From IMG/VR virus record IMGVR_UViG_3300022848_000014, positions 1 through 64,000 of that record: a stretch of DNA of 64,000 nucleotides; one strand, given 5' to 3'. Both the position numbers and the translations under genes were made by a program. Origin of the DNA: a virus. The number at the start of each line of letters is the position of its first letter. Position 1 is the first letter of the stretch. Shown here in pieces: positions 1 to 64,000 of this stretch. The notes below the pieces were generated by a model. That model worked only from the letters and a program-made list of their open reading frames with translations. It was not told the DNA's origin and made no database searches.

Positions 1-1106
1 ATGAGATCAGTTGTGTCGTCTTTGTAATCGCTATCAATAAGGTTGTCCTGATCTTTGTTGACCATTTGAGCATAGGAAGGAGTCCCTTCAACAGTAAATA
101 GTTGAGCAACCGTAGCTAGGTCTTCTGCCGCTGCTCCCTCAACACCTTTTTGCGGCTCGGTAAATGGAACCGTTCCATCACTCCTTACGAATGGTGTTAG
201 ATCAATACACGGAGGTATTACATCACCCACAGGGAGGTCAGAATCACCATTTGGATATGACCAAGCTCCGTCGGTTGTCGCAGCCCAAGCGGAGTTGTCT
301 AGTCCTGTTGGTATTGAGTCTCCGTTATTGTACTTGGTTGTACGTAATGATTGCTTCATTATGTAATACGGGTCTATGAAAATAACGTCATAAACATTCC
401 CGTCTGCATCTGTAACCGTTGGTCCGGGGTCAACCAAAGTAAACCCTCTGATATTCAGTCCTTCATTGAGCGATACCCCACCTACCGTTAAAGCATTAGC
501 CCCATTCCACTTAGCATAATTCCTGTCATCAAAAGTTCCTTCTCCTATGGCACAAACTAAAAATCTTGCAAATCCATCAAACTCCGAATAATTTCCATTA
601 GCTAATCTATACCCTGCAGCATAAGCAGAAAACCCTAATAAATCAGTTCCCTCTAATCCTGAAGGCCAATAGGGTCTATCGTCAACTCCTTGCACTCTAG
701 TTGAAGTTAGTTGATCTTCATCTAACGGAAAGAAAAAATCTGTACAATCTGAGAAACTATCAAGTAAACTCATTCCTTCAGGAAGTATACCTCTAGCATC
801 TAATTGAGCACGTACATTATAGAGTAAGCCATATCCTTCCACGACAACTGGTTCCGTGCTTGGGCATCCCTCATCAGCCCCAAAAGGTTTCCAAGCTGTA
901 TTGTCACTTAAGTTGCCACCATCTTGAATGTCCAAATATTGCCATTGGGAAGTGCCATCACCAATATCATTGACGAAGCAGATCATTCCCGCATAACGGT
1001 AGTTGACATCAATTGCATCACGCCCGGCTATACTAGCAACTTTCTGTCGGTCGTCAAGAGGTTTAGGAGCTCTTGGATCAAAATTATCATTGATTGAGTT
1101 AGCCAT
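1..1106 (-). CDS. Tail fibre/receptor-binding-like protein with FISUMP (Fib_succ_major)-like motifs; 3' end runs off the window
   Basis: Not in the ORF track. Hand translation from ATG at 1106 (MANSINDNFDPRAPKPLDDR...) stays open to position 1 and contains YGLLYN, GFSAYAAGYR and TVTDADGNVY...LRTTKYNNGDSIP motifs. Confidence 0.65.
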   Translation of the reverse strand, partial: MANSINDNFDPRAPKPLDDRQKVASIAGRDAIDVNYRYAGMICFVNDIGDGTSQWQYLDIQDGGNLSDNTAWKPFGADEGCPSTEPVVVEGYGLLYNVRAQLDARGILPEGMSLLDSFSDCTDFFFPLDEDQLTSTRVQGVDDRPYWPSGLEGTDLLGFSAYAAGYRLANGNYSEFDGFARFLVCAIGEGTFDDRNYAKWNGANALTVGGVSLNEGLNIRGFTLVDPGPTVTDADGNVYDVIFIDPYYIMKQSLRTTKYNNGDSIPTGLDNSAWAATTDGAWSYPNGDSDLPVGDVIPPCIDLTPFVRSDGTVPFTEPQKGVEGAAAEDLATVAQLFTVEGTPSYAQMVNKDQDNLIDSDYKDDTTDL

Positions 1107-1107
1107 T

Positions 1108-2106
1108 CTATTGGGATATTATCATTTGAATCACCACTTCAGTCGGGTAATTGGAGACATATAGGTCATAATCAATACCCGAAAAATTTCCGCTTGCAAT
1201 CGATTCAATTACGGGTGCCGCAAACAAGTCGGAAGGAGAACCAATTGAGCCTTGATTAATCAGCGTCACAAGCCATGTCAAAAAAGAAGGCTCAGAACTA
1301 GGTACCGCAAACCATAAATACTCAGACGAAGAACTGCCAAAGGTTATGGCCAAGTCCTCAGCTATTTTTTCAAGGACTTCATTTCCCCCGGGTATGTCAA
1401 TAGTAACTATGTCGTTTGTTACCCCCCAAAACCAAGGGTAAATCCATTCATACACTACTTGGTTGGTTTCTATGTTTCCTGCGAGGATCTGCCCTGTAGG
1501 AAAAGGTGTGCCACGACTATTATCTAACACTGGACCATCGGCATACTGGTAATCCCCTTCATACACAATTAAGCCTGGGGCATTAAGGACAGCACCAGTA
1601 TCAGTGAATGAGTCACTATTGCTTATGACTGCTGCATCTTTACTCAGTTCAAAAAGAGTTATATCCCCTGCGTTTGCTTGATCAAATGAAGCGTTGAGTA
1701 TTAGGTCCGCGGCAGTGGCCACCTTTATGAGTTTCGGGTCAGAACCCTGAAGGAGTGCTGTAGGACTCTCGTATTCTGGATTTACAATAGGAAATAACAA
1801 TTGATCAAAGAGTGAAGAGAAAGACTCACCGTTTAAATCTGCAACACTTGTTCCTTCGGGGATTCCCCCGACATCCAAAAGCATTTCAATCAGTTCATCT
1901 AAGCCCGATTGATAAGTGGTGGTCCCTGGCGCACTTAAGAAACTCACCCAAGCGGTTCCGTTCCAATATAAAATATCGTAAGTGTTATTATTTATTGGCT
2001 TAAACCAAATGACATCGGTTCTTGATGGTGCTGAAGCTGAAACTACCTTGGCTGAAACATAACCAAGAAACTGAGATGTATCATTACAATTGTTTTTTTC
2101 TAACAT
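1108..2106 (-). CDS. Virion structural/tail-associated protein (likely start MLEKNN at 2106)
   Basis: Acidic, beta-rich ORF ending in the YLWFAVP...YDLYVSNY pattern seen in Bacteroidota phage tail proteins; lies in the tail module. Confidence 0.5.
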   Translation of the reverse strand: MLEKNNCNDTSQFLGYVSAKVVSASAPSRTDVIWFKPINNNTYDILYWNGTAWVSFLSAPGTTTYQSGLDELIEMLLDVGGIPEGTSVADLNGESFSSLFDQLLFPIVNPEYESPTALLQGSDPKLIKVATAADLILNASFDQANAGDITLFELSKDAAVISNSDSFTDTGAVLNAPGLIVYEGDYQYADGPVLDNSRGTPFPTGQILAGNIETNQVVYEWIYPWFWGVTNDIVTIDIPGGNEVLEKIAEDLAITFGSSSSEYLWFAVPSSEPSFLTWLVTLINQGSIGSPSDLFAAPVIESIASGNFSGIDYDLYVSNYPTEVVIQMIISQ

Positions 2107-2278
2107 TCTTTCTTGGCTTAATGCCCAGCATACCGTCTTCACGGATAAAAAGTCGATCTGCCAATCTCCCTTGGGCATACAGAGCACCTGTATCTTCCTG
2201 AAGCACAAATGATGTTTTGGCAAATATGCTTAGGGAGCCATCTCGACTATTTATATGGGCTTTTATTTTAACACTCAT
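2084..2278 (-). CDS. Small hypothetical protein
   Basis: ATG at 2278 overlaps the end of the previous gene; operon-like packing. Confidence 0.5.
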   Translation of the reverse strand: MSVKIKAHINSRDGSLSIFAKTSFVLQEDTGALYAQGRLADRLFIREDGMLGIKPRKNVRKKQL

Positions 2279-2537
2279 TGAAGTCCTTTTTAATCTTACG
2301 CATGAGCGTTTGATCTCCACGCCCCAAAGTACCTAAACATTCGTCTGAGTCATCCGTACAGTATGGATAAACTTTGCACGTAAAGTTGTTCATGGTGCTT
2401 CCGACCCCAATAAAACGTATGATAAACTTGAATTGATTTTCAGTGTCTACGCTAGTAATCAAGCGCAGTTCAGACCTTAGAAGCTCTACTGTATGTCCCC
2501 TTGATGGGTGATTCTCAAATTTTATCTGCTGGCTCAT
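2268..2537 (-). CDS. Hypothetical protein
   Basis: ATGA overlap with the muzzle gene stop. Confidence 0.55.
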   Translation of the reverse strand: MSQQIKFENHPSRGHTVELLRSELRLITSVDTENQFKFIIRFIGVGSTMNNFTCKVYPYCTDDSDECLGTLGRGDQTLMRKIKKDFNEC

Positions 2538-5500
2538 GGCGTTTGCATTGATACGGTGTACTTCACTGAGGCACTGGACAATGATATTGTAGATTCCTCA
2601 AAACACGAGAGACGCACAATCATTACTCTTCCCCTCATACTCTCCCCATTTACAAGGGCTAGTGTCGGTTTGGAGAATCCTGGGCTCAATAAGTTACCTT
2701 TTATTTCTCCATTATATTTACTCTCTGATCTCTCAATATTATCTTCAAATATTCGGGAGAGCATGTCTTTTTGCGTTCCTGAGTATTCCGCAGGAATCGA
2801 TAACTCAAAAGCTTGCCACTTACCATTGGATGTCTCGGTTAGCTGATCGAATACCTTATCTACATTAAACTGATCATTGGCAGCAAAGTCTATTCGGGGA
2901 AATTTTCTTGTTCTATCAAATATACCATCTTTACCCATCCAAAATCTAAATGTCTGCCCCTCAACTGAGCCATACACTGCGCTTCCAATAAACCCAATGT
3001 GTTCGTATGAAGCATCCATGTGTACCTTCCACCTCTTGTCATCTTCAGAAAAGATAACCATTTCCCCTTCAATTGAAGCTTCTATTGTTCTGGGGTATAC
3101 GGATGTGATCAGAATATTGTGTCTATCGTCAAATACACTCTGAACAGAGTAGCTGGCTTCTTTGAGTTTTAGCAAGTCATTGGCCTTGTTTGCCCAAAAG
3201 GTTTGATACTTGTAGTCTGATATTGGAAAGATGCCATTCGATGCATTTCGACACCAGGTCCCCATAGACTTGTCAAAGAAATAAGTATGGGTTTTTGACT
3301 TAGAAATAGATGAAGGGTCTTGACACCCCCATTTATCCTTTGACGGAACGATTGATCCAAAGGTTTGCTCACTTAAGCCGATCTGGTTGGTGGTCCCGTC
3401 TTGATTGGTGGCCATGGTGCGCCCAATGTAGACGCTGTTGACTTTATGCTGCTGATAGACCTCTAGGGTATACCCCTTCATAATAAGCCCTGTAATGGCC
3501 CCAAAATCGATTCCTACGTTGGCTACATTAAATGGAGATATAGCCCAGAGGTCATTTATAATCGATTCCTCAAAATACGACCCCCCATGAAGTATGCTTG
3601 ATGTGAATTTTTTGCGCTCAGATTGTGCGTCATATATGACAACACGCCCTTTATCATACTCAGAGAAAAGAAACCAATCACTAAATCTTGAGTCCTCAAT
3701 ATAAGGGAGTACCCCAGGAGGGCTTAACGGGTATACCCTTTGCCGAATGTAAACGTCTCCATTATTGAAAGTTGTTTCTGCTGGAATACTAAGGTCTGCG
3801 GATTGATCGACCCTTGCCCCTGAATGCCTTCTTTGCAGAGTCCCAGGGTCAATTATCTTAAATTCTTGACCAAATTCATGATAGAATTCATTTTGATCAT
3901 TAATAAGCTTAGGCGTGTAAATCTCAACTATTGATTCAGGAGTTATAGAGGCCGCTATGTTTGTTTTGATTACTACATCGTAGCCATCTACGCTAACAAT
4001 CTCTATCTCTTCATAAAAAGTTTCAAATGGATAATCATCTGTAGTAGCATCAGAATAAAGCCTCATAACATCACCCTCAGTAATGGCGTGATTTATAGAG
4101 TTACCAGAAGTAACGTCAGAGCTATCCAGACCATAAGGATTTAATTTCAGCTTTACTAAACTATTCAAAGTATCGTAAGTGTAATCGGTCTCTTCAACCA
4201 TGAAGTACCCAAATGATTGAACGTTTACGCTTGGCGCTAGTGCCCATTGGTAATGGGTTGCAAAAGCAGGTGGTCGATGGAATATTTTAGACTTGATGAT
4301 GTTGGCATAAATTTCCGTAGCATCTGCCGCTGGCTGTTCTGTCGCCGAGGGAATGTAAATCTTAAAACCCTTGGCTCCCTCAATTCTATTAGTTACTCCC
4401 GCATTGTCCCTATTAAAATTGTCGTAGTAGTTTAGGCATAGATAGGCGTATGAGCCTGACTTAAATGACTTGATCGTGTCTGGCGTGGTTGAGTTGATGA
4501 TGTCTTCTTGATTGTATATGAACCTAGAATCTCCGCTTTCACGAGTAGATGCTGTAAACTCAACCATCAACCCAGTAAACTTTATTCCTATTGCAGTACC
4601 CAAGAATAGTAGAGGAAAATGTGTAGTTCCCTCAAACTCGTCTAAGGCTGGATTTAATTCGATAGTAGCTGGGATAACAGCAAATTCAATTAAATAAGTC
4701 TCATTGTAAACTAAGAGTTTTGCTTGAAGCACAGCAAATAATTGATCCATAAAAAACTCAAGCCCATTCACGTAGTCCTGTTCTGTAACCTCATAGAAAG
4801 TCTCAAAGGCAGTGACCTCTGGTGTCCATGACAAGCTATATGTGGGATCGTCAAACTGTACGGCTGGTTGTTGCGTATTCAAAAAGAATAAGTCTGGCTT
4901 AAGTGTCACAGCTACAATCTCCCCAGGTAACGGGACAGTATCAAAATATAAATAGCTGTTTGAAGCAAACTCACTTGATACTGCGTTATAGAAGTTTACT
5001 GGTACGGACGTTACCGTTGGGTTTATCCTCTCATGTGTAAGCTCAATATTTGGTGAGGGCTTGTCATTTCCTGCCTCAAAGTTCCCATAAACTATCTTGT
5101 TGGTATTCAGGTATTCTTGATAATCTGCAGTAATTGGAATGTAATTGAAGTTCCTGAAGGTGCTTGAGTATAATTCCCCAGCTTCTTGGCCTGTGAAATT
5201 AGCAACCCCAATTGTGTTGTCAGACATGTTTTCATCCGATTTTCTGATTGTTCTAAATATTTTCCAAGCGCCAATATTCCCTTCTCTAAACATGAGGACA
5301 ATACTTTCGACAGTATGCATCCCAGTATTGAAGTTTACCTCAATGCCATTTCTAATATTGTCGGTACCAAAAAGTTTACCTGTGGGACCCCATTGTGATT
5401 GCGGGATAACTAAGTTACTTATAGGGCTTGGTGTGCTCCTTCCATTGTCATCATAAACATAAAAATAAGAAAACTGATATGTTTGATTTACAATGTGATT

Positions 5501-6064
5501 AGTCTTAATTTCTGGTAGGGTAATGTATCTGGATTGAGGTCTAAAGTTCGGGGGCAGTGCTCCTGCCAGAATAGTGTCTGAGTCTATTGTTTGGTAGCCA
5601 TTAATTGAGCCACCATCAGAAACCGTGAAGAGCCTCATCTTTTCAAGGTTGAAAGATTTTGGTGGCTGACCCTCTTGCGACCAAGTTAAAATACCATCAA
5701 TAACATTAGCGCAATTAATTCGATTCGTATTGAACCCAAGATAAGACCCCCTCGCGATAACCTCAGCAACATCATTTCTATCGACCTGCTGAATAACGTG
5801 CCCACCATTGGCTTCTCGAATGAATTCAATAAGCTTGTTGCTCTCGTTATCTTGGGTTTTACCAATAGTCTCATACTCTCCAGGTCCCAGGTCTTGAGTC
5901 ATGGCTTTGTCACCTGCAATTGTTCGCACTGAACCTTTTGCCCCCTTATTATTGAAACCTATTTCTACGTTTTCAGCGTAAATGTAGTCCTCCTTAGGGA
6001 TGAGCTCTATGCTATCATCACTATTGAGTCCACCAGTCGGGATGAATATATGTTGGCCTTTCAT
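2534..6064 (-). CDS. Tail stabilization/muzzle protein (crAss-like, P22 gp10-like)
   Basis: 1176 aa; N-terminal GGLNSDDS..LIPKEDY.YAENV, YQFSYFYVYDD motif, C-terminal GESMRG; follows the ring proteins as in crAss-like phages. Confidence 0.75.
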   Translation of the reverse strand: MKGQHIFIPTGGLNSDDSIELIPKEDYIYAENVEIGFNNKGAKGSVRTIAGDKAMTQDLGPGEYETIGKTQDNESNKLIEFIREANGGHVIQQVDRNDVAEVIARGSYLGFNTNRINCANVIDGILTWSQEGQPPKSFNLEKMRLFTVSDGGSINGYQTIDSDTILAGALPPNFRPQSRYITLPEIKTNHIVNQTYQFSYFYVYDDNGRSTPSPISNLVIPQSQWGPTGKLFGTDNIRNGIEVNFNTGMHTVESIVLMFREGNIGAWKIFRTIRKSDENMSDNTIGVANFTGQEAGELYSSTFRNFNYIPITADYQEYLNTNKIVYGNFEAGNDKPSPNIELTHERINPTVTSVPVNFYNAVSSEFASNSYLYFDTVPLPGEIVAVTLKPDLFFLNTQQPAVQFDDPTYSLSWTPEVTAFETFYEVTEQDYVNGLEFFMDQLFAVLQAKLLVYNETYLIEFAVIPATIELNPALDEFEGTTHFPLLFLGTAIGIKFTGLMVEFTASTRESGDSRFIYNQEDIINSTTPDTIKSFKSGSYAYLCLNYYDNFNRDNAGVTNRIEGAKGFKIYIPSATEQPAADATEIYANIIKSKIFHRPPAFATHYQWALAPSVNVQSFGYFMVEETDYTYDTLNSLVKLKLNPYGLDSSDVTSGNSINHAITEGDVMRLYSDATTDDYPFETFYEEIEIVSVDGYDVVIKTNIAASITPESIVEIYTPKLINDQNEFYHEFGQEFKIIDPGTLQRRHSGARVDQSADLSIPAETTFNNGDVYIRQRVYPLSPPGVLPYIEDSRFSDWFLFSEYDKGRVVIYDAQSERKKFTSSILHGGSYFEESIINDLWAISPFNVANVGIDFGAITGLIMKGYTLEVYQQHKVNSVYIGRTMATNQDGTTNQIGLSEQTFGSIVPSKDKWGCQDPSSISKSKTHTYFFDKSMGTWCRNASNGIFPISDYKYQTFWANKANDLLKLKEASYSVQSVFDDRHNILITSVYPRTIEASIEGEMVIFSEDDKRWKVHMDASYEHIGFIGSAVYGSVEGQTFRFWMGKDGIFDRTRKFPRIDFAANDQFNVDKVFDQLTETSNGKWQAFELSIPAEYSGTQKDMLSRIFEDNIERSESKYNGEIKGNLLSPGFSKPTLALVNGESMRGRVMIVRLSCFEESTISLSSASVKYTVSMQTP

Positions 6065-6825
6065 TATCGTTTAGCTCCTTGCTTGTATGATTCATAAAAT
6101 GCATCCAAGACCTCATCAAGTGTTGGGGTGCTTACGTATCGATCTAATAGATTCTCAGCATCTCTGAGTGCTTGCATCTGAAGCCCAATTAAGCTTCCGT
6201 ATTCTTTAACGTTTCTTGCGTAATGTTCTAAGATGAGGTGTTGACGAACACAGTTTACAGCCTCAAGCGGAACCATGCTTGTGCCATCCTTCTTTACCCC
6301 ACTCGATGTATACTCAAGAATAAGTTCATTCTTAGGTAATGACCCATCTATAGATAAGAGTCTTTCTTCTCTATCAATGTTGAAGTATCCAACATTCCAT
6401 CCACCACCGCGGCCCAACATTCCAGTCACTAATGATCCATTTCGGTAGTGATCGGCAAATGCATAACCCCCACTAGGAATACTTACTGCATTCGTGCTGG
6501 TAGGTATTCTTTCCCCACAAGCTTCTTTACGTGGCAGGACAAGGTGCTCATTGAGTCCCAGGGTCCACATCTCCCCGTTTAACTCCATTCCCACCTTCAG
6601 GTAGTCAACGAAGTCATTTGGAAGCGTGAAGAGGTTTGTTGAACTGGCATCGTAATACTTGACAGCTATGTTCGGGAGGTAGAGCATATTCAGTTTCTCA
6701 CTGTAATACTCATTGGCGATGACAGTGAACCTTTCAATCATCTTGTCCCCTTCGCCACCAATCCTGAGTAGTGCACTGGCTACAATGTAGGCCATGGATT
6801 TAGGGGCATCTATATATTCACTCAT
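6064..6825 (-). CDS. Tail ring/tubular protein
   Basis: LPNDFVDYLKVG and ILEYTSSG motifs; position upstream of the muzzle. Confidence 0.7.
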   Translation of the reverse strand: MSEYIDAPKSMAYIVASALLRIGGEGDKMIERFTVIANEYYSEKLNMLYLPNIAVKYYDASSTNLFTLPNDFVDYLKVGMELNGEMWTLGLNEHLVLPRKEACGERIPTSTNAVSIPSGGYAFADHYRNGSLVTGMLGRGGGWNVGYFNIDREERLLSIDGSLPKNELILEYTSSGVKKDGTSMVPLEAVNCVRQHLILEHYARNVKEYGSLIGLQMQALRDAENLLDRYVSTPTLDEVLDAFYESYKQGAKR

Positions 6826-7427
6826 CTTTCGTCGTTTATTTTGTCTTCAGGTGGTTGCCCGAAATACAAGGATTTAGTAATCAAGAATAAATCAACCTCG
6901 CCCTTTGGGGGAAGCTTCACGTCATCTTCCCAGTCAATGCTATCCAATGAGGCCACAATTCTTATGTCAAAAGAGCTGCACTCTGAGACTGGCTTCACAA
7001 TGATTCTATTGGCCGAGGTACTGTAAGTGCCATTATGCTGATTGGCCAATGCTTTCTGAAGGATTGACATAATTTGATCAGCCGCAGGATTTCTGTGTAC
7101 AAAGGCATTCTCTGGCTGAAGATGTGGGTAGATACTTCTGATTCCCTCTTGATTGACTGTGGCGATCCCTTTATACTTTGGGGTCAGGGAATAAATTTGA
7201 TCGCTAACCTTTACAAACGGTACCTTTTCCTCAGTGTAGGTAAAGTCACTCAATATAGAACTGTACTCCGAAGTGTTTCGGCTTACGAGTCTATTGATTA
7301 GAGTCTCATACCCAAATGACAAGTACATTGCCATCAAGTCCTCATCGAGTGCGGCAAGCTTATCGTCTGTCATCCTGTTTCCAGAGAACGACTCTTGAAA
7401 GAGGTTAATTAGTTTTTGTTTTGTCAT
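6822..7427 (-). CDS. Tail ring/adaptor protein
   Basis: Size and position within the ring-protein series; translationally coupled. Confidence 0.55.
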   Translation of the reverse strand: MTKQKLINLFQESFSGNRMTDDKLAALDEDLMAMYLSFGYETLINRLVSRNTSEYSSILSDFTYTEEKVPFVKVSDQIYSLTPKYKGIATVNQEGIRSIYPHLQPENAFVHRNPAADQIMSILQKALANQHNGTYSTSANRIIVKPVSECSSFDIRIVASLDSIDWEDDVKLPPKGEVDLFLITKSLYFGQPPEDKINDER

Positions 7428-8179
7428 TGACCCGATTGTTTGCGGCTTTGAGAATCTTGATAGGCAAATTGGTCGCGTATCGTAATGGCTATTTCATTAT
7501 AAACCATGTCTAACATTTCTGTATGAATGTTGCCTGGCCACTCAAGCTCCACCGACCTACTGATTGCGCCAGTGTCAAGCTCACCAGTACCATCATGAGT
7601 CGCCCCTGGTGGTAGGTATACTTGCTTGTCCCCACTCATTATGAAATCATAAACAGGTGTTTTAGGGATTCGGTAGTAAGGGAGATCGACCCTTTTTATT
7701 CCCAATGGTAAAATCTCCAATGACATACCCCCCTCTGCTAATCTGGCTCTCGGCTTTCGAAGTGTAGGCTTTCGGATTTCACTTGACTGGATAATGCCCC
7801 ATTCACCCTCAAAGGCCAAAGCAATTGGCTTAGTGAACTTCTCACCCTCCTTCACATAAGTATGTCGAAGGCCACCCAGCCTAATAAAGTCAGTTGGCAA
7901 CGCAGCATATCCATTAACCACTGGGACTCCTTGAGACTGCCCCCCTTTTCTCTGAAGGCAAAACCTGAGTGATTCGGGTATTTGGAAAGACACATCAAGT
8001 GCTTGCCTTGGCACGGCCTGACCTGGGGAAAATTCCTCAGGTAGGCCAGCTTTTTTATTGAAGAGCTTAATATTTGAAACCCTTAGCGCATGATTAAACC
8101 GGTCGGGCTTTGTAGTCCTCCCATTCTGATCCTTATTCAGGCGCTCATTGATTGATGTCAATAACTGATCTAGTGTCAT
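7424..8179 (-). CDS. Tail ring/head-tail adaptor protein
   Basis: LNKDQNG...P..FN, LPTDF and Y.RIPKTP motifs typical of crAss-like ring proteins. Confidence 0.65.
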   Translation of the reverse strand: MTLDQLLTSINERLNKDQNGRTTKPDRFNHALRVSNIKLFNKKAGLPEEFSPGQAVPRQALDVSFQIPESLRFCLQRKGGQSQGVPVVNGYAALPTDFIRLGGLRHTYVKEGEKFTKPIALAFEGEWGIIQSSEIRKPTLRKPRARLAEGGMSLEILPLGIKRVDLPYYRIPKTPVYDFIMSGDKQVYLPPGATHDGTGELDTGAISRSVELEWPGNIHTEMLDMVYNEIAITIRDQFAYQDSQSRKQSGQ

Positions 8180-8182
8180 GTC

Positions 8183-11100
8183 TTAAGATATTTCGGAAAC
8201 TAACATACAGGTACTTTGATTTATGAATCCTTTAGCACCAATAAACGTGAGCATTATTGCTTCCCCATCTGCTATTGTTCTAACAATCGCTGCAAAATCA
8301 GCACCTCTAAAAGCAGAAGTCGTTAAGGTTAGTGTTCTGGTTGTACCACTTGAGTTTTGAACCATGAACACATACATTCTTCCATCAACAATCTCACTAC
8401 TATTTGATGTGCTTATAGTTAAGTCGTTAGTCCCAAGATTAAAGGTAAACATCTGAGCCGCCAAACTGAAGTCAATACTATATGCCGTGTCCCCGAAGGT
8501 GTTCCCGTCATTAATTACTGGTAACTTAACCCCTCCATACGTTGAAGTTTCAGGTATCTCAGTGCTAATGAGCATCATTTTAGCAGAAGCAAAGAGAGCA
8601 GGTATCCCAATAAAAGTCAGTATTGCTGTTTTTCCTGCAGGAATAGATGCTTCTGGTAACGCAAGATTTTCAGGCCCCTCGTATATAGCAGAAGAGAATT
8701 GTATTTTTATATCTGTTGAAAAATTCCTTATGGTAAAGACATAAATTCTTCCATCTACAATTCCTGATTGATTAAGGCCAGCTATTCCAATATCCTCCCC
8801 AGAGGTGACGCTTAACTCAAAATGCTGTTTGTCAAGATTAAAATCAGGTTGGTAAAAACTAGGGGTGTTTGAGACAAGAATAGATGGTAGCGATACCGAT
8901 TCTAAATTAACCCTAGATGTTTCGTTGCTTATCAAGTAAAGTGCGTTTGCACTTTGCGTAAGGTTTGATCCAATAAAAGTAAAAGAAGCTACATTTCCAG
9001 ATTTTATTGCAAATGGCTCTTGGAAGAACCCAGGGCTAGTAAACCCTTGCCCAAAAGTCACAATCATATTACCAAATTGCGCTTTTACGTTGAACACATA
9101 TAGCCTTCCCTCAACAATGTTTGCTGTACTAGGAGCCTGTATATCTAAGTCTCCTGTAGAGTTTTTGTTTATGGTGTAGAATTGCTTATTGTCTGCAAAA
9201 ACAACATCATACTGAGTTGCTGATCCAATGGGTCCTACATTTATGGATGGGAGGTCTACTGATTCTGATGCTCCTATTGCATAGTCTGAACCAACAGGGA
9301 GCAAGTAAACATCACCCCCTATATCTGCTCCTATAAAAGTGAATCCCGCAGTTGCTCCTGAAGCCAAGTCAATTTCTGGGGCAAAAACAAATGGGTCAGT
9401 ATCCCATGATATAGTGTTTGTCTCAACTCCATTGTTTCTTATGCTCAATCTATAAACTTGCCCCTCTAGCATGTTTGTCGCAGCAAATTCTAAATCCCCG
9501 TTCGCGAAAGGAACGTAAACGTTATTTCCTAGAGCAAGGTCTATTGAGTATGTCGGCCCAGATTGAGACGCTATTTCTTGGTATGCCTCTACTGCAAACC
9601 CCACATCATTAGCGAAAGAACTAAGATTATCTCCTGGCTGTGATGCGGATTGAGCTGCCGCTAGTATTGATATAACCCCAGCGGTTAGTGTAACGAGAAT
9701 ATTTTCTGCATCCGAATCGTCAACTTCTATATATTCATCACCCTCAACGGTTCGGACTGCCTCGCCAAGGATGTTCCCCACCACCTGCCATGACAAAGTA
9801 CCTGAATTATTGTATCGCTCCCAAAGATCCCCGTTACTCTCATTCAAGGCTACGGTTCCTAAAGGTTGCGCCAATGATCCTGGGTCCCCTGTAATCACGA
9901 TGAAACTAGCCCCATCTTCACCTTGCAATGATGCTGCCAGTTCAGAGCTCAACTGAAGGTTGTAATTTGTAGTTGTTCCGGCTATAATTGAAGTGATGGA
10001 TATTGAACCATCGGGACTTACAAACGTGGCATCTAATCCACTTCCACCCAACACTGCTGTTACAGGTGTAACCTTTCTTGATAGCCCATCAGGGTTCTCA
10101 TCACATCCACAATCACACCCCGTCTCGCCAAAAATATTTTTGATTTGTGTAAGTAGAGTCCGATAGCCAGTTTGCCCACAGTAACGAATGAGCCTAGCCA
10201 ATTGGATTTTGCTTGATATTTGCAGTAATTGCTTACCCAATGATGCGGCCTTTGACTGGTCTGTGCATAGTGCATCTTCGTACCTTTTTATTAGACTCTC
10301 ATAGCAACCAGTAATGCAACATAGACTCTCGGAACAATCTACAAGATGTGCTTTTGATGCAATCAATGTGCTCTCGACATAAGTATTCCTCTTTGCATCT
10401 AAAATAAATTGCATCGACCTCTCAACAACAAAACTGTATGTCCCAGTGTAAAGCTCTGACAGTTTCTTTGATTGTGAAGAAAAAACCACATCAGAAGGTG
10501 GATTCACGGCATTCTCAGGATACTTTATGGTTGCTATTCTAGTGTCCGTTCCAATGTCATACGCAAAGAGAGTGTTGTCAGTAAATTCAATGGTTCCATA
10601 ATCACAATCAGAAACCGCTTCAATACTTAATTCAGGATAAGAGAAAATGTAGCTGAATGACTTTAGGGTCTGCTCATAGCTTATAGTCCCCAAAGTAGCA
10701 GCCTCATCAGTAGGAACCGAAACGTCAGGCAAAGTAGAACCCAAGTTGATCGTAGGGAACCCACTAGAATCATAAGTAACAGATACTATCGTGTAAGTTC
10801 CAGCATTTGGTGCCGCCCCACCTCCCAAGACAGCATTTATACTCACATCTATGGACTCATCGATAAGTAATACTTGACTAATCTTGATGGCAGTTGCGCT
10901 AATAAAGCTGAAATTATATGAACCAGAATTCTTGGTCCTGGTGTTCATTTCATAATTGTAAACACCTTGGACAGGAGCGTCAGTAGCAATATCTTCATTC
11001 AGTGACCCCAGGGTAAACACCCTGCTTACATCATAGTCGATGTCTGGTGATTCATAGTCAGTGTTTAGGTGAATCACTTCTCCCGTTGGATCGGTGACTT

Positions 11101-11236
11101 TAAAAACACTATCTACTTCAGTTTCATCCAGGCCCAAAGAAGTTAGGTTGGTTATATCTTCAAGTTTTAAAGATGAGATGTTATTCTCTGCATCTGAGGC
11201 ATCAATAACAAAAGTTTGCTTAGTCTGGAAGCTCAT
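8183..11236 (-). CDS. Structural protein with Cys-rich middle region and four C-terminal beta-rich repeats (fibre/decoration)
   Basis: 1017 aa; CGCDENP cluster; repeated (V/L)(E/D)G..Y motif. Confidence 0.55.
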   Translation of the reverse strand: MSFQTKQTFVIDASDAENNISSLKLEDITNLTSLGLDETEVDSVFKVTDPTGEVIHLNTDYESPDIDYDVSRVFTLGSLNEDIATDAPVQGVYNYEMNTRTKNSGSYNFSFISATAIKISQVLLIDESIDVSINAVLGGGAAPNAGTYTIVSVTYDSSGFPTINLGSTLPDVSVPTDEAATLGTISYEQTLKSFSYIFSYPELSIEAVSDCDYGTIEFTDNTLFAYDIGTDTRIATIKYPENAVNPPSDVVFSSQSKKLSELYTGTYSFVVERSMQFILDAKRNTYVESTLIASKAHLVDCSESLCCITGCYESLIKRYEDALCTDQSKAASLGKQLLQISSKIQLARLIRYCGQTGYRTLLTQIKNIFGETGCDCGCDENPDGLSRKVTPVTAVLGGSGLDATFVSPDGSISITSIIAGTTTNYNLQLSSELAASLQGEDGASFIVITGDPGSLAQPLGTVALNESNGDLWERYNNSGTLSWQVVGNILGEAVRTVEGDEYIEVDDSDAENILVTLTAGVISILAAAQSASQPGDNLSSFANDVGFAVEAYQEIASQSGPTYSIDLALGNNVYVPFANGDLEFAATNMLEGQVYRLSIRNNGVETNTISWDTDPFVFAPEIDLASGATAGFTFIGADIGGDVYLLPVGSDYAIGASESVDLPSINVGPIGSATQYDVVFADNKQFYTINKNSTGDLDIQAPSTANIVEGRLYVFNVKAQFGNMIVTFGQGFTSPGFFQEPFAIKSGNVASFTFIGSNLTQSANALYLISNETSRVNLESVSLPSILVSNTPSFYQPDFNLDKQHFELSVTSGEDIGIAGLNQSGIVDGRIYVFTIRNFSTDIKIQFSSAIYEGPENLALPEASIPAGKTAILTFIGIPALFASAKMMLISTEIPETSTYGGVKLPVINDGNTFGDTAYSIDFSLAAQMFTFNLGTNDLTISTSNSSEIVDGRMYVFMVQNSSGTTRTLTLTTSAFRGADFAAIVRTIADGEAIMLTFIGAKGFINQSTCMLVSEIS

Positions 11237-11263
11237 GTCTTATAGATTTATGGGTGCAAAATA

Positions 11264-11298
11264 ACGAAAGCCCTGATTCGTAGAACCAGGGCTTTCGT
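11264..11298. terminator. Intrinsic terminator-like hairpin
   Basis: 12-bp stem ACGAAAGCCCTG/CAGGGCTTTCGT downstream of the 11320-12294 gene. Confidence 0.65.
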
Positions 11299-11319
11299 AT
11301 TTGAATAAACAACGACTTC

Positions 11320-12294
11320 TTAATTGTCGGAGTCACCAGCATCTTCAGGTGCGCTATCTATACTCTTCACGGCTGTTTGAAGAGCTTTCAAGCTCCTTGG
11401 GTTATTTTCCAAATGCCTTATAAGCACCTCTTCTTTTTGATTTGCTTGGTTTCCGCTAAGTTTCAGAAGCACTCCTGCGGATTTACTACCTTTTTCATCA
11501 AAGAATGTCCAACACTTATTGTTGTTCACATATTTCAAGATGTTTGAGTCAATGGCGATTGAAAGAGATTGCTTGATCTCATCTTTAACATCGGGCTTAC
11601 TTAAGCCTTCGTACTTCGCCTTGAACTCTGTGTAGTTCCTATCAATACTCTGATGAATAGCTGGGTTCTCAAGGATACTAAAGAGCTTGCTTCGGATGAT
11701 GTTGATGTCATCTTTCTGGCTATTCACCACTCTGTACATGGCGGCAATGTCACGGAGATCAGATTCAGAACCTACCTCAAGGATGAAATTGTCAACACTT
11801 GTTCGAAGTGAACGTTTGCTCATTTTTTCCTCGGCTACTTTTTCTGCAATCTCAATTTTTAGCCATGGCCTGTAATTGCCATCTTTTTCTGCTGCAGATA
11901 TACCAGCAATCGAGTTGCTGATCATTGGGCAGTAGAGGCCAAAGAACAATTGTCTCTCTAGGTCTTCAACATGCCATTTGTCCCTGAAGTAAACAGACTT
12001 TGGCTCAAAGTCATCTCTCTTTGTTGCTGGATTGAAGTAACTGCTTTCATAATATCGAAACACATCGCTGGTTCCGTTAGTGTTTTGAACAGTCTGCAAA
12101 AGTGCGAGTGGAAGGCCAGGTGGTGATGCCTTGCTTTTCTCCACATCTTTTGATGCTCTTAATTCTTGTGGATCAGTATACATCCTATCTGGATGCCAAA
12201 CCAATACTAAATGACCATTCTTATCGAGAAGCTTGGCCAGCTTGTCTTTATCTGCCTTGGTAGGTTCGTAAAGAACTCCATTTTTCGTTATCAT
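11320..12294 (-). CDS. Conserved crAss-like protein immediately downstream of MCP
   Basis: 324 aa; synteny with the crAss-like capsid module. Confidence 0.55.
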   Translation of the reverse strand: MITKNGVLYEPTKADKDKLAKLLDKNGHLVLVWHPDRMYTDPQELRASKDVEKSKASPPGLPLALLQTVQNTNGTSDVFRYYESSYFNPATKRDDFEPKSVYFRDKWHVEDLERQLFFGLYCPMISNSIAGISAAEKDGNYRPWLKIEIAEKVAEEKMSKRSLRTSVDNFILEVGSESDLRDIAAMYRVVNSQKDDINIIRSKLFSILENPAIHQSIDRNYTEFKAKYEGLSKPDVKDEIKQSLSIAIDSNILKYVNNNKCWTFFDEKGSKSAGVLLKLSGNQANQKEEVLIRHLENNPRSLKALQTAVKSIDSAPEDAGDSDN

Positions 12295-12315
12295 AATCTA
12301 TAATTGGGGTTTAAA

Positions 12316-12343
12316 ATAGGGGAAGACAAATGCCTTCCCCTAT
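12316..12343 (-). terminator. Intrinsic terminator after MCP
   Basis: Stem ATAGGGGAAG/CTTCCCCTAT followed by a T-run on the minus strand. Confidence 0.7.
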
Positions 12344-12358
12344 GATGATTTAATTAGA

Positions 12359-13729
12359 CTAGCTTACTGTAACCAGGGCCCACTTTTCACCGTTTGCATT
12401 TTGCGAACCAATGTGTGTTCTCTGGAAAGTGTTTCTGTCATCAAACTGATTTACTTTCAGTCCCATTCCAGCACCACCTACTGACCATACCTCGGCTCGA
12501 CGGTCATAAGCACCCAATTTCTTGTAGCGCATACCCATTTCTTCGAGGTACTTACCATTTTCTGGATCAACAAACTTGTTGAGTGAGTGGAACAAGCTCC
12601 AATCAGTCATTTGAAAGTTAGTCGCTCCAAAAGTGGTTGGATTCGCGAAGTTTGAATTTCGCTTCAACATGTAGGTACGCCCACTCTTTGTGAAGTACTT
12701 AAAGTTGATCACGGAATCCTTAGCAGGACGACCACCATACAAGTCTGCTTGCGCTGTATCAATAGCGTAGCTGATGTTGGTATCGTTGTGGTAAGTCTTC
12801 AACGAATTCTCGATGTTCTGGTATCGAGTTGGCCCTGACTGAACGCAAATGTAGTTTCCTACATGATTGGCCTCAAGGGTCAAATCAATTACATCGAAAT
12901 CAGGAACATCAAAAGCACCAGAAGCTTTCGGTAATGGATTCGCACGTCTTCGGGCATATTGGTAAGCACCTTCAGTAGTAAGAATCTTACGCTTCGTGTC
13001 AGGATCAATCATGGTTGAGTTGACCGTTCGCTTTTGGAAGGTGAGGGCACCATCCATTTTCAGCATTGTACGGTAATCCAACTGAGCCTGTCCTTCCCAG
13101 TAGTAAGAATTGAACTCTTTCCCTGCGAGTTTCAACCAAGTTTGGTTGGTCATCTCAGTACCAGTAACACCGATTGTTTCTTTGATAATTTGCATATCAT
13201 TGTTACGCTCGACAGTACCAGTAACAACTCCTTCAGGTTGTCCAGAACCTTCAGAGAACGCACCAGAGATGATGATAATCTCATCACCCGTAGCAACAAG
13301 ACCAAAGTTATCTGTTTGATCGTTCAACTTGATGGTAATAGATGGACTTGCAGGAGTCGTGGTGTCAATATCCCAGATTACACCCGTTACCTCATTCTTC
13401 AACATGACAGTATCGAATCGACGTGGGTAAAATCTGTTCTCATCATCCATGCTTTCTGTAGCAAGGACGAGCACTAAGTCATTCCCATCACCTGGGGCTG
13501 CGACTTCTGTTTCAACTTTGAAGGTGCCATGGTAACGCTTAAGCTCAAAGTGGCTAAAGGTTTCCTGTGCGACTTCTTTTTCAAACATCAATTCCTTCAG
13601 CATCATAAAGTGACTCTTTCCTTGGTCGCCGTATGGTCGGAATAATGATTGCAATTTCTCTGGTTTGTGTAGGTCGAAACCTGACACTATCTCAGATGCG
13701 AATATTGCGGCAATTGAACTTACTTCCAT
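12359..13729 (-). CDS. Major capsid protein (crAss-like, HK97 fold)
   Basis: 456 aa; FSEGSGQP...N.MQIIKET..VTG motif; follows portal and scaffold; own terminator. Confidence 0.85.
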   Translation of the reverse strand: MEVSSIAAIFASEIVSGFDLHKPEKLQSLFRPYGDQGKSHFMMLKELMFEKEVAQETFSHFELKRYHGTFKVETEVAAPGDGNDLVLVLATESMDDENRFYPRRFDTVMLKNEVTGVIWDIDTTTPASPSITIKLNDQTDNFGLVATGDEIIIISGAFSEGSGQPEGVVTGTVERNNDMQIIKETIGVTGTEMTNQTWLKLAGKEFNSYYWEGQAQLDYRTMLKMDGALTFQKRTVNSTMIDPDTKRKILTTEGAYQYARRRANPLPKASGAFDVPDFDVIDLTLEANHVGNYICVQSGPTRYQNIENSLKTYHNDTNISYAIDTAQADLYGGRPAKDSVINFKYFTKSGRTYMLKRNSNFANPTTFGATNFQMTDWSLFHSLNKFVDPENGKYLEEMGMRYKKLGAYDRRAEVWSVGGAGMGLKVNQFDDRNTFQRTHIGSQNANGEKWALVTVS

Positions 13730-13760
13730 TTTGTTTTGAAATTATGGGGTTAAACTATTA

Positions 13761-14912
13761 TCAACCTTGACGTTTACCCATAGCCCACTCAAATGCAATA
13801 TCAGAATCGGTCTTAAGACTTCCTGAAGTATTTCTAGGATCACCATCTTTTGGATCGATTGCGGAAGGATTTGTGTATTGTTTTCTAAATTCTTCATCAG
13901 TCAACCCTCGTACATTTGTTGCATGGCTTGCCATAATTTCCTTAATGTTGGAGGCTACAGCCATAGCATATACGTTATTGATGTTCTGTTGATACGCCTT
14001 TTGGTCATAAGGGTCTTTCAACCCGGCCTGATTTCTGACTATAGACTCTTTCATTGAAGTAACAGTCTTTTCATCAAACTTAAATTCGTATGGTATCCCT
14101 TCCGCAGGTGCATAAACGAATTTACTCAAGCCGTCGGTCATTTTATCAACTACTCCGCGTAGTTTATCCGATGTTTCGGAAAATAACTGCTGACGATCCT
14201 TTTGCTGCTTCTCGTAATCCACAGCTTCGGGCTTTTTGATTTTGCTTTGGTACTCAGTGATTTTCTTTAACGCCTGATTAGCATCAACCTTCATGTCCAT
14301 GGCAATGTCTTCATTGTCATTGGCTTCAAATTCTTCCGCAGATTCAAAGCCATACTTCTTGAGGATTCGCCTCTTGAAGTAGTCGGGGTTATCAGCATAT
14401 TCAGGGTTATCAATAATTTCCTGAGTAATTAATGCGTCAAGTGGATTGGCAGCAGCAGTCTCTTTTGATATTCCTTTGATTCTTTGGAATATAGGATAAC
14501 TAATGATGCCAGTTTCTTTTGCAAACGAATTGAACTCAGCTATACTATCGTCTGCCCAATCAATGCTTGCTGAAGCTTTCGCTTCTAATATTTTTTTCTC
14601 TTCCTGATAGGAAGTTTCTCTCTCTTTTGATGAGGTGTAAAGTTTGTGAATGTCGTCTACATTCTTTGCTTCTTCACCAAACTTCTCAGTAAACATCTTG
14701 CCCAATCGCTCCTGAAAACGAGTGTCAAAAGCAACATCTTCTGGCGTTGGTGGAGCAGGTGGAGCAGGATCATTACCTGGTGGCACTAATGGTGCTGGTG
14801 GCACTGGTGGTGTTGGTGGTGCTGGTGGTGCTGGATCATCTCCTTTAGTGGGATCGTTTGCTATACCATCATCAATCATAAATTGTAAGTGTGCTGGAAC
14901 TTCTACTGCCAT
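13761..14912 (-). CDS. Putative scaffolding protein
   Basis: Acidic helical protein with Pro-rich N-terminus between portal and MCP. Confidence 0.65.
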   Translation of the reverse strand: MAVEVPAHLQFMIDDGIANDPTKGDDPAPPAPPTPPVPPAPLVPPGNDPAPPAPPTPEDVAFDTRFQERLGKMFTEKFGEEAKNVDDIHKLYTSSKERETSYQEEKKILEAKASASIDWADDSIAEFNSFAKETGIISYPIFQRIKGISKETAAANPLDALITQEIIDNPEYADNPDYFKRRILKKYGFESAEEFEANDNEDIAMDMKVDANQALKKITEYQSKIKKPEAVDYEKQQKDRQQLFSETSDKLRGVVDKMTDGLSKFVYAPAEGIPYEFKFDEKTVTSMKESIVRNQAGLKDPYDQKAYQQNINNVYAMAVASNIKEIMASHATNVRGLTDEEFRKQYTNPSAIDPKDGDPRNTSGSLKTDSDIAFEWAMGKRQG

Positions 14913-14929
14913 TGTTTATTTATTTGTTA

Positions 14930-14937
14930 CAAACATA
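14930..14937 (-). promoter_or_regulatory. Bacteroidota -7 promoter element (TATGTTTG) upstream of scaffold/MCP
   Basis: Matches TAnnTTTG in a short intergenic gap. Confidence 0.5.
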
Positions 14938-14943
14938 CAAATA

Positions 14944-17250
14944 TTATACAACTGCGTTGATGCTTTTATTATTGTCTTGAGTCGCCTTCATTCCAGCCAC
15001 GATTTTGGCCTTCTCGATTTCTTTGTCTGCTAGTTGCAATTTTAGCTTACTCTCAGCCGCAAGCTTCATTTCGAGTCTAGCGGTTTCTCCCTCTTGTGTG
15101 GCCTGTTCTTTTTTAGCTTCTTCTTGCTTAAGCTGAATGGCGCTTTGCTGTGCGCTTTCCTGCATAGCCTCACGTCTCTTGTTGCCAGCCTCTTCCCTCT
15201 CACGGATAATCATGTCAAGACGCTTCTGGGTTTCCTTAAGGTTTCCCCCTTCTACCATTTGCTCAACAAGGATGTAGTCTGCATGGCTTATTCCTGGTTG
15301 GCCATCACTCCCAGCATTCATTGCTGCCAAGGCCGATGCTAAGATGCGCTCTTTTATACGTGTGTCTGGTCTGAGTTTTAGTGCAATCGATATATCCCTG
15401 AAGCTTTTTCCCCCAGGAAGGTAGAGTCCTTGAATAAATGTTTTGCCAATAGCACTTGAGTAATACTCCCTTGCTTTAGGGCTCCAATGTATTGATTCTC
15501 GGATTTTAGTAATGCCGACTTCAGTAAACCTTAGCTTGAGATGGTGATACTTTGTGATGATGGGCTTTAAGTTATTGTTTGTGTTCCCATACATTATTTC
15601 ACTCAACGCGGAAGATTGTCTTTCGGGGACTCCTGCTCCACCTGAAGCTTCTGGCGTGATCCCTGATGTTTCTTGGATGAAAGCTCTGTTCAACTCAAAT
15701 GCAGATATGAACTCTTGCATCTGTGTTCCCATTCCACCAGGTAGTTCATAGACTGGCTTTGATGCTCCGGGTATTGGTGTTCCGTTTTTGGTGGTTGCCC
15801 GATACAAAACATGTCCTTCATTGAGGGTCATTCGGAGAATATCCGTTCCCTTCATTTTCTTATCCTTAATGCCCATACTCGATACTGATTCGAAGTTCAC
15901 GGCTAGTCCAGGTGGTCTTGCTTTTGTAAGGGCATTTTGATACTTCACCCACGCTACCTGCATGTTTCTAAGATTTGGAATACAACGTTTAGTGATCGAT
16001 GGTCCACGGAGTTTCACAATCTGAAGGGGAATCATTGGGACACCATCTTTGTATGAAACATCATACTCTTGCCCATAATTAAAGACATGATCGGTTCCAA
16101 TAACCCAGGACTGGGTGTAGAGAACTGGACTATCATATCGATATGCCCCCTTGCGATCATCTGCCCAATATGTTGCTTCATTACTCTTGACCCTTCCACT
16201 CTTGGTCACAACCTTTCTGCGGTACTCCGATTTACTTCCAAGAAACCAGCCTTTTAAAACATCTACTCGAAAGCTATCATAACCCCAGTTTTGGCGTGTC
16301 TCATCGTAATTCGCATAAGCATCAAACCCCCCTTGAGCACTAAAGATTTCCTTATTGATTCCAAAGTAAGTTAGGGCTAAAGATTTTAGTTGCTCTTCAC
16401 TAAATTCACCACTCTTACGAAGGTCTTCAATTGTCATAGATGAGAAATAACCCCCGTACTTTTGGTTGTCAAACTCATCATCTCGGTCATACTTGGCAAT
16501 ACAGAATTCAGGCTGTCTGTACTTAAATGTAGTCTTTTGCGTGTGGCGGTCGGTGACGGTTTCCGCTGCCATGTAGCCCACATCAACAGCATCTTCAATG
16601 AACTTTTCTTTTAGTTCGTATAGCTTACTGTCATTTTCAAGAACTTGGGAAAGTTTCTCGATGCCAATTTCTGCAGTAACACGAATACCCCCTAGTGACT
16701 CATAAAGGTTTAGGTCATTGAGGTCTTTCGGTTTCCAACTATTGTCTTCAGGGATTTTTGCTTCGGTGGCCTGGTCCACTTTATTTATGATGCCTTCCAA
16801 AATAGTGTCAGCATACATTTGCCATTTTTTCTTCTCCTTCTCGTCAGTGCTATACTTATCTACAGCCTCGGCAAATGTTTGGAAATCGATGTCCTCAAAC
16901 ATACCTAGAATTGTTTGCTTGAACTTAACCATGATCGGCAAGATAGAGGGATCGATGTTACTCATTCCCTTCCTGTTCTTCTCCATTTCTTCATCCGATC
17001 CTTTCTTCCCATAGTTTGGGAAAACAAGACTCATAGCATCTGACTCTGGCTGCGTCCCGTTCCCAAACCTGCGGAGCATAGCAAATTCTTCCCTTCGGCT
17101 ATATGGCACTGAAGTCCTGTCATTACAGTACTCAGCCATGATTGCCTTGGCTATTTGCATGTGCCATTTACTGTCTTTTTTCTCTTCGGGAATGAACTCA
17201 TTTGGAAATTGACTGATTCCAGAGTAGCTTGATTCGTTTAAATATGCCAT
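14944..17250 (-). CDS. Portal protein (crAss-like)
   Basis: 768 aa; LPIMVKF..., IQETSGITPE..G motif, C-terminal coiled coil; directly after TerL. Confidence 0.85.
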   Translation of the reverse strand: MAYLNESSYSGISQFPNEFIPEEKKDSKWHMQIAKAIMAEYCNDRTSVPYSRREEFAMLRRFGNGTQPESDAMSLVFPNYGKKGSDEEMEKNRKGMSNIDPSILPIMVKFKQTILGMFEDIDFQTFAEAVDKYSTDEKEKKKWQMYADTILEGIINKVDQATEAKIPEDNSWKPKDLNDLNLYESLGGIRVTAEIGIEKLSQVLENDSKLYELKEKFIEDAVDVGYMAAETVTDRHTQKTTFKYRQPEFCIAKYDRDDEFDNQKYGGYFSSMTIEDLRKSGEFSEEQLKSLALTYFGINKEIFSAQGGFDAYANYDETRQNWGYDSFRVDVLKGWFLGSKSEYRRKVVTKSGRVKSNEATYWADDRKGAYRYDSPVLYTQSWVIGTDHVFNYGQEYDVSYKDGVPMIPLQIVKLRGPSITKRCIPNLRNMQVAWVKYQNALTKARPPGLAVNFESVSSMGIKDKKMKGTDILRMTLNEGHVLYRATTKNGTPIPGASKPVYELPGGMGTQMQEFISAFELNRAFIQETSGITPEASGGAGVPERQSSALSEIMYGNTNNNLKPIITKYHHLKLRFTEVGITKIRESIHWSPKAREYYSSAIGKTFIQGLYLPGGKSFRDISIALKLRPDTRIKERILASALAAMNAGSDGQPGISHADYILVEQMVEGGNLKETQKRLDMIIREREEAGNKRREAMQESAQQSAIQLKQEEAKKEQATQEGETARLEMKLAAESKLKLQLADKEIEKAKIVAGMKATQDNNKSINAVV

Positions 17251-17252
17251 AG

Positions 17253-19706
17253 TTAAAATGCAGTTTCGTACCAGTCGCTAATATCGATATAATCATCGTC
17301 TACTAAATTAGTGGTACCAATATTGTTATTAAGAGAGTGCGGTGGGTTCATGTTATTTGAGGTTATCAAACACCCGCCACCAGCAGTAAATTGATCATAA
17401 TCAGTCATCTCTTCTATCCCATCAATTTCTGAGCACTCAGAAAGTTGTCGTATATGGTTGTCCCGTCTCCCGTGCTTTTCAATGTAATCCCTCCATGAGT
17501 TTACTATGTCGTTTTTACTCCCAGTCTGAGAGTTAAAACCTGGCGTAATCTTTTTCTTACCCGTAGCTTCATTGGTGAAATAATAAAGGAAATGATGGTT
17601 GTTTGTTCGCTCTAGGAACTTCCATATATCTGGAACGTTTATCTCTGGGCTTATTTGACAACCATAGTACATGCATGCCCATAGTAACTGCTTGTTCCCG
17701 TCATCAGATATTTTAGGGCGATCAATGTAATCAGCCACAAACCTATGACTCTGCCACTCAGTTATTGGTACAGTCGAATCATCGATGAGGTGATTTCTAT
17801 TCATAAAAATAGAACCAGCCATGTCGCTCATTCGCTTATGCTCAGTCTTATTGAATTTAAAAGGATCTCCTGAAGCTATGAATGCTTTCCCGTTGTCAGG
17901 CATCATATTCCCATCGCCATCTCTGACCCATTTGTTTGAGTATTCAACCGGTAGGATAAGGCTATTATGCCACTTAGGATTTCTTTTGTCCTCTACCCAG
18001 TAAACCATCTGGTCTTGCTCTTCAAAGTCAAAGTACCCCTTTTGAGTAGCTGTCTTTTCGAACTCAAGCTGATTGACCCTATCATTTAGGATCGCAATAT
18101 TGAATCCAATGTCTGAGGTGTTCTTTCGGAAACAGTCACGGTATCGCGTTGGGTGCAATCGTAGGTGCTCATTTAGATCACTCATGGCCTTAGGATCATC
18201 GGAAGTTCGCAACTGCTGCTCTTTTATCTTGAGGTGCATCTTGGCACCATAGTCTTTTCCAATAAATTCTTCTTGCTGGGGTGTCGGCTTGCTAATGACA
18301 CTCTCACCATAGTAGCCGATAAAACCTTGGAGTCCATCGTAGGCTGGCATGAATATATCGACGAGCATTGTTGTTGTCATCCCCAGTGCATTTCTCTCAT
18401 CGTACTTAGATGCTTCACATAGCTTGTAGTAGTTTGCCCCACCTTTTTTTGTCATCTCACCTACTGTAGATGTTTTGATTGTGAACCCGACCATCTCTGC
18501 ACCATCTCCCATACTCAAGCAGTTTTTGGTGTTGTCGTGGCCAGCATATACATCTCTCAGGACTGTTTTCCCACATTCATCTTCATGGAATACGAGTAGC
18601 TTTGATTGATCAAAATACATCTCAGAGGCCGTCGATGCAAAATCGATTTTTGATCCAAGACCCTTTTTGGACATGGCGTGTGCCCCACCTTTCTTTACTG
18701 TCTGGGCTTTCGGTTTAAGGGACAATTCATTCTTGGCATCATCGGAACCTTCGTACTCTGGCTTCATCCACCAAGGAAGTTCACGGAATGGCATCATAGT
18801 CATATCCCTAAAAGCTCTCCTAGCATGAACCTCATCCATTGATAGAATTCCAGAGTATGCGTTTAATGTCAGGATTGTCTTTAAAAGCATGTACCAATCT
18901 GCCCTAAATGTGGCTCCTTCCCTCCTGTGTTTCGGATAATTCATTCCGATCACGGTCCTGGTCTTCATGTCAATTACCCAAAAACCTTCGACCGCCTCAT
19001 AAGCAGAGAGGGTGTAGCCATACTCTACCGACTCGTTCTGTAAATAAACCTCATACTCATCAGCCTGTTGCTGCGTACCAAAATATTTTGTCTTTAACTT
19101 TTTGCCCTCAAACCACGTAGCCTTAAAATGAAATGGGGCTTCTGTTGTTTTCTCAAAGTGCATGAGGGCAATCCACCAGCGCCTATCTCTATCTCGATAG
19201 TGGGGAGAACCAATATCCATTTTGCCAAAATTCATGTGGGCAAAATGAAACCCTTCTATAAAGGTGGGTTTGCCGTTAATGAAGCACCAGTATCCAAAGA
19301 GGGTATAGTACCACATTTTTCGCATCCAGTTGAGCTCTTCTTTGTACTCGACTTGATTCTTGGTAAGAAACAACCAAAGGTCTTTAAGTGTCGCGCTGTC
19401 TTCCTCTTTTTTTCCCTTTTCATCTAGTTTGTCCCGCATGAATTCGTCATACAAACTATCAAGTTTATGGGGCATCTTCTGCTTCTGGAACTTCTGCTTT
19501 GCCGCAGGTAATCCATAGCCATCAATGAGCCTCCAATCTGGGGAAGTAGGCGTGTAAATTCGAATAGTCCCAAGGTCTTTGTCGTCTTCGTGGTACTCCA
19601 CAAAATCCTCTTCCCTCTTGTAATCCTTTAAGATAGACCAATCGAGAGTGCCGTATTTCTCCTTCTTGTAAGCTTCAAAATTAATCGGTAAATCCAGATA
19701 ACCCAT
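17253..19706 (-). CDS. terL: Terminase large subunit
   Basis: Walker A-like KHRREGAT, Walker B FHEDECGK, nuclease motifs SGDPF, PEIN, YDQFTAGG. Confidence 0.9.
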   Translation of the reverse strand: MGYLDLPINFEAYKKEKYGTLDWSILKDYKREEDFVEYHEDDKDLGTIRIYTPTSPDWRLIDGYGLPAAKQKFQKQKMPHKLDSLYDEFMRDKLDEKGKKEEDSATLKDLWLFLTKNQVEYKEELNWMRKMWYYTLFGYWCFINGKPTFIEGFHFAHMNFGKMDIGSPHYRDRDRRWWIALMHFEKTTEAPFHFKATWFEGKKLKTKYFGTQQQADEYEVYLQNESVEYGYTLSAYEAVEGFWVIDMKTRTVIGMNYPKHRREGATFRADWYMLLKTILTLNAYSGILSMDEVHARRAFRDMTMMPFRELPWWMKPEYEGSDDAKNELSLKPKAQTVKKGGAHAMSKKGLGSKIDFASTASEMYFDQSKLLVFHEDECGKTVLRDVYAGHDNTKNCLSMGDGAEMVGFTIKTSTVGEMTKKGGANYYKLCEASKYDERNALGMTTTMLVDIFMPAYDGLQGFIGYYGESVISKPTPQQEEFIGKDYGAKMHLKIKEQQLRTSDDPKAMSDLNEHLRLHPTRYRDCFRKNTSDIGFNIAILNDRVNQLEFEKTATQKGYFDFEEQDQMVYWVEDKRNPKWHNSLILPVEYSNKWVRDGDGNMMPDNGKAFIASGDPFKFNKTEHKRMSDMAGSIFMNRNHLIDDSTVPITEWQSHRFVADYIDRPKISDDGNKQLLWACMYYGCQISPEINVPDIWKFLERTNNHHFLYYFTNEATGKKKITPGFNSQTGSKNDIVNSWRDYIEKHGRRDNHIRQLSECSEIDGIEEMTDYDQFTAGGGCLITSNNMNPPHSLNNNIGTTNLVDDDYIDISDWYETAF

Positions 19707-20439
19707 ACTTAACGTTTAACTTCTCTTGGTGTTTTGATACCATCTCCGTGGATCGGTCTTGGCGCTCATCTCTTTTCCTCTTGTATGGTGAGGTCCCTGG
19801 TAACGGATCTTCCTTATTCTTGAATGAGGCCGCTATGTCCTCTGGCCTAAGCCCCAGCTTTTCAAGCTCCACATAGTCAAGGAAACGACCCTTCATCCGA
19901 TTCATATTGTCCTCAGCCATTAAGTCAGTCGTCACAGACTCAATCTCAGCTTGGGTACGCTTAATAGTATCGAAGGATGTAGCCGCCCCCTGACTTAGTT
20001 TCTCCTGTGCAATGTAATAACCTTCCTGAAGACTCACTAAATAACTGTACTTGGAACCCCTGTGAAGTCTCACGTATCTGAAGATCATCTTCAAAACCGC
20101 TTCATTGTTGTTCATTAAAACATCATTTACCGTATCCGAATAGTCACCCTCTTCATTTGGATCAACACCTGCCAGATGCATAGCATTGTACTTACGCAAC
20201 TGAATATTCTCAATGTTTAATCTCAAGGGACTATTGTAGTCATACATGTAAACAATGTACTTGATCAACACTGACTTCTTAATGTTCGGAATCTTAACGA
20301 TAAACTCATCGAATTCCATGAAAATGGGAAACCTTACGAGTGGATTCTGTTTAGCCGTTAGCCTATGAATATTTACCGATAAACGATCAAACTGATCATC
20401 AGCGAAATTGTAAAGCTTATAATTTATCATACGGGTCAA
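19681..20439 (-). CDS. Hypothetical protein, possible terminase small subunit
   Basis: Helical 252 aa protein overlapping the TerL start; function inferred from position only. Confidence 0.4.
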   Translation of the reverse strand: MTRMINYKLYNFADDQFDRLSVNIHRLTAKQNPLVRFPIFMEFDEFIVKIPNIKKSVLIKYIVYMYDYNSPLRLNIENIQLRKYNAMHLAGVDPNEEGDYSDTVNDVLMNNNEAVLKMIFRYVRLHRGSKYSYLVSLQEGYYIAQEKLSQGAATSFDTIKRTQAEIESVTTDLMAEDNMNRMKGRFLDYVELEKLGLRPEDIAASFKNKEDPLPGTSPYKRKRDERQDRSTEMVSKHQEKLNVKYGLSGFTD

Positions 20440-20659
20440 ATTTAATTATTACTTGGACTCTCTGGTTGTCTTTGCCCCGATTATAATCCCTGCGCTCAAT
20501 AGTGTATGTGACACCAAGGAACCGTGCACGAGAATCTACTTGAGACTCTAATACAGCAAATGTAGCAACACTCATCTTTGTCGTGACTATCGAAACAGAG
20601 TCACCAGGATTCGGATCATCTGGGCTCAAACTGTCCTTGTAATTATAGTGCCAGCTCAT
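20417..20659 (-). CDS. Hypothetical protein
   Basis: Overlaps both neighbours in the operon. Confidence 0.55.
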   Translation of the reverse strand: MSWHYNYKDSLSPDDPNPGDSVSIVTTKMSVATFAVLESQVDSRARFLGVTYTIERRDYNRGKDNQRVQVIIKFDPYDKL

Positions 20660-21585
20660 AGATTGCTCATGTCAAACAACTCCTGATCAGTCATCGGCCT
20701 ACCACCAACTTCCATCTTTGATAAAATATGGCGAATAGGTGTCCTATACAACTTCTCCCCCAGTACAGCATTGCCATCATTCTGCAGCTGTATCTTAAGA
20801 CCCTTGTGCAAAACAACTAAATCACCAGCAGCAACGTCCCCAGTGTCAGGCGCAAAATCCTCGCTGTACCATTCCACTTTCGATCCTACATACCTTACCC
20901 TACCATACTTTACACTCTCCCTATTATTCAAATGGGCTAACATACGGCTCTCACGCATAACCTCATCCTCTACTGGCTCAAACAATACCCAACCATTTAA
21001 CGGGAAAACATCCGTGTCGTCCTTGTCATAAAGCTTCTTCCCCTCTTCAAATATAGCAACCCCCTTAGACCGAAACCTTACAATGAAATCCCTGTAATTT
21101 ACCATGCAGTATAAATCACCTGTCCCAATGTCAATCACTGCACGGTGATCCCCCTTCGCATCTCCTAACCCTAGTGCCTGGGTTATCCCAAGGAAGCGCA
21201 CCAGTACCCTATCTCCTACCTCAACCTCTATTACCCCGAACTGATCGAAATCTGTCCTCTGGTCTTGTGCCTTGGCCAAACGTAAACCATCAGGCAACGA
21301 TACAACCTCTACATACGTAGGTGCCCACTCATTCTGATGAAACTTAGTGTTCACACTCATGGCAAAACCATCTACAGACGACTCTATGATCTCCGTGTCA
21401 CCCCTCGGTACTTTTACCAATACATGATTGTTTATCATCCCCATACCTAAAATGCTATCCAGGGTCATCTCTAAATAACGAGGTCGCTGTATGTCATAAC
21501 TCTTATCCCTACGCTCCTTATACTCCCGCTGATTAACTTCTACCTCAGAACTTAATACACTGTCTTCATCTATTGTTATTCCCAT
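20656..21585 (-). CDS. Tandem GroES-like (Cpn10-fold) protein
   Basis: Two repeats: NNHVLVK...VEVVS...VEVGDRVLV and PLNGWVLFEP...GRVRYVG...VAAGDLVVL. Confidence 0.6.
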   Translation of the reverse strand: MGITIDEDSVLSSEVEVNQREYKERRDKSYDIQRPRYLEMTLDSILGMGMINNHVLVKVPRGDTEIIESSVDGFAMSVNTKFHQNEWAPTYVEVVSLPDGLRLAKAQDQRTDFDQFGVIEVEVGDRVLVRFLGITQALGLGDAKGDHRAVIDIGTGDLYCMVNYRDFIVRFRSKGVAIFEEGKKLYDKDDTDVFPLNGWVLFEPVEDEVMRESRMLAHLNNRESVKYGRVRYVGSKVEWYSEDFAPDTGDVAAGDLVVLHKGLKIQLQNDGNAVLGEKLYRTPIRHILSKMEVGGRPMTDQELFDMSNL

Positions 21586-21601
21586 TGCTATGTTTTTCCT
21601 A

Positions 21602-21609
21602 CAAACATA
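21602..21609 (-). promoter_or_regulatory. Bacteroidota -7 element (TATGTTTG) at the head of the structural operon
   Basis: TAnnTTTG 17 nt upstream of the 21585 start. Confidence 0.5.
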
Positions 21610-22311
21610 CGTTATTGTAACTTATTCACACTTGTAGTATTGCTACAATAGGGTTCCAGACGATACGATTTTATGAGGGGGGTCTAATCATAATAGGGCC
21701 AGGCACCGTGCGCATTGGGGAAACGGCAAACACAGACCCCGCCCCCCGTTTCTGAATGAAGCGATAAAACAAGCGATTTTAAAGCATTCAAGACACCCCA
21801 CGGGTAAAGCGTATAGATAAAGCTGATAGAAGCGATAGAATAGGGTCTCCATCGTGTGTAGAGGCAGCACCCTGCAATTGATAGCCAAGCAGTTAGAAGC
21901 CTACTTAACATAATAGCAATTATGGGACGACCACAATAGCGACAGCAGCAGCACCACCACAGGAAGGGAGCCAATGATATGCGAGAGGCTAACACGTTGA
22001 AGCAAAGCAAGTAACCCTATTCAATACCCTTTAAAACGTAGGCCGTGCCAATCTTGACCTTTGTTTACCTGCTTTGTTTATGTTATGGGATGTAATGAGG
22101 TGGAACGCTTGGCCTACTTAAGGGAGAAGGGCAACCGTGCAAGCCTTAAGACGTTTAAACCTGATCAATTCGCTTTTATTGGTCTTATTATACGTGTTCA
22201 AGTGTTCAATACCTTTATTTCCTGAAGCACGAACAGCCCACCAATAGGGCAACACAGAACGAAAGTAAAATAAATTTTCCTAAACGTTAGGTTTAACCAT
22301 TTAATAAGCCG

Positions 22312-22319
22312 TAGATTTG
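22312..22319 (+). promoter_or_regulatory. Bacteroidota -7 element (TAGATTTG) at the head of the early-type cluster
   Basis: TAnnTTTG upstream of the first plus-strand gene. Confidence 0.5.
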
Positions 22320-22352
22320 TGGATATATTACAAACCGCAAAAACACACACAA

Positions 22353-22574
22353 ATGAAAATTTCCGCAATCAAATTAATTTCCACCTTTTTAGCGTTCACC
22401 TTTACAGCCGCAATTATAATCTACATTATTGCTACAATGGCAAACGGACGCTTTACCAACCCATCTGAATGGAGCGAAGGAAGCCGAATTTTTTGTACAA
22501 TCATTTCATTACTTGGAGGAATGTTGCTTACAGCGTATCACTTCGATATTACTCAATCTGAAAACGAACTTTAA
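22353..22574 (+). CDS. Small membrane protein (2 TM)
   Basis: ATG at 22353 after an A-rich leader; two hydrophobic segments. Confidence 0.65.
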   Translation: MKISAIKLISTFLAFTFTAAIIIYIIATMANGRFTNPSEWSEGSRIFCTIISLLGGMLLTAYHFDITQSENEL

Positions 22575-22602
22575 TAAATACAAACCAACAAACAAATAAA
22601 TT

Positions 22603-22863
22603 ATGAAAAATGCTTTTTTTATTACCGGTCTAATCTTCGCAAGCTTTGCAGCCACTGCGCAAACAATGACAAAGGACGAAAACGGAAATTTCGTTCAGGT
22701 CAAAGCAGAGACAGCCGTACACGACAGCACAACCACACACACGGCCAAATTTAACGGAAAGAAAGATGAACCCGTATACATTGGCAAACGTGGTGGAATG
22801 TATGTAATACGATACGCTAAAAAGTCAGGTAAATTTTACCGCAAGTACTTGAAAAGAGAGTAG
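22603..22863 (+). CDS. Small secreted protein
   Basis: Signal peptide (...FAATA-QT); GKRGGMY.....SG..YRKY motif. Confidence 0.65.
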   Translation: MKNAFFITGLIFASFAATAQTMTKDENGNFVQVKAETAVHDSTTTHTAKFNGKKDEPVYIGKRGGMYVIRYAKKSGKFYRKYLKRE

Positions 22864-22877
22864 AAGCCACTGAAGCC

Positions 22878-22920
22878 ACCACCGCCCCACAATTTAAAAC
22901 GTTGTGGGGTTTTTGGGTGC
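22878..22920 (+). repeat. 43-bp hairpin repeat, copy 1 (similarity to copy 2 extends to ~22952)
   Basis: ACCACCGCCCCACAATTTAAAACGTTGTGGGGTTTTTGGGTGC. Confidence 0.95.
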
Positions 22921-22963
22921 CAGACTTTTGGCAAAAAAACCACAAATAAAAAAACCCAATACC

Positions 22964-23272
22964 ATGCAAGACAAGAGAAGAATAAATTTCGAATTTCACA
23001 ACGAACGCCTAGAGTTAAACCGTTTCGATATTATTGCGCTCGACAAATTAGGTGGAGACTTATTTAGACGCCAAAGCTTTTATGCAGATAACGTTGTTTG
23101 GTTTGATTGCCTTGGCCTATTCAAACTAAACACTAGTGACATGTTTTGTATTTTACAGAATGACAACGAACCAAGCAAATTTTACCAGTTCGACTTCATT
23201 AACGACCTTTTCGATTTGTTGGATGATGAACTGAATGTAATTGAAACGGGCATAAACTTACTAGATATATAA
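22964..23272 (+). CDS. Hypothetical protein
   Basis: ATG at 22964 downstream of repeat copy 1. Confidence 0.6.
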   Translation: MQDKRRINFEFHNERLELNRFDIIALDKLGGDLFRRQSFYADNVVWFDCLGLFKLNTSDMFCILQNDNEPSKFYQFDFINDLFDLLDDELNVIETGINLLDI

Positions 23273-23274
23273 AG

Positions 23275-23415
23275 ATGAACACCAACCTAACAAAACAAGA
23301 AAAAATAATTATTGCACTACTCAGAGGACACCACCTAGAACCCGCAGAGATTGAGATAGCAAAACAACAAGTCCAAGCCCTTAATTTAAACCTAAAAACA
23401 CGAATACCAAGATGA
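23275..23415 (+). CDS. 46-aa hypothetical protein
   Basis: Hand-translated MNTNLTKQEK...; ATGA overlap with the next gene. Confidence 0.5.
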   Translation: MNTNLTKQEKIIIALLRGHHLEPAEIEIAKQQVQALNLNLKTRIPR

Positions 23416-23792
23416 AAAGCAAAGCGATAATTTCCAACATCAAGACATCTATAATGGGCACAATAAAATTCGATATGACCGCAAAAGGTCACAGAGGCAC
23501 ACAAAATTTTATTTGTTATCCGATAACAGAAGAAACCAAATTGATCACAATCCAAAGCGGCAAACGCATTGGAAAATATGACCCCGAGACCGGGATAATA
23601 TTACTATCAAAAAGCCGTGCGAACAGTTCATATTTTCACCATCTTCAAATGGATAATTTAACAGCCGTAGAAATTGACCCGCTAGAAAATCAAGAGTTGA
23701 AGATGAAAATATTCACGACCTCAGGAAAAAAAGTAGGAGAGTCAATAGTGAAATCTAACAACTCAGGAGCCATTAACATCTTTGAGATGTAG
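23412..23792 (+). CDS. Hypothetical protein
   Basis: 126 aa ORF ending just before repeat copy 2. Confidence 0.7.
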   Translation: MKSKAIISNIKTSIMGTIKFDMTAKGHRGTQNFICYPITEETKLITIQSGKRIGKYDPETGIILLSKSRANSSYFHHLQMDNLTAVEIDPLENQELKMKIFTTSGKKVGESIVKSNNSGAINIFEM

Positions 23793-23809
23793 GAGATACT
23801 CAAGCCAAA

Positions 23810-23852
23810 ACCACCGCCCCACAATTTAAAACGTTGTGGGGTTTTTGGGTGC
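23810..23852 (+). repeat. 43-bp hairpin repeat, copy 2
   Basis: Identical to copy 1. Confidence 0.95.
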
Positions 23853-23888
23853 CAGACTTTTGGTAAAAAAACCACAAATAAAATTGAT

Positions 23889-24698
23889 ATGAATACTTCA
23901 AAAATTACCCCAGTGAAAACACTCAAGGCAGGATTAGAAATTTATGAAACTTATAACCAATGGCAAGAAAAAGACGGAGCCTTATATTTTGCGGGAATTG
24001 GAATTATAATAAGCGGAAGAATGCACGAAGCAGACACCGCCTATAATAAAAATTGGCAAAATAAATTCGTTGGCGAATTGCAATTGACATATATCGACCC
24101 CGATAAAAAAATGAGCGAAACGTTCTATACAGAAGGGACTTTCGGAATAACAATTTTTGCCGCAAATTCAGAAGATTTTATTTTGCAGTGTGAGAACTAC
24201 CTTAATAAAAACTTTGAGGGGTTGAAGGAATACTACAGAGAAGCAGACGAAACTGGGAGAATAGTAAGAAAAGTAAGAAAAAGAACGCCTAAGAACACGC
24301 AAACAAATAGACAAATAGGCAAAATAGCCGGGTGCATAGAATACGCATTTAGACAAAGCCACAAAAGAAAATCAGATCGATATGAATTTAAAGATATTGG
24401 AATGGAATCATTAACGGGAGAAGATGCAAAAATGCGAGATTATTACATAAACAGAAGCAACAACAGACGCAACACAGACATAAAATATCAAAATAAACTG
24501 CAAAAATCATTTTTGAATCAATTCGGTTTCACGTTGAAAAGTGTAGTATTTAATTTTAAATTTTGTTTGCATTCTTTCGAAGCCAATCTACTAAAAACAA
24601 AAGGTATAGGAAAAGAAGAAGGGCAAAAACTTAAAGAAGTACTAACCGACAAAGAATTCAGAACAATTCAAAAAGCATTTAGATATTACAATTTCTAA
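23889..24698 (+). CDS. Hypothetical protein
   Basis: 269 aa ORF between repeat copies 2 and 3. Confidence 0.75.
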   Translation: MNTSKITPVKTLKAGLEIYETYNQWQEKDGALYFAGIGIIISGRMHEADTAYNKNWQNKFVGELQLTYIDPDKKMSETFYTEGTFGITIFAANSEDFILQCENYLNKNFEGLKEYYREADETGRIVRKVRKRTPKNTQTNRQIGKIAGCIEYAFRQSHKRKSDRYEFKDIGMESLTGEDAKMRDYYINRSNNRRNTDIKYQNKLQKSFLNQFGFTLKSVVFNFKFCLHSFEANLLKTKGIGKEEGQKLKEVLTDKEFRTIQKAFRYYNF

Positions 24699-24715
24699 AG
24701 ATCTGCTTATTGCAA

Positions 24716-24758
24716 ACCACCGCCCCACAATTTAAAACGTTGTGGGGTTTTCGGGTGC
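24716..24758 (+). repeat. 43-bp hairpin repeat, copy 3
   Basis: One T>C difference from copies 1 and 2. Confidence 0.95.
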
Positions 24759-24778
24759 AAACCCTTAACACTTAAAAA

Positions 24779-25081
24779 ATGGATTCATTCGAAACAAGAT
24801 ACAGCACATTAAAAAAATGTATCAAATTGAGACAACAAGCGGAAAAAAGCGAAAATATTACAGAGGTGCGAAATCTTGTAAATAATATTTTTGAGATTCA
24901 CACGATACACAGCCAACAAATTAAAGCCAAAATAAAAGGGAAAGACTTTACTGATGTTCACGGTTTAGATTTTAATGTTTGGGCATACGATACGGAATAC
25001 GATATAGAGAAAGTTTACTACTCAATCAAAGACAAATACCATTCTTTGCATTGGGATAAATACGGGTATAACGCTTATTGA
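24779..25081 (+). CDS. Hypothetical protein
   Basis: 100 aa ORF between repeat copies 3 and 4. Confidence 0.7.
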   Translation: MDSFETRYSTLKKCIKLRQQAEKSENITEVRNLVNNIFEIHTIHSQQIKAKIKGKDFTDVHGLDFNVWAYDTEYDIEKVYYSIKDKYHSLHWDKYGYNAY

Positions 25082-25095
25082 TTACTAAAGCCGAA

Positions 25096-25138
25096 ACCAC
25101 CGCCCCACAATTTAAAACGTTGTGGGGTTTTCGGGTGC
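25096..25138 (+). repeat. 43-bp hairpin repeat, copy 4
   Basis: Identical to copy 3. Confidence 0.95.
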
Positions 25139-25226
25139 AGGTGCAAGAGCTCAGGAACCAACACCGCACAACATTCTCCAGGCCCGAAGCCAAGACCGCA
25201 TTGAAAAACCCAAAAAACACAATAAA

Positions 25227-25661
25227 ATGCCAAGAATAGAAATTGTAGAATACATTTTACCCTCTCATCTTGCAAACTATCTGATCAATGGAGACGCAGA
25301 CAATTTGACAAGCGAAGAGCAGAAAGAGATTGACGATTTTTGCGAAGAACATGATGTAAGATGTACGGACGCAGACACAGAGAACGACTATTTTAGCCCT
25401 AGCAATGATATGACAGGGTACAGACTAGCGGGAGACGTTTGTAAATTCACATTTGTAAGGAATAACCCAATAGACTACTTTGAAAAGTACGAACTATTGC
25501 CACCAACAGCGAGAGCAATTGTAGGGCTGTTTTCAGATATTCAATCTAACAAGGGACTGTCTTACGAAGATTGTAAATACTTTCTAATGCTAATGGAGCG
25601 AATAGGGTATACATTTGACTATGACTTAAGGGCAGAACCTTTTAATCTCAGATTGATTTAA
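25227..25661 (+). CDS. Acidic early-type phage protein (YILPSHLANYLINGD motif)
   Basis: Start at MPRIEI; motif recurs in small phage/MGE proteins. Confidence 0.6.
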   Translation: MPRIEIVEYILPSHLANYLINGDADNLTSEEQKEIDDFCEEHDVRCTDADTENDYFSPSNDMTGYRLAGDVCKFTFVRNNPIDYFEKYELLPPTARAIVGLFSDIQSNKGLSYEDCKYFLMLMERIGYTFDYDLRAEPFNLRLI

Positions 25662-25677
25662 CCCGAAATAAAGCGAG

Positions 25678-25806
25678 ATGAAAAAAACGACAAAAGCTAT
25701 TTTTGATAGCCTAAAGCAAGAACTTAAGCAAGTCAAGACAACCAAGGATAAAGCACTCATTAAATTTGCGGAAGTGATAATTTTACAGCACAATAAATAC
25801 CTATAA
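25678..25806 (+). CDS. 42-aa hypothetical protein
   Basis: Hand-translated MKKTTKAIFDSLKQ...; fills the gap between genes. Confidence 0.45.
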   Translation: MKKTTKAIFDSLKQELKQVKTTKDKALIKFAEVIILQHNKYL

Positions 25807-25810
25807 AATA

Positions 25811-26098
25811 ATGGAATCAAATACAGAATTATTGAATCTCGAAAAGAAAAAAATCGAATTATTCAACAAAATTGGCAGACGGAAAAAAGAAATGTCTAAG
25901 GAACTGTTCACGCAAAAAGAAATTTTTGAAACGCCACAGATCAATGACAAATTATTTGACTTGTCACCAAGCTTGGAAGCCGGTCAATCTACTCTTCAGG
26001 AATTGAAAGACGAGTACAAAATCATTTCGAGAATTATTGCCGACATCAAAGAGTCTATTCGTCAGAGCAAAAAATGGAAGCAAAGCAGTATTAAATAG
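25811..26098 (+). CDS. Hypothetical coiled-coil protein
   Basis: ORF track; co-oriented cluster. Confidence 0.6.
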   Translation: MESNTELLNLEKKKIELFNKIGRRKKEMSKELFTQKEIFETPQINDKLFDLSPSLEAGQSTLQELKDEYKIISRIIADIKESIRQSKKWKQSSIK

Positions 26099-26154
26099 TT
26101 GTAGTATAGTTACAAATAGTGTATATTCGCATTTATAAACCACAAACGATTGAC

Positions 26155-26403
26155 ATGAAGAAAAAGGAATTTTCAACAAAACCAGCACTTAAAGGACAGT
26201 TAGCACATATCTTTCTCTTTTTTGATGAAGATAATTGTGAGAGAGCAGTTCAATTTCTAAATAGTACAGAAATAGCCGAAATAAGGTTCGCTAAAATATT
26301 TCCGGGCAGAAAAGACCATGACGGGGTAGAGATAGAATGTTATGGGGGTGAGAGGGAAGGATTTGTGCCTGAATTCTTAGAAGCAATGAAACCACAAAAA
26401 TAA
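26155..26403 (+). CDS. Hypothetical protein
   Basis: ATG after an AAACCACAAA leader. Confidence 0.6.
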   Translation: MKKKEFSTKPALKGQLAHIFLFFDEDNCERAVQFLNSTEIAEIRFAKIFPGRKDHDGVEIECYGGEREGFVPEFLEAMKPQK

Positions 26404-26410
26404 GAATACC

Positions 26411-26644
26411 ATGAAAACAGCAAATTTCGTAGAACAAAGGAACCTTTTTGATCAAAAAGATCAAGAAACACAGAAGCGAGAATCTGAAGAAAAAGAGGAA
26501 TACAAAGAACGCCAAACCGCAGCCCACAGTGAAATGAGAGAAGCCATTAATGATGGAATAGCATCTTATGGGGACTTAGAGGATATTTGCCTTGGTCATG
26601 GGGTTGATTGCGACGAAATTGAAATGATCTTACTTGGCTACTAA
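26411..26644 (+). CDS. Hypothetical acidic protein
   Basis: ORF track. Confidence 0.6.
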   Translation: MKTANFVEQRNLFDQKDQETQKRESEEKEEYKERQTAAHSEMREAINDGIASYGDLEDICLGHGVDCDEIEMILLGY

Positions 26645-26717
26645 ATTTGTGTTGGTTGTAAGTCCAATAAATTGTGAACACGGCCCTTCATTGGGTTGTA
26701 AACAAACCACAAATAAC

Positions 26718-27023
26718 ATGAAAATTATAAAAGTAACATACGCAATAAATGGGGCAGAAAGCAATACGGACATTTACCCCACGCATTCCTCTCATTTCAC
26801 GAAGTTTTTTTTCAATTTTGAGATATGTATTCATTCTGAGGATAAGCCAATAGACTCAATTGGAATTCATAATGATATTGTCCTCAGAAGCCACAACGAA
26901 CTCAGGGAATACGCAATCAAAGAAGCCAAAAGTTGGGGACACGAGCATTTTGATATGTATCAAGAGGTATGTATATCGAAGAACTTGAACTTTATTTCAC
27001 ACAACGCTGAATACCACAAATAG
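26718..27023 (+). CDS. Hypothetical protein
   Basis: ATG after an AAACCACAAA leader. Confidence 0.6.
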   Translation: MKIIKVTYAINGAESNTDIYPTHSSHFTKFFFNFEICIHSEDKPIDSIGIHNDIVLRSHNELREYAIKEAKSWGHEHFDMYQEVCISKNLNFISHNAEYHK

Positions 27024-27024
27024 T

Positions 27025-27495
27025 ATGAATAAGCAAATAGAAATATTCGAGGAACTGTACAAATTTGCAGAGATAGATGTTACTTACAAGCGCAGGGTGA
27101 AAGCTAAGGATAGAGTCAAAATAACACAGTCAAGTGACTTTTACAATGGCATTAAACCATATTACGGGGAACAGTTAGAATATAAGGAGAAATTTTTTGT
27201 TGCAGCACTGAATAGGGCTAATAAAATTGTAGCCATCTCAAAAATTTCTGAAGGAGGTATCTCAGGGACAGTAGTTGATCCTAGAATTATAATGCAAATG
27301 TTACTACTTAATAACGCAAGCGCATTTATTATAAGTCATAACCACCCAAGCGGAAGTCTTAATCCAAGTGAGTCGGATATTCACTTAACAGAAAAGCTTA
27401 AAAAAATAGGTAACCTTTTGGAAATTAAATTGCTCGACCACATAATTGCAGCAGAGGAAGGGTACTACTCATTTGCTGATGACGGGAAAATATAA
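27025..27495 (+). CDS. radC: RadC-like JAB-domain protein
   Basis: E.F....LNRANK..., ISEGGISGTVVDPR, HNHPSG...PS..D, LLDHII. Confidence 0.9.
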   Translation: MNKQIEIFEELYKFAEIDVTYKRRVKAKDRVKITQSSDFYNGIKPYYGEQLEYKEKFFVAALNRANKIVAISKISEGGISGTVVDPRIIMQMLLLNNASAFIISHNHPSGSLNPSESDIHLTEKLKKIGNLLEIKLLDHIIAAEEGYYSFADDGKI

Positions 27496-27516
27496 CAACT
27501 CATTAAAACTGAAGAT

Positions 27517-27999
27517 ATGAATGACAATGAATTTAAAACCTACCAATGCGAAGTTGAAGCCTTCTCTGATGTATGGTTATTTATGACACACACACCCGGT
27601 ACAGTTCACGGGTACGAACTGAAAGGTGATGCAAGCGTAGTTGGTAACTTAACACTGCTATTTCATAGTCTACTATCATTGGAAGAGATTAAAGCGATTC
27701 TGAAGGATGTGATGGATGGACACGTAATGGAGAGAACAGTTAAAGAATGGAATGGTGAGAATGACCTTGGCCAGTTCAAGTATCAAGAAATAAAAAACAT
27801 CTTAATAGCAAGAGCCAAAATTTGCGTAGAACGCGGATTTAACCACTTTGTACATGAGATACAGCGACCGCTGGATTACCAAAGAGTGATAAGAGACATA
27901 GGAAAAGATACCAATGGATATATTACCATTTCCTCTTTTCTGAAGCCAACAAAAAACACTAACACTACTGAAATCGTATTCAGAATCATAACAAAATAG
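27517..27999 (+). CDS. Hypothetical protein
   Basis: ORF track. Confidence 0.65.
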   Translation: MNDNEFKTYQCEVEAFSDVWLFMTHTPGTVHGYELKGDASVVGNLTLLFHSLLSLEEIKAILKDVMDGHVMERTVKEWNGENDLGQFKYQEIKNILIARAKICVERGFNHFVHEIQRPLDYQRVIRDIGKDTNGYITISSFLKPTKNTNTTEIVFRIITK

Positions 28000-28068
28000 A
28001 TATGAAAAGTACAAGACAAGCAATTCAATTTTAACGTCAAAATTGAAGCGCAGGACATTAAAGAGTCA

Positions 28069-28488
28069 ATGGTAATGTTGTCCCTATTGACGGCTGAAGA
28101 GACGCGGATGACGAGCGCGACTGAAGCGAATGTTGGCAAGATGTTGCCAGAACACGCATTTCAGGTAATGACTCAAGACCCTGAAGAAAAAGATAGATAT
28201 GTATCACTTATGGAGACACACTACCTTGTTTCGGAAGCCATAGTAGTAATGCGTATGCAAGGGGAAGATACGCAGCCAATAGATTTTCGGGAATTCTACG
28301 ATAATGGAGGTACCGGAATGCTGATGGAGGCAGCTAGACTAATTGCTGAAAGATTTGAAGCGAAATACTCTGACTTCGATTGGAATGCTGAAGTCGATAT
28401 TAATGAACCAAGTTATTGGGAAGCAGTTGAAACATTTGTAGGCCAAACCGATTGGTTGAATATTTACAATAATAACCCGGCAACATAA
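28069..28488 (+). CDS. Hypothetical acidic protein
   Basis: ORF track; start uncertain (see finding at 28002). Confidence 0.6.
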   Translation: MVMLSLLTAEETRMTSATEANVGKMLPEHAFQVMTQDPEEKDRYVSLMETHYLVSEAIVVMRMQGEDTQPIDFREFYDNGGTGMLMEAARLIAERFEAKYSDFDWNAEVDINEPSYWEAVETFVGQTDWLNIYNNNPAT

Positions 28489-28660
28489 TGAGAGGAAAAG
28501 AAAGTATAGCCAAGACCAAGAAGGTAATGGTAGGACTCGGAATTATTGTGATAGGAATCTTTGCACAAGACTACGAAATGGGAGTGGCATTTTGGTTTTT
28601 TCTTGTTGGGATATTTGTAGTAGTTAGCTAAAGAATAATTTTCACTTAATTTGTAAGATA

Positions 28661-28957
28661 ATGACAACAACGAAGTCAATGATCAAAAATACTGATGTTA
28701 GAAATCTAATCGAAACAGCCCGGGACAAGGGTTGTTTCTTTTGGACTGCCAAACTACCATACACAGTTGATATGGTTCAGGAGGTGATAATTGTCAAGAC
28801 TGAAGGAGGACTCAAAGCTATTCGTATGCAAGAGCTCATAATGGAGCCAGAATTTATGAAAGCAGTTGCAGGGTCACAAGAATACTTGTTGCAAAGGTAC
28901 AAGAAGGGATTGTGGACTAATTTTGTTCACGCATTAATAACTCAAGAAGAAAGGTAG
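28661..28957 (+). CDS. Hypothetical protein
   Basis: ORF track. Confidence 0.6.
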   Translation: MTTTKSMIKNTDVRNLIETARDKGCFFWTAKLPYTVDMVQEVIIVKTEGGLKAIRMQELIMEPEFMKAVAGSQEYLLQRYKKGLWTNFVHALITQEER

Positions 28958-29227
28958 ATGATACTCATATTTAGAATTTCGGATGGAAAGCCGATCAAGA
29001 CAGTTACTACACTTAAGGAAGCTTCAGAAGCTACCGGGTGCGATATGGGCAATATCTCAAATATTATCAAGGGTACTATTGACCAGAGTAAGGGCTATAC
29101 ATTCGTAAAGACAGATGGGACTCTGAGCAGAATACTTTGCTCGACATTGGTAGATGATTATTTTAGAATACGGGAGAACAGTCTTAAGGACTACATTTGT
29201 AAAAAACAAAGTGGAAATTATGTTTGA
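28958..29227 (+). CDS. NUMOD1-like HTH DNA-binding protein
   Basis: DGKPIK...TLKEASEATG....NIS..IKG......GYTF. Confidence 0.65.
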   Translation: MILIFRISDGKPIKTVTTLKEASEATGCDMGNISNIIKGTIDQSKGYTFVKTDGTLSRILCSTLVDDYFRIRENSLKDYICKKQSGNYV

Positions 29228-29426
29228 GACATTTGCAAAGAGAAACCCGTCAGAAGGTTTTAAGATGGACGGAGAAAACAAGCTCATTTCCTCCGGGCAC
29301 ACAATAGTAAAAGAAGCAGGTAAAATTGTATGTCAAAAAGACGGACCCTGGGATACCGTGTTTTCCGTTCCCGAAAATATAAGCTACGCACTTTTTGAAA
29401 AACTGATGTTCGAATGTTTAAGTTAG
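29220..29426 (+). CDS. Hypothetical protein
   Basis: ATG overlapping the previous gene end. Confidence 0.5.
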   Translation: MFETFAKRNPSEGFKMDGENKLISSGHTIVKEAGKIVCQKDGPWDTVFSVPENISYALFEKLMFECLS

Positions 29427-29767
29427 ATGAATTCAAAAACCAAAGGAGCCTATTTGCGTCGAAGCGAATAGGCTCTGATGGTAGGAGTGAGTTGAGTGGT
29501 AGAAATATTGACTTGAATAATGTTTGTTGCTACGCACATATTTTACCCAAAGGTTCGTACCCACACTTAAAACTTGTTGCAAAAAACATAATCCTGGTCC
29601 ACCCAGATGAGCACACTATACGAGACCAAGGAACTGTTCAACAAGAAAAACAGTACAAAGAGAGGTACCCCGACACGAATTGGGAGACTTGGGACTTAAG
29701 GAAAGAAGAGATGCTAGAAATTCACGCACTAAACAGTAAGTCCAGAATAGCGTTTGTGAAAAAGTGA
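29414..29767 (+). CDS. NinG/HNH-like nuclease
   Basis: AHILPKG.YP.L.....NI.L....EH...D motif. Confidence 0.6.
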   Translation: MFKLDEFKNQRSLFASKRIGSDGRSELSGRNIDLNNVCCYAHILPKGSYPHLKLVAKNIILVHPDEHTIRDQGTVQQEKQYKERYPDTNWETWDLRKEEMLEIHALNSKSRIAFVKK

Positions 29768-29769
29768 TT

Positions 29770-29970
29770 TCATGATATTATCTCTAGGGAATCTAAGTAA
29801 TGATTGTAGCACGGATCCTCCCAATGCTGGATTTCTGACTTTTCATGGGTATCCTCATCCACCATGTACAAGAGAGTCACCTTTGAAGTATCATACGGAT
29901 AGTATTCAGTTTCATAGAGCTCACCCACTTTCGGGATACGACCATTTGAATGAGTGATCCTTACTATCAT
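29770..29970 (-). CDS. Hypothetical protein
   Basis: Last gene of the minus-strand replication operon. Confidence 0.5.
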   Translation of the reverse strand: MIVRITHSNGRIPKVGELYETEYYPYDTSKVTLLYMVDEDTHEKSEIQHWEDPCYNHYLDSLEIIS

Positions 29971-29974
29971 GATT

Positions 29975-30277
29975 TTATATCTGTTTAGTTTTATTTGATT
30001 TTGAATACCACGTCACTGGATGAAGCTCTTGGCTTTCTTCCCTCTGAAGTGCGGTTAATAGTTGCGACCTGTAAACCTCAACATGAAATCGAAACATTCT
30101 AGTATTTCCCTTGATTGGTTTCTTTACCGCTGAAGCAACGTGGTAGACACTGTTTGATTGCTTCTGACCTATAGCTACAAGAAAATCATCTTCTTTTACA
30201 CCTCCTTTCCATACAGGCATGTCGATATAAAGCTTTCTTAATCGATCAGGCATTTTATTTTTGTTTTTCAAGTTCAA
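29975..30277 (-). CDS. Hypothetical protein
   Basis: ORF track. Confidence 0.55.
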   Translation of the reverse strand: MNLKNKNKMPDRLRKLYIDMPVWKGGVKEDDFLVAIGQKQSNSVYHVASAVKKPIKGNTRMFRFHVEVYRSQLLTALQREESQELHPVTWYSKSNKTKQI

Positions 30278-30644
30278 TGTCTAATGCCTTTTTCGCTGCG
30301 GTCATTGTAGTTTTGGATGCGTTGTAAATTAATCGATAGACACTACGATCTATGTATATCTTACAGAGACTTTGGAATCGATGTTGGATTTGTGCTGTAA
30401 GATTATTCAGTAAATCAAACCTATGCTGTGCGTAATTCTCAAGCATTGCCAGTATTTTTAGCTTGAAGTTAATACTTACCTCTGAGTCGATCCACTGAGG
30501 ATTATTCTTGTTCTCATAAAGGTGTTTGACTGAATCTTGCAAGTCCAAAAGGAATACAAATATTTCCTCTGGCTCGTCAGTTTCCTGAAGCCACTTTTGC
30601 TTCTCCTTCGCGTAATCCGTATCTATTTTATCTTGTATTATCAT
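30255..30644 (-). CDS. Hypothetical protein
   Basis: ORF track; coupled to neighbours. Confidence 0.6.
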   Translation of the reverse strand: MIIQDKIDTDYAKEKQKWLQETDEPEEIFVFLLDLQDSVKHLYENKNNPQWIDSEVSINFKLKILAMLENYAQHRFDLLNNLTAQIQHRFQSLCKIYIDRSVYRLIYNASKTTMTAAKKALDIELEKQK

Positions 30645-30991
30645 GATATTTTGTAGTCTATTAATTGACTCTTTCTGTAAAAAAATGGCTCTACGTCTTC
30701 ATCCATGTCAAAAAGTCTCATTATCACTTCGCCATCGTCATCAACGGCAAACCCATCACACTTTTTAATGGTCATTCCACCTTCTACAAAAAGGGTAATA
30801 ATTTTACCGTTCACACCTGGATACTCTTTGCTTCCAAGTATTTGGGCCAACTCGTCTCTTCTCATTGTTTTAAGCTCGATAATAAAGTGGAGCTTCTTTA
30901 AAGTGATCTCTGCGCTACTTGCCATTTGTCTAATAAGTTTTTGCTGCTTGTGCTTGAATAAAACTCTTCGCTGTCGTGTAACTTTTTCCAT
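30641..30991 (-). CDS. Hypothetical protein
   Basis: ORF track; overlaps the primase 3' end. Confidence 0.55.
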   Translation of the reverse strand: MEKVTRQRRVLFKHKQQKLIRQMASSAEITLKKLHFIIELKTMRRDELAQILGSKEYPGVNGKIITLFVEGGMTIKKCDGFAVDDDGEVIMRLFDMDEDVEPFFYRKSQLIDYKIS

Positions 30992-32166
30992 GTTTCTCTG
31001 ACTTCTATGAATTGTCTGGATAAGCCAAAATTCATAGACAATTCTATTGCCTTTATGTTTTTCAAATGAGGGTTTTCAATACTCTCAAGGTAATTCACCA
31101 TTGTATCGAAGAACTGTCCATCAAGTTCGTTGTCTTTTGCCAAAAATGATATGCCCCCAACCGATTGGCTAAAGTCATACTTTAAATGCTCTTTTAAATA
31201 GTCATCTGGGTCTAAGTTCTCTGGCATTGGAAGGAATTTTGGTTCCACACCTGAGTCTAGGAATAACCGAACGACTCTACTAGTTGCTTTTATACCTGCT
31301 TTGTCCCCATCATAGATGATTGTCCAATTCTTAGTCAATCTGAGGCATTCTTTTATCTGACCCTCAGTGAAAGACGTACCTAAAGGACAAAGGGTATTCT
31401 CATGCTTGTATTCATGCGAGGTGATAACGTCAGGGTTTCCTTCGAGCAGTATTCCATGATCTAACTTAACGATTGCGGACCTGGATTCAAAGATTCCATA
31501 CAAAACGTTTGATTTAACGAATAGCTCAGTTTCTCTGCCATTGATATACTTGTACTCCTTGCCACCATCGATTCTTCTACCAGTGAATGATATGATAGAC
31601 CCACTTCTTGATCTTATTGGAAAAATGAGCCTCCCACGCATTAAATTGTGCCCATTTTCACTGATGAGCCCACAGTTTTTGAAATGGCGATCATAATCTG
31701 CAGACGGAGTCATTGGGCAGTAGCCCAGTGCCCACTTTTTAATTTGCTCTTGACTAAAGCGGGAAGCGTATTTCTGCGCTGAAGCCGACTGTTCAAGTAA
31801 TGAGATAAAATAAGCTGACAGAATAGAAGCTGAAGCTTGTATCTGGGATCTTTTGGTTAAAAGTTCTTGAGGCACATCGTCCCCTAGTTCGATCCCGTAC
31901 ATTTCACCTAAGAAACGCATGGCATCTGGATACTCAAGCCCCTCCATTTCCTCTACAAGAGTAATTGCATCACCACCCTTTCCCGACGAGAAATCCTTAA
32001 ATATTTGCTTCGATGGGGAGAATAGGCAGCTTGCAGTGTCTTCATCACCAAAGGGTGACAAGCACTTCCAATTCGCGCCAGACTTAACCAGATTGAGATT
32101 GTAATGCCTTGCCACCTCTAGGATGTCTAGCTTTTCGCTTAATTCTGCCAGCTTTATGTGATTCAC
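30898..32166 (-). CDS. dnaG: DnaG-type DNA primase
   Basis: Degenerate Zn-finger SPF..E.T.S.....KQIFKDFSSGKGGD, RLIFPI, KYIN..ET, TOPRIM EG..DV and YDGDKAG, DPDD. Confidence 0.95.
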   Translation of the reverse strand: MNHIKLAELSEKLDILEVARHYNLNLVKSGANWKCLSPFGDEDTASCLFSPSKQIFKDFSSGKGGDAITLVEEMEGLEYPDAMRFLGEMYGIELGDDVPQELLTKRSQIQASASILSAYFISLLEQSASAQKYASRFSQEQIKKWALGYCPMTPSADYDRHFKNCGLISENGHNLMRGRLIFPIRSRSGSIISFTGRRIDGGKEYKYINGRETELFVKSNVLYGIFESRSAIVKLDHGILLEGNPDVITSHEYKHENTLCPLGTSFTEGQIKECLRLTKNWTIIYDGDKAGIKATSRVVRLFLDSGVEPKFLPMPENLDPDDYLKEHLKYDFSQSVGGISFLAKDNELDGQFFDTMVNYLESIENPHLKNIKAIELSMNFGLSRQFIEVRETWKKLHDSEEFYSSTSSKNLLDKWQVAQRSL

Positions 32167-32168
32167 GT

Positions 32169-33767
32169 CTATAGATTTAAATCATCTAGTGAATCATTAA
32201 GGAACTCGTCTAATGCTTCATTGGACATCTCAAGCATAGCGTCATCAACATCTAAGGCTGAGTCTGGGAACTTAGTATTGTATTTATCTTCAAAAGTCGG
32301 GAAGAGTCTACCATCTTTCTCAGCAAAAGCCCGCATAACTTTATGCAACAACTTATGGTGTCTCGGCTTATCAGGACTCCCATCACCCCATATAATACCC
32401 ATTCTATTGCCTGAAACTTCGGCTATATCTGGGGTTCCTTTGTCTTCGGGAAGCTCTGAAGATTTTTGTGGCAGGTGTGGTCTCTCCGTTGCTTTCTCAG
32501 TGTTTCTCTCTTCTCGTTTCAACTCAACCTCTGGATACTTTTTTATAAAGAAAGCCTCCATTTGATTTTCGTCTTCCGCAAAAGTTTCAGTAAGCTCAAG
32601 CAAGCGTCCAGTGGTTTTTCGTCCAGGGATTTTATCGACCCATCCCAAAAGAGCTGCAGGTGCTTTTGCATTAAGGAAGGTGATCATTTCCCCCCCATTG
32701 TCACACTGCTTAACAAGTTCGTGCCATGGTGGTGTTCCCTCGTTTTCTTTCGTCTCTTGAAATGGATCAGTACCATTGGGACTCTGTTCAAAGCGAAGCT
32801 TAAGTGCTCTTCCTTCCTCAATCGTTCCTGTCACTGGATTCCCAAGGTTATAACTGTTCTCATCAAGACTCTCTAAATCTTGTATTGATAAGTTGTCAGT
32901 TTCTGGCGCATAAGACCATATTTTCCCCTCAAAGACCCCCTTAAGTTGTGGTTCTTGTGAGATGTGACCACCCGCATCTTCGGTCTTTCCTTTTACTCTG
33001 TCAACTAATTTCTTAGTCACACTACCATTCTCCTTCTCCTGCTTGGTGGCTTCTGACATGTCCATCTCATGTCCATTTAACTTCACAGTATTACCCAGAC
33101 CTTTTTTGTAGTCCGTGTACTCTTCGGTCAAGACAATGTTGCGTAGGATGTCACCAAAAAAGTCACGCACAACAAATCCTAAGGCTCGGTACATGCACAT
33201 TCTTTCGGGATAGTCCCTCCAAAATTCAGAATCCTTGCCTTTAAGATCTGGATTGTAGAGTCCTGCTTTCTTCGCGTCTTCAATAGAGTAAGACCTTTCA
33301 AACGTAACTTCTGAACCCCCTATCTTTCTTTTCCCAGAAATGTAAAAAGTAAAACTACCATCTCTAATTGAGCCTTTGTAGTTTTCGTTCCATGCAAGGA
33401 CAGCCCCAGAAGCAAATATTTTGGCCTTAGCAATGTCGCCTTTGATCATAAAGCGACCATCACCAGTTGGGATGACTTGGCCAATAGACTCTGCCCATCC
33501 AAATCCGTTTTCAATACCGAATTCAATTACTGAAGCAATGATCCCTACTTTATTCTCAGAAGTCGCTATACGATCTGGGAGGGGTACATTGCTTGCAAGC
33601 CATTTTAGAAGCTTCTCGTAGTCTTCTAATGTTTCAACAGTTGTTAGTCGGGTGCTGATAAACCCTTTGTGTTCATTATGCATCATAGTTATTTGATTTA
33701 TTTGTAACATATTGAGGTGTTGATATTTTTTAATTACATCTGGGTCAAATTGTAATGGTATCTTCAT
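32169..33767 (-). CDS. RecT-like single-strand annealing protein with long C-terminal extension
   Basis: YSIEDAKKAGL, W..YPERM..YRALGF..RD.F.D.L motifs; near YqaJ exonuclease. Confidence 0.75.
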   Translation of the reverse strand: MKIPLQFDPDVIKKYQHLNMLQINQITMMHNEHKGFISTRLTTVETLEDYEKLLKWLASNVPLPDRIATSENKVGIIASVIEFGIENGFGWAESIGQVIPTGDGRFMIKGDIAKAKIFASGAVLAWNENYKGSIRDGSFTFYISGKRKIGGSEVTFERSYSIEDAKKAGLYNPDLKGKDSEFWRDYPERMCMYRALGFVVRDFFGDILRNIVLTEEYTDYKKGLGNTVKLNGHEMDMSEATKQEKENGSVTKKLVDRVKGKTEDAGGHISQEPQLKGVFEGKIWSYAPETDNLSIQDLESLDENSYNLGNPVTGTIEEGRALKLRFEQSPNGTDPFQETKENEGTPPWHELVKQCDNGGEMITFLNAKAPAALLGWVDKIPGRKTTGRLLELTETFAEDENQMEAFFIKKYPEVELKREERNTEKATERPHLPQKSSELPEDKGTPDIAEVSGNRMGIIWGDGSPDKPRHHKLLHKVMRAFAEKDGRLFPTFEDKYNTKFPDSALDVDDAMLEMSNEALDEFLNDSLDDLNL

Positions 33768-34480
33768 TAAAACGGAAGGTCATCTGGTGGCATACTTTCA
33801 TGGTTGGGCAAGTCCATACCCGTCTCTTGCTTGCCTGGCGTACCCGAAAATGATCTATCTTCAGGTAATGCATCTAAAGCTGGGGCTGGTTTTGCTGCCG
33901 GACCATCACGATCTGGAATACCAGGGCAATTTGGCTTGATCTTTTCCGCAATGATCTTCTCCATCATTTCATTTATTGCAGTATGATCGTATACGTCTTT
34001 GCCGTTGATGACATGCTTTGTTGATTTTGGCAATTGATCCATACTCCATCTCCAACCATACATACCGTCTTTACCGCTTGTACCAGGTTCCCGAACACAA
34101 AGGGAACTGTATCCACTCTTGTTCTCGTAGACACTAATATTAAGCTCCTTTCCTGCCTTGATTTCTGCTTCACAAGCGGATAGAGTGTTTATCAAAGACC
34201 TCCCAAGCATTGAGAAGCTAGAGTCAACTTTGTGGATCGGTTCATCCTCGCCAAAATCAAATGAGAATACAATTTTCTTGTACTCTTCTCCTTTTTGGCT
34301 TTTCTGGGACTTCACCTCAATATCAACCAACTTACCCTCTATGTAAGAGTAGTTTTCAATGGGTGTCCATTTGCCCTCCAATTTTGCTAGTTCAGAGAAA
34401 TATGTTTTCTTTTCCAGCTTGTCAAACCTGAGTTGTAGAAAGACAAACTTGTTACCTGCTGAGTTACCTTTTCCTGCCAT
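33767..34480 (-). CDS. Putative single-stranded DNA-binding protein
   Basis: OB-like N-terminus and acidic DDLPF C-terminal tail. Confidence 0.7.
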   Translation of the reverse strand: MAGKGNSAGNKFVFLQLRFDKLEKKTYFSELAKLEGKWTPIENYSYIEGKLVDIEVKSQKSQKGEEYKKIVFSFDFGEDEPIHKVDSSFSMLGRSLINTLSACEAEIKAGKELNISVYENKSGYSSLCVREPGTSGKDGMYGWRWSMDQLPKSTKHVINGKDVYDHTAINEMMEKIIAEKIKPNCPGIPDRDGPAAKPAPALDALPEDRSFSGTPGKQETGMDLPNHESMPPDDLPF

Positions 34481-34965
34481 TAGATTAAATTTTTAGCGTA
34501 GTGCGCCATTAATAGTGCGTCTACTTTAGGGTTAGTGAATTTTATGTGTGGATATAATCGTTCGGCTATCTGACGTAGCCTGTTTTTGTGTTCTACTTTA
34601 CTCTCTCCTTTTACAACGACAAGCCCTATGGCTTTCTGCCATGTTCGCGGAGTAACCATGTGTGTTTCTGCTTGGACTATCTCAGCAAACATTTTGCATT
34701 TACCGTTATTTTCACCAAAACTGAAGGAAGATACTACCCCCTGCTTTGGCATTGCGTGAACCTTTTCCATTACGCACCGAATACCCATGACTTTTGAATA
34801 TGGTCGCCATGTCTGGGCAAACAACACTAAGTCACGTTCTGTTGGCTTCTTACTGAATTCAAAAAATGTGCATTCGCTGGGAGTCACCATGTCATTAATA
34901 ACAGCGATACAGCCGCTACTCCCCCCTGGGTCTATTCCAATGTTGATTGAGTGTGATTGAGTCAT
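34480..34965 (-). CDS. RuvC-like Holliday junction resolvase
   Basis: IGIDPG, EKVHAMPKQGVVSSFSFG, P.TWQK, DALLMA. Confidence 0.85.
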   Translation of the reverse strand: MTQSHSINIGIDPGGSSGCIAVINDMVTPSECTFFEFSKKPTERDLVLFAQTWRPYSKVMGIRCVMEKVHAMPKQGVVSSFSFGENNGKCKMFAEIVQAETHMVTPRTWQKAIGLVVVKGESKVEHKNRLRQIAERLYPHIKFTNPKVDALLMAHYAKNLI

Positions 34966-35215
34966 GTACTAATATTCTGGTTGGTGTAATTGATCTTATG
35001 ATTCCTAATTCTGTGTCTGCAACTAATCCTATGATTTCCGATAGCTGATGAGTGCCCCCGTGTCCGTCCCCTATGAGTGTAATTTCATTGCCCCAGTGAA
35101 GGAATGTCCCTAGTCTTGGTAAGAATCCACTCTTTGGGTCATAATCTTCATACTGGGTATCAATCTCATCGTAATCGTCAGTCCATAGGTAATAGACTAG
35201 ATCTCCTTCGATCAT
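34916..35215 (-). CDS. Hypothetical protein
   Basis: ORF track. Confidence 0.55.
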   Translation of the reverse strand: MIEGDLVYYLWTDDYDEIDTQYEDYDPKSGFLPRLGTFLHWGNEITLIGDGHGGTHQLSEIIGLVADTELGIIRSITPTRILVHDSITLNQHWNRPRGE

Positions 35216-36372
35216 AGGTTAAAGTCTAGTTTACTGACATTTCCCTTCAATTCCTTTTCGTCGAATTCTTCGCCAATTTTGGTGGTCATCATGTTGGATT
35301 TACCCATTCTTAAATATCCATCATCAAAGACTATTTCGCGCACCTGATTGTCTACCAATAAACCCATGAGTTCATTATATCGACGGTCTTGCATCTGCTT
35401 GATAACCTTGCCGTACTTTTTGGCTAATTCATATTGACGAAGCTTGGTGTAAGACTTAAATGTGCCTTTCATGTAAGAACGCTCACGCTGGAATTTACCA
35501 GATTTCCATCTTCTGTATGCCTCTGTGCTGTTCGGTCCTGGCTGAAGGTTGTCGATTGCCTCATAAAGCTTTGCGGCCTCAGAAACACGTCCTTTTGCCT
35601 CGGCTTGCCTTGCTTCCATAAAGAATCTACGGGCAGGTAACACGCGATTAAACCACCAATCTTTGGAAACTTCTATGATGATTTCAGCAAGTTCTTTATC
35701 ACGTTCATAATACCTGACGCTAAAGTGTTGACCAGCTTTCTTGATTGCAATCTCAGCATAATCAGATTCAGTTACCACCATTTGTTGATGAAGCTGAATC
35801 ACATATTGAGTAGGCATCCCAGTCTCATACCCTTTACCAGTGTACTCACCAATCGTTTTGATTTCTAAAGGTGCCGCCTTTAATAGTGGCTCTCCCGTGA
35901 TCATGTTTGCGGACCCAGGGGCAATAGCCATATCTAAACTTGAAAAAAGCCAAGGCATTTTTTGATTGACTAAGTAGTATTTAGTCTCAAGTGACTTTCT
36001 GATTAGGTACTGATCTAATTTACCTGAGTCAATCCATTTCTTGTGGTTGGCAATATAACCCTCAGGGGTTCCATCCCAAAATTGCCATACTTCACCAATA
36101 ATGGGTTCATCGGTATGGCCCCAGAATGTAAGTTGATTACTAAATTCTACTGGTGTCTCCCTGCCAATCTTATGCTCAAACATTTCAGCAGGAGATGGTG
36201 CGTATTCATTGATCGGTAGTCCCGTATCAACATCTTCAATAAGCTTTGCCATTTCTGAAGCACCAATACCCCCAGGGTAATCGGGTATGCCAGTTGTTCT
36301 AAATCTGAACCACTCAGGGCTATGTGCTTTTATAGCGAACTTGTGAAAATGATCTTCTGTAAATATTTCCAT
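35212..36372 (-). CDS. YqaJ-like (lambda exonuclease family) recombination nuclease
   Basis: EW...R...IGASE, WGH..EP, SLD, LEIKT, Y..QLHQQM. Confidence 0.88.
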   Translation of the reverse strand: MEIFTEDHFHKFAIKAHSPEWFRFRTTGIPDYPGGIGASEMAKLIEDVDTGLPINEYAPSPAEMFEHKIGRETPVEFSNQLTFWGHTDEPIIGEVWQFWDGTPEGYIANHKKWIDSGKLDQYLIRKSLETKYYLVNQKMPWLFSSLDMAIAPGSANMITGEPLLKAAPLEIKTIGEYTGKGYETGMPTQYVIQLHQQMVVTESDYAEIAIKKAGQHFSVRYYERDKELAEIIIEVSKDWWFNRVLPARRFFMEARQAEAKGRVSEAAKLYEAIDNLQPGPNSTEAYRRWKSGKFQRERSYMKGTFKSYTKLRQYELAKKYGKVIKQMQDRRYNELMGLLVDNQVREIVFDDGYLRMGKSNMMTTKIGEEFDEKELKGNVSKLDFNL

Positions 36373-36854
36373 ATTCTGTCGAATTGTGGTTTTAGTAATT
36401 TTAATTGTGCCTTGCGAATCTCTAAGTTCAAGCCATTTTCATCAGCTATTCCTAATTCATTGCAATCGGTTACAAACATATCAAAATCTTGGTTAATATT
36501 CAGGAAAGCGGTTGGATTATTATCCAAAGCCTCAATAGACATTCTATTCGTCCAAATATGTTCTACCAATCTGGAACAACTTTGACTCTGGTCGAATATT
36601 ACAAGGAGTGCTTCCATTTCTTTGTCCCACTTCTCAGTCTCATAAATGTATGCCTCAAGCTGGTGCCTTTGTTCCGCTGGTATTGCTTCAAGATCATATT
36701 TATTTTGTGCTGCCTTTCTTTTAGCAATCAATTCAATCTTAGTTCTTAGATACTGGGTTTTGAAATGACTAATGCTTGCGCTTAATTGGGCGTGAACACT
36801 AACATCAATGCTTTGATCACCAAAATATCGATTCTTGTATTTTATTTGATCCAT
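36330..36854 (-). CDS. Hypothetical protein
   Basis: ORF track. Confidence 0.6.
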   Translation of the reverse strand: MDQIKYKNRYFGDQSIDVSVHAQLSASISHFKTQYLRTKIELIAKRKAAQNKYDLEAIPAEQRHQLEAYIYETEKWDKEMEALLVIFDQSQSCSRLVEHIWTNRMSIEALDNNPTAFLNINQDFDMFVTDCNELGIADENGLNLEIRKAQLKLLKPQFDRIWKYLQKIIFTSSL

Positions 36855-37171
36855 TTTTTTAGGTCTTTGATTAGATTGTTTAGCTCATCCCTCTTTGCTT
36901 CTAGGGTTATTTCGTCTTTTTTAAGTTTGCTGTTTTCTAGTTCCAATTCAGAAATTTGCTTCTGCATCATAACGAATGTGGCCTGACACCTAGAGATGTA
37001 CTGAAAACTATAATCAAGAGCACCTAAAGCTTCTTTCTTTCGCTCAAAGGCAGGGGCTTCATTAATAGCTTTGACAGCCGCTTGGTGGTACTGCCTCACC
37101 GATTCCATTTTAAGTAAGTCAGTGTTTGTCTCTGCGGATATAAATTGGTCAAATGGCATTCCTTCGCTCAT
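36842..37171 (-). CDS. Hypothetical coiled-coil protein
   Basis: ORF track. Confidence 0.6.
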   Translation of the reverse strand: MSEGMPFDQFISAETNTDLLKMESVRQYHQAAVKAINEAPAFERKKEALGALDYSFQYISRCQATFVMMQKQISELELENSKLKKDEITLEAKRDELNNLIKDLKKWIK

Positions 37172-38000
37172 TGTTCATCGCTTTTTGCCTCTTGGCTGGT
37201 TCTTTTTTAGTTAGGATTTTCTTTGCCGCTTTGACAGAATCCCTAAGTTCTGCGGGTATATTTGCTTGCTGGAAAAATGTTGCATTGTGATCCATTTGAT
37301 CAAGAAAATCAAGTTGGTCTCTGGACATACCTTCTATGATCCTTTTACCATCCGTTGTCCACATGTAGTGATCTTCCTTGAGTATTCGCCCAATGACAGG
37401 GTGTTTATGCTGATTGGCCATCCTCTTCAAGATAGAGGTGTACATATCTTGATCGGTTGTTGGTCTAATCATTTTATGCTGCAACATTTTAGCTATAACT
37501 ATTTTGTAGTGGTCTTTAGAGTATGGCCCACCAAAGGAGTTAACGAGGTTGTAGCTGATGCTATGTATTTTCCAGAATTTCACCGCTTGCAGATATGTGT
37601 TGTACATACCCAGAATAATTAAGAAGTGGTCTGTAGTGAGCTTAAAATGCCGACTCTGAAATTTAGCTTTTAAGAAAGGTACTGAAGCGAAATTGATAAA
37701 TATAGGGTTGCGCTGATGTCTGTTGACTTTCTTTTTCAATTCATGGTATGACTCTGCCATGCATTGTCGCTTTACCGCAAACCTAAAAGCTCCCTTGTAG
37801 GTATCAAACTCATCTTTGAATTTACACTTACCTAGAATGTGGCCATACCTCACAGCATACTGATGTGCATTTGGGTCCACAGCAGGATCAATCTTTCCGA
37901 ATTTCATGTAAACGGATTTGTCCATGTAAATTTTACGCAGGTAATGGGCACTTATTCTACGGTAAATCAAGTGCTTTTCCAACGGAGTTAGCTTTGCCAT
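37149..38000 (-). CDS. Hypothetical basic protein
   Basis: 283 aa ORF overlapping the helicase end. Confidence 0.65.
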   Translation of the reverse strand: MAKLTPLEKHLIYRRISAHYLRKIYMDKSVYMKFGKIDPAVDPNAHQYAVRYGHILGKCKFKDEFDTYKGAFRFAVKRQCMAESYHELKKKVNRHQRNPIFINFASVPFLKAKFQSRHFKLTTDHFLIILGMYNTYLQAVKFWKIHSISYNLVNSFGGPYSKDHYKIVIAKMLQHKMIRPTTDQDMYTSILKRMANQHKHPVIGRILKEDHYMWTTDGKRIIEGMSRDQLDFLDQMDHNATFFQQANIPAELRDSVKAAKKILTKKEPAKRQKAMNNERRNAI

Positions 38001-38943
38001 CTATTTGCTTGGGGTATAAGTTAATTCCTAATTTCTTCTGATAGTATCTGTGCCTTTTTGCATCCCACTTAACGATGACCCGCTTAACGTAAGACCCCTG
38101 CTCTTTTACTTCTTCAGGCTTCTGCTTACCATAGAGTATGACCGAATCATTTTGCTCGTAGGGAAAGCCAGGTTCGATGTCAAGGTAGGTTGGTGGCCTC
38201 CATATTCCAATCATTGCCATTCCCCGTCGAAACCACTCTTGGCCATGGGCTAATTCTTGAGGGTCTGGCGCTGGATAATAGAGCTGCATTTGGCCATCTA
38301 TCTTAATTGCTACTTTTTTCTGGTCACGTAAATGGACAACTACAATGTTGTAGCGCATTTTCTTGTCTGCATTTTTCCGTATCCAGATCAATTCCTTCTG
38401 AAGGACAATATCTCGACTGGGTTGTGATCTCCAATCTATCTCAAGCTCATCAATCGGATCGACAAGTGTTATCTGGAATTCAATACCAAGTTCTTTCTCT
38501 ACTTGATCCACTCTATTATACCAGTCTCTTAAGGCAACTTGCTCTTCAGTTCCCTTTTCCTCGTGGTCCAGGATAACGAAGTGCTCATAGACAAATGCTT
38601 CAGCAGTCATCCTTTCGGTCTTCGTCATTTGATTATTGAAGGTGTCGATGTAGTCTTTCTCTGCTACCATCTCTGCAAGCTTCCTATAGATAGTGGCTGG
38701 CTTACCGGTCTCTGGGGACATTAGTATTGTCTTCATACCATATAGGATAGCCATATCAATAAGTAGGTCAAAGACCCATTGGGTTTTACCCGTATGCGGT
38801 GGGCCGTACACGTAGAGTGTAGTACCAAGGACTACGGAGAATGGTTCGTGATAAACCTTAAGGGACTGCTTGTATCCACGTCCCACACCCTCATCGTATA
38901 CCTTGTGCATTGTATCTCTGTGCTCGTCTAGTCTGCTAAACAT
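37957..38943 (-). CDS. DnaB/RecA-fold replicative helicase
   Basis: Walker A GPPHTGKT, SPE, LVDP Walker B, VVH, KQKP. Confidence 0.8.
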   Translation of the reverse strand: MFSRLDEHRDTMHKVYDEGVGRGYKQSLKVYHEPFSVVLGTTLYVYGPPHTGKTQWVFDLLIDMAILYGMKTILMSPETGKPATIYRKLAEMVAEKDYIDTFNNQMTKTERMTAEAFVYEHFVILDHEEKGTEEQVALRDWYNRVDQVEKELGIEFQITLVDPIDELEIDWRSQPSRDIVLQKELIWIRKNADKKMRYNIVVVHLRDQKKVAIKIDGQMQLYYPAPDPQELAHGQEWFRRGMAMIGIWRPPTYLDIEPGFPYEQNDSVILYGKQKPEEVKEQGSYVKRVIVKWDAKRHRYYQKKLGINLYPKQIDGKANSVGKALDLP

Positions 38944-39111
38944 TTATTTAGTTAGTTTTTTTTCCACTTTTTCAATCCAAATAACAACATCCATAAGATC
39001 ACAAGTGGGTATTCCTCGATCACATTCTGAGTCATAATTATTAATACGCCTCATAAGTTCATCCTTAAACTTTTGAGCCGATACATTTTTTAATTTCTTC
39101 TTCATGATTAA

Positions 39112-39196
39112 CATATTTCTCCGTAAGTACTCCGAAAGACGTTGCTCAACAGTCGCTTAATGCCATTCGAAGAGAACGGCACGAAGCTTAGTGTTA
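39112..39196 (-). repeat. 85-bp inverted repeat, partner of 54783-54867
   Basis: Reverse complement matches 54783-54867 with 2 mismatches. Confidence 0.95.
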
Positions 39197-39199
39197 GCT
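39144..39199 (-). mobile_element. attC-like site E
   Basis: Minus strand AGCTAAC-ACTAAGCTTCGTGCCGTTC TCTTC GAATGGCATTAAGCGACT-GTTGAGC, imperfect palindrome. Confidence 0.7.
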
Positions 39200-39206
39200 G
39201 CAAGTG

Positions 39207-40040
39207 CTACGTTCCAGTTTTAATTGAAAGTTCGTACATATCAGCCGTAATAATATTTTTTTCTCCCACCCTCTCTTTTGAGATTTGATACATATCAAAA
39301 TCATTTTCAATGCCAATGTAGTTTCTTTTTGTTTCAAAACAAGAAAGTCCAGTTGTATTACTTCCGCAAGTATTATCAAGAACCCAATCATTTTCATTTG
39401 AGTAGGTTTTAACAAGGTATTTAATCAACTCCAGTGGTTTTTGAGTTGGATGTAATGCTGATTTTTGTTTATCAGTAGCAAAACTCAAAACACTTTTCGG
39501 GTATCGTTCTGTACTATCATAAGTTGTAAGCCCATGTTCACCATAGTTAGTAGTCTTTTTAGAGTTTCTTTTATGCTTTGCTGTGCTTACCTTTCTTTCG
39601 TGTCCAGTAGTCTTTTGTGGGTTATACGTTGGTAATCTCTTGTAGAATACCAGTATGTCTTCGTGGCTTCTCAATGGCATTCTTTTAGCGTTTAAGTGTC
39701 CTGTTGGGGTTGTTTTTTGCCAAATTAGATTATATCTATGTAGCTTCTCATTTGAGAGCATCAACCTTGCAGAAAATTTATCCTGTCCGAAAAGAACTAT
39801 TGCCCCATTTTTAACTATTATTCTTTCGTATTGCTCCCAAAGTAAATTCAAATCAATGAGTGAATCCCATTTATTCTTAGTTACACCATAAGGTAAATCA
39901 CAACAAATTAGGTTTATGCTTTGGTCGGGTATTTGTTTCATCATCTGAAGGCAGTCTCCAAACCAAAGAATGTTTTTGGTTTTTTCAAAACCATCTTTGC
40001 CACCGCTCAAAAAAATATTATTACTACGTTCGTTTTTCAT
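39207..40040 (-). CDS. DNA N6-adenine/N4-cytosine methyltransferase (beta class)
   Basis: GDCL..M, CDLPYG, HPTQKP, VLDNTCGS.TT, YIGIE. Confidence 0.92.
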   Translation of the reverse strand: MKNERSNNIFLSGGKDGFEKTKNILWFGDCLQMMKQIPDQSINLICCDLPYGVTKNKWDSLIDLNLLWEQYERIIVKNGAIVLFGQDKFSARLMLSNEKLHRYNLIWQKTTPTGHLNAKRMPLRSHEDILVFYKRLPTYNPQKTTGHERKVSTAKHKRNSKKTTNYGEHGLTTYDSTERYPKSVLSFATDKQKSALHPTQKPLELIKYLVKTYSNENDWVLDNTCGSNTTGLSCFETKRNYIGIENDFDMYQISKERVGEKNIITADMYELSIKTGT

Positions 40041-40073
40041 ATCAAAGTTTTGTGTTTAAAATCCGCACCAGTC

Positions 40074-40168
40074 AGCTAACATGGTATATAAAAAATAGCC
40101 TATTAAAGTTCGGTGTATAATATCAATGTTTGTGGTCAGGCTACTTTTCATATACCTGTCCGTTAGCA
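40074..40168 (-). mobile_element. attC-like site D
   Basis: TGCTAAC..GGTATATGAAAAGTAGCCT...AGGCTATTTTTTATATACC.T-GTTAGCT on the minus strand. Confidence 0.75.
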
Positions 40169-40178
40169 ACAATAAAAA

Positions 40179-40355
40179 TTATTCCTCCCACCAGTAAAGC
40201 ACCTTAAAGAAGCTCTTTATCATTTCAGGAACATCCCATTCATCACCTAACCAAGTGCTTTCCCCTTCACCATTGTTACAAGAAGGTGCATTGTTTTTTA
40301 TTCTGTATTTACCAACAGAAGTTGGTTGTCTTTCGTTTGTGCTTACCCAAGCCAT
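40179..40355 (-). CDS. 58-aa cassette protein (MAWVSTNERQP..., DUF551-like start)
   Basis: Single ORF filling the space between sites C and D. Confidence 0.6.
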   Translation of the reverse strand: MAWVSTNERQPTSVGKYRIKNNAPSCNNGEGESTWLGDEWDVPEMIKSFFKVLYWWEE

Positions 40356-40367
40356 AATTTTAAAAGT

Positions 40368-40461
40368 TGCTAACAAAAGCTATAAATAAAAGCCTTGTTA
40401 AGGTTTGTGTGTGAATTGAACTTTGTGTTGAAGGCTTCAATTCATAGCCTAGTCATTACCT
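40368..40461 (-). mobile_element. attC-like site C (AAT variant)
   Basis: AGGTAAT..GCTATGAATTGAAGCCTT...AAGGCTTTTATTTATAGC..GTTAGCA on the minus strand. Confidence 0.7.
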
Positions 40462-40469
40462 GCAAGTGC

Positions 40470-41609
40470 TTAGACTTGTGCTAAACTTGAAGATTCGTGC
40501 TTATCATCCCGTAATAATATTTTTTTTCTCCCCTCTTTTGATTCTGCTAATATTAGAGCTTTGAATATTTGAAATGCAACCTGGGGTACAATTGCATTTC
40601 CGTATGCTTTTATTGATTCTTGTCGCCATTTAGGAAAGGTAATTCCGTCCAGTTGGTTGGAAATCCCATCATTTCCGCTACAAATTGGGGATTGAGTTGG
40701 CCATCTACCATCATAGTAAGTCCAACTTGCTTTCCTTTCTCCAAACGATTCAGAACGCATTTGTCCTTTGGGTTTCCCCTGTTCCTGTTGTCGCTTGCAT
40801 TCGGTGTCGGCAACATTCCTTTTTGATTCCACTTCGCTACCGTTTCTTCCAAATTCCCTTTGTTCCTGTTTGCTAATTTCTCGCTGTTTAGATTGCATCC
40901 GTTTACTTGGTTCGCTCTCGGTGTCGGTATTAATCCCTGAGATATTTGATGTGATAATGTTGTTTGAACTTTCGTTCCGTCTTTCCTGTACCAAGAGGTT
41001 TCCTTCCAAATCCAACCTTTTTCTTTTGCTCTCTCTGGCGTTATGTTCGCCATTGGATTTGCGCTCGGTGTTGATAGCAATAAACCAGACCCTATCTCTT
41101 CTATGGGGAGCGTTGACGGCAGCAGCTGGAAGTACACACGGTTGTACTTTGTACCCTTCATTTTCCAAGTCAGCTTGCACCTCGTTGAAAACCAATCCGT
41201 CATTCCAACTAATGAGACCAGAAACATTTTCTGCCACAACATATTTGGGTTTAATCTCTCGAATTGCTCTAAGCATTTCTGGCCAGAGGTGTCGGTCATC
41301 TTCTTTACCAAGTCTTTTACCTGCTGAGCTGTAAGGTTGGCAGGGGAATCCTCCTGTGAGGATGTCAATTTTTCCTCTGTGAATAGAGAAGTCTGTTTTG
41401 GTAATGTCTTCATAAGATATTGCTTTAGGCCAGTAATGTTTTAGTATTCGTTGACCAAATTCGTTCCATTCGCAATGAAATACGTTTTCCCACCCCATCC
41501 ATTCAGCAGCTAAATCAAAGCCACCAATTCCAGAGAACAGAGAACCGTGTTTTAGGCTATCGCCTAATTTGCCATCGCTCAAAAAAATATTATTACTACG
41601 TTCAGTCAT
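40470..41609 (-). CDS. DNA C5-cytosine methyltransferase, large (alpha-like) chain
   Basis: LFSGIGGF, GGFPCQ, ENV, HRRDRVW, C-terminal YGNAIVPQ (motif X); motif IX absent. Confidence 0.92.
   Translation of the reverse strand: MTERSNNIFLSDGKLGDSLKHGSLFSGIGGFDLAAEWMGWENVFHCEWNEFGQRILKHYWPKAISYEDITKTDFSIHRGKIDILTGGFPCQPYSSAGKRLGKEDDRHLWPEMLRAIREIKPKYVVAENVSGLISWNDGLVFNEVQADLENEGYKVQPCVLPAAAVNAPHRRDRVWFIAINTERKSNGEHNARESKRKRLDLEGNLLVQERRNESSNNIITSNISGINTDTESEPSKRMQSKQREISKQEQREFGRNGSEVESKRNVADTECKRQQEQGKPKGQMRSESFGERKASWTYYDGRWPTQSPICSGNDGISNQLDGITFPKWRQESIKAYGNAIVPQVAFQIFKALILAESKEGRKKILLRDDKHESSSLAQV
40610..41413 (-). CDS. Nested out-of-frame C5-MTase small (beta-like) chain carrying motif IX
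   Basis: 267 aa alternative-frame ORF with three (L/I)(S/P)TP repeats and LNPQFVAEMMGFPTNWT. Confidence 0.7.
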   Translation of the reverse strand: MKTLPKQTSLFTEEKLTSSQEDSPANLTAQQVKDLVKKMTDTSGQKCLEQFERLNPNMLWQKMFLVSLVGMTDWFSTRCKLTWKMKGTKYNRVYFQLLPSTLPIEEIGSGLLLSTPSANPMANITPERAKEKGWIWKETSWYRKDGTKVQTTLSHQISQGLIPTPRANQVNGCNLNSEKLANRNKGNLEETVAKWNQKGMLPTPNASDNRNRGNPKDKCVLNRLEKGKQVGLTMMVDGQLNPQFVAEMMGFPTNWTELPFLNGDKNQ

Positions 41610-41644
41610 TTAATTAAAGTTTGTGTTTATTAATCGCACCAGTC

Positions 41645-41700
41645 AGGTAACACGCTATAAAAGCCATTGAAAAAACGGCTCTTATAGCTATTCGTTAGGC
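41645..41700 (-). mobile_element. attC-like site B
   Basis: GCCTAAC..GCTATAAGAGCCGTT TTTTC AATGGCTTTTATAGC.T-GTTACCT on the minus strand. Confidence 0.75.
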
Positions 41701-41716
41701 ACAATTAAAACAAACT

Positions 41717-42550
41717 TTATTGCATATTAATTTCGCTCTCCGTTTCGCTTCTTTTATCTAAGTCGTTTATCCCACACATACCATTACAATCAAACAATGG
41801 TTTAGGCTCTCTACCTTTCATCATACTAATATCTTTCATTTGTGGGTAGTCTTTATGTGGTTTTAGAAATACTAATCCACCGCCTTTACTTTGGTCTTTC
41901 AACATAGTTATTGGCTTACCTTTAACATTTGTTAGTTCATGCTCCATCGCTGCCATTTTATCAAATTTATCAGGAAAGTCTCTACTCATTTTCTGCCAAT
42001 ATCCAATTCCACCTTGTACGCATCCAGTCTTAAAACAATTGTTATTTAAGAACCCTAATTGATACATATTTGGAACTTCAATACTTGCATCTTGTACAAT
42101 CTTAATACAATCCTTTTTATTCAATCCATGCATCATTAAAGGAAATAAAGGTTTTGTTTGTGGATGGTTTAAAACCATCCCTTTTGCTCTCTTATATTCG
42201 TCAAGTTCAAACCCAAAAATTTGATGTTTCCATTCATTAGTCTTTTCCCACGTTTCACGTACTTGCCTTTTCATTTCAGAACTACATACAGCACCCTTAG
42301 CATTGTTCAGTGCTTTGTATCTTCGCCAAACTGCTTGAACGCTTTCGTGCTTTGTACTACTTATAGTCTCAATCTCTATGCCATACCAATCGGCACAGTC
42401 TTTCATAAATCGGTAAGTATCATCGTCTTCATTATGTGTATCAATAAAAATAATTCTTACATTTTCTTTACCATACAAATCAATTCCAATTTTACAAGCT
42501 ACCGCACTTGTAATTCCACCACTCCACCAGCCAATTATCTTATATTTCAT
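41717..42550 (-). CDS. PAPS-reductase-like PP-loop protein
   Basis: WWSGGITSAVAC PP-loop; C..E.KR..R, GF...E..R, Y.LGF.NNNC...GCV.GG.GYW. Confidence 0.75.
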   Translation of the reverse strand: MKYKIIGWWSGGITSAVACKIGIDLYGKENVRIIFIDTHNEDDDTYRFMKDCADWYGIEIETISSTKHESVQAVWRRYKALNNAKGAVCSSEMKRQVRETWEKTNEWKHQIFGFELDEYKRAKGMVLNHPQTKPLFPLMMHGLNKKDCIKIVQDASIEVPNMYQLGFLNNNCFKTGCVQGGIGYWQKMSRDFPDKFDKMAAMEHELTNVKGKPITMLKDQSKGGGLVFLKPHKDYPQMKDISMMKGREPKPLFDCNGMCGINDLDKRSETESEINMQ

Positions 42551-42951
42551 ATTGCAAATGATTTTAAATATTCCACACCATCTTCTAATGTGTCAAAAAC
42601 AATATCAGAAACCTGTGTTACAAAGGATAAGTAATTATCTTTTATTGTTTCGTGATTTGGTTCAAGTACAGTTATAACCGTTTTACCCAATCCTTTAGCA
42701 TAACCAGCCTCACAACATAAACCAATACAGCTCGTGTTTGTTTTTTCAATATAAACAAATAGTATATCACTTTGCTTTATAAAATGCAAATCCCATTTTC
42801 CGTACTCATTCACATTCATAATAACCCTTTCGTTATTCTTAAACTCTTTATCTTTTGGGTTAATCCATTCAATATTATCAGAACATTCTTTTACTTTATT
42901 AGCCCAATCGCTCTTAAAACCACCAGCTAAATATGTTTTTTGTTTTATCAT
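42547..42951 (-). CDS. Nucleoside 2-deoxyribosyltransferase-like protein
   Basis: YLAGG, NP, WDL..I..SD, G...E.GYA..LGK.V. Confidence 0.75.
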   Translation of the reverse strand: MIKQKTYLAGGFKSDWANKVKECSDNIEWINPKDKEFKNNERVIMNVNEYGKWDLHFIKQSDILFVYIEKTNTSCIGLCCEAGYAKGLGKTVITVLEPNHETIKDNYLSFVTQVSDIVFDTLEDGVEYLKSFAI

Positions 42952-42987
42952 TGTATATATTTTTCATATTTTATAATTAATAACTGT

Positions 42988-43118
42988 GCCTAACACGGTA
43001 TAAAAATAATAGCGGTTTTAGGTCTTTATTTAAGGTTAGTAATATTTATTTAATTCTGTTCTTAATCGTTTGGTTCGTGCGTTTCAATCCGCTACTATTC
43101 TTATACAACACGTTACCA
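42988..43118 (-). mobile_element. attC-like site A
   Basis: TGGTAAC..GTATAAGAATAGTAGCGG...CCGCTATTATTTTTATAC..GTTAGGC on the minus strand. Confidence 0.75.
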
Positions 43119-43128
43119 ACAATAAAAA

Positions 43129-43287
43129 TTACTCGTATTGGTCGCTGTCTTTTATCGTTTCAAGAGCACTAATCCTGTCTTGTAAAACTTTCTTCTCTCT
43201 CATTAATAACATTATATCTTCTTCCGCTTTTTTCAAATATAATTTAGTATCCTTTATTGCTGCATCAATTTTTGTCATTTTACTCAT
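43129..43287 (-). CDS. 52-aa coiled-coil protein directly upstream of site A
   Basis: Hand-translated MSKMTKIDAAIKDTK...DQYE; ATGA overlap with the upstream gene. Confidence 0.55.
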   Translation of the reverse strand: MSKMTKIDAAIKDTKLYLKKAEEDIMLLMREKKVLQDRISALETIKDSDQYE

Positions 43288-43676
43288 GGTGTCTTGTGCT
43301 TTTCAGTTTTGTATACGATTCCTCCTGGTACGAAAACTTTACCGTTGTATTTTAGGTGTTCATCCTTGTTGTCCGTCCAAAATAATTCAAAATCGGAATA
43401 AACACTAAGATCATCTCGATCAGAGTAGACGCGAAACTTCATCGACTCTTCTTTTCTTAGCTTCAGGATAGCCTCTCCCTCACCCACGAAAATATACTCA
43501 TGTCCGTAGTCTGCTGTCAATGACTCCACATATACTTCTGAAGGGAAATACAAGTGATAGGTAGTTTTCTGTGCTTTACACGAATTGAATAGGAAGAAGG
43601 TTAAGAAAATTATTCCTGCAGCGAGGGCGCTTAATGTGTAAATGTACTTGCCAATAAAATGATCAGTCCTTGTCAT
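43284..43676 (-). CDS. Membrane-anchored hypothetical protein
   Basis: N-terminal hydrophobic segment. Confidence 0.6.
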   Translation of the reverse strand: MTRTDHFIGKYIYTLSALAAGIIFLTFFLFNSCKAQKTTYHLYFPSEVYVESLTADYGHEYIFVGEGEAILKLRKEESMKFRVYSDRDDLSVYSDFELFWTDNKDEHLKYNGKVFVPGGIVYKTEKHKTP

Positions 43677-43688
43677 GTTGCTTTTTTT

Positions 43689-44096
43689 TTATTGTTGTTT
43701 AATTTTACGTGGAAGCCTCAGGTACCATCTATTTCCTAAGGGCCTCATACTTTTAAGTTCAAAGACAAGAGCATCAATGAACTCTCTATCATACTTGTCT
43801 TTTTCTAACTTAAGACAATTCCTACGATTGAAAATAATATTTAAGTTTCGATCAAAGTACTGCCGAATTTGTGCTGAGGTAAACTTTCTCTTGTTTTTAT
43901 GTGGAAGCCTCAGGTACCATTTATTCCCTAGCACCCTGAAGGTTTGAACTCCATCAAAAAGAATGTCATTGTACACCTGCTCATAGGTGTATATTTCTAT
44001 TTTCTGACAATTACCACGATTGAAAATAAGATTTAAGTTTCGGTCGAAGTACTGCCGAATTTGTGTTTGGGAAAACTTTCTAAAATAATTTCTCAT
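43689..44096 (-). CDS. Basic protein made of two ~64-aa repeats
   Basis: QIRQYFDRNLN.IFNR.NC and LGN.WYLRLP each occur twice; 192-bp DNA period. Confidence 0.65.
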   Translation of the reverse strand: MRNYFRKFSQTQIRQYFDRNLNLIFNRGNCQKIEIYTYEQVYNDILFDGVQTFRVLGNKWYLRLPHKNKRKFTSAQIRQYFDRNLNIIFNRRNCLKLEKDKYDREFIDALVFELKSMRPLGNRWYLRLPRKIKQQ

Positions 44097-44260
44097 CTAT
44101 TTATCTGTTTACCTTGGATTATCTCCATGTGCTTAAGGTTGTATTGGTGTCGTGGCTGATGTAGATTACAAAACTTGAGACTCCAACACGCCCCTTTATC
44201 GCGAACCAACCACTCTGAAGTAGCTCTTTTACCACAATTGCATTTCCCATGAACCGCCAC
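44093..44260 (-). CDS. Small Cys/His-rich hypothetical protein
   Basis: Hand-translated from GTG: MAVHGKCNCGKRA...FCNLH; fills the gap. Confidence 0.4.
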   Translation of the reverse strand: MAVHGKCNCGKRATSEWLVRDKGACWSLKFCNLHQPRHQYNLKHMEIIQGKQINR

Positions 44261-44262
44261 GG

Positions 44263-44838
44263 CTAATTTCCTGAAAACATTCCTGTGGATGCCTCTGGTG
44301 CTTTTGGGTCTGGCATAGAAAGGTATCGGTCAAGTATCTTGTCCCTTAAGATGTACTCTGGGGTCAAATACTTCATTCCATTCTCTTGGTGAAACGAATC
44401 CATCTTTGCCCGATAAATAGCTTTGTGTATTTCCTGAATGCCATATTTTTCGAAAGCTTCAGCAAAGATCTTCTTAGAGCTTTTATCACCCCTCGACTTC
44501 TTGCTGGTAATCTCATTGAATCGCTTGATAAACTCCTTGTACTGGGGGTGATTGGTGATGCTGATCTGCTTAAGCTTAAGAAGCTTGTAAACATTAGCTT
44601 CCATATCTTTTAGGGTCCCTGGCACTCTCTCAAGGACTCCACACAAAATAAGTTCGTCTACCGCAAACCATTCCTCACGTCTCTCATAAACCAAGACTTG
44701 ATTATTACGGAGTTTTATAGGTGTGTCGCTTGGACTCTCCTTTTGACGAATCGCCAAACATATTAGTCTCAAGTAAGACTGAAATGTTTCGGGTGAATGG
44801 GTATTGAGGTGATTGAAATCACTTATGTCTAATAGCAT
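44263..44838 (-). CDS. Phage replication initiator-like protein
   Basis: FN....K......, YLTPEYILR....RYL C-terminal motif of phage replisome organisers. Confidence 0.65.
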   Translation of the reverse strand: MLLDISDFNHLNTHSPETFQSYLRLICLAIRQKESPSDTPIKLRNNQVLVYERREEWFAVDELILCGVLERVPGTLKDMEANVYKLLKLKQISITNHPQYKEFIKRFNEITSKKSRGDKSSKKIFAEAFEKYGIQEIHKAIYRAKMDSFHQENGMKYLTPEYILRDKILDRYLSMPDPKAPEASTGMFSGN

Positions 44839-45148
44839 GTTTTGGGGTCTTTAAGTAATTGATTGCGGTTTCATTCATCAAAATAAACTTGGGGCCAGTC
44901 ATTGGGTCTAACTCCCCTTTGGCATTAAGTTTAGGAAACGGATAGACAACTTCAAAGATTGATGTTCCTGGCTCTATCTTACGCGAAATTGTTGATAGCC
45001 CTACTCTGGCTAATGACGCAAACACACCTATAGGAATCGCGTTCCACCGCAGGTAATACCTTGCGCTTTCTCGGTCTACACCCTGTTTGACTATTTGTTC
45101 CTGAAGATCAATATTGAGACCCAGGACTGGCCTTAGTTTATATGTCAT
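44819..45148 (-). CDS. Hypothetical protein, possible HTH
   Basis: FASLARVGLSTISRKI; first gene after the promoter. Confidence 0.55.
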   Translation of the reverse strand: MTYKLRPVLGLNIDLQEQIVKQGVDRESARYYLRWNAIPIGVFASLARVGLSTISRKIEPGTSIFEVVYPFPKLNAKGELDPMTGPKFILMNETAINYLKTPKHAIRHK

Positions 45149-45166
45149 TTGTGGTTTATTTGATTA

Positions 45167-45197
45167 CAAATGTAGCAGACTATTCTAGGAAAACAAA
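45167..45197 (-). promoter_or_regulatory. Bacteroidota sigma-A promoter for the replication operon
   Basis: TTTG-N19-TACATTTG on the minus strand. Confidence 0.7.
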
Positions 45198-45205
45198 TTT
45201 TACAA

Positions 45206-45889
45206 TTAGAATTGTATTACTGAGTATTGAATTCCAATTCCAATGTTTAACCCAAAACCGTTGTCCCCAATGCCATAAGACACTGAGGGACCAACGCTGA
45301 ATCTTTTTGGCTTCAAGCTGTAATTGAAAGAGCTCAGGTCTTGGGTATAGGTATCTGGATTTAATGATGTCGCCATTATCTGTAGCGTATCGGGTCTGAA
45401 TAGATTCTTCTCCCTATGTACACTGTAATCAAACTTGTTCAAAATCCTCTGCTGAAGGTTAAGGCTGTCTACCCCCATTGTTACAGTTCCTTCTATCCAC
45501 TCCGTACTGAAGGAGGATTGATAGACAGGCATACTATCACGGTATTCGATTATTGTGACCTCATCTGTGCCAATGTCGTATAGAGTCTCTACATCATGGC
45601 TTATAGCGGTAATTGTGTTCTTAAGGTCTTTTAGGGTATTCTGGATTCTCAGGTTTGTCCCCTCTAATCCACGAAGGGCTAACAACTGATCCCGATTCTG
45701 AATCTCTAGGGAATTCTTTTGAGCCACTTGATGACCATGCTTGTTCTGCCAGGACCGCAGACTATCATTGAGGGCTATTTCATTCTTCTTAAATGTTTGA
45801 GTCCTTTGATTGGATTCAACAATAACACCTGCGGAACAGGCTATTGCTATTATGGCTACTAACCATGCTACCTTTTCATTCATACTCAA
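45206..45889 (-). CDS. Spanin-like membrane protein
   Basis: N-terminal TM, coiled coil, C-terminal amphipathic beta strands ending in F (RFSVGPSVSYG...IGIGIQYSVIQF). Confidence 0.5.
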   Translation of the reverse strand: MSMNEKVAWLVAIIAIACSAGVIVESNQRTQTFKKNEIALNDSLRSWQNKHGHQVAQKNSLEIQNRDQLLALRGLEGTNLRIQNTLKDLKNTITAISHDVETLYDIGTDEVTIIEYRDSMPVYQSSFSTEWIEGTVTMGVDSLNLQQRILNKFDYSVHREKNLFRPDTLQIMATSLNPDTYTQDLSSFNYSLKPKRFSVGPSVSYGIGDNGFGLNIGIGIQYSVIQF

Positions 45890-45940
45890 ATGTATAAAAA
45901 AACCCCCATCTGCTTAAGATGAGGGTCAAACCTAACACTA

Positions 45941-46372
45941 CTATGAAAAGTTATGCCAACCAGGATTAATGTGCAAGAAAGAACTTGACAATCCTGAATT
46001 GAATATCCTATTATAGTCTCCGGGGTCTATATGCGCTGAGGCTGTCTTGTCGGGTAGTTCCAGGGCAGGAGGATTTTCAATATTTAGGTTATAAGTCCAG
46101 TATCGACTTTCCCTTGAGTCTGCTTCATGCTTCAAGTAGCAATTACAATAGGAATACTCTAAGTCTTCCTCTAATGTAACGAACATGTCGCCAGCTTCAG
46201 GGAATAGAGTCATTTCCAGACTTGAATAGACACCGATAGTAAAATCGTTGTCAAGGGTCACATCAACTATGCTGATGTCAGGTGGGGCTTCTTCCACAGG
46301 GAATACCGTCGAGGCACTTGCGGAGAAAGAGAACACCAAGATGGCCATTAAGCCGAACAGTGTTTTTTTCAT
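45941..46372 (-). CDS. Secreted hypothetical protein
   Basis: Signal peptide MKKTLFGLMAILVFSFSASA. Confidence 0.6.
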   Translation of the reverse strand: MKKTLFGLMAILVFSFSASASTVFPVEEAPPDISIVDVTLDNDFTIGVYSSLEMTLFPEAGDMFVTLEEDLEYSYCNCYLKHEADSRESRYWTYNLNIENPPALELPDKTASAHIDPGDYNRIFNSGLSSSFLHINPGWHNFS

Positions 46373-46510
46373 CTTTTTGTTTTTAGTATAATAACATTTG
46401 ATTCCAAACATAGCCACAGATTTCGGTAAATCCTAATTAGTCTGATCTTCCGTTATTAACATTCATGCTGTTAATATCAGTCTAACAACTTTGTAATTGA
46501 CTGAAAATCA

Positions 46511-46541
46511 AAATGCCCAGCACTTCGGGTACTGGGCATTT
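46511..46541. terminator. Hairpin, possible bidirectional terminator
   Basis: AAATGCCCAG/CTGGGCATTT stem. Confidence 0.55.
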
Positions 46542-46656
46542 ACTTCGAATAAAAAAATTGCTGTCTAAGTTTCGCTCGTTTGCGATACATTTGACGCTAT
46601 GAAATTGGTATCGCACAATAGTACTCTAATTTCTTCTGAAGCAAAAACAATAGTCG

Positions 46657-46685
46657 AGTCTATCCGAGCAGGATGGGCTTTTTTT
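46657..46685 (+). terminator. Intrinsic terminator
   Basis: AGTCTATCC/GGATGGGCT stem followed by a T-run. Confidence 0.55.
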
Positions 46686-47057
46686 ATATACATACCCTCC
46701 ACGATGCAGTTTTCAGCTCTTTACTGCGTGATCAACAGAGAGAATAATAAAGTGGGGAGACTCTTAAGACAGACCATATCAAAAAAGTGGGGGCAACGCA
46801 CACACACGACCCCCGACTTGGAAATTAACAAAAGATATATCTGATGCACAAAATTACACGTTTTTTTGGATTAGAAAAGCGGAGTAATCTGGTGGAATGC
46901 CAGTTCAAGGGTGTAGACGCTTAATGGGTAGTAAGTCTAAGCATTGCTTTAAATAGCTTTAGACTGAAGGTTCTTGCCTTTCCAAGGATAAAGTGTGAGG
47001 TATGTCCAATCGCCAACGACTTGTAGAAAAGTTGCAAACAAAACTTTTGGCTAAAAA

Positions 47058-47088
47058 TTTGCATCCAATCAAAACCTTATTACATTTG
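47058..47088 (+). promoter_or_regulatory. Bacteroidota sigma-A promoter for the chaperonin operon
   Basis: TTTG-N19-TACATTTG. Confidence 0.75.
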
Positions 47089-47106
47089 TCTCAAACCACA
47101 CGTAAA

Positions 47107-47310
47107 ATGAGTAAAGATTTAAGCAAATACCAAGACGCATTTTTTGTCAGGCAAGAAGAAAAACAAGTAGCTAATTACAATGATGCTCTGGTTGACCCTA
47201 GAACTCGCGATGGCCTTGTGCCAGCATTCGCATTCCAATTTATGATGAAGACCTATGACAAGCATCTGGGTCATGATATTGGGCGAATGATATTTATTGG
47301 ATCAAACTAA
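47107..47310 (+). CDS. Hypothetical protein
   Basis: ATG (MSKDLSKY) just after the promoter. Confidence 0.6.
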   Translation: MSKDLSKYQDAFFVRQEEKQVANYNDALVDPRTRDGLVPAFAFQFMMKTYDKHLGHDIGRMIFIGSN

Positions 47311-47392
47311 ACATTGGCAGTGGGCATTGTGAAAACATCTTTTTTTGTGGTTAAGAAAAGTATTCGCAGTGCCCCTGCTTTAATTTAAAACC

Positions 47393-47770
47393 ATGGCAGA
47401 ACTATTTAACCGTAATAAAGTAGCATCTAAAGGATTGCACAATTACATCCAACGAATGCTTAAGGCAAAGGATAAACGCGAAGTCTTGAAATTATTGCGG
47501 GACTATGCGCCCATCACCAACAAAGCACAGCGACTTATCCTTGGGTTAAAGCCAAACTACTTTAATGTGTTCATGATGCAGAGGGTAGAATACTACACCA
47601 ATAAGCATGTGAGTGATGAAATGGTGATGTTAAGAGAAGTATTCGTTCCAGAATTATTGGAGCAAATCAAGGAGATAGCCGTTAAGGAAAATCGGAACGA
47701 AGAGAAGTTAGTCAAGAATTATATTTTAGGTAAAAACATAAAATCCAAACCGTATGTCAAAGAAAAATAG
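47393..47770 (+). CDS. Hypothetical protein
   Basis: ORF track. Confidence 0.65.
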   Translation: MAELFNRNKVASKGLHNYIQRMLKAKDKREVLKLLRDYAPITNKAQRLILGLKPNYFNVFMMQRVEYYTNKHVSDEMVMLREVFVPELLEQIKEIAVKENRNEEKLVKNYILGKNIKSKPYVKEK

Positions 47771-48047
47771 TGCAATTCCTGTTGGGGATAGAGTACTTGT
47801 AATCCCTGATCAAGCCCAGCAAGAGATGTTTGGGCTTATGATTCCCTCTCAAGCTCAAAAGAAAGTCCAGACTGGTAGAGTAATAGCTGTTGGTAAAGGG
47901 AAGGGCGAATTGGAAATGCAGACAAAGGCTGGGGATACAATTCTCTACAGTGACTTTGCTGGAACTGAAATCAAAATCGATGATGTTGTTCATATCATCA
48001 TGCGTGAAACCGATGTTTATTGCATCCTTAAAAATGAAGAAGTATGA
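47754..48047 (+). CDS. groES: Co-chaperonin GroES
   Basis: PVGDRVLV, GLMIP..A.KK...G.VIAVG.G, KAGD.ILYS.FAGTEIK, IMRETDV. Confidence 0.93.
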   Translation: MSKKNSAIPVGDRVLVIPDQAQQEMFGLMIPSQAQKKVQTGRVIAVGKGKGELEMQTKAGDTILYSDFAGTEIKIDDVVHIIMRETDVYCILKNEEV

Positions 48048-49801
48048 GAAAAAAGTTAATTGAATTCGATAATGCCAAGGAAAAGATGGCTCTAGGGGCT
48101 AATAAACTGGCAAGGGCTGTTTCATGTACCCTGGGACCAAAAGGTAGGAACGTTGTGCTCTATCTTGAAGATGGCCGAATGCACACGACAAAAGATGGTG
48201 TGACTGTAGCACTCTTTACAAAGTTCTTTGATCAAATAGAAGATGCTGGTGCCACGTTCCTTCAGGATGCATCAAAGAAAACGGTTCACCAGTCAGGTGA
48301 TGGGACAACTACTTGTACACTCGTAGCCAATGCGCTCATCCAGCAAGGGGTGACATACCTCAAGGATAAGATGCACTCTGCTGTGGAGTACACAGATGGA
48401 ATTCAAAAAGCCTCTAGGAATCTAATCGAAGAGTTGGTGCAGGAGTCAATCGAAATCAATGGGGATTTAGATATGATTGAGAATGTTGCTAGGATAAGTG
48501 CCAACAACGATGCTGAACTAGGGAAAATCATCCGTGAAGCTATTGAGGCTGTGGGTTTAGATTCCATCATTCAGGCAGACGACAGTGGGGACAACACCAC
48601 TTCAGTTAAAGTAGTAGATGGAATGGAATTCCAAAATGGATTCAAGCACCCTTACTACATTAATGACCATAAGGGTCGGTGTGTGTTTGATGACAAGAGT
48701 GACAAGGTGAAAGTGATCATTATAGACAATGACCTTACGACACTGAAGCAAGTAATTATGATGATGAAGCATATTGGGGAGAACAACCTGAAGGCTGTCA
48801 TTGTATGCAATCAAATGATTGGTGAAGCAGATAGTGTAGCCCTTGTCAATGTCCAAAATAATGGGCTAAAGGTTTGTGTAGTCAATGCCCCAGGCATGGG
48901 GGACCGAAGACGGGCTTATCTCAGGGATTTAGGGATATTCACTGGTGCCACGGTAATCGGTGATGAAACGGGCACGGAGATCGAAAATTTCAAGCCAGAA
49001 TGGATGGGTACTTGTGAGAAGTTTGTGGCAGATGCTAAGACCTCCCGATTCATTATGGGGGGTAACGTTCCTGACGTTGTTCAGGGCGATATTGATTCTT
49101 TGAAATTAAAGATGGTTAAGCCTGGCCCAGAGAGTTCAATGGAAGCAAGGGCTAATTACACAAGGCAAAAGCAAGAAGTAAAGGATCTCTACGAAAAGAA
49201 GAAGTTGATTACAAATGAGATCGGAAGTATTGAGACTCAAATTGGTAATACAACAGATGCCTTTGCTATCAAGAAGCACAAAGAACGCATTCAGAGGCTC
49301 AAGGGTAAGGCTGCAATCATCTTAGTAGGGGCACAGACCACTCAAGAGCTTCGTCAAAAGAAAGATCGAGTAGATGATGCCATAAAAGCTACTCAAGCTT
49401 CAGTTGAGGAAGGAATCGTGCCTGGTGGTGGTGTCAGCTTCTATAATGCCATGAAAAGGGTAACGCTTAATGATCCTTATGCTGGTGATGAGACACCTGA
49501 GCAAATAGGTTACTACGCATTCCTAGATGTGATGTCTGAAGTTCTGATTAAGATTTGCGAAAATTCAGGGTATGACGTTGCCTCTACTATAGCAAAGATG
49601 GAAGCTCGGAAAGACATGCAATTTGGTCTTAACGCAAAGAGTGGTGAATTCTGCAACCTGATAGACGCAGGGATCATCAATCCTACTAAAGTTGATCGTG
49701 TAGCAATTGAAAACGCGACATCTTCAGCTTGCACAATGCTATTGTCGGAGTGTGTTATATACCCCGATCCTGAAGCATTTGAAGAGGTGCCCCAGCAATA
49801 A
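48044..49801 (+). CDS. groEL: Chaperonin GroEL
   Basis: TLGPKGRNV, TKDGVTVA, GDGTTT, APG.GDRR, KDRVDDA, EEGIVPGGG. Confidence 0.95.
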   Translation: MRKKLIEFDNAKEKMALGANKLARAVSCTLGPKGRNVVLYLEDGRMHTTKDGVTVALFTKFFDQIEDAGATFLQDASKKTVHQSGDGTTTCTLVANALIQQGVTYLKDKMHSAVEYTDGIQKASRNLIEELVQESIEINGDLDMIENVARISANNDAELGKIIREAIEAVGLDSIIQADDSGDNTTSVKVVDGMEFQNGFKHPYYINDHKGRCVFDDKSDKVKVIIIDNDLTTLKQVIMMMKHIGENNLKAVIVCNQMIGEADSVALVNVQNNGLKVCVVNAPGMGDRRRAYLRDLGIFTGATVIGDETGTEIENFKPEWMGTCEKFVADAKTSRFIMGGNVPDVVQGDIDSLKLKMVKPGPESSMEARANYTRQKQEVKDLYEKKKLITNEIGSIETQIGNTTDAFAIKKHKERIQRLKGKAAIILVGAQTTQELRQKKDRVDDAIKATQASVEEGIVPGGGVSFYNAMKRVTLNDPYAGDETPEQIGYYAFLDVMSEVLIKICENSGYDVASTIAKMEARKDMQFGLNAKSGEFCNLIDAGIINPTKVDRVAIENATSSACTMLLSECVIYPDPEAFEEVPQQ

Positions 49802-49838
49802 TTGAATGCAATTAGTTAAACCCTAAATACAGAGTAAA

Positions 49839-50102
49839 ATGCCAGAATTAGATAACGGTGAACCCCAAGCGTCAAGACCATTGACTTTTGGTGAGAAAGC
49901 AGTGGGACTAAGATTTAACCCAGGCGGTATGACTGAAGTAGATGAGTGCAAATCTATCTTTGCAGAAGCAATTGATCAAATGCATGATTTCCGAGAGTTG
50001 GAAAGCTCTACCAAAGGTCAAAAGCGTCATGCTTCTATTGCCATTACAGAACTTGAGTCAGCACAAATGAGAGCCGTTAAAGCTCTTACTTGGAAAGACT
50101 AA
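49839..50102 (+). CDS. Acb2/Tad1-like helical hairpin protein (candidate immune-signal sponge)
   Basis: GE..VG..FNP.G...V...K...A..ID ... R.ASIAITELE.AQM.AVKA pattern. Confidence 0.55.
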   Translation: MPELDNGEPQASRPLTFGEKAVGLRFNPGGMTEVDECKSIFAEAIDQMHDFRELESSTKGQKRHASIAITELESAQMRAVKALTWKD

Positions 50103-50108
50103 AGTAAA

Positions 50109-50181
50109 GCCAAGGCTCATTTGCAAATTGTCTTTCATTGTGGCGGGTAGTAGGAGAATCCTACGACAAATGGGTCTTGGT
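50109..50181 (+). ncRNA. Structured intergenic element, copy 1
   Basis: Closing stem GCCAAGGCTCATTTG/CAAATGGGTCTTGGT; second copy at 50676. Confidence 0.5.
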
Positions 50182-50185
50182 AAAT

Positions 50186-50292
50186 TCGGAAGTGGCGAAA
50201 TGGTAGACGCTATTAATAGGATGATGTTGGTGGAAAAGAAAAGCGCACCCAACTAAAAAACATCCATGTAGGTTCGAATCCTGTCTTCCGAA
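50186..50292 (+). ncRNA. tRNA-like RNA with expanded, non-canonical anticodon region
   Basis: Acceptor TCGGAAG/CTTCCGA, D-arm GCGAAATGGTAGACGC, T-arm GTAGGTTCGAATCCTGT; no 7-nt anticodon loop. Confidence 0.6.
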
Positions 50293-50332
50293 CTAATAAT
50301 CAAATAATTTATATTCATCTAAAAACCGCAAA

Positions 50333-50665
50333 ATGAACGAAGCAAAAATGTCAGAACCAGGATCAAGACAGACCTGTTCATCAGTATTACGTGATATTAC
50401 TGATTCAATAGGCCATACCCAAGATGTTCTAAACGAACTAGAGCGTAATATGGGTCAATTCTTTGACTCTTCCTCAGAAGATGATGCCAAAGGGCCCATA
50501 GCTGCAGAAGCAAAAAACTCCTTGAATGGTGAGACAATCCATGAGGTAGTGTTTGGTCATGGTGACAAGTTTTCTTTTCACACGCTAAACCAAATTGCCC
50601 ACTTAACTAGTACACAGTCGAGTCAATTGACAAGGATTATGGATCAAATAAACACGAACCTTTAG
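50333..50665 (+). CDS. Hypothetical protein
   Basis: ORF track; AAACCGCAAA leader. Confidence 0.65.
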   Translation: MNEAKMSEPGSRQTCSSVLRDITDSIGHTQDVLNELERNMGQFFDSSSEDDAKGPIAAEAKNSLNGETIHEVVFGHGDKFSFHTLNQIAHLTSTQSSQLTRIMDQINTNL

Positions 50666-50675
50666 TAAAACATAA

Positions 50676-50746
50676 GCCAAGACCCATTTGCTTTTTACAA
50701 ATTGTAACTCGGCATGGGAAACTCCCATTAGTAGGTGGGTCTTGGT
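50676..50746 (+). ncRNA. Structured intergenic element, copy 2
   Basis: Closing stem GCCAAGACCCATTTGC/GTAGGTGGGTCTTGGT. Confidence 0.5.
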
Positions 50747-50768
50747 AATTTTATAAACCACAAAAAGA

Positions 50769-51035
50769 ATGATTATTACAGCCAAACCAATTCGAATCGG
50801 TACTTCTGGGAGCAATGGTAAGTTCCGAAAAGAAGTTTCCTCATTGTACGACATTCATAAATGGATGAGTGAAAAGAGTGGTGAAATGCTAACGGTTAAG
50901 CTTAAGAAGAATCAACTTTTCTCTCAGCCCAAGACTCATGCCGAAAGCCGTGAACAAGAGTATGCGATAAGACACCACGCAAAAAATTTCAGATCGGCAG
51001 GAGAAGGTTTACGATCAAGCCCCTTTACTTTTTGA
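50769..51035 (+). CDS. Hypothetical protein
   Basis: ORF track. Confidence 0.55.
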   Translation: MIITAKPIRIGTSGSNGKFRKEVSSLYDIHKWMSEKSGEMLTVKLKKNQLFSQPKTHAESREQEYAIRHHAKNFRSAGEGLRSSPFTF

Positions 51036-51039
51036 GTAA

Positions 51040-51276
51040 ATGAATAATTCAAAAAACATATTAGAGTCTTTTGATTTTCTGGACGAGCTAGGTAAAAGCT
51101 GGTCTAAATCCAGAATGAATGAGCCTGGCAGGATTGTCAGAACATCTAAGGGTGTCATTGGGAGGATAGTAAACTCAGAGCCTTCAGTTACAAAGGGGAA
51201 AATAGCAGTCTATACCAAGGAAGATACTATCTTGTGTAGCCCTGACTCACTAAGAACAATTGGATTCATAAACTAA
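51040..51276 (+). CDS. Hypothetical protein
   Basis: ORF track. Confidence 0.6.
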   Translation: MNNSKNILESFDFLDELGKSWSKSRMNEPGRIVRTSKGVIGRIVNSEPSVTKGKIAVYTKEDTILCSPDSLRTIGFIN

Positions 51277-51277
51277 G

Positions 51278-51496
51278 ATGAACGAGGATCACTTTGAATT
51301 TATAGAGTATCGGATGTCCATTATTGATGGTCTAGTCAGGAAAATAGCAGTTTACCGTGAGCGCCCAATTGTTGTGACTGGGAAGTTTATAGGGTTTAAA
51401 GAAATAGATTTTGATGAAATTGACCAGTTCCAAGACTCATGGACTGAAGAAGAGAAAGAATTATACAATCCAAACCACAATAATCTAAAACGCTAA
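51278..51496 (+). CDS. Hypothetical protein
   Basis: ORF track. Confidence 0.55.
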   Translation: MNEDHFEFIEYRMSIIDGLVRKIAVYRERPIVVTGKFIGFKEIDFDEIDQFQDSWTEEEKELYNPNHNNLKR

Positions 51497-51942
51497 TGTC
51501 AACAGATGAAATTTATACTACTGGATTCCATGTAAAATCTTATGAAATCGTTACTGATTTTCTAGAGGAATTAACTTACAATGATCAATTTCACCCCGAA
51601 GGTGAGAGAACTGTTTTTGTCACAAAAACAAGGGAGGTTCCTGTTATTCTTTACAACACCGTTCTGTCTATAGACAAACCTGTTAAGGCTGGTAATCACT
51701 ATATGGAAATGGAGACTGAAGCACTCTTTATTGCTGTGGGGACGGAGCTAGTGAGTGTTAAACTCTTGAATGAAGTTGAATTGTTTGCTTATAGCTCTCC
51801 TGTTAAATTGGTGCTTGTTAGTTCACCCTTTGATGAAGCTGGCCAAGGATTACATCTTGGGGAAGAAGACATGCATTTGCGAGTACGTCCAATGTCACCA
51901 CTAGACTGCTTTCCTGGTCCCATACCTACTGAAGAAGATTAA
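51496..51942 (+). CDS. Hypothetical protein
   Basis: ORF track; TAATG coupling. Confidence 0.6.
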   Translation: MSTDEIYTTGFHVKSYEIVTDFLEELTYNDQFHPEGERTVFVTKTREVPVILYNTVLSIDKPVKAGNHYMEMETEALFIAVGTELVSVKLLNEVELFAYSSPVKLVLVSSPFDEAGQGLHLGEEDMHLRVRPMSPLDCFPGPIPTEED

Positions 51943-51964
51943 TCTACAATGATCGTTAATATCA

Positions 51965-52426
51965 ATGTACATATCAAAGAAAACAAGGGAGGTAGTCCGG
52001 TTGAAGTTTGGGGGGCTCTGCGCCTATTCTGGGACTGTATTAGAGAGCGATTGGCAAGTAGATCACCTTAAGCCTTTGATTAGGGGTTATGATGGAGCCC
52101 CACGGTTTCCTGAGAGGCATTCAATTGATAACATGGTTCCTTCTCAAAAAATCATTAATCATTACAAGGGAACACTCGATCCAGAAACCTTTAGGTCTTG
52201 GTATCTTGGGGGACTCCATGAGAGGCTGAAGAAACTCCCCCGAAAAACTAGGGTCAAGAACACAAGAAACAGGAAGAGGTATTTAAGGCGTGTTGCCTCA
52301 TTCTTTGATATTACACCTGACACGCCATTTTCAGGAATCTTTTATTATGAAATACATAAACCACAACATGGGACAATTAGAGGAAACACCAGAAGAAAAA
52401 TCAAAAAGATCAGCACAACTAATTGA
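51965..52426 (+). CDS. HNH endonuclease-like protein
   Basis: R..V..KFGG.CAYSG..L...WQVDH..P ... NMVPS....N.YK. Confidence 0.8.
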   Translation: MYISKKTREVVRLKFGGLCAYSGTVLESDWQVDHLKPLIRGYDGAPRFPERHSIDNMVPSQKIINHYKGTLDPETFRSWYLGGLHERLKKLPRKTRVKNTRNRKRYLRRVASFFDITPDTPFSGIFYYEIHKPQHGTIRGNTRRKIKKISTTN

Positions 52427-52694
52427 GATGGCCAAGCTGTATCTGCTTCAGATTGACGAAAATCACTTAGAATCAGTGTCAACCCAGCTACACACACAAG
52501 CATCTAGGCAGGAGTCAATGTCCATCATTAATATGCATTACTATCCAGAGAAGACGCAAATACTAAGAGCTCAGGCTGGTGCTTTGGGTGCTTTGTTGTC
52601 ATTTATTAGTCATCTCAAGGAAATCGATCAGTTGAAAAAGACCTTAGACAAAGCCAAGCAGGGTAGGGAGCAAATAGATAGATTGTTTTTGTAG
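52368..52694 (+). CDS. Hypothetical protein
   Basis: ATG after an AAACCACAAC leader. Confidence 0.55.
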   Translation: MGQLEETPEEKSKRSAQLIEMAKLYLLQIDENHLESVSTQLHTQASRQESMSIINMHYYPEKTQILRAQAGALGALLSFISHLKEIDQLKKTLDKAKQGREQIDRLFL

Positions 52695-52697
52695 TTC

Positions 52698-53003
52698 ATG
52701 CGTCACAAAGCCTATAAAACTGACTACAGTTGGCATTATCTTCAGATCAAGGAAAGATTGAAGAATGCTTTCATAAAGGATGGATTCAGTAGATCTTTTT
52801 ATGGTGATTACTTGAGTAAGGAAATACTCTATAGCCTCCTGTTTGAATTCAGAGTGGGTGATCCACCTAACTGTAGCTCTAGGGGCTCAAAGAAAGATTG
52901 GAGAGACTGGCATATTGTTCTTGAGACTCATGGGACTTGGCTCAAGTTTTATCAGTTCTATCTTTGTTCAGTTGATATTTATGAATGGAATAAAATAAAA
53001 TGA
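52698..53003 (+). CDS. Hypothetical protein
   Basis: ORF track. Confidence 0.5.
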   Translation: MRHKAYKTDYSWHYLQIKERLKNAFIKDGFSRSFYGDYLSKEILYSLLFEFRVGDPPNCSSRGSKKDWRDWHIVLETHGTWLKFYQFYLCSVDIYEWNKIK

Positions 53004-53015
53004 AAACAGAGCAAA

Positions 53016-53240
53016 ATGAAAAACAATAAAATTATAAGCAGTTTTAAATATTGGGCAATCACTAGAAAATGGTTGTGGCAAAGAGTCGTTTTTGATAATG
53101 GTGTTGTTGGCAGAAACTATCACAGATATGACCATATCTTGTATTCTTATTGTCAAGGAATGGGTGATAATGGAGAGTATGGAGGTATTAATACCGTAAT
53201 AAAATTACAAGTGGAATCATCTATGCGTAATTGTGCCTAA
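53016..53240 (+). CDS. Hypothetical cassette-type protein; stop codon lies inside site F
   Basis: Ends TGT GCC TAA(C). Confidence 0.6.
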   Translation: MKNNKIISSFKYWAITRKWLWQRVVFDNGVVGRNYHRYDHILYSYCQGMGDNGEYGGINTVIKLQVESSMRNCA

Positions 53241-53297
53241 CGGTTTGTATATGAAATCGGCTGACGATAGGAAGCTGTTTTATATACCGTGTTAGCC
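53235..53297 (+). mobile_element. attC-like site F
   Basis: GCCTAAC-GGTTTGTATATGAAATCGGCT...AGCTGTTTTATATACCGT-GTTAGCC. Confidence 0.75.
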
Positions 53298-53335
53298 ATC
53301 TGGCTGTGGTAAATTAAGAACTAAAATTAAATAGA

Positions 53336-53980
53336 ATGAAAATATTAATAGCTTGTGAGGAGAGCCAAGAAGTTTGTAAGGCTTTCCGAGAAATAGGATT
53401 TGAGGCTTATAGTTGCGATATGCAAGAATGTAGTGGTGGTAAACCTGAATGGCATATTGTAGGTGATGCAGTTGTAGAAGCGTATAGTGGTAAATATGAC
53501 CTTATGATAGCGCACCCACCTTGCACTTATATTAGTAGAGCTGGTGCAAGATGGATGTACCCAACAGCAGGAAATTTAAGCCAAGAAAGATTTAATAAAG
53601 CAATGGAAGCGAAGGATTTGTTTATGAAATTATTGAACGCTCCTATACCTTATATTGCTGTTGAGAACCCAACATTGTTAAAAGTAGTTGGATTGCCTAA
53701 ACAAAGCCAAGCGGTGCAACCTTATGAATACGGACACCCTTATAGTAAAAGAACTCTGCTGTGGATTAAAAATTTACCACTATTAAGCCCAACCAAAATA
53801 GTAAGCGAATATAAGCCGTACTTACCAAGTAATACAGGGGGCAAAAAACGAGGGCAGAAATATCAATTTAAGAACATAAGCCAAAAGGAAAGCAGTAAAA
53901 CTTTTAGCGGAATTGCAAAAGCTATGGCTGAACAATGGGGAAACTTCATTAAAAGCGATAATGTAGCAGCTTGTGGCTAA
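53336..53980 (+). CDS. Phage DNA cytosine methyltransferase-like protein
   Basis: ILIACEES, SCD, IAHPPCT, ENP, K.TLLW...LP, SKTF.GIA.AMAEQWG; stop inside site G. Confidence 0.8.
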   Translation: MKILIACEESQEVCKAFREIGFEAYSCDMQECSGGKPEWHIVGDAVVEAYSGKYDLMIAHPPCTYISRAGARWMYPTAGNLSQERFNKAMEAKDLFMKLLNAPIPYIAVENPTLLKVVGLPKQSQAVQPYEYGHPYSKRTLLWIKNLPLLSPTKIVSEYKPYLPSNTGGKKRGQKYQFKNISQKESSKTFSGIAKAMAEQWGNFIKSDNVAACG

Positions 53981-54042
53981 CGTGTTGTATATGATTAAGC
54001 GATAGCGACCCTTTTTAGGGTTAATTATATACGGTGTTACCT
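53975..54042 (+). mobile_element. attC-like site G
   Basis: GGCTAAC-GTGTTGTATATGATTAA...TTAATTATATACGGT-GTTACCT. Confidence 0.75.
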
Positions 54043-54068
54043 GCAGTACGGATTATTAAAAACGAAAT

Positions 54069-54773
54069 ATGAAAAGAAACAAAATATATTTAGGGGATTG
54101 TTTAGAGTTGATGCCTAAACACGTAGAAGATAAAAGCGTTGATATGATTTTTTGCGATTTACCTTATGGAACAACACAAAACAAATGGGATAGCGTTATA
54201 CCTTTTGAGCCACTTTGGGAACAATATAAGAGAGTTATAAAAGATAATGGAGCTATTGTGTTATTTGGCTCACAACCTTTTACAAGTGCTTTAATTATGA
54301 GTGAACCTAAAATGTTTAAATACTCTTGGTATTGGTTAAAAAATAGAGCTACTGGAGTTTTAAACTCTAAAAAACAACCGTTAAGAAATATTGAAGAAAT
54401 TTGTGTTTTTAATATAAAGAAATATAACCCACAAGGATTGATTGAGGTGAACCAACCAAGTAGAAACAGCAAGAAAGATTACGATAACTATGGGAAAGGA
54501 ACTAGTAAACAATACACTCAAAAATACACAAACTACCCAAAGCAATTGATTGAGTTTAATAGCGTGCAAAGAACAACGCACCCAACAGAAAAGCCATTAG
54601 ATTTAATTGAATATATGATTAAGACTTACACAAATGAAGGTGATTTGATACTTGATAATACTTGTGGAAGTGGAACAACTGGAAGAGGAGCGAAGAACTT
54701 AAACAGAGATTATATTATGATGGAGCAAGAAGAGAAGTATTATGACATTGCTTGTAAAAGACTACTAACTTAG
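54069..54773 (+). CDS. DNA N6-adenine/N4-cytosine methyltransferase (beta class), paralogue of 39207-40040
   Basis: GDCLELM, CDLPYG, HPTEKP, ILDNTCGSGTT. Confidence 0.92.
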   Translation: MKRNKIYLGDCLELMPKHVEDKSVDMIFCDLPYGTTQNKWDSVIPFEPLWEQYKRVIKDNGAIVLFGSQPFTSALIMSEPKMFKYSWYWLKNRATGVLNSKKQPLRNIEEICVFNIKKYNPQGLIEVNQPSRNSKKDYDNYGKGTSKQYTQKYTNYPKQLIEFNSVQRTTHPTEKPLDLIEYMIKTYTNEGDLILDNTCGSGTTGRGAKNLNRDYIMMEQEEKYYDIACKRLLT

Positions 54774-54779
54774 TATTGC

Positions 54780-54835
54780 AGGTAACACTAAGCTTCGTGC
54801 CGTTCTCTTCGAATGGCATTAAGCGACTGTTTAGC
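54780..54835 (+). mobile_element. attC-like site H (same body as site E)
   Basis: AGGTAAC-ACTAAGCTTCGTGCCGTTC...GAATGGCATTAAGCGACT-GTTTAGC. Confidence 0.7.
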
Positions 54836-54867
54836 ACCGTCTTTCGGAGTACTTACGGAGAAATATG
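54783..54867 (+). repeat. 85-bp inverted repeat, partner of 39112-39196
   Basis: 83/85 identity to the reverse complement. Confidence 0.95.
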
Positions 54868-54879
54868 GGTTTTAAAAAA

Positions 54880-54996
54880 ATAGCTCACATCTCCTGAGCC
54901 TGGGCCGACACCTCCCGCAGTTGTATGTTGTCGCCAGTTTCATGCTTCAGGTACCCTCCACATGACGCAGAATTCAGGCCCGGACATGTGAGCTAT
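54880..54996. other. GC-rich multi-stem structure between convergent operons
   Basis: ATAGCTCACAT/ATGTGAGCTAT 11-bp closing stem plus inner stems; T-run follows on the minus strand. Confidence 0.5.
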
Positions 54997-55005
54997 AGTG
55001 CAAAT

Positions 55006-55641
55006 CTAGCTTTTTATCCAATCTGAGCAAACATGTATTTCACTCTTATGTCTGAGTCGCATAAATACCCCATGGCCTTCTCGTGATCCTGCGCTATTGG
55101 TGTTCCCCTCTACTGTAAGGACGTACCCATCCCCGAAGTCCATTACAATTACCCCCACATGAGCCACACGCTTTAGTCTAGTGAAATAGAGTCCAAAAGT
55201 CCAACCTTGTTGGAATGTAATATGATCGCCATCGATACCCCTTTGCCAGACAATTTTATCTTTTGGAAACCAACAGGGACTCCATGCGGGACAGGACGGA
55301 CCTTCTAATCCTATACTCAGGAGTCCATAGTTTGCGAAGCAAGCACAATATGGGTTTCCAGGCTCAACTCCGCACCCATTGAAGAAAAGATCGATTAGCG
55401 GACCTCTATTGGAGGCGTTATCCTCTTTTGCCCCCAGATATGATTTCAGGGTATCCACATACCATTTTTCTGTGGGCCTGGGTACTGAGATGTCTAGGTA
55501 TACTGTGTCTCGGATGAATATACTATCCTTTTTCAAGGGCTCTTGGTATGTATCTGTTATAGTATGGCCGCTATCATTGCAGCCGCACAAAGAACAAAGA
55601 ATGCATAGATAGATAAGAAAAATAGGGGTCTTCTGAAGCAT
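55006..55641 (-). CDS. CHAP-domain endolysin with N-terminal hydrophobic/lipoprotein-like signal
   Basis: PYCACF catalytic Cys, AHVGVI, TVEGNT. Confidence 0.85.
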   Translation of the reverse strand: MLQKTPIFLIYLCILCSLCGCNDSGHTITDTYQEPLKKDSIFIRDTVYLDISVPRPTEKWYVDTLKSYLGAKEDNASNRGPLIDLFFNGCGVEPGNPYCACFANYGLLSIGLEGPSCPAWSPCWFPKDKIVWQRGIDGDHITFQQGWTFGLYFTRLKRVAHVGVIVMDFGDGYVLTVEGNTNSAGSREGHGVFMRLRHKSEIHVCSDWIKS

Positions 55642-56000
55642 TGGAATTCTGGTTTTTCGGTTTTTCGTATTGTCTTAATATCATTCACAAACTCACTATC
55701 TAATCCTACCCCTTCACCATCTGGATCGGTGAAGTAGTCAGTGACTAATGGGAAGAACCTCTTAAGCATGTACCAAGCGCCCATTAAGACGATTGAGAAC
55801 ACACCGATACCCGCCAGAGACGACATTAGGTACCTCATTGATATTGCTGGCATTTCATCCGGGCCAAAAATGTACCCAAGGCCGTACAACCCCCCATATA
55901 CAATTCCAACCCACACTAGGATATTAATAACGTCTTTCCCCATTACCAGGGACCAAGCTTTCTTGATCAATTTAATTGATTTACTTTTTTGCATTTTCAT
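55557..56000 (-). CDS. Holin-like membrane protein
   Basis: Three hydrophobic segments; overlaps the lysin start. Confidence 0.55.
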   Translation of the reverse strand: MKMQKSKSIKLIKKAWSLVMGKDVINILVWVGIVYGGLYGLGYIFGPDEMPAISMRYLMSSLAGIGVFSIVLMGAWYMLKRFFPLVTDYFTDPDGEGVGLDSEFVNDIKTIRKTEKPEFQCFRRPLFFLSIYAFFVLCAAAMIAAIL

Positions 56001-59000
56001 CTTTCATTTTTTGAATTGATAAATCTCGTTTGGCTTTACGCTCTTCGTCTCTTATTTTTTTTGCTGCAGCTCTTTCTAGTGCAACTTTAACTCCAGGCCC
56101 CTTTTCAAGAGCTAGTTCCCATGTTTTCTGTGTAATGTCTACCTCATACTTTTTAGCCATCATATCCTCTAAAGCTTTTTGGGCTGTTCGATTAATTCCT
56201 GGCTTATCAGGATTAACCACTTCCTTAAGATATGAGTAGTGAACTAATTTTTGTTCTTTCTCAGTGATCCTTTCTTGTGGGATTTTCTCGATGTAGTTGT
56301 AGAGGGTCATTGTATATCGATAAGTCTCGTCGTCTAGGTCTTCAACAAACCTACGGACTAAAGGCATTTGGTTCACACTTCCCTCTTTATCAAAAGTAGC
56401 TATGCGAACTGCTTCTTGGGCTATACCCCCAAAAACCTCATTCATTATGTAGTCAAAAGTCTCTGGACTAATACTCACACCCATTTTGTCATAGAGTTGT
56501 TGGGCACCCTCTATGTAGGCTTCATTTGTACTTTTATGGTAAATCTCATGATCAGCCTTTCCAATAGTAAATTTCGGATAAATTGGACTCATCTTATAAT
56601 CTTTATTCATGGAGACCTCAGCACTTTGGGAAGCAAGTACTGGCAAAAAGGCACTTACCCAGTTAGCTTGGTTCCCACTCACAGGGTCAACCACCATTTG
56701 TACCGAATGCAATTGATTAAAGAAAGCTCTGGCTGGTGTGATCCTGCCAGATTGAAGGTCATAAGCAGCTTCACCCATTGACATAAATAGTCTTAGGAAA
56801 GAATAGGATTTCGGAATCTTGAAGGGCTTTGTTGGTTCAACTGGATTATAGATGTAAGTGTTCTGAGTCCAGTCCATCGGTGATTCGGTCATCATTTTTA
56901 GCTCATCCTCTTCATCCATCATGCTGTAGAGTAGCATTTTGTTTAGGTAGGCAAATGAGGCTGCTGCTGCCAGAGCTTTTCTACCAGACTTTGACTTGAG
57001 TAATTGCCCAGTCTTGGCCACACCCTGTATTCCTGCATTAAGGAAAAGGTACATGCTATTGAGAATAGTCATTTGAGACCCTTTTTTCTCAAAGTTTAGG
57101 GATATGTTTTTAGCGGCTCCCGCAGCCTGTTGTGGGGATAACCCTGCATCCCTGAGTGATGCATATACGGCTAGTCTGTTGGACATCTCAAAAACCTCAT
57201 TGATTCCTAAGGCTGTGTCCATCATGGCGTGAAGCGTCTCTTTGGCCATGTTTGTCCCTTTGTTTGCTTTAGACTTCTCACCAAGTTTTTTTAAGCTGTC
57301 AACCTGATCTTGTATCTGGCCATAGTTAGCCCATGACATGTACATCCCTTCAGCCCTTGCCTCACTCAGATATTGCATCATGTCACCCCCTTGGTCTGTG
57401 GCACCAAAGTAGTTTTTAGCAATTGTGGGTCCAGCAATACGAAGGTTTGCTAGATATGCACGTCGAATTCCCTTTAAGTCATATCGATCTTTTTCCACTC
57501 CTAAGTTTGCAAGGACATCCTGTGTATCACGAGCAAAGTTGGGAACACCAAAGAATATGTTAAGGGATGTTATGAGAGACCGTTGGAAATTAGTCATTGC
57601 CCCAAAACCTTTGATAATTTTGCCCTCCCACTTTCCTGTCTTTCGATTACTTGGGATAAGCGCATTATAGAGTCCTTCATGCCTAACCTCAAGATAAACG
57701 ATTTTACCCCCGGGCATACGAACCTTTACTGAGTTCGTTTTCACATTGTCAGGAACAAGGTCATTGTAAGAGATTATGTCTCCCGTATCTGGATCGATGT
57801 CAGGTATTCCTCTTGCGGTATGCACTTTCCATACTGAAGGATCGGCATTTTGACGAGCAAGTTCCACGAGCGCTCTATTGGCATTATTCTTCTCTACTTT
57901 CTCAATGGTTTTGGCCAGGTTTACTACCGCTTGATTTAATGGGTCATAGACTTGCTCTGAAGTATATGAGCCCCTTCCTTCAGCGGCCAGGATGTCAGGA
58001 GAAGTGCTACCACCTTTTTTCTTTGACTTTGAGTTAAAGAATGCAGGGTCAATAACAACGGGCATGTAGTTTGACCATTCAATATCTGATCCTGTTTTAT
58101 CCCCATTTAGTAGGGCTTGGTATTGCTTTTCGTCGATGAAATCGTTTTCATAGAGTATATCAAGATTCTTTTCCAAAACTTCCTCCCTGAATTCTTGGGC
58201 AAACTCATCTAGGTCTTTACGCTTTCCATCATAGCTATCTAATATGGCCTGTGCGTCTTTATCGCTCATTCTGGCTCCTTCCTCTACAATTCGATATAAT
58301 TCCACCTCATTGTTCTCGATAGCCTCAATTTGGGCAGCGTAGAACTGTTGTCCTCTTGTGGTTTCAGCATTTTCCATCTTAGCAGTTAGTTGAGCAACTT
58401 TTTCTTCCTGCTTCTTGATTGACATATCCCTGAGTCTTGCATTACGCTCAGGAACGTGAAGGGCGTACATGAATTGGGAAAGGTCTGTGAGTGTTAATCC
58501 CTTCTTTTTCATTCTTCCATTAAGGGAAGCTTTGTTCTGCTTTCTCTTTTCAAATACGGTGCTTCTGCCTGATATTTGGAAAGTGGTACCAGGGTCCGCG
58601 CCATAAATATAGGTCTTGAGTGCATCGATTTGTTCTGCAGTCTTTGATCTAACAAGCTCTCGTTTCGTGTAAGCATTAAGTGCGTCTGGTAAGTTTTTAC
58701 CCTTAAGCTTCTCGATAGACTGTTGAATTTTCTTAAGCCATATATCCCCATCTTGGAAAGCTTGCCTGAAGCTGGTAAACGTTTCAAAGCCTTCTGTTTT
58801 AGATAGGGGTATTGTCATGCCAGATTCATTCAGAAAATCAATTTCCCTTTGAACCCTTCCCATTAGGACATCGGCCAATTTCTCATCCATGCCTAGTTTA
58901 TCTACGACAAACCTCGTGATTGCTGCAGGGTCAGCGCCTCCTTGCATGGCCATTACGATTGAAGCTCGAATCTTCATGAAGTCCCTTGACATGTTGACTG

Positions 59001-62000
59001 TCATAAACTCCTTGTAAAGGTTCTCATTACGAAGCTTACCATCAAACATTGCTCTCAAGTGAGGGGAAAGCGCCTGATTCATGGTAAGCTCTTCAGCCAC
59101 TTTTTGGGTAAATCCCTCTAGTGTCAAGTTCTCAATTTCCTTGGCATTCAATTTACCAGACCACATACCAGAGGCTATGAGGGGCTTAGTAAATTGATTG
59201 AATGCTGTGCTTAAGAACTTGCGAAATTTCTTTCTGAAGTTGTCGGGCTGCTTATCAACCTCTAAAGCTTTATCGGCTATGGCATCAGTCAACGCATCTA
59301 AGTATGGGTTCCTAGACTTCCTTTTTTTGGCTTCTGCCAAATACTTTGTGCCTTCCATCATTTCCTTCACTTGATGAAGTAACTCAGGTCGGTTTTGCAT
59401 TGCTGGGAGTATCCATGCTTTTGCAAAAGTCTTGAAAGTTTCCTTTGGGGTGATTGTGGCAGGATTGAAGTAGATGTTCCCATCCATGCTCACAATTACT
59501 TGTTGCCCCGCATATTCATCTCCGAGTGCTTCAACTTGCTCTTTGAATTCTGAGAAGTCAAATGAAACTTTTAGTCCAGGGAATGCTTTACCCAGTGCAG
59601 TTGCAATCTTGGACGCATATCTGGTATTGGCCTCAGTTGACTCTTGCGTGTCTGGGAGTGTTACCGATTGCATATCGATACCTTCGAAAGCCTGTATAAC
59701 TTGATCCCCCAATAGATCCCCAAAAGTCATCACGGCCATTGCCTCTGCACCGTTGTATCCTTCAGCTTCTAAAGCCGCAATGATTTCCTCATTAGTAAAC
59801 CCTTGTGATTGCAGCAATTCTATAATGGCCTTAATCTCTGCGTGTTCATTAAATCCTACTTGGAAGAGGGGTTTGCTCTCAGCCTCGACTTTATCAATTT
59901 CAACATTACGATCATCAAATACGACATAATTTGCGTCGGTGTATTCCTTATTCCGTGGTTTTGGTATACCCATGGAGAGTGTTCCAACAGGATAGCGGAT
60001 GCCATCGATTCCTTTATGGGTCAACCTCATTGATGCTTGTTGTGGACTCATGTATTTAGTGAGCGTAAAATACAAGAAAGCTCCACTAAAGAGATCCGCA
60101 TCAGTTAAGAGCTCGACTAATTTATCAGTGTCATTATCAAGATCGTATTGCTCGTTAAAATGCTCCATGAGCACCTCATGTAAATCTGGTTCAGCAGCGT
60201 ATGTTTTCCCATCATTTGTGTCAAAATAAATTTCGTAACCTAGTGCCTCATAATCACCTTGCTCTGAATTGCTTACATCAACAGCTACACTGTTTGGGTC
60301 TGGTACTTCTAATATTCTACGAAGTTGATCTTCTGGCAGTGCGTTTTTCCATTCTAGGTACTCGTATTCACTTGGTTCTTTCCCTTTATGAATGGTAGTA
60401 TGATAAACTTGGCCACCACCAATTGTCCATGGCTTAACCTCTCCGCTTTTTATTAGTGGAACAATTTTGGCAAAGGCAGCAGCTTTTTTATGTGTGGAGC
60501 TTTCTTTATTTGGATCATTCTTAGCCCCTTCAGCCCACTTCTTCTCAAAGTATTCTGCCCTCTTAATGTAATCGGCCTTGAGTCTAGGGGATGCATTCAT
60601 GAGGTTTGATTCAAACACCTGATCTAAAGCCTCTCTCTCGTTATAATCAAAATCTAAAGGATCTCCGTCTTTTGATTTGATTTCCCAATTTTTAGTGTCT
60701 TGAATTTTTCGTGAGAGTGTTGTAGCATAATCCTGGGCTATTTCTTTTTTACTTGTGAAATAGAGGCCATAGCCAAAAGCTTGAGCACCCTCACCAGTCC
60801 CAATCTTATCTGAGTTGAACTTATCAAATAAAAATGGTGTTCCGTGATATGCTCTGACTTCTTGGCTGGTCCCTTGATTTCCAAAAAGGATTATTTGTTC
60901 TTCTCTTGATATTGGTGATCCATCCCCATAATTTTCAGTCGCAGATGGTGGGGTTTCCTTTCGTTGTCGAGGACTCATTGCAGCCCTGTTCTGTACGTTT
61001 CTAGCCTCAGTCTCTCCCGCTAGTGATTGGTATAGCTTGTGAGCCACATCACTAGGGACTCTTTTAGAAATTATTGCTGTTTTCTCTGAGGTTAATTCTT
61101 CGGATTTGAGTGTTTCAATTTCAGCTAGTAAAAAATCACGTCTACCATCAAGTGTTTCTAAAGCTTCTTGTAACACTAAACTTACGGGCTTACCTAAGTT
61201 CGCATCTTCGCTCTGAGAACTGAAATACATTAATTCAGTTGATGCATCATAGGAGCCTAATTTCTCAGTCCCAAAGTTACCTTGTATAAGAGCATTAAGA
61301 TTGTCTTTAGCTACCCTTTCCTCTCTTTGAAGTTTCTGAATTTCATCCGTTAAATATCCATTTTCATCAGGTCTTTCTTTTTTATTCAGGTCATACAGTT
61401 CTTCTGTCTCTTTCTTTTTTTGCCTAAAAAGAAGTGTCAGATCAGAAAGTTCATTTCTAAACGCTTCATCAGTCTGAAATTTATTAAGAACATCCTGAGT
61501 AACCTTTTTGCTATCAGATACATCTAGCAGGTCTTTTCTGGTTGCAGTGATTGCAGACGTAGAAAGTTCATTTTGCTTGCTTGCAGGTAGAGATGCTATG
61601 ACTGATTGTGGATTGCCTCCCATAGCAAAACCTTCAATCATTTGAATAGCGTGTTGCAGTTCGTGTATGAAGGTCGATCCCTTGTCTTGAGCGTATGGAG
61701 TTACTTGAAGCACTTTTGTTTCAGAGTTGTAAGACCCCTGAAGCCCCCCGAAATCCATGAAGCCACCTTTTTTTGATATTTTAATATCAAGAAGAGCTGG
61801 GTAAAGCTTGAATATTTCTTCGTATGGACTAATGACTTCGGTTATTGAAACTGTTTCAGTACCAAAAAGTTTCTGTGTAGCGAGAGCTTCAAACGCTTCA
61901 GTATTGAACATTGGTGGTTGTACTTCATACTTCCACTTTCCGTCAGTACCTCTTGCCCATCCTGTTAATCCACGAATGTATTCTGCACCATCTTTAATTC

Positions 62001-64000
62001 CTGGGTTTAGGTTGTTCTCTAATAATTGCGCCCGGCCTAACTTCTCCTTGACTTCATTATTCAGATTAGCATTTGAACCCACAAACTGGAATAAGGCTTT
62101 CCCATTTGGAGATAGACTATTTGGGTCTATTGGACCACCTTCTTCAGGTGTTAGTTTCACACCTAGCTCTTGCCCTCCCAGTAGATCGAATATAGCTCCA
62201 TCTAGGAATTCATCGAGGGTCATCTTGTCAATGGATTCTGTCTTTTGCATGAAGAAGGTTTCACCCAAATATGCTTTCATCTTCTCGATCCAGGCAGTGA
62301 ACTTATCTACCATGGCCTTTGAGCCTAGTGCCTTACTTAAGTTCTTGGCACCCCTCATCCCGATCGCTTGTACTAAAGCCTCATCTCGTTTCTCGTATTC
62401 AGTTAGGTGTGCATAGGCAGGATTGTTCTTGATCTCTTGGAATATGGCAGTTTCCTTCATCAACTGATTGGCCTCATTGTAAAGGTCATAGTTGGTGGCC
62501 TTCATGTGCTCAATGTAGATGTGGGCAAACTCATGTATGGCAGTATCCCTAGTTGCTGCTTGTGGGTTTATGTAGACTTTTCCGTTCCAATAAAACCCTT
62601 TGACTTTGTTGGTGTCCACGGGTATTCCCATCTCCGCAGACACTTTGGCTGCTGCTTCATTAAACGCTTCTTGATCATAAACCACTGGAACCTTAATTGC
62701 CTCAAGTAATTGCTTGATGGAGTTCCCTATGAATTCGGAAACACCTTTGCGCCTGGTCTTAATTACATCGGTAGCAGCCTTAGTTCGTACTTGGAAAGGA
62801 GTGTCTGGAACTGGTTCATTTGCCTTTGCTTCAGCTTTTTTAGCATCGTCCTTTTTGATTTGGGCCTGGGCACTTAGTTTGTTGAATTTTTTCCCAGTGA
62901 GTTCCCCCATTAATTCATCAATGGCAACTTGCCCAGGTGTTCGGCTAATTCCATTAGGATTGGCAATCATAAAGTCCACGATGTCATTACCGTCTACCTG
63001 AACAGCTTCGGTACCCGTGTCCCCTTCTCCTTCTGAGATATTGTCAGCTAGTTTTGCAATATCTGAAACTATTTTTTCCCCTTTCTTGGCAAACCATGTT
63101 TTCGCAAGGTTGAAAGTGATGTTTGTCGCATTGCTGTTTCTGATAAAGTCTTCTCTCGATATAGAGTTCTTGCCTAAGTTCTCAGATATGAGTCTATCCA
63201 TTTGGCTCAGACTTGATTGCTGAAGAGTCTGATCCATGTATGCCTCAGAAAGACTTGTTTTAATCTCGTCTAAAATCGTATCATATTGATCGCGGATTTT
63301 GTCAGACATTTCCTGTAAGTGGGCTTCTGTGTTGCCAGGGTCTTTTATAATCTTCTGCTCTGTTTCGTACTGAATATCTTGCATTATTTGACTTGGAACA
63401 ATCTCTTGGCTCCCGAATATCTCATCCTTGATACGTTGTACAACATCAAATATCTTTTTGACTGCTTCAGTAGACTTGGGCGGTGCTGGCTGGCGTTTGG
63501 CATTTTTACCCCTCTTAGTCTTTACCACTTTAGCTTTAGGGGCTTTAGTGGATGAGAGTCCTTCCGATAAAGCTTCAGTAGATTTTTCTAGGTTTCCTCC
63601 CTTGACTGCTTTTGTGACTTTTTCTGCAATTGGGTTTTTGTCAGTCTTACCTTCAGTTTGAACAGGCTTGTCGGGCTTTGGATCACCATCAGTTTTAGTG
63701 TCAGCTTTGTTCTCGACTTTTCCATCTGTTTTCTTTTTTGCCTCTAGTAAGGGAGAAATTAGTTTGTCATACTTCTGGTAAATCGCATCAAACTTCTTCT
63801 TGTCAGAATCCGAAAGTTTAGATCGATCTACTTTACCGTCTACCCTTGCTTCATCTATGTTTGGAATGGCTTCGGATAGTTCGGTTTGCTCTTCTGCTCG
63901 AAGTGTTTCTACCTTTTTTGTTACTTCTTCTTGCTCCCGTACTTCGGTGTCGGTTTCGGCTTTATTGTCTTTTTTACTTGGTAGGTCTTTTTTACTGGCT
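55981..64000 (-). CDS. Giant polyvalent (ejected/internal virion) protein: zincin metallopeptidases, LPD23-like, ADP-ribosyltransferase-like and C-terminal LPD38-like domains; 5' end beyond the window
   Basis: Frame stays open from 63528 to the window edge; HEFAH, TGW..G.DGKWKYE, HELQH...LAGE.EARNV, YHG...F....IGTGEG.QAFG.GLYF, NF.KKG.......LFLNA.IQG motifs. Confidence 0.8.
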   Translation of the reverse strand, partial: ASKKDLPSKKDNKAETDTEVREQEEVTKKVETLRAEEQTELSEAIPNIDEARVDGKVDRSKLSDSDKKKFDAIYQKYDKLISPLLEAKKKTDGKVENKADTKTDGDPKPDKPVQTEGKTDKNPIAEKVTKAVKGGNLEKSTEALSEGLSSTKAPKAKVVKTKRGKNAKRQPAPPKSTEAVKKIFDVVQRIKDEIFGSQEIVPSQIMQDIQYETEQKIIKDPGNTEAHLQEMSDKIRDQYDTILDEIKTSLSEAYMDQTLQQSSLSQMDRLISENLGKNSISREDFIRNSNATNITFNLAKTWFAKKGEKIVSDIAKLADNISEGEGDTGTEAVQVDGNDIVDFMIANPNGISRTPGQVAIDELMGELTGKKFNKLSAQAQIKKDDAKKAEAKANEPVPDTPFQVRTKAATDVIKTRRKGVSEFIGNSIKQLLEAIKVPVVYDQEAFNEAAAKVSAEMGIPVDTNKVKGFYWNGKVYINPQAATRDTAIHEFAHIYIEHMKATNYDLYNEANQLMKETAIFQEIKNNPAYAHLTEYEKRDEALVQAIGMRGAKNLSKALGSKAMVDKFTAWIEKMKAYLGETFFMQKTESIDKMTLDEFLDGAIFDLLGGQELGVKLTPEEGGPIDPNSLSPNGKALFQFVGSNANLNNEVKEKLGRAQLLENNLNPGIKDGAEYIRGLTGWARGTDGKWKYEVQPPMFNTEAFEALATQKLFGTETVSITEVISPYEEIFKLYPALLDIKISKKGGFMDFGGLQGSYNSETKVLQVTPYAQDKGSTFIHELQHAIQMIEGFAMGGNPQSVIASLPASKQNELSTSAITATRKDLLDVSDSKKVTQDVLNKFQTDEAFRNELSDLTLLFRQKKKETEELYDLNKKERPDENGYLTDEIQKLQREERVAKDNLNALIQGNFGTEKLGSYDASTELMYFSSQSEDANLGKPVSLVLQEALETLDGRRDFLLAEIETLKSEELTSEKTAIISKRVPSDVAHKLYQSLAGETEARNVQNRAAMSPRQRKETPPSATENYGDGSPISREEQIILFGNQGTSQEVRAYHGTPFLFDKFNSDKIGTGEGAQAFGYGLYFTSKKEIAQDYATTLSRKIQDTKNWEIKSKDGDPLDFDYNEREALDQVFESNLMNASPRLKADYIKRAEYFEKKWAEGAKNDPNKESSTHKKAAAFAKIVPLIKSGEVKPWTIGGGQVYHTTIHKGKEPSEYEYLEWKNALPEDQLRRILEVPDPNSVAVDVSNSEQGDYEALGYEIYFDTNDGKTYAAEPDLHEVLMEHFNEQYDLDNDTDKLVELLTDADLFSGAFLYFTLTKYMSPQQASMRLTHKGIDGIRYPVGTLSMGIPKPRNKEYTDANYVVFDDRNVEIDKVEAESKPLFQVGFNEHAEIKAIIELLQSQGFTNEEIIAALEAEGYNGAEAMAVMTFGDLLGDQVIQAFEGIDMQSVTLPDTQESTEANTRYASKIATALGKAFPGLKVSFDFSEFKEQVEALGDEYAGQQVIVSMDGNIYFNPATITPKETFKTFAKAWILPAMQNRPELLHQVKEMMEGTKYLAEAKKRKSRNPYLDALTDAIADKALEVDKQPDNFRKKFRKFLSTAFNQFTKPLIASGMWSGKLNAKEIENLTLEGFTQKVAEELTMNQALSPHLRAMFDGKLRNENLYKEFMTVNMSRDFMKIRASIVMAMQGGADPAAITRFVVDKLGMDEKLADVLMGRVQREIDFLNESGMTIPLSKTEGFETFTSFRQAFQDGDIWLKKIQQSIEKLKGKNLPDALNAYTKRELVRSKTAEQIDALKTYIYGADPGTTFQISGRSTVFEKRKQNKASLNGRMKKKGLTLTDLSQFMYALHVPERNARLRDMSIKKQEEKVAQLTAKMENAETTRGQQFYAAQIEAIENNEVELYRIVEEGARMSDKDAQAILDSYDGKRKDLDEFAQEFREEVLEKNLDILYENDFIDEKQYQALLNGDKTGSDIEWSNYMPVVIDPAFFNSKSKKKGGSTSPDILAAEGRGSYTSEQVYDPLNQAVVNLAKTIEKVEKNNANRALVELARQNADPSVWKVHTARGIPDIDPDTGDIISYNDLVPDNVKTNSVKVRMPGGKIVYLEVRHEGLYNALIPSNRKTGKWEGKIIKGFGAMTNFQRSLITSLNIFFGVPNFARDTQDVLANLGVEKDRYDLKGIRRAYLANLRIAGPTIAKNYFGATDQGGDMMQYLSEARAEGMYMSWANYGQIQDQVDSLKKLGEKSKANKGTNMAKETLHAMMDTALGINEVFEMSNRLAVYASLRDAGLSPQQAAGAAKNISLNFEKKGSQMTILNSMYLFLNAGIQGVAKTGQLLKSKSGRKALAAAASFAYLNKMLLYSMMDEEDELKMMTESPMDWTQNTYIYNPVEPTKPFKIPKSYSFLRLFMSMGEAAYDLQSGRITPARAFFNQLHSVQMVVDPVSGNQANWVSAFLPVLASQSAEVSMNKDYKMSPIYPKFTIGKADHEIYHKSTNEAYIEGAQQLYDKMGVSISPETFDYIMNEVFGGIAQEAVRIATFDKEGSVNQMPLVRRFVEDLDDETYRYTMTLYNYIEKIPQERITEKEQKLVHYSYLKEVVNPDKPGINRTAQKALEDMMAKKYEVDITQKTWELALEKGPGVKVALERAAAKKIRDEERKAKRDLSIQKMKDENAKK

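Follow-up and report, generated by a model that had tools for sequence, protein, structure and literature searches.

The window, positions 1 to 64,000 of IMG/VR record IMGVR_UViG_3300022848_000014, belongs to a 73.7-kb salt-lake phage genome assigned to the Bacteroidota phages, and carries on its + strand an array of genes separated by hairpins (array 2). The array is preceded by a 74-aa ORF (53016–53240) without a family match, and since no site lies upstream of it, this ORF is read as probably the last backbone gene and not a cassette. Site F (53235–53297) has the outer boxes R'' GCCTAAC (53235–53241) and R' GTTAGCC (53291–53297), and heads a unit encoding a 214-aa putative DNA (cytosine) methyltransferase (MTase214, 53336–53980). 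The next hairpin, site G (53975–54042; R'' GGCTAAC at 53975–53981, R' GTTACCT at 54036–54042), heads a unit with a 234-aa N6/N4 (beta-class, CcrM-like) DNA methyltransferase (MTase234, 54069–54773), and is followed by site H (54780–54835; R'' AGGTAAC at 54780–54786, R' GTTTAGC at 54829–54835). The TAA stop codons of the 74-aa ORF and of MTase214 are the TAA of the TAAC boxes of F and G, respectively, as had been noted earlier, and the MTase234 gene ends with a TAG codon 7 nt before H, outside the TAAC box.

An earlier sequence-only reading had described F, G and H as sites of a common TAAC...GTT design, and both direct reading and an independent hairpin scan confirmed all three as imperfect palindromes; hairpins with stems of at least 13 pairs numbered 7 in the window, versus 0.3 in shuffled sequences. 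The same reading had assigned two methyltransferases to the array, which held for MTase234 (Pfam PF01555 N6_N4_Mtase, 8e-31, and NCBIfam). MTase214 is putative only, with matches to phrog_757 ('DNA methyltransferase', 2.4e-49) and to Atlas clusters named 'DNA cytosine methyltransferase family' (0.98), and its cytosine label is softer because Pfam, NCBIfam and PDB searches were all without a match. The proposed three-site cassette array contains two complete units (F with MTase214, G with MTase234) and a truncated third: the body and R' of H together with a 32 nt leader up to an ATG form an 85-nt block (54783–54867, + strand), near-identical and inverted relative to 39112–39196 of array 1, and this block amounts to a truncated duplicate of the E unit.

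Array 1 (39144–43118) belongs to the same system and lies on the − strand, so that the two arrays are indeed opposite in orientation. It contains sites A (42988–43118), B (41645–41700), C (40368–40461), D (40074–40168) and E (39144–39199), and its cargo consists of a nucleoside 2-deoxyribosyltransferase-like protein with a PAPS-reductase-fold protein, a C5 methyltransferase, a small ORF and an N6/N4 methyltransferase. The GTATATGA...TTATATAC arms of F and G are also seen in site D on direct reading, and H has the body type of site E. Copies of the individual hairpins were detected elsewhere: F is identical in an unrelated phage (G063), the body of G is also present in L012, L029, L086 and L027, and the H body type recurs in four other phage contigs, whose backbone was not common to the window when the E/H hairpin was used as probe. 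A covariance model matched the eight sites, all in gene sense (53.9 bits for F and 46.2 bits for G), and no further site at E < 0.05 anywhere in the 73.7 kb; because the model had been trained on an alignment containing all eight, only the absence of extra sites is informative. Two other candidate sites (4925–4991 and 21987–22088) lacked the family arms, scored weakly and were discarded. Partner boxes that would close the outermost units were not found, either as GTTAGGC upstream of F, as GCTAAAC downstream of H, or as their equivalents at array 1.

The sites share an outer box of the form TTG-Y-NNN-TAAC on the left and GTTA-NNN-R-CAA on the right, short and unequal spacers (4–6 nt versus 1–4), an inner stem of the GTATATGA/TTATATAC type and a variable centre. 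With lengths of 56–131 nt, they have the architecture of attC sites (R''..AAC-L''...L'-R' GTT.., with variable centre). In an alignment of 59 sites, 94% of cells were paired, compared with 86.5% in shuffled alignments (reached in 0/500), and the inner stem covaries. Two conserved G.T pairs occur on the gene-sense strand only, of which the one present in 58/59 sites is largely set by the search pattern and the one present in 46/59 is not. The sites are asymmetric, with a longer 5' spacer and a conserved G that is paired as G.T or bulged, and do not cleanly match the T/G positions of classical sites. A strict version of the pattern was found in 83 IMG/VR stretches and 40 genome stretches, against a chance expectation that we estimate at ~2 genome matches; 36 of the 40 were from Bacteroidota.

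Consecutive sites are linked by a complementarity rule. In the window, the R' box of a site and the R'' box of its successor are reverse complements at 6/6 junctions; thus R'' of G is the complement of R' of F, and R'' of H the complement of R' of G. Among the loci with this site family, 64 of 134 consecutive pairs match at 4/4 positions, versus 5.5 with shuffled partners, and the two boxes within one site match in just 12/271. The rule is also obeyed in bacterial arrays (3/3 in L147 and 7/7 in L152). Complementary unit ends would be the footprint expected from circular intermediates.

Comparison with other sequences showed that the units travel as such. Between 60 kb of the window and the otherwise unrelated phage G063 (complete, 64.6 kb), only 53230–53987 was common, at 99.6–100% identity. 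The unit of the B hairpin and the C5 methyltransferase is common to L014 (85.6% identity), and that of the G hairpin and MTase234 is common to L012 and L029 (75%); MTase234 itself has a cassette-bounded nucleotide identity of 73–75% to Cellulophaga phage phi13:2 and L012. In a salt-lake contig from run X10, position 53977 is joined to 54783 with the four letters TAAC in common, exactly omitting hairpin G and MTase234; its depth was 30.7, versus 2.5–5.5 for the backbone. As the joint extends over 30 letters on one of its sides, it may belong to a different phage and not to a variant of this one. Different upstream sequences were joined exactly at 53978 (X5, X8) and at 54783/54784 (X5, X8), and one metagenome contig begins at 53238. 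Uncovered stretches and between-bin depth differences in the read layout were left out of the evidence. The ends of BLAST HSPs relative to the boxes form a thin set (23 left ends, with 2 outside sites set aside, and 9 right ends) that is blurred by generic site conservation. A search of IMG/VR for close relatives of the phage via its GroEL-like protein found none. The sequence-only reading of these genes as cassettes is supported, with the sites as junctions of mobile units, by the complementarity, the cassette-delimited identity and the contig breaks at TAAC; the system is nonetheless integron-like and not a classical integron, as there is no IntI and the bacterial enzyme is Xer-like. The stop codons in the TAAC core, which it regarded as a classic cassette trait, are real; as crossover takes place in the TAAC box, ahead of the hairpin, the unit is a hairpin with its downstream gene.

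The phage genome encodes no tyrosine recombinase, serine recombinase or Y1 transposase, and PF00589 and NF040815 matches are absent from it. A tyrosine recombinase is also missing from 29 of the 30 other phage records in which such sites occur, and given both results an enzyme acting in trans has to be assumed. Beside the array of phi13:2 lies a tyrosine recombinase, gp038, but it matched XerD weakly (29.5 bits), looks like an ordinary phage integrase and was set aside. In Bacteroidota genomes, a 374–415-aa Xer-like recombinase (NF040815, 222–233 bits with a cut-off of 220 bits) precedes arrays made up of this site family; the two adjoin in 12 bacterial loci, and one such array-associated enzyme is the 384-aa ORF at L136:1216–2370 of Polaribacter filamentus ATCC 700397. 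These chromosomal arrays hold up to 12 or more cassettes and have an attI-like site, with the core predicted from the first cassette located 30–101 nt past the recombinase stop codon in 6/6 loci. The sites beside the recombinase are matched by covariance model R1 (e.g. L147 at 45.4 bits), a model built mainly on phage and pattern-selected sites.

We propose, with a probability of about 0.75, that recombination takes place at F, G and H as sites folded from a single strand, within an integron-like cassette system specific to Bacteroidota and their phages, in which a host Xer-like enzyme would act in trans and methyltransferases would be carried as cargo against restriction. The mobile unit would be the hairpin and the following gene, from the C of TAA|C to the NNNTAA of the next box; with this ending, the stop codon of the upstream gene may sit in the core and would always be restored. 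The unit is envisaged to leave as a circle, in which the box at its far end would be paired with its own GTT box, and to be inserted again into the TAAC core of a different site. A host Xer-like tyrosine recombinase acting on replicating phage DNA is the most likely enzyme; in Bacteroidota chromosomes, such recombinases adjoin arrays of this site family. The orphan DNA methyltransferases may then serve as exchangeable protections against host restriction enzymes. In CTX-phi and other IMEX, Xer acts on a hairpin of single-stranded phage DNA which mimics a two-arm core site. This is a precedent for Xer on folded single-stranded DNA; IMEX differ from the phage arrays in that a whole phage enters dif, without gene cassettes or arrays.

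The recombination sites could instead be the remnant of a classical integron, that is a CALIN whose attC sites are canonical and whose cassettes depend on a host IntI for their movement, as Qi et al. (2023, PMC9892861) proposed for phage CALINs. Such elements resemble the phage arrays in their folded palindromes with AAC/GTT cores and two boxes around a variable centre, in length (56–131 nt), in single-gene units, in the complementarity of unit ends, which is the classical cassette signature, and in the missing integrase, and phage CALINs also carry orphan DNA methyltransferases. One of the published methyltransferase-bearing CALINs, in Polaribacter phage P12002L, contains the site family described here and keeps the complementarity rule (PMC9892861 for the CALIN). 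HattCI and Infernal called two sites in its array, attC1 by HattCI only, and in the IntI1 assay the terminal site was recombined, whereas attC1, a typical site of the family, was the one of six that was not (PMC9892861); the attC1 result counts against IntI, and says nothing for the Xer-like enzyme. Several features make a CALIN improbable. TIGR02249 (IntI) was above its cut-off in 0/36 site-bearing genomes and in 1 of 401 sampled Bacteroidia genomes; the latter locus (G346), the sole true IntI locus found in this sample, has no sites of the family nearby. Classical integrons are nearly absent from Bacteroidetes according to IntegronFinder 2.0. Model positions of about 180–240, the IntI-specific region, are missing from the recombinase that adjoins the bacterial arrays. 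Finally, a classical integron relies on IntI, found neither in the phage nor, within the genomes searched, in the host class, and has its crossover at G|TT of R' with the gene placed before attC, whereas in the phage the gene comes after the hairpin and the TAAC of R'' contains the junctions; the phage sites also differ from classical attC in their unequal spacers and, it appears, in G.T pairs which replace clear extrahelical bases.

Ordinary homologous recombination between conserved intergenic stem-loops, with hairpins that are mainly regulatory and no site-specific enzyme, has a comparably small chance of being the whole explanation. It would resemble the PeSL cassettes of T4-type phages, where, as reportedly described by Arbiol et al. 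in 2010, accessory genes flanked by stem-loops are shuffled as modules; circular forms are said to occur, and the exchange was reportedly attributed to homologous recombination between repeats. Unlike the phage sites, PeSL lack an AAC/GTT core, complementary boxes particular to each unit and a dedicated recombinase platform in the host. Identical bodies are often combined with unrelated genes (122 of 152 body-matched pairs have neither flank in common), some breakpoints lie within L' or the 5' leader, the phages have no recombinase of their own, and G.T pairs restricted to the sense strand would also suit an RNA hairpin, all of which speaks for such recombination. It does not predict complementary outer boxes that vary between units, the stacking of breakpoints on a 4-nt core, or a bacterial recombinase with an attI-like platform whose core is predicted in 6/6 loci, and no promoter-like or terminator-like feature was seen at F, G or H. 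The linkage between body and gene is incomplete (L045 and L071 have the same gene and downstream body), and since some breakpoints also lie elsewhere, homologous recombination at the conserved boxes may add to the shuffling; a unit-level test of which body travels with the gene had only four informative pairs, with a mixed outcome. Hairpins with a role in RNA alone (termination, processing or stabilisation) between fixed genes, the alternative named in the sequence-only reading, would suit their position directly past stop codons and their better folding on the sense strand, but are highly improbable as no site is followed by a T-tract, a single unit is 99.6–100% identical in an unrelated phage and alternative junctions occur in the source lake; an RNA role may exist in addition to recombination.

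Integrons are the textbook gene-capture device, considered rare in phages and nearly missing from Bacteroidota. The proposed cassette system would apply the same logic (folded sites, circular cassettes and arrays) throughout a major phylum with a recombinase of another family, and phages that lack the enzyme would draw on it, apparently as a means of trading methyltransferases against restriction. Provided that the enzyme is linked as proposed, the system would explain how single genes of near-100% identity come to be common to unrelated virulent phages in one lake, and would join two separate published observations, phage CALINs and rAID-1. It would further offer a second, independent model of single-strand site-specific recombination, and a simple sequence rule to find mobile accessory genes in phage metagenomes.

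The phage and bacterial arrays differ in the polarity of their cargo, which is in site sense at a ratio of 50:1 in viral loci and of 0:24 in recombinase-adjacent bacterial arrays; the order is hairpin first in the phage and classical (gene, then site) in the bacterial arrays of the family. With this opposite orientation, phage and bacterial cassettes cannot simply form one pool. We consider it an even prospect that virulent Bacteroidota phages keep their own pool of hairpin-first, inverted-cargo cassettes, largely methyltransferases, which would be moved by the host Xer-like recombinase in trans on single-stranded phage DNA; if true, this would be an IntI-independent counterpart of the integron, shared by phage and host, for the swapping of anti-restriction genes. 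The rAID-1 arrays of gut Bacteroidales (Ross et al. 2019, 10.1101/471110) were described from chromosomes and with immunity genes, not from phages, and their layout, compared by the published description only, is like that of marine and soil Bacteroidota arrays beside phage-family sites. In rAID-1-like arrays, the recombinase is located 5' of the array and the cargo is co-directional with it and antisense to the site, whereas the phage arrays have no recombinase and cargo in site sense. The ~132-nt body type of site A in array 1 recurs in L147 and L149.

The interpretation of array 2, first made from the sequence alone, as a second array of mobile methyltransferase cassettes without an integrase is essentially right. 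The array closes a + strand operon containing a GroEL-like gene (48044–49801; phrog_5725, 2e-113) in a 73,733-bp phage record with direct terminal repeats, of which the window covers 64 kb, and the phage recurs in salt-lake metagenomes. Sites F (53235–53297, GCCTAAC...GTTAGCC), G (53975–54042, GGCTAAC...GTTACCT) and H (54780–54835, AGGTAAC...GTTTAGC), all on the + strand, are imperfect palindromes of the same TAAC...GTT design. The inner arms GTATATGA/TTATATAC are common to F, G and site D of array 1 (sites A–E, 39144–43118, − strand), and TAAC boxes supply the TAA stops of the ORFs at 53016–53240 and 53336–53980, as the sequence-only reading had claimed. The two methyltransferases it named were also recovered, both on the + strand: the ORF at 54069–54773 (MTase234) matches an N6/N4 methyltransferase family in Pfam (8e-31), while that at 53336–53980 (MTase214) encodes a putative 214-aa DNA methyltransferase, matching phrog_757 'DNA methyltransferase' (2.4e-49) and viral clusters named 'DNA cytosine methyltransferase family', with no match in Pfam, NCBIfam or PDB.

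Hairpins of the F/G/H design with stems of at least 13 pairs number seven in the window, versus 0.3 in shuffled sequence. A covariance model (R1) was built from 59 sites, including all eight sites of arrays 1 and 2; these score 20.6–53.9 bits, all gene-sense, but as training-set members, so only the absence of any further site at E < 0.05 in the whole phage genome is informative. On the 59-site alignment 94.4% of cells are paired, versus 86.5% in shuffles (0/500), with heavy covariation at three inner pairs. Two conserved G.T pairs are present on the gene-sense strand only, one in 58/59 sites and largely set by the search pattern, the other in 46/59 and independent of it. Folding of the sense strand is better than that of the complement by 0.2–3.2 kcal/mol in four of the eight sites, and slightly worse in the other four.

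The GTT box of each site is complementary to the TAAC box of the next. In the window this reverse complementarity is exact at each of the six complete junctions, two in array 2 (GTTAGCC/GGCTAAC and GTTACCT/AGGTAAC) and four in array 1 (GTTAGGC/GCCTAAC, (G)TTACCT/AGGTAA(T), GTTAGCA/TGCTAAC and GTTAGCT/AGCTAAC), and the two boxes within one site never match each other. The match is frequently 8–10 nt long (TTG-Y-NNNTAAC versus GTTANNN-R-CAA). In a 1.1-Mb set of loci with sites of this family, 64 of 134 pairs of consecutive sites agree at every one of the four variable positions, versus 5.5 with shuffled partners, and boxes match within a site in just 12 of 271 sites. The rule is the one expected from a putative circular intermediate whose site is folded and paired with itself. 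Identification of the sites as terminators, repeat elements or transposon ends leaves the complementarity unpredicted in each case, and no intrinsic-terminator-like feature was found at F, G or H.

Array content also varies, contrary to an array of terminators with fixed content. Between 60 kb of the window and the complete but unrelated phage G063 (64.6 kb, locus L071), the sole shared block is 53230–53987, at 99.6–100% identity, which comprises the F box and hairpin, MTase214 and the G box; identity ends immediately past GGCTAACG, the next hairpin being a different one, and in G063 the block lies inside another methyltransferase-cassette array that also obeys the rule. In a contig of salt-lake run X10, position 53977 is fused straight to 54783, so that exactly hairpin G and MTase234 are missing. 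The two sides overlap by four letters, TAAC, far below the 31-mer size, which argues against an assembly artefact. This contig has a depth of 30.7 versus 2.5–5.5 for the backbone, and therefore the joined form probably comes from another, commoner genome rather than a variant of the window phage. X10 reads over 53208–54863 likewise cover both methyltransferase units at a summed depth of 30–700 versus the same flanking backbone, indicating that these cassettes or close homologues reside in much commoner genomes of the same lake. Foreign upstream sequence meets the window exactly at 53978 and at 54783/54784 (runs X5 and X8), one salt-lake contig switches to a different hairpin past 54788, and another begins at the T of the F-site TAAC (53238); these alternative junctions show that the array content is not fixed and that breakpoints fall on the TAAC core.

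Sites E and H share their body and 32 nt downstream, with nothing in common upstream, and H, as a copy of the E unit, ends just after an ATG. Judged from the sequences of this duplication, the salt-lake junctions and the G063 block, the predicted crossover is in the TAAC box, which makes the unit a hairpin plus the following gene. Among site pairs from different loci with bodies at least 90% identical, five share the downstream flank only and none the upstream flank only. The B hairpin with its C5-methyltransferase is common to the window and L014 (85.6%), and the G hairpin with MTase234 to the window, L012 and L029 (75%). The linkage is not absolute; in L045 the MTase214 gene (92%) is preceded by a different hairpin. 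Under this hairpin-first reading, array 2 consists of F plus MTase214, G plus MTase234, and a truncated H plus 32 nt, and the ORF at 53016–53240, with no site upstream, is probably backbone. The C5-methyltransferase unit after B and the N6-methyltransferase unit after D encode unrelated enzymes and share a ~80-nt 5′ leader and the first ~15 codons (41650–41570 and 40075–39990, − strand); a leader of this type (GTRCGGATT..TAAAAAC) also occurs downstream of site G and of its counterpart in Cellulophaga phage phi13:2, and may serve as a common signal for expression or as an additional point of recombination.

A strict pattern derived from F and G (TAAC, 4–6 nt, GTATATGA, 15–45 nt, TATATAC, 3 nt, GTTA) matched 83 IMG/VR stretches and 40 stretches of species-representative genomes, where by our own rough estimate about two genome matches would arise by chance. 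Bacteroidota account for 36 of the 40 (Flavobacteriaceae, Saprospiraceae, Chitinophagaceae, Cyclobacteriaceae and Bacteroidales). A hairpin scan of the matched loci gave 271 sites versus 38 in shuffles, and the site family and its rule were also found in the GenBank phages Cellulophaga phi13:2 and Polaribacter P12002L. In phi13:2 (L002, 2300–6800), about ten consecutive small ORFs end in TAAC, 5–8 nt and a GTATG-type arm; these are half-sites without a clear return arm. A single full site there precedes a methylase, and the tyrosine recombinase gp038 lies 300 nt beyond the array.

The window phage lacks genes for tyrosine and serine recombinases and for Y1 transposases, and 29 of 30 other phage records with family sites lack a tyrosine recombinase. 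None of the 36 site-bearing genomes yielded a true integron integrase (TIGR02249 above cut-off); one of 401 sampled Bacteroidia did, at a locus without family sites. Most of the 36 encode instead a 374–415-aa recombinase with ~100 additional N-terminal residues, which aligns to the IntI model in two pieces (2–180 and 240–315), and thus it lacks the IntI-specific region. With NF040815 (cut-off 220), a Xer-like 'site-specific tyrosine recombinase/integron integrase' model, its score is 222–233 bits, versus 198–206 with TIGR02249 and 190–196 with XerC/XerD. Seven genomes have an R1 site no more than 10 kb downstream of this gene, in constant relative orientation, where by our own estimate chance would give well below one genome. 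The arrays alternate gene and site four times in L147, and hold at least 12 sites in Pontimicrobium (L153, ~133 nt), at least eight in Polaribacter filamentus (L152, rule obeyed in 7/7) and at least nine in a Saprospiraceae genome (L157, ~67 nt). In 6/6 loci, the core expected from the far box of the first cassette is located 30–101 nt past the recombinase stop and is preceded by half a site; these are attI-like half-sites with a predictable GTT core on Bacteroidota chromosomes (L147:3453, L151:5341, L150:3988, L145:3921, L157:2121, L148:4176). The first 'cassette' of L148 is a five-gene block of 7 kb. Bacterial cargo is of a typical accessory kind (SMODS, Fic, DUF6602, AraC-type regulators, a beta-lactamase-fold protein) and antisense to site polarity in 24/24 decided units, versus sense in 50/51 viral units; the site-centred crossover position is identical in phage and bacterial arrays, and gene direction differs.

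Array 2 functions similarly to a classical integron but departs from it in integrase and cassette polarity. CALINs have been described in virulent phages, including P12002L with two sites and two methyltransferases (Qi et al. 2023, PMC9892861); its attC1, the only one of six sites unrecombined by IntI1 in that study, is a member of the present family. rAID-1 of gut Bacteroidales comprises a 5′ XerD-like recombinase and co-directional genes, with intergenic repeats 'reminiscent of integrons' (Ross et al. 2019, 10.1101/471110). Tyrosine recombinases without the IntI domain near attC sites were dismissed by Cury et al. 2016, and Bacteroidetes are nearly devoid of classical integrons according to IntegronFinder 2.0. 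Our literature search found no paper tying phage arrays to a Xer-type platform or noting the inverted cargo. On sequence grounds, array 2 is best filed as a phage-borne branch of a Bacteroidota Xer-type integron-like system, with the acting enzyme putative.

Between array 2 and a convergent endolysin-like gene (55006–55641) lies a long inverted repeat (ATAGCTCACAT...ATGTGAGCTAT, 54878–54995), with a terminator-like site at 54900–54882 on the − strand. A giant ORF exceeding 2,670 aa (55981–63999, − strand) continues past the window edge. Immediately upstream of array 1, a 135-aa ORF without a family match (43689–44096, − strand) is built from a ~190-nt direct repeat in two copies, and each half reads ...QIRQYFDRNLN.IFNR.NC...
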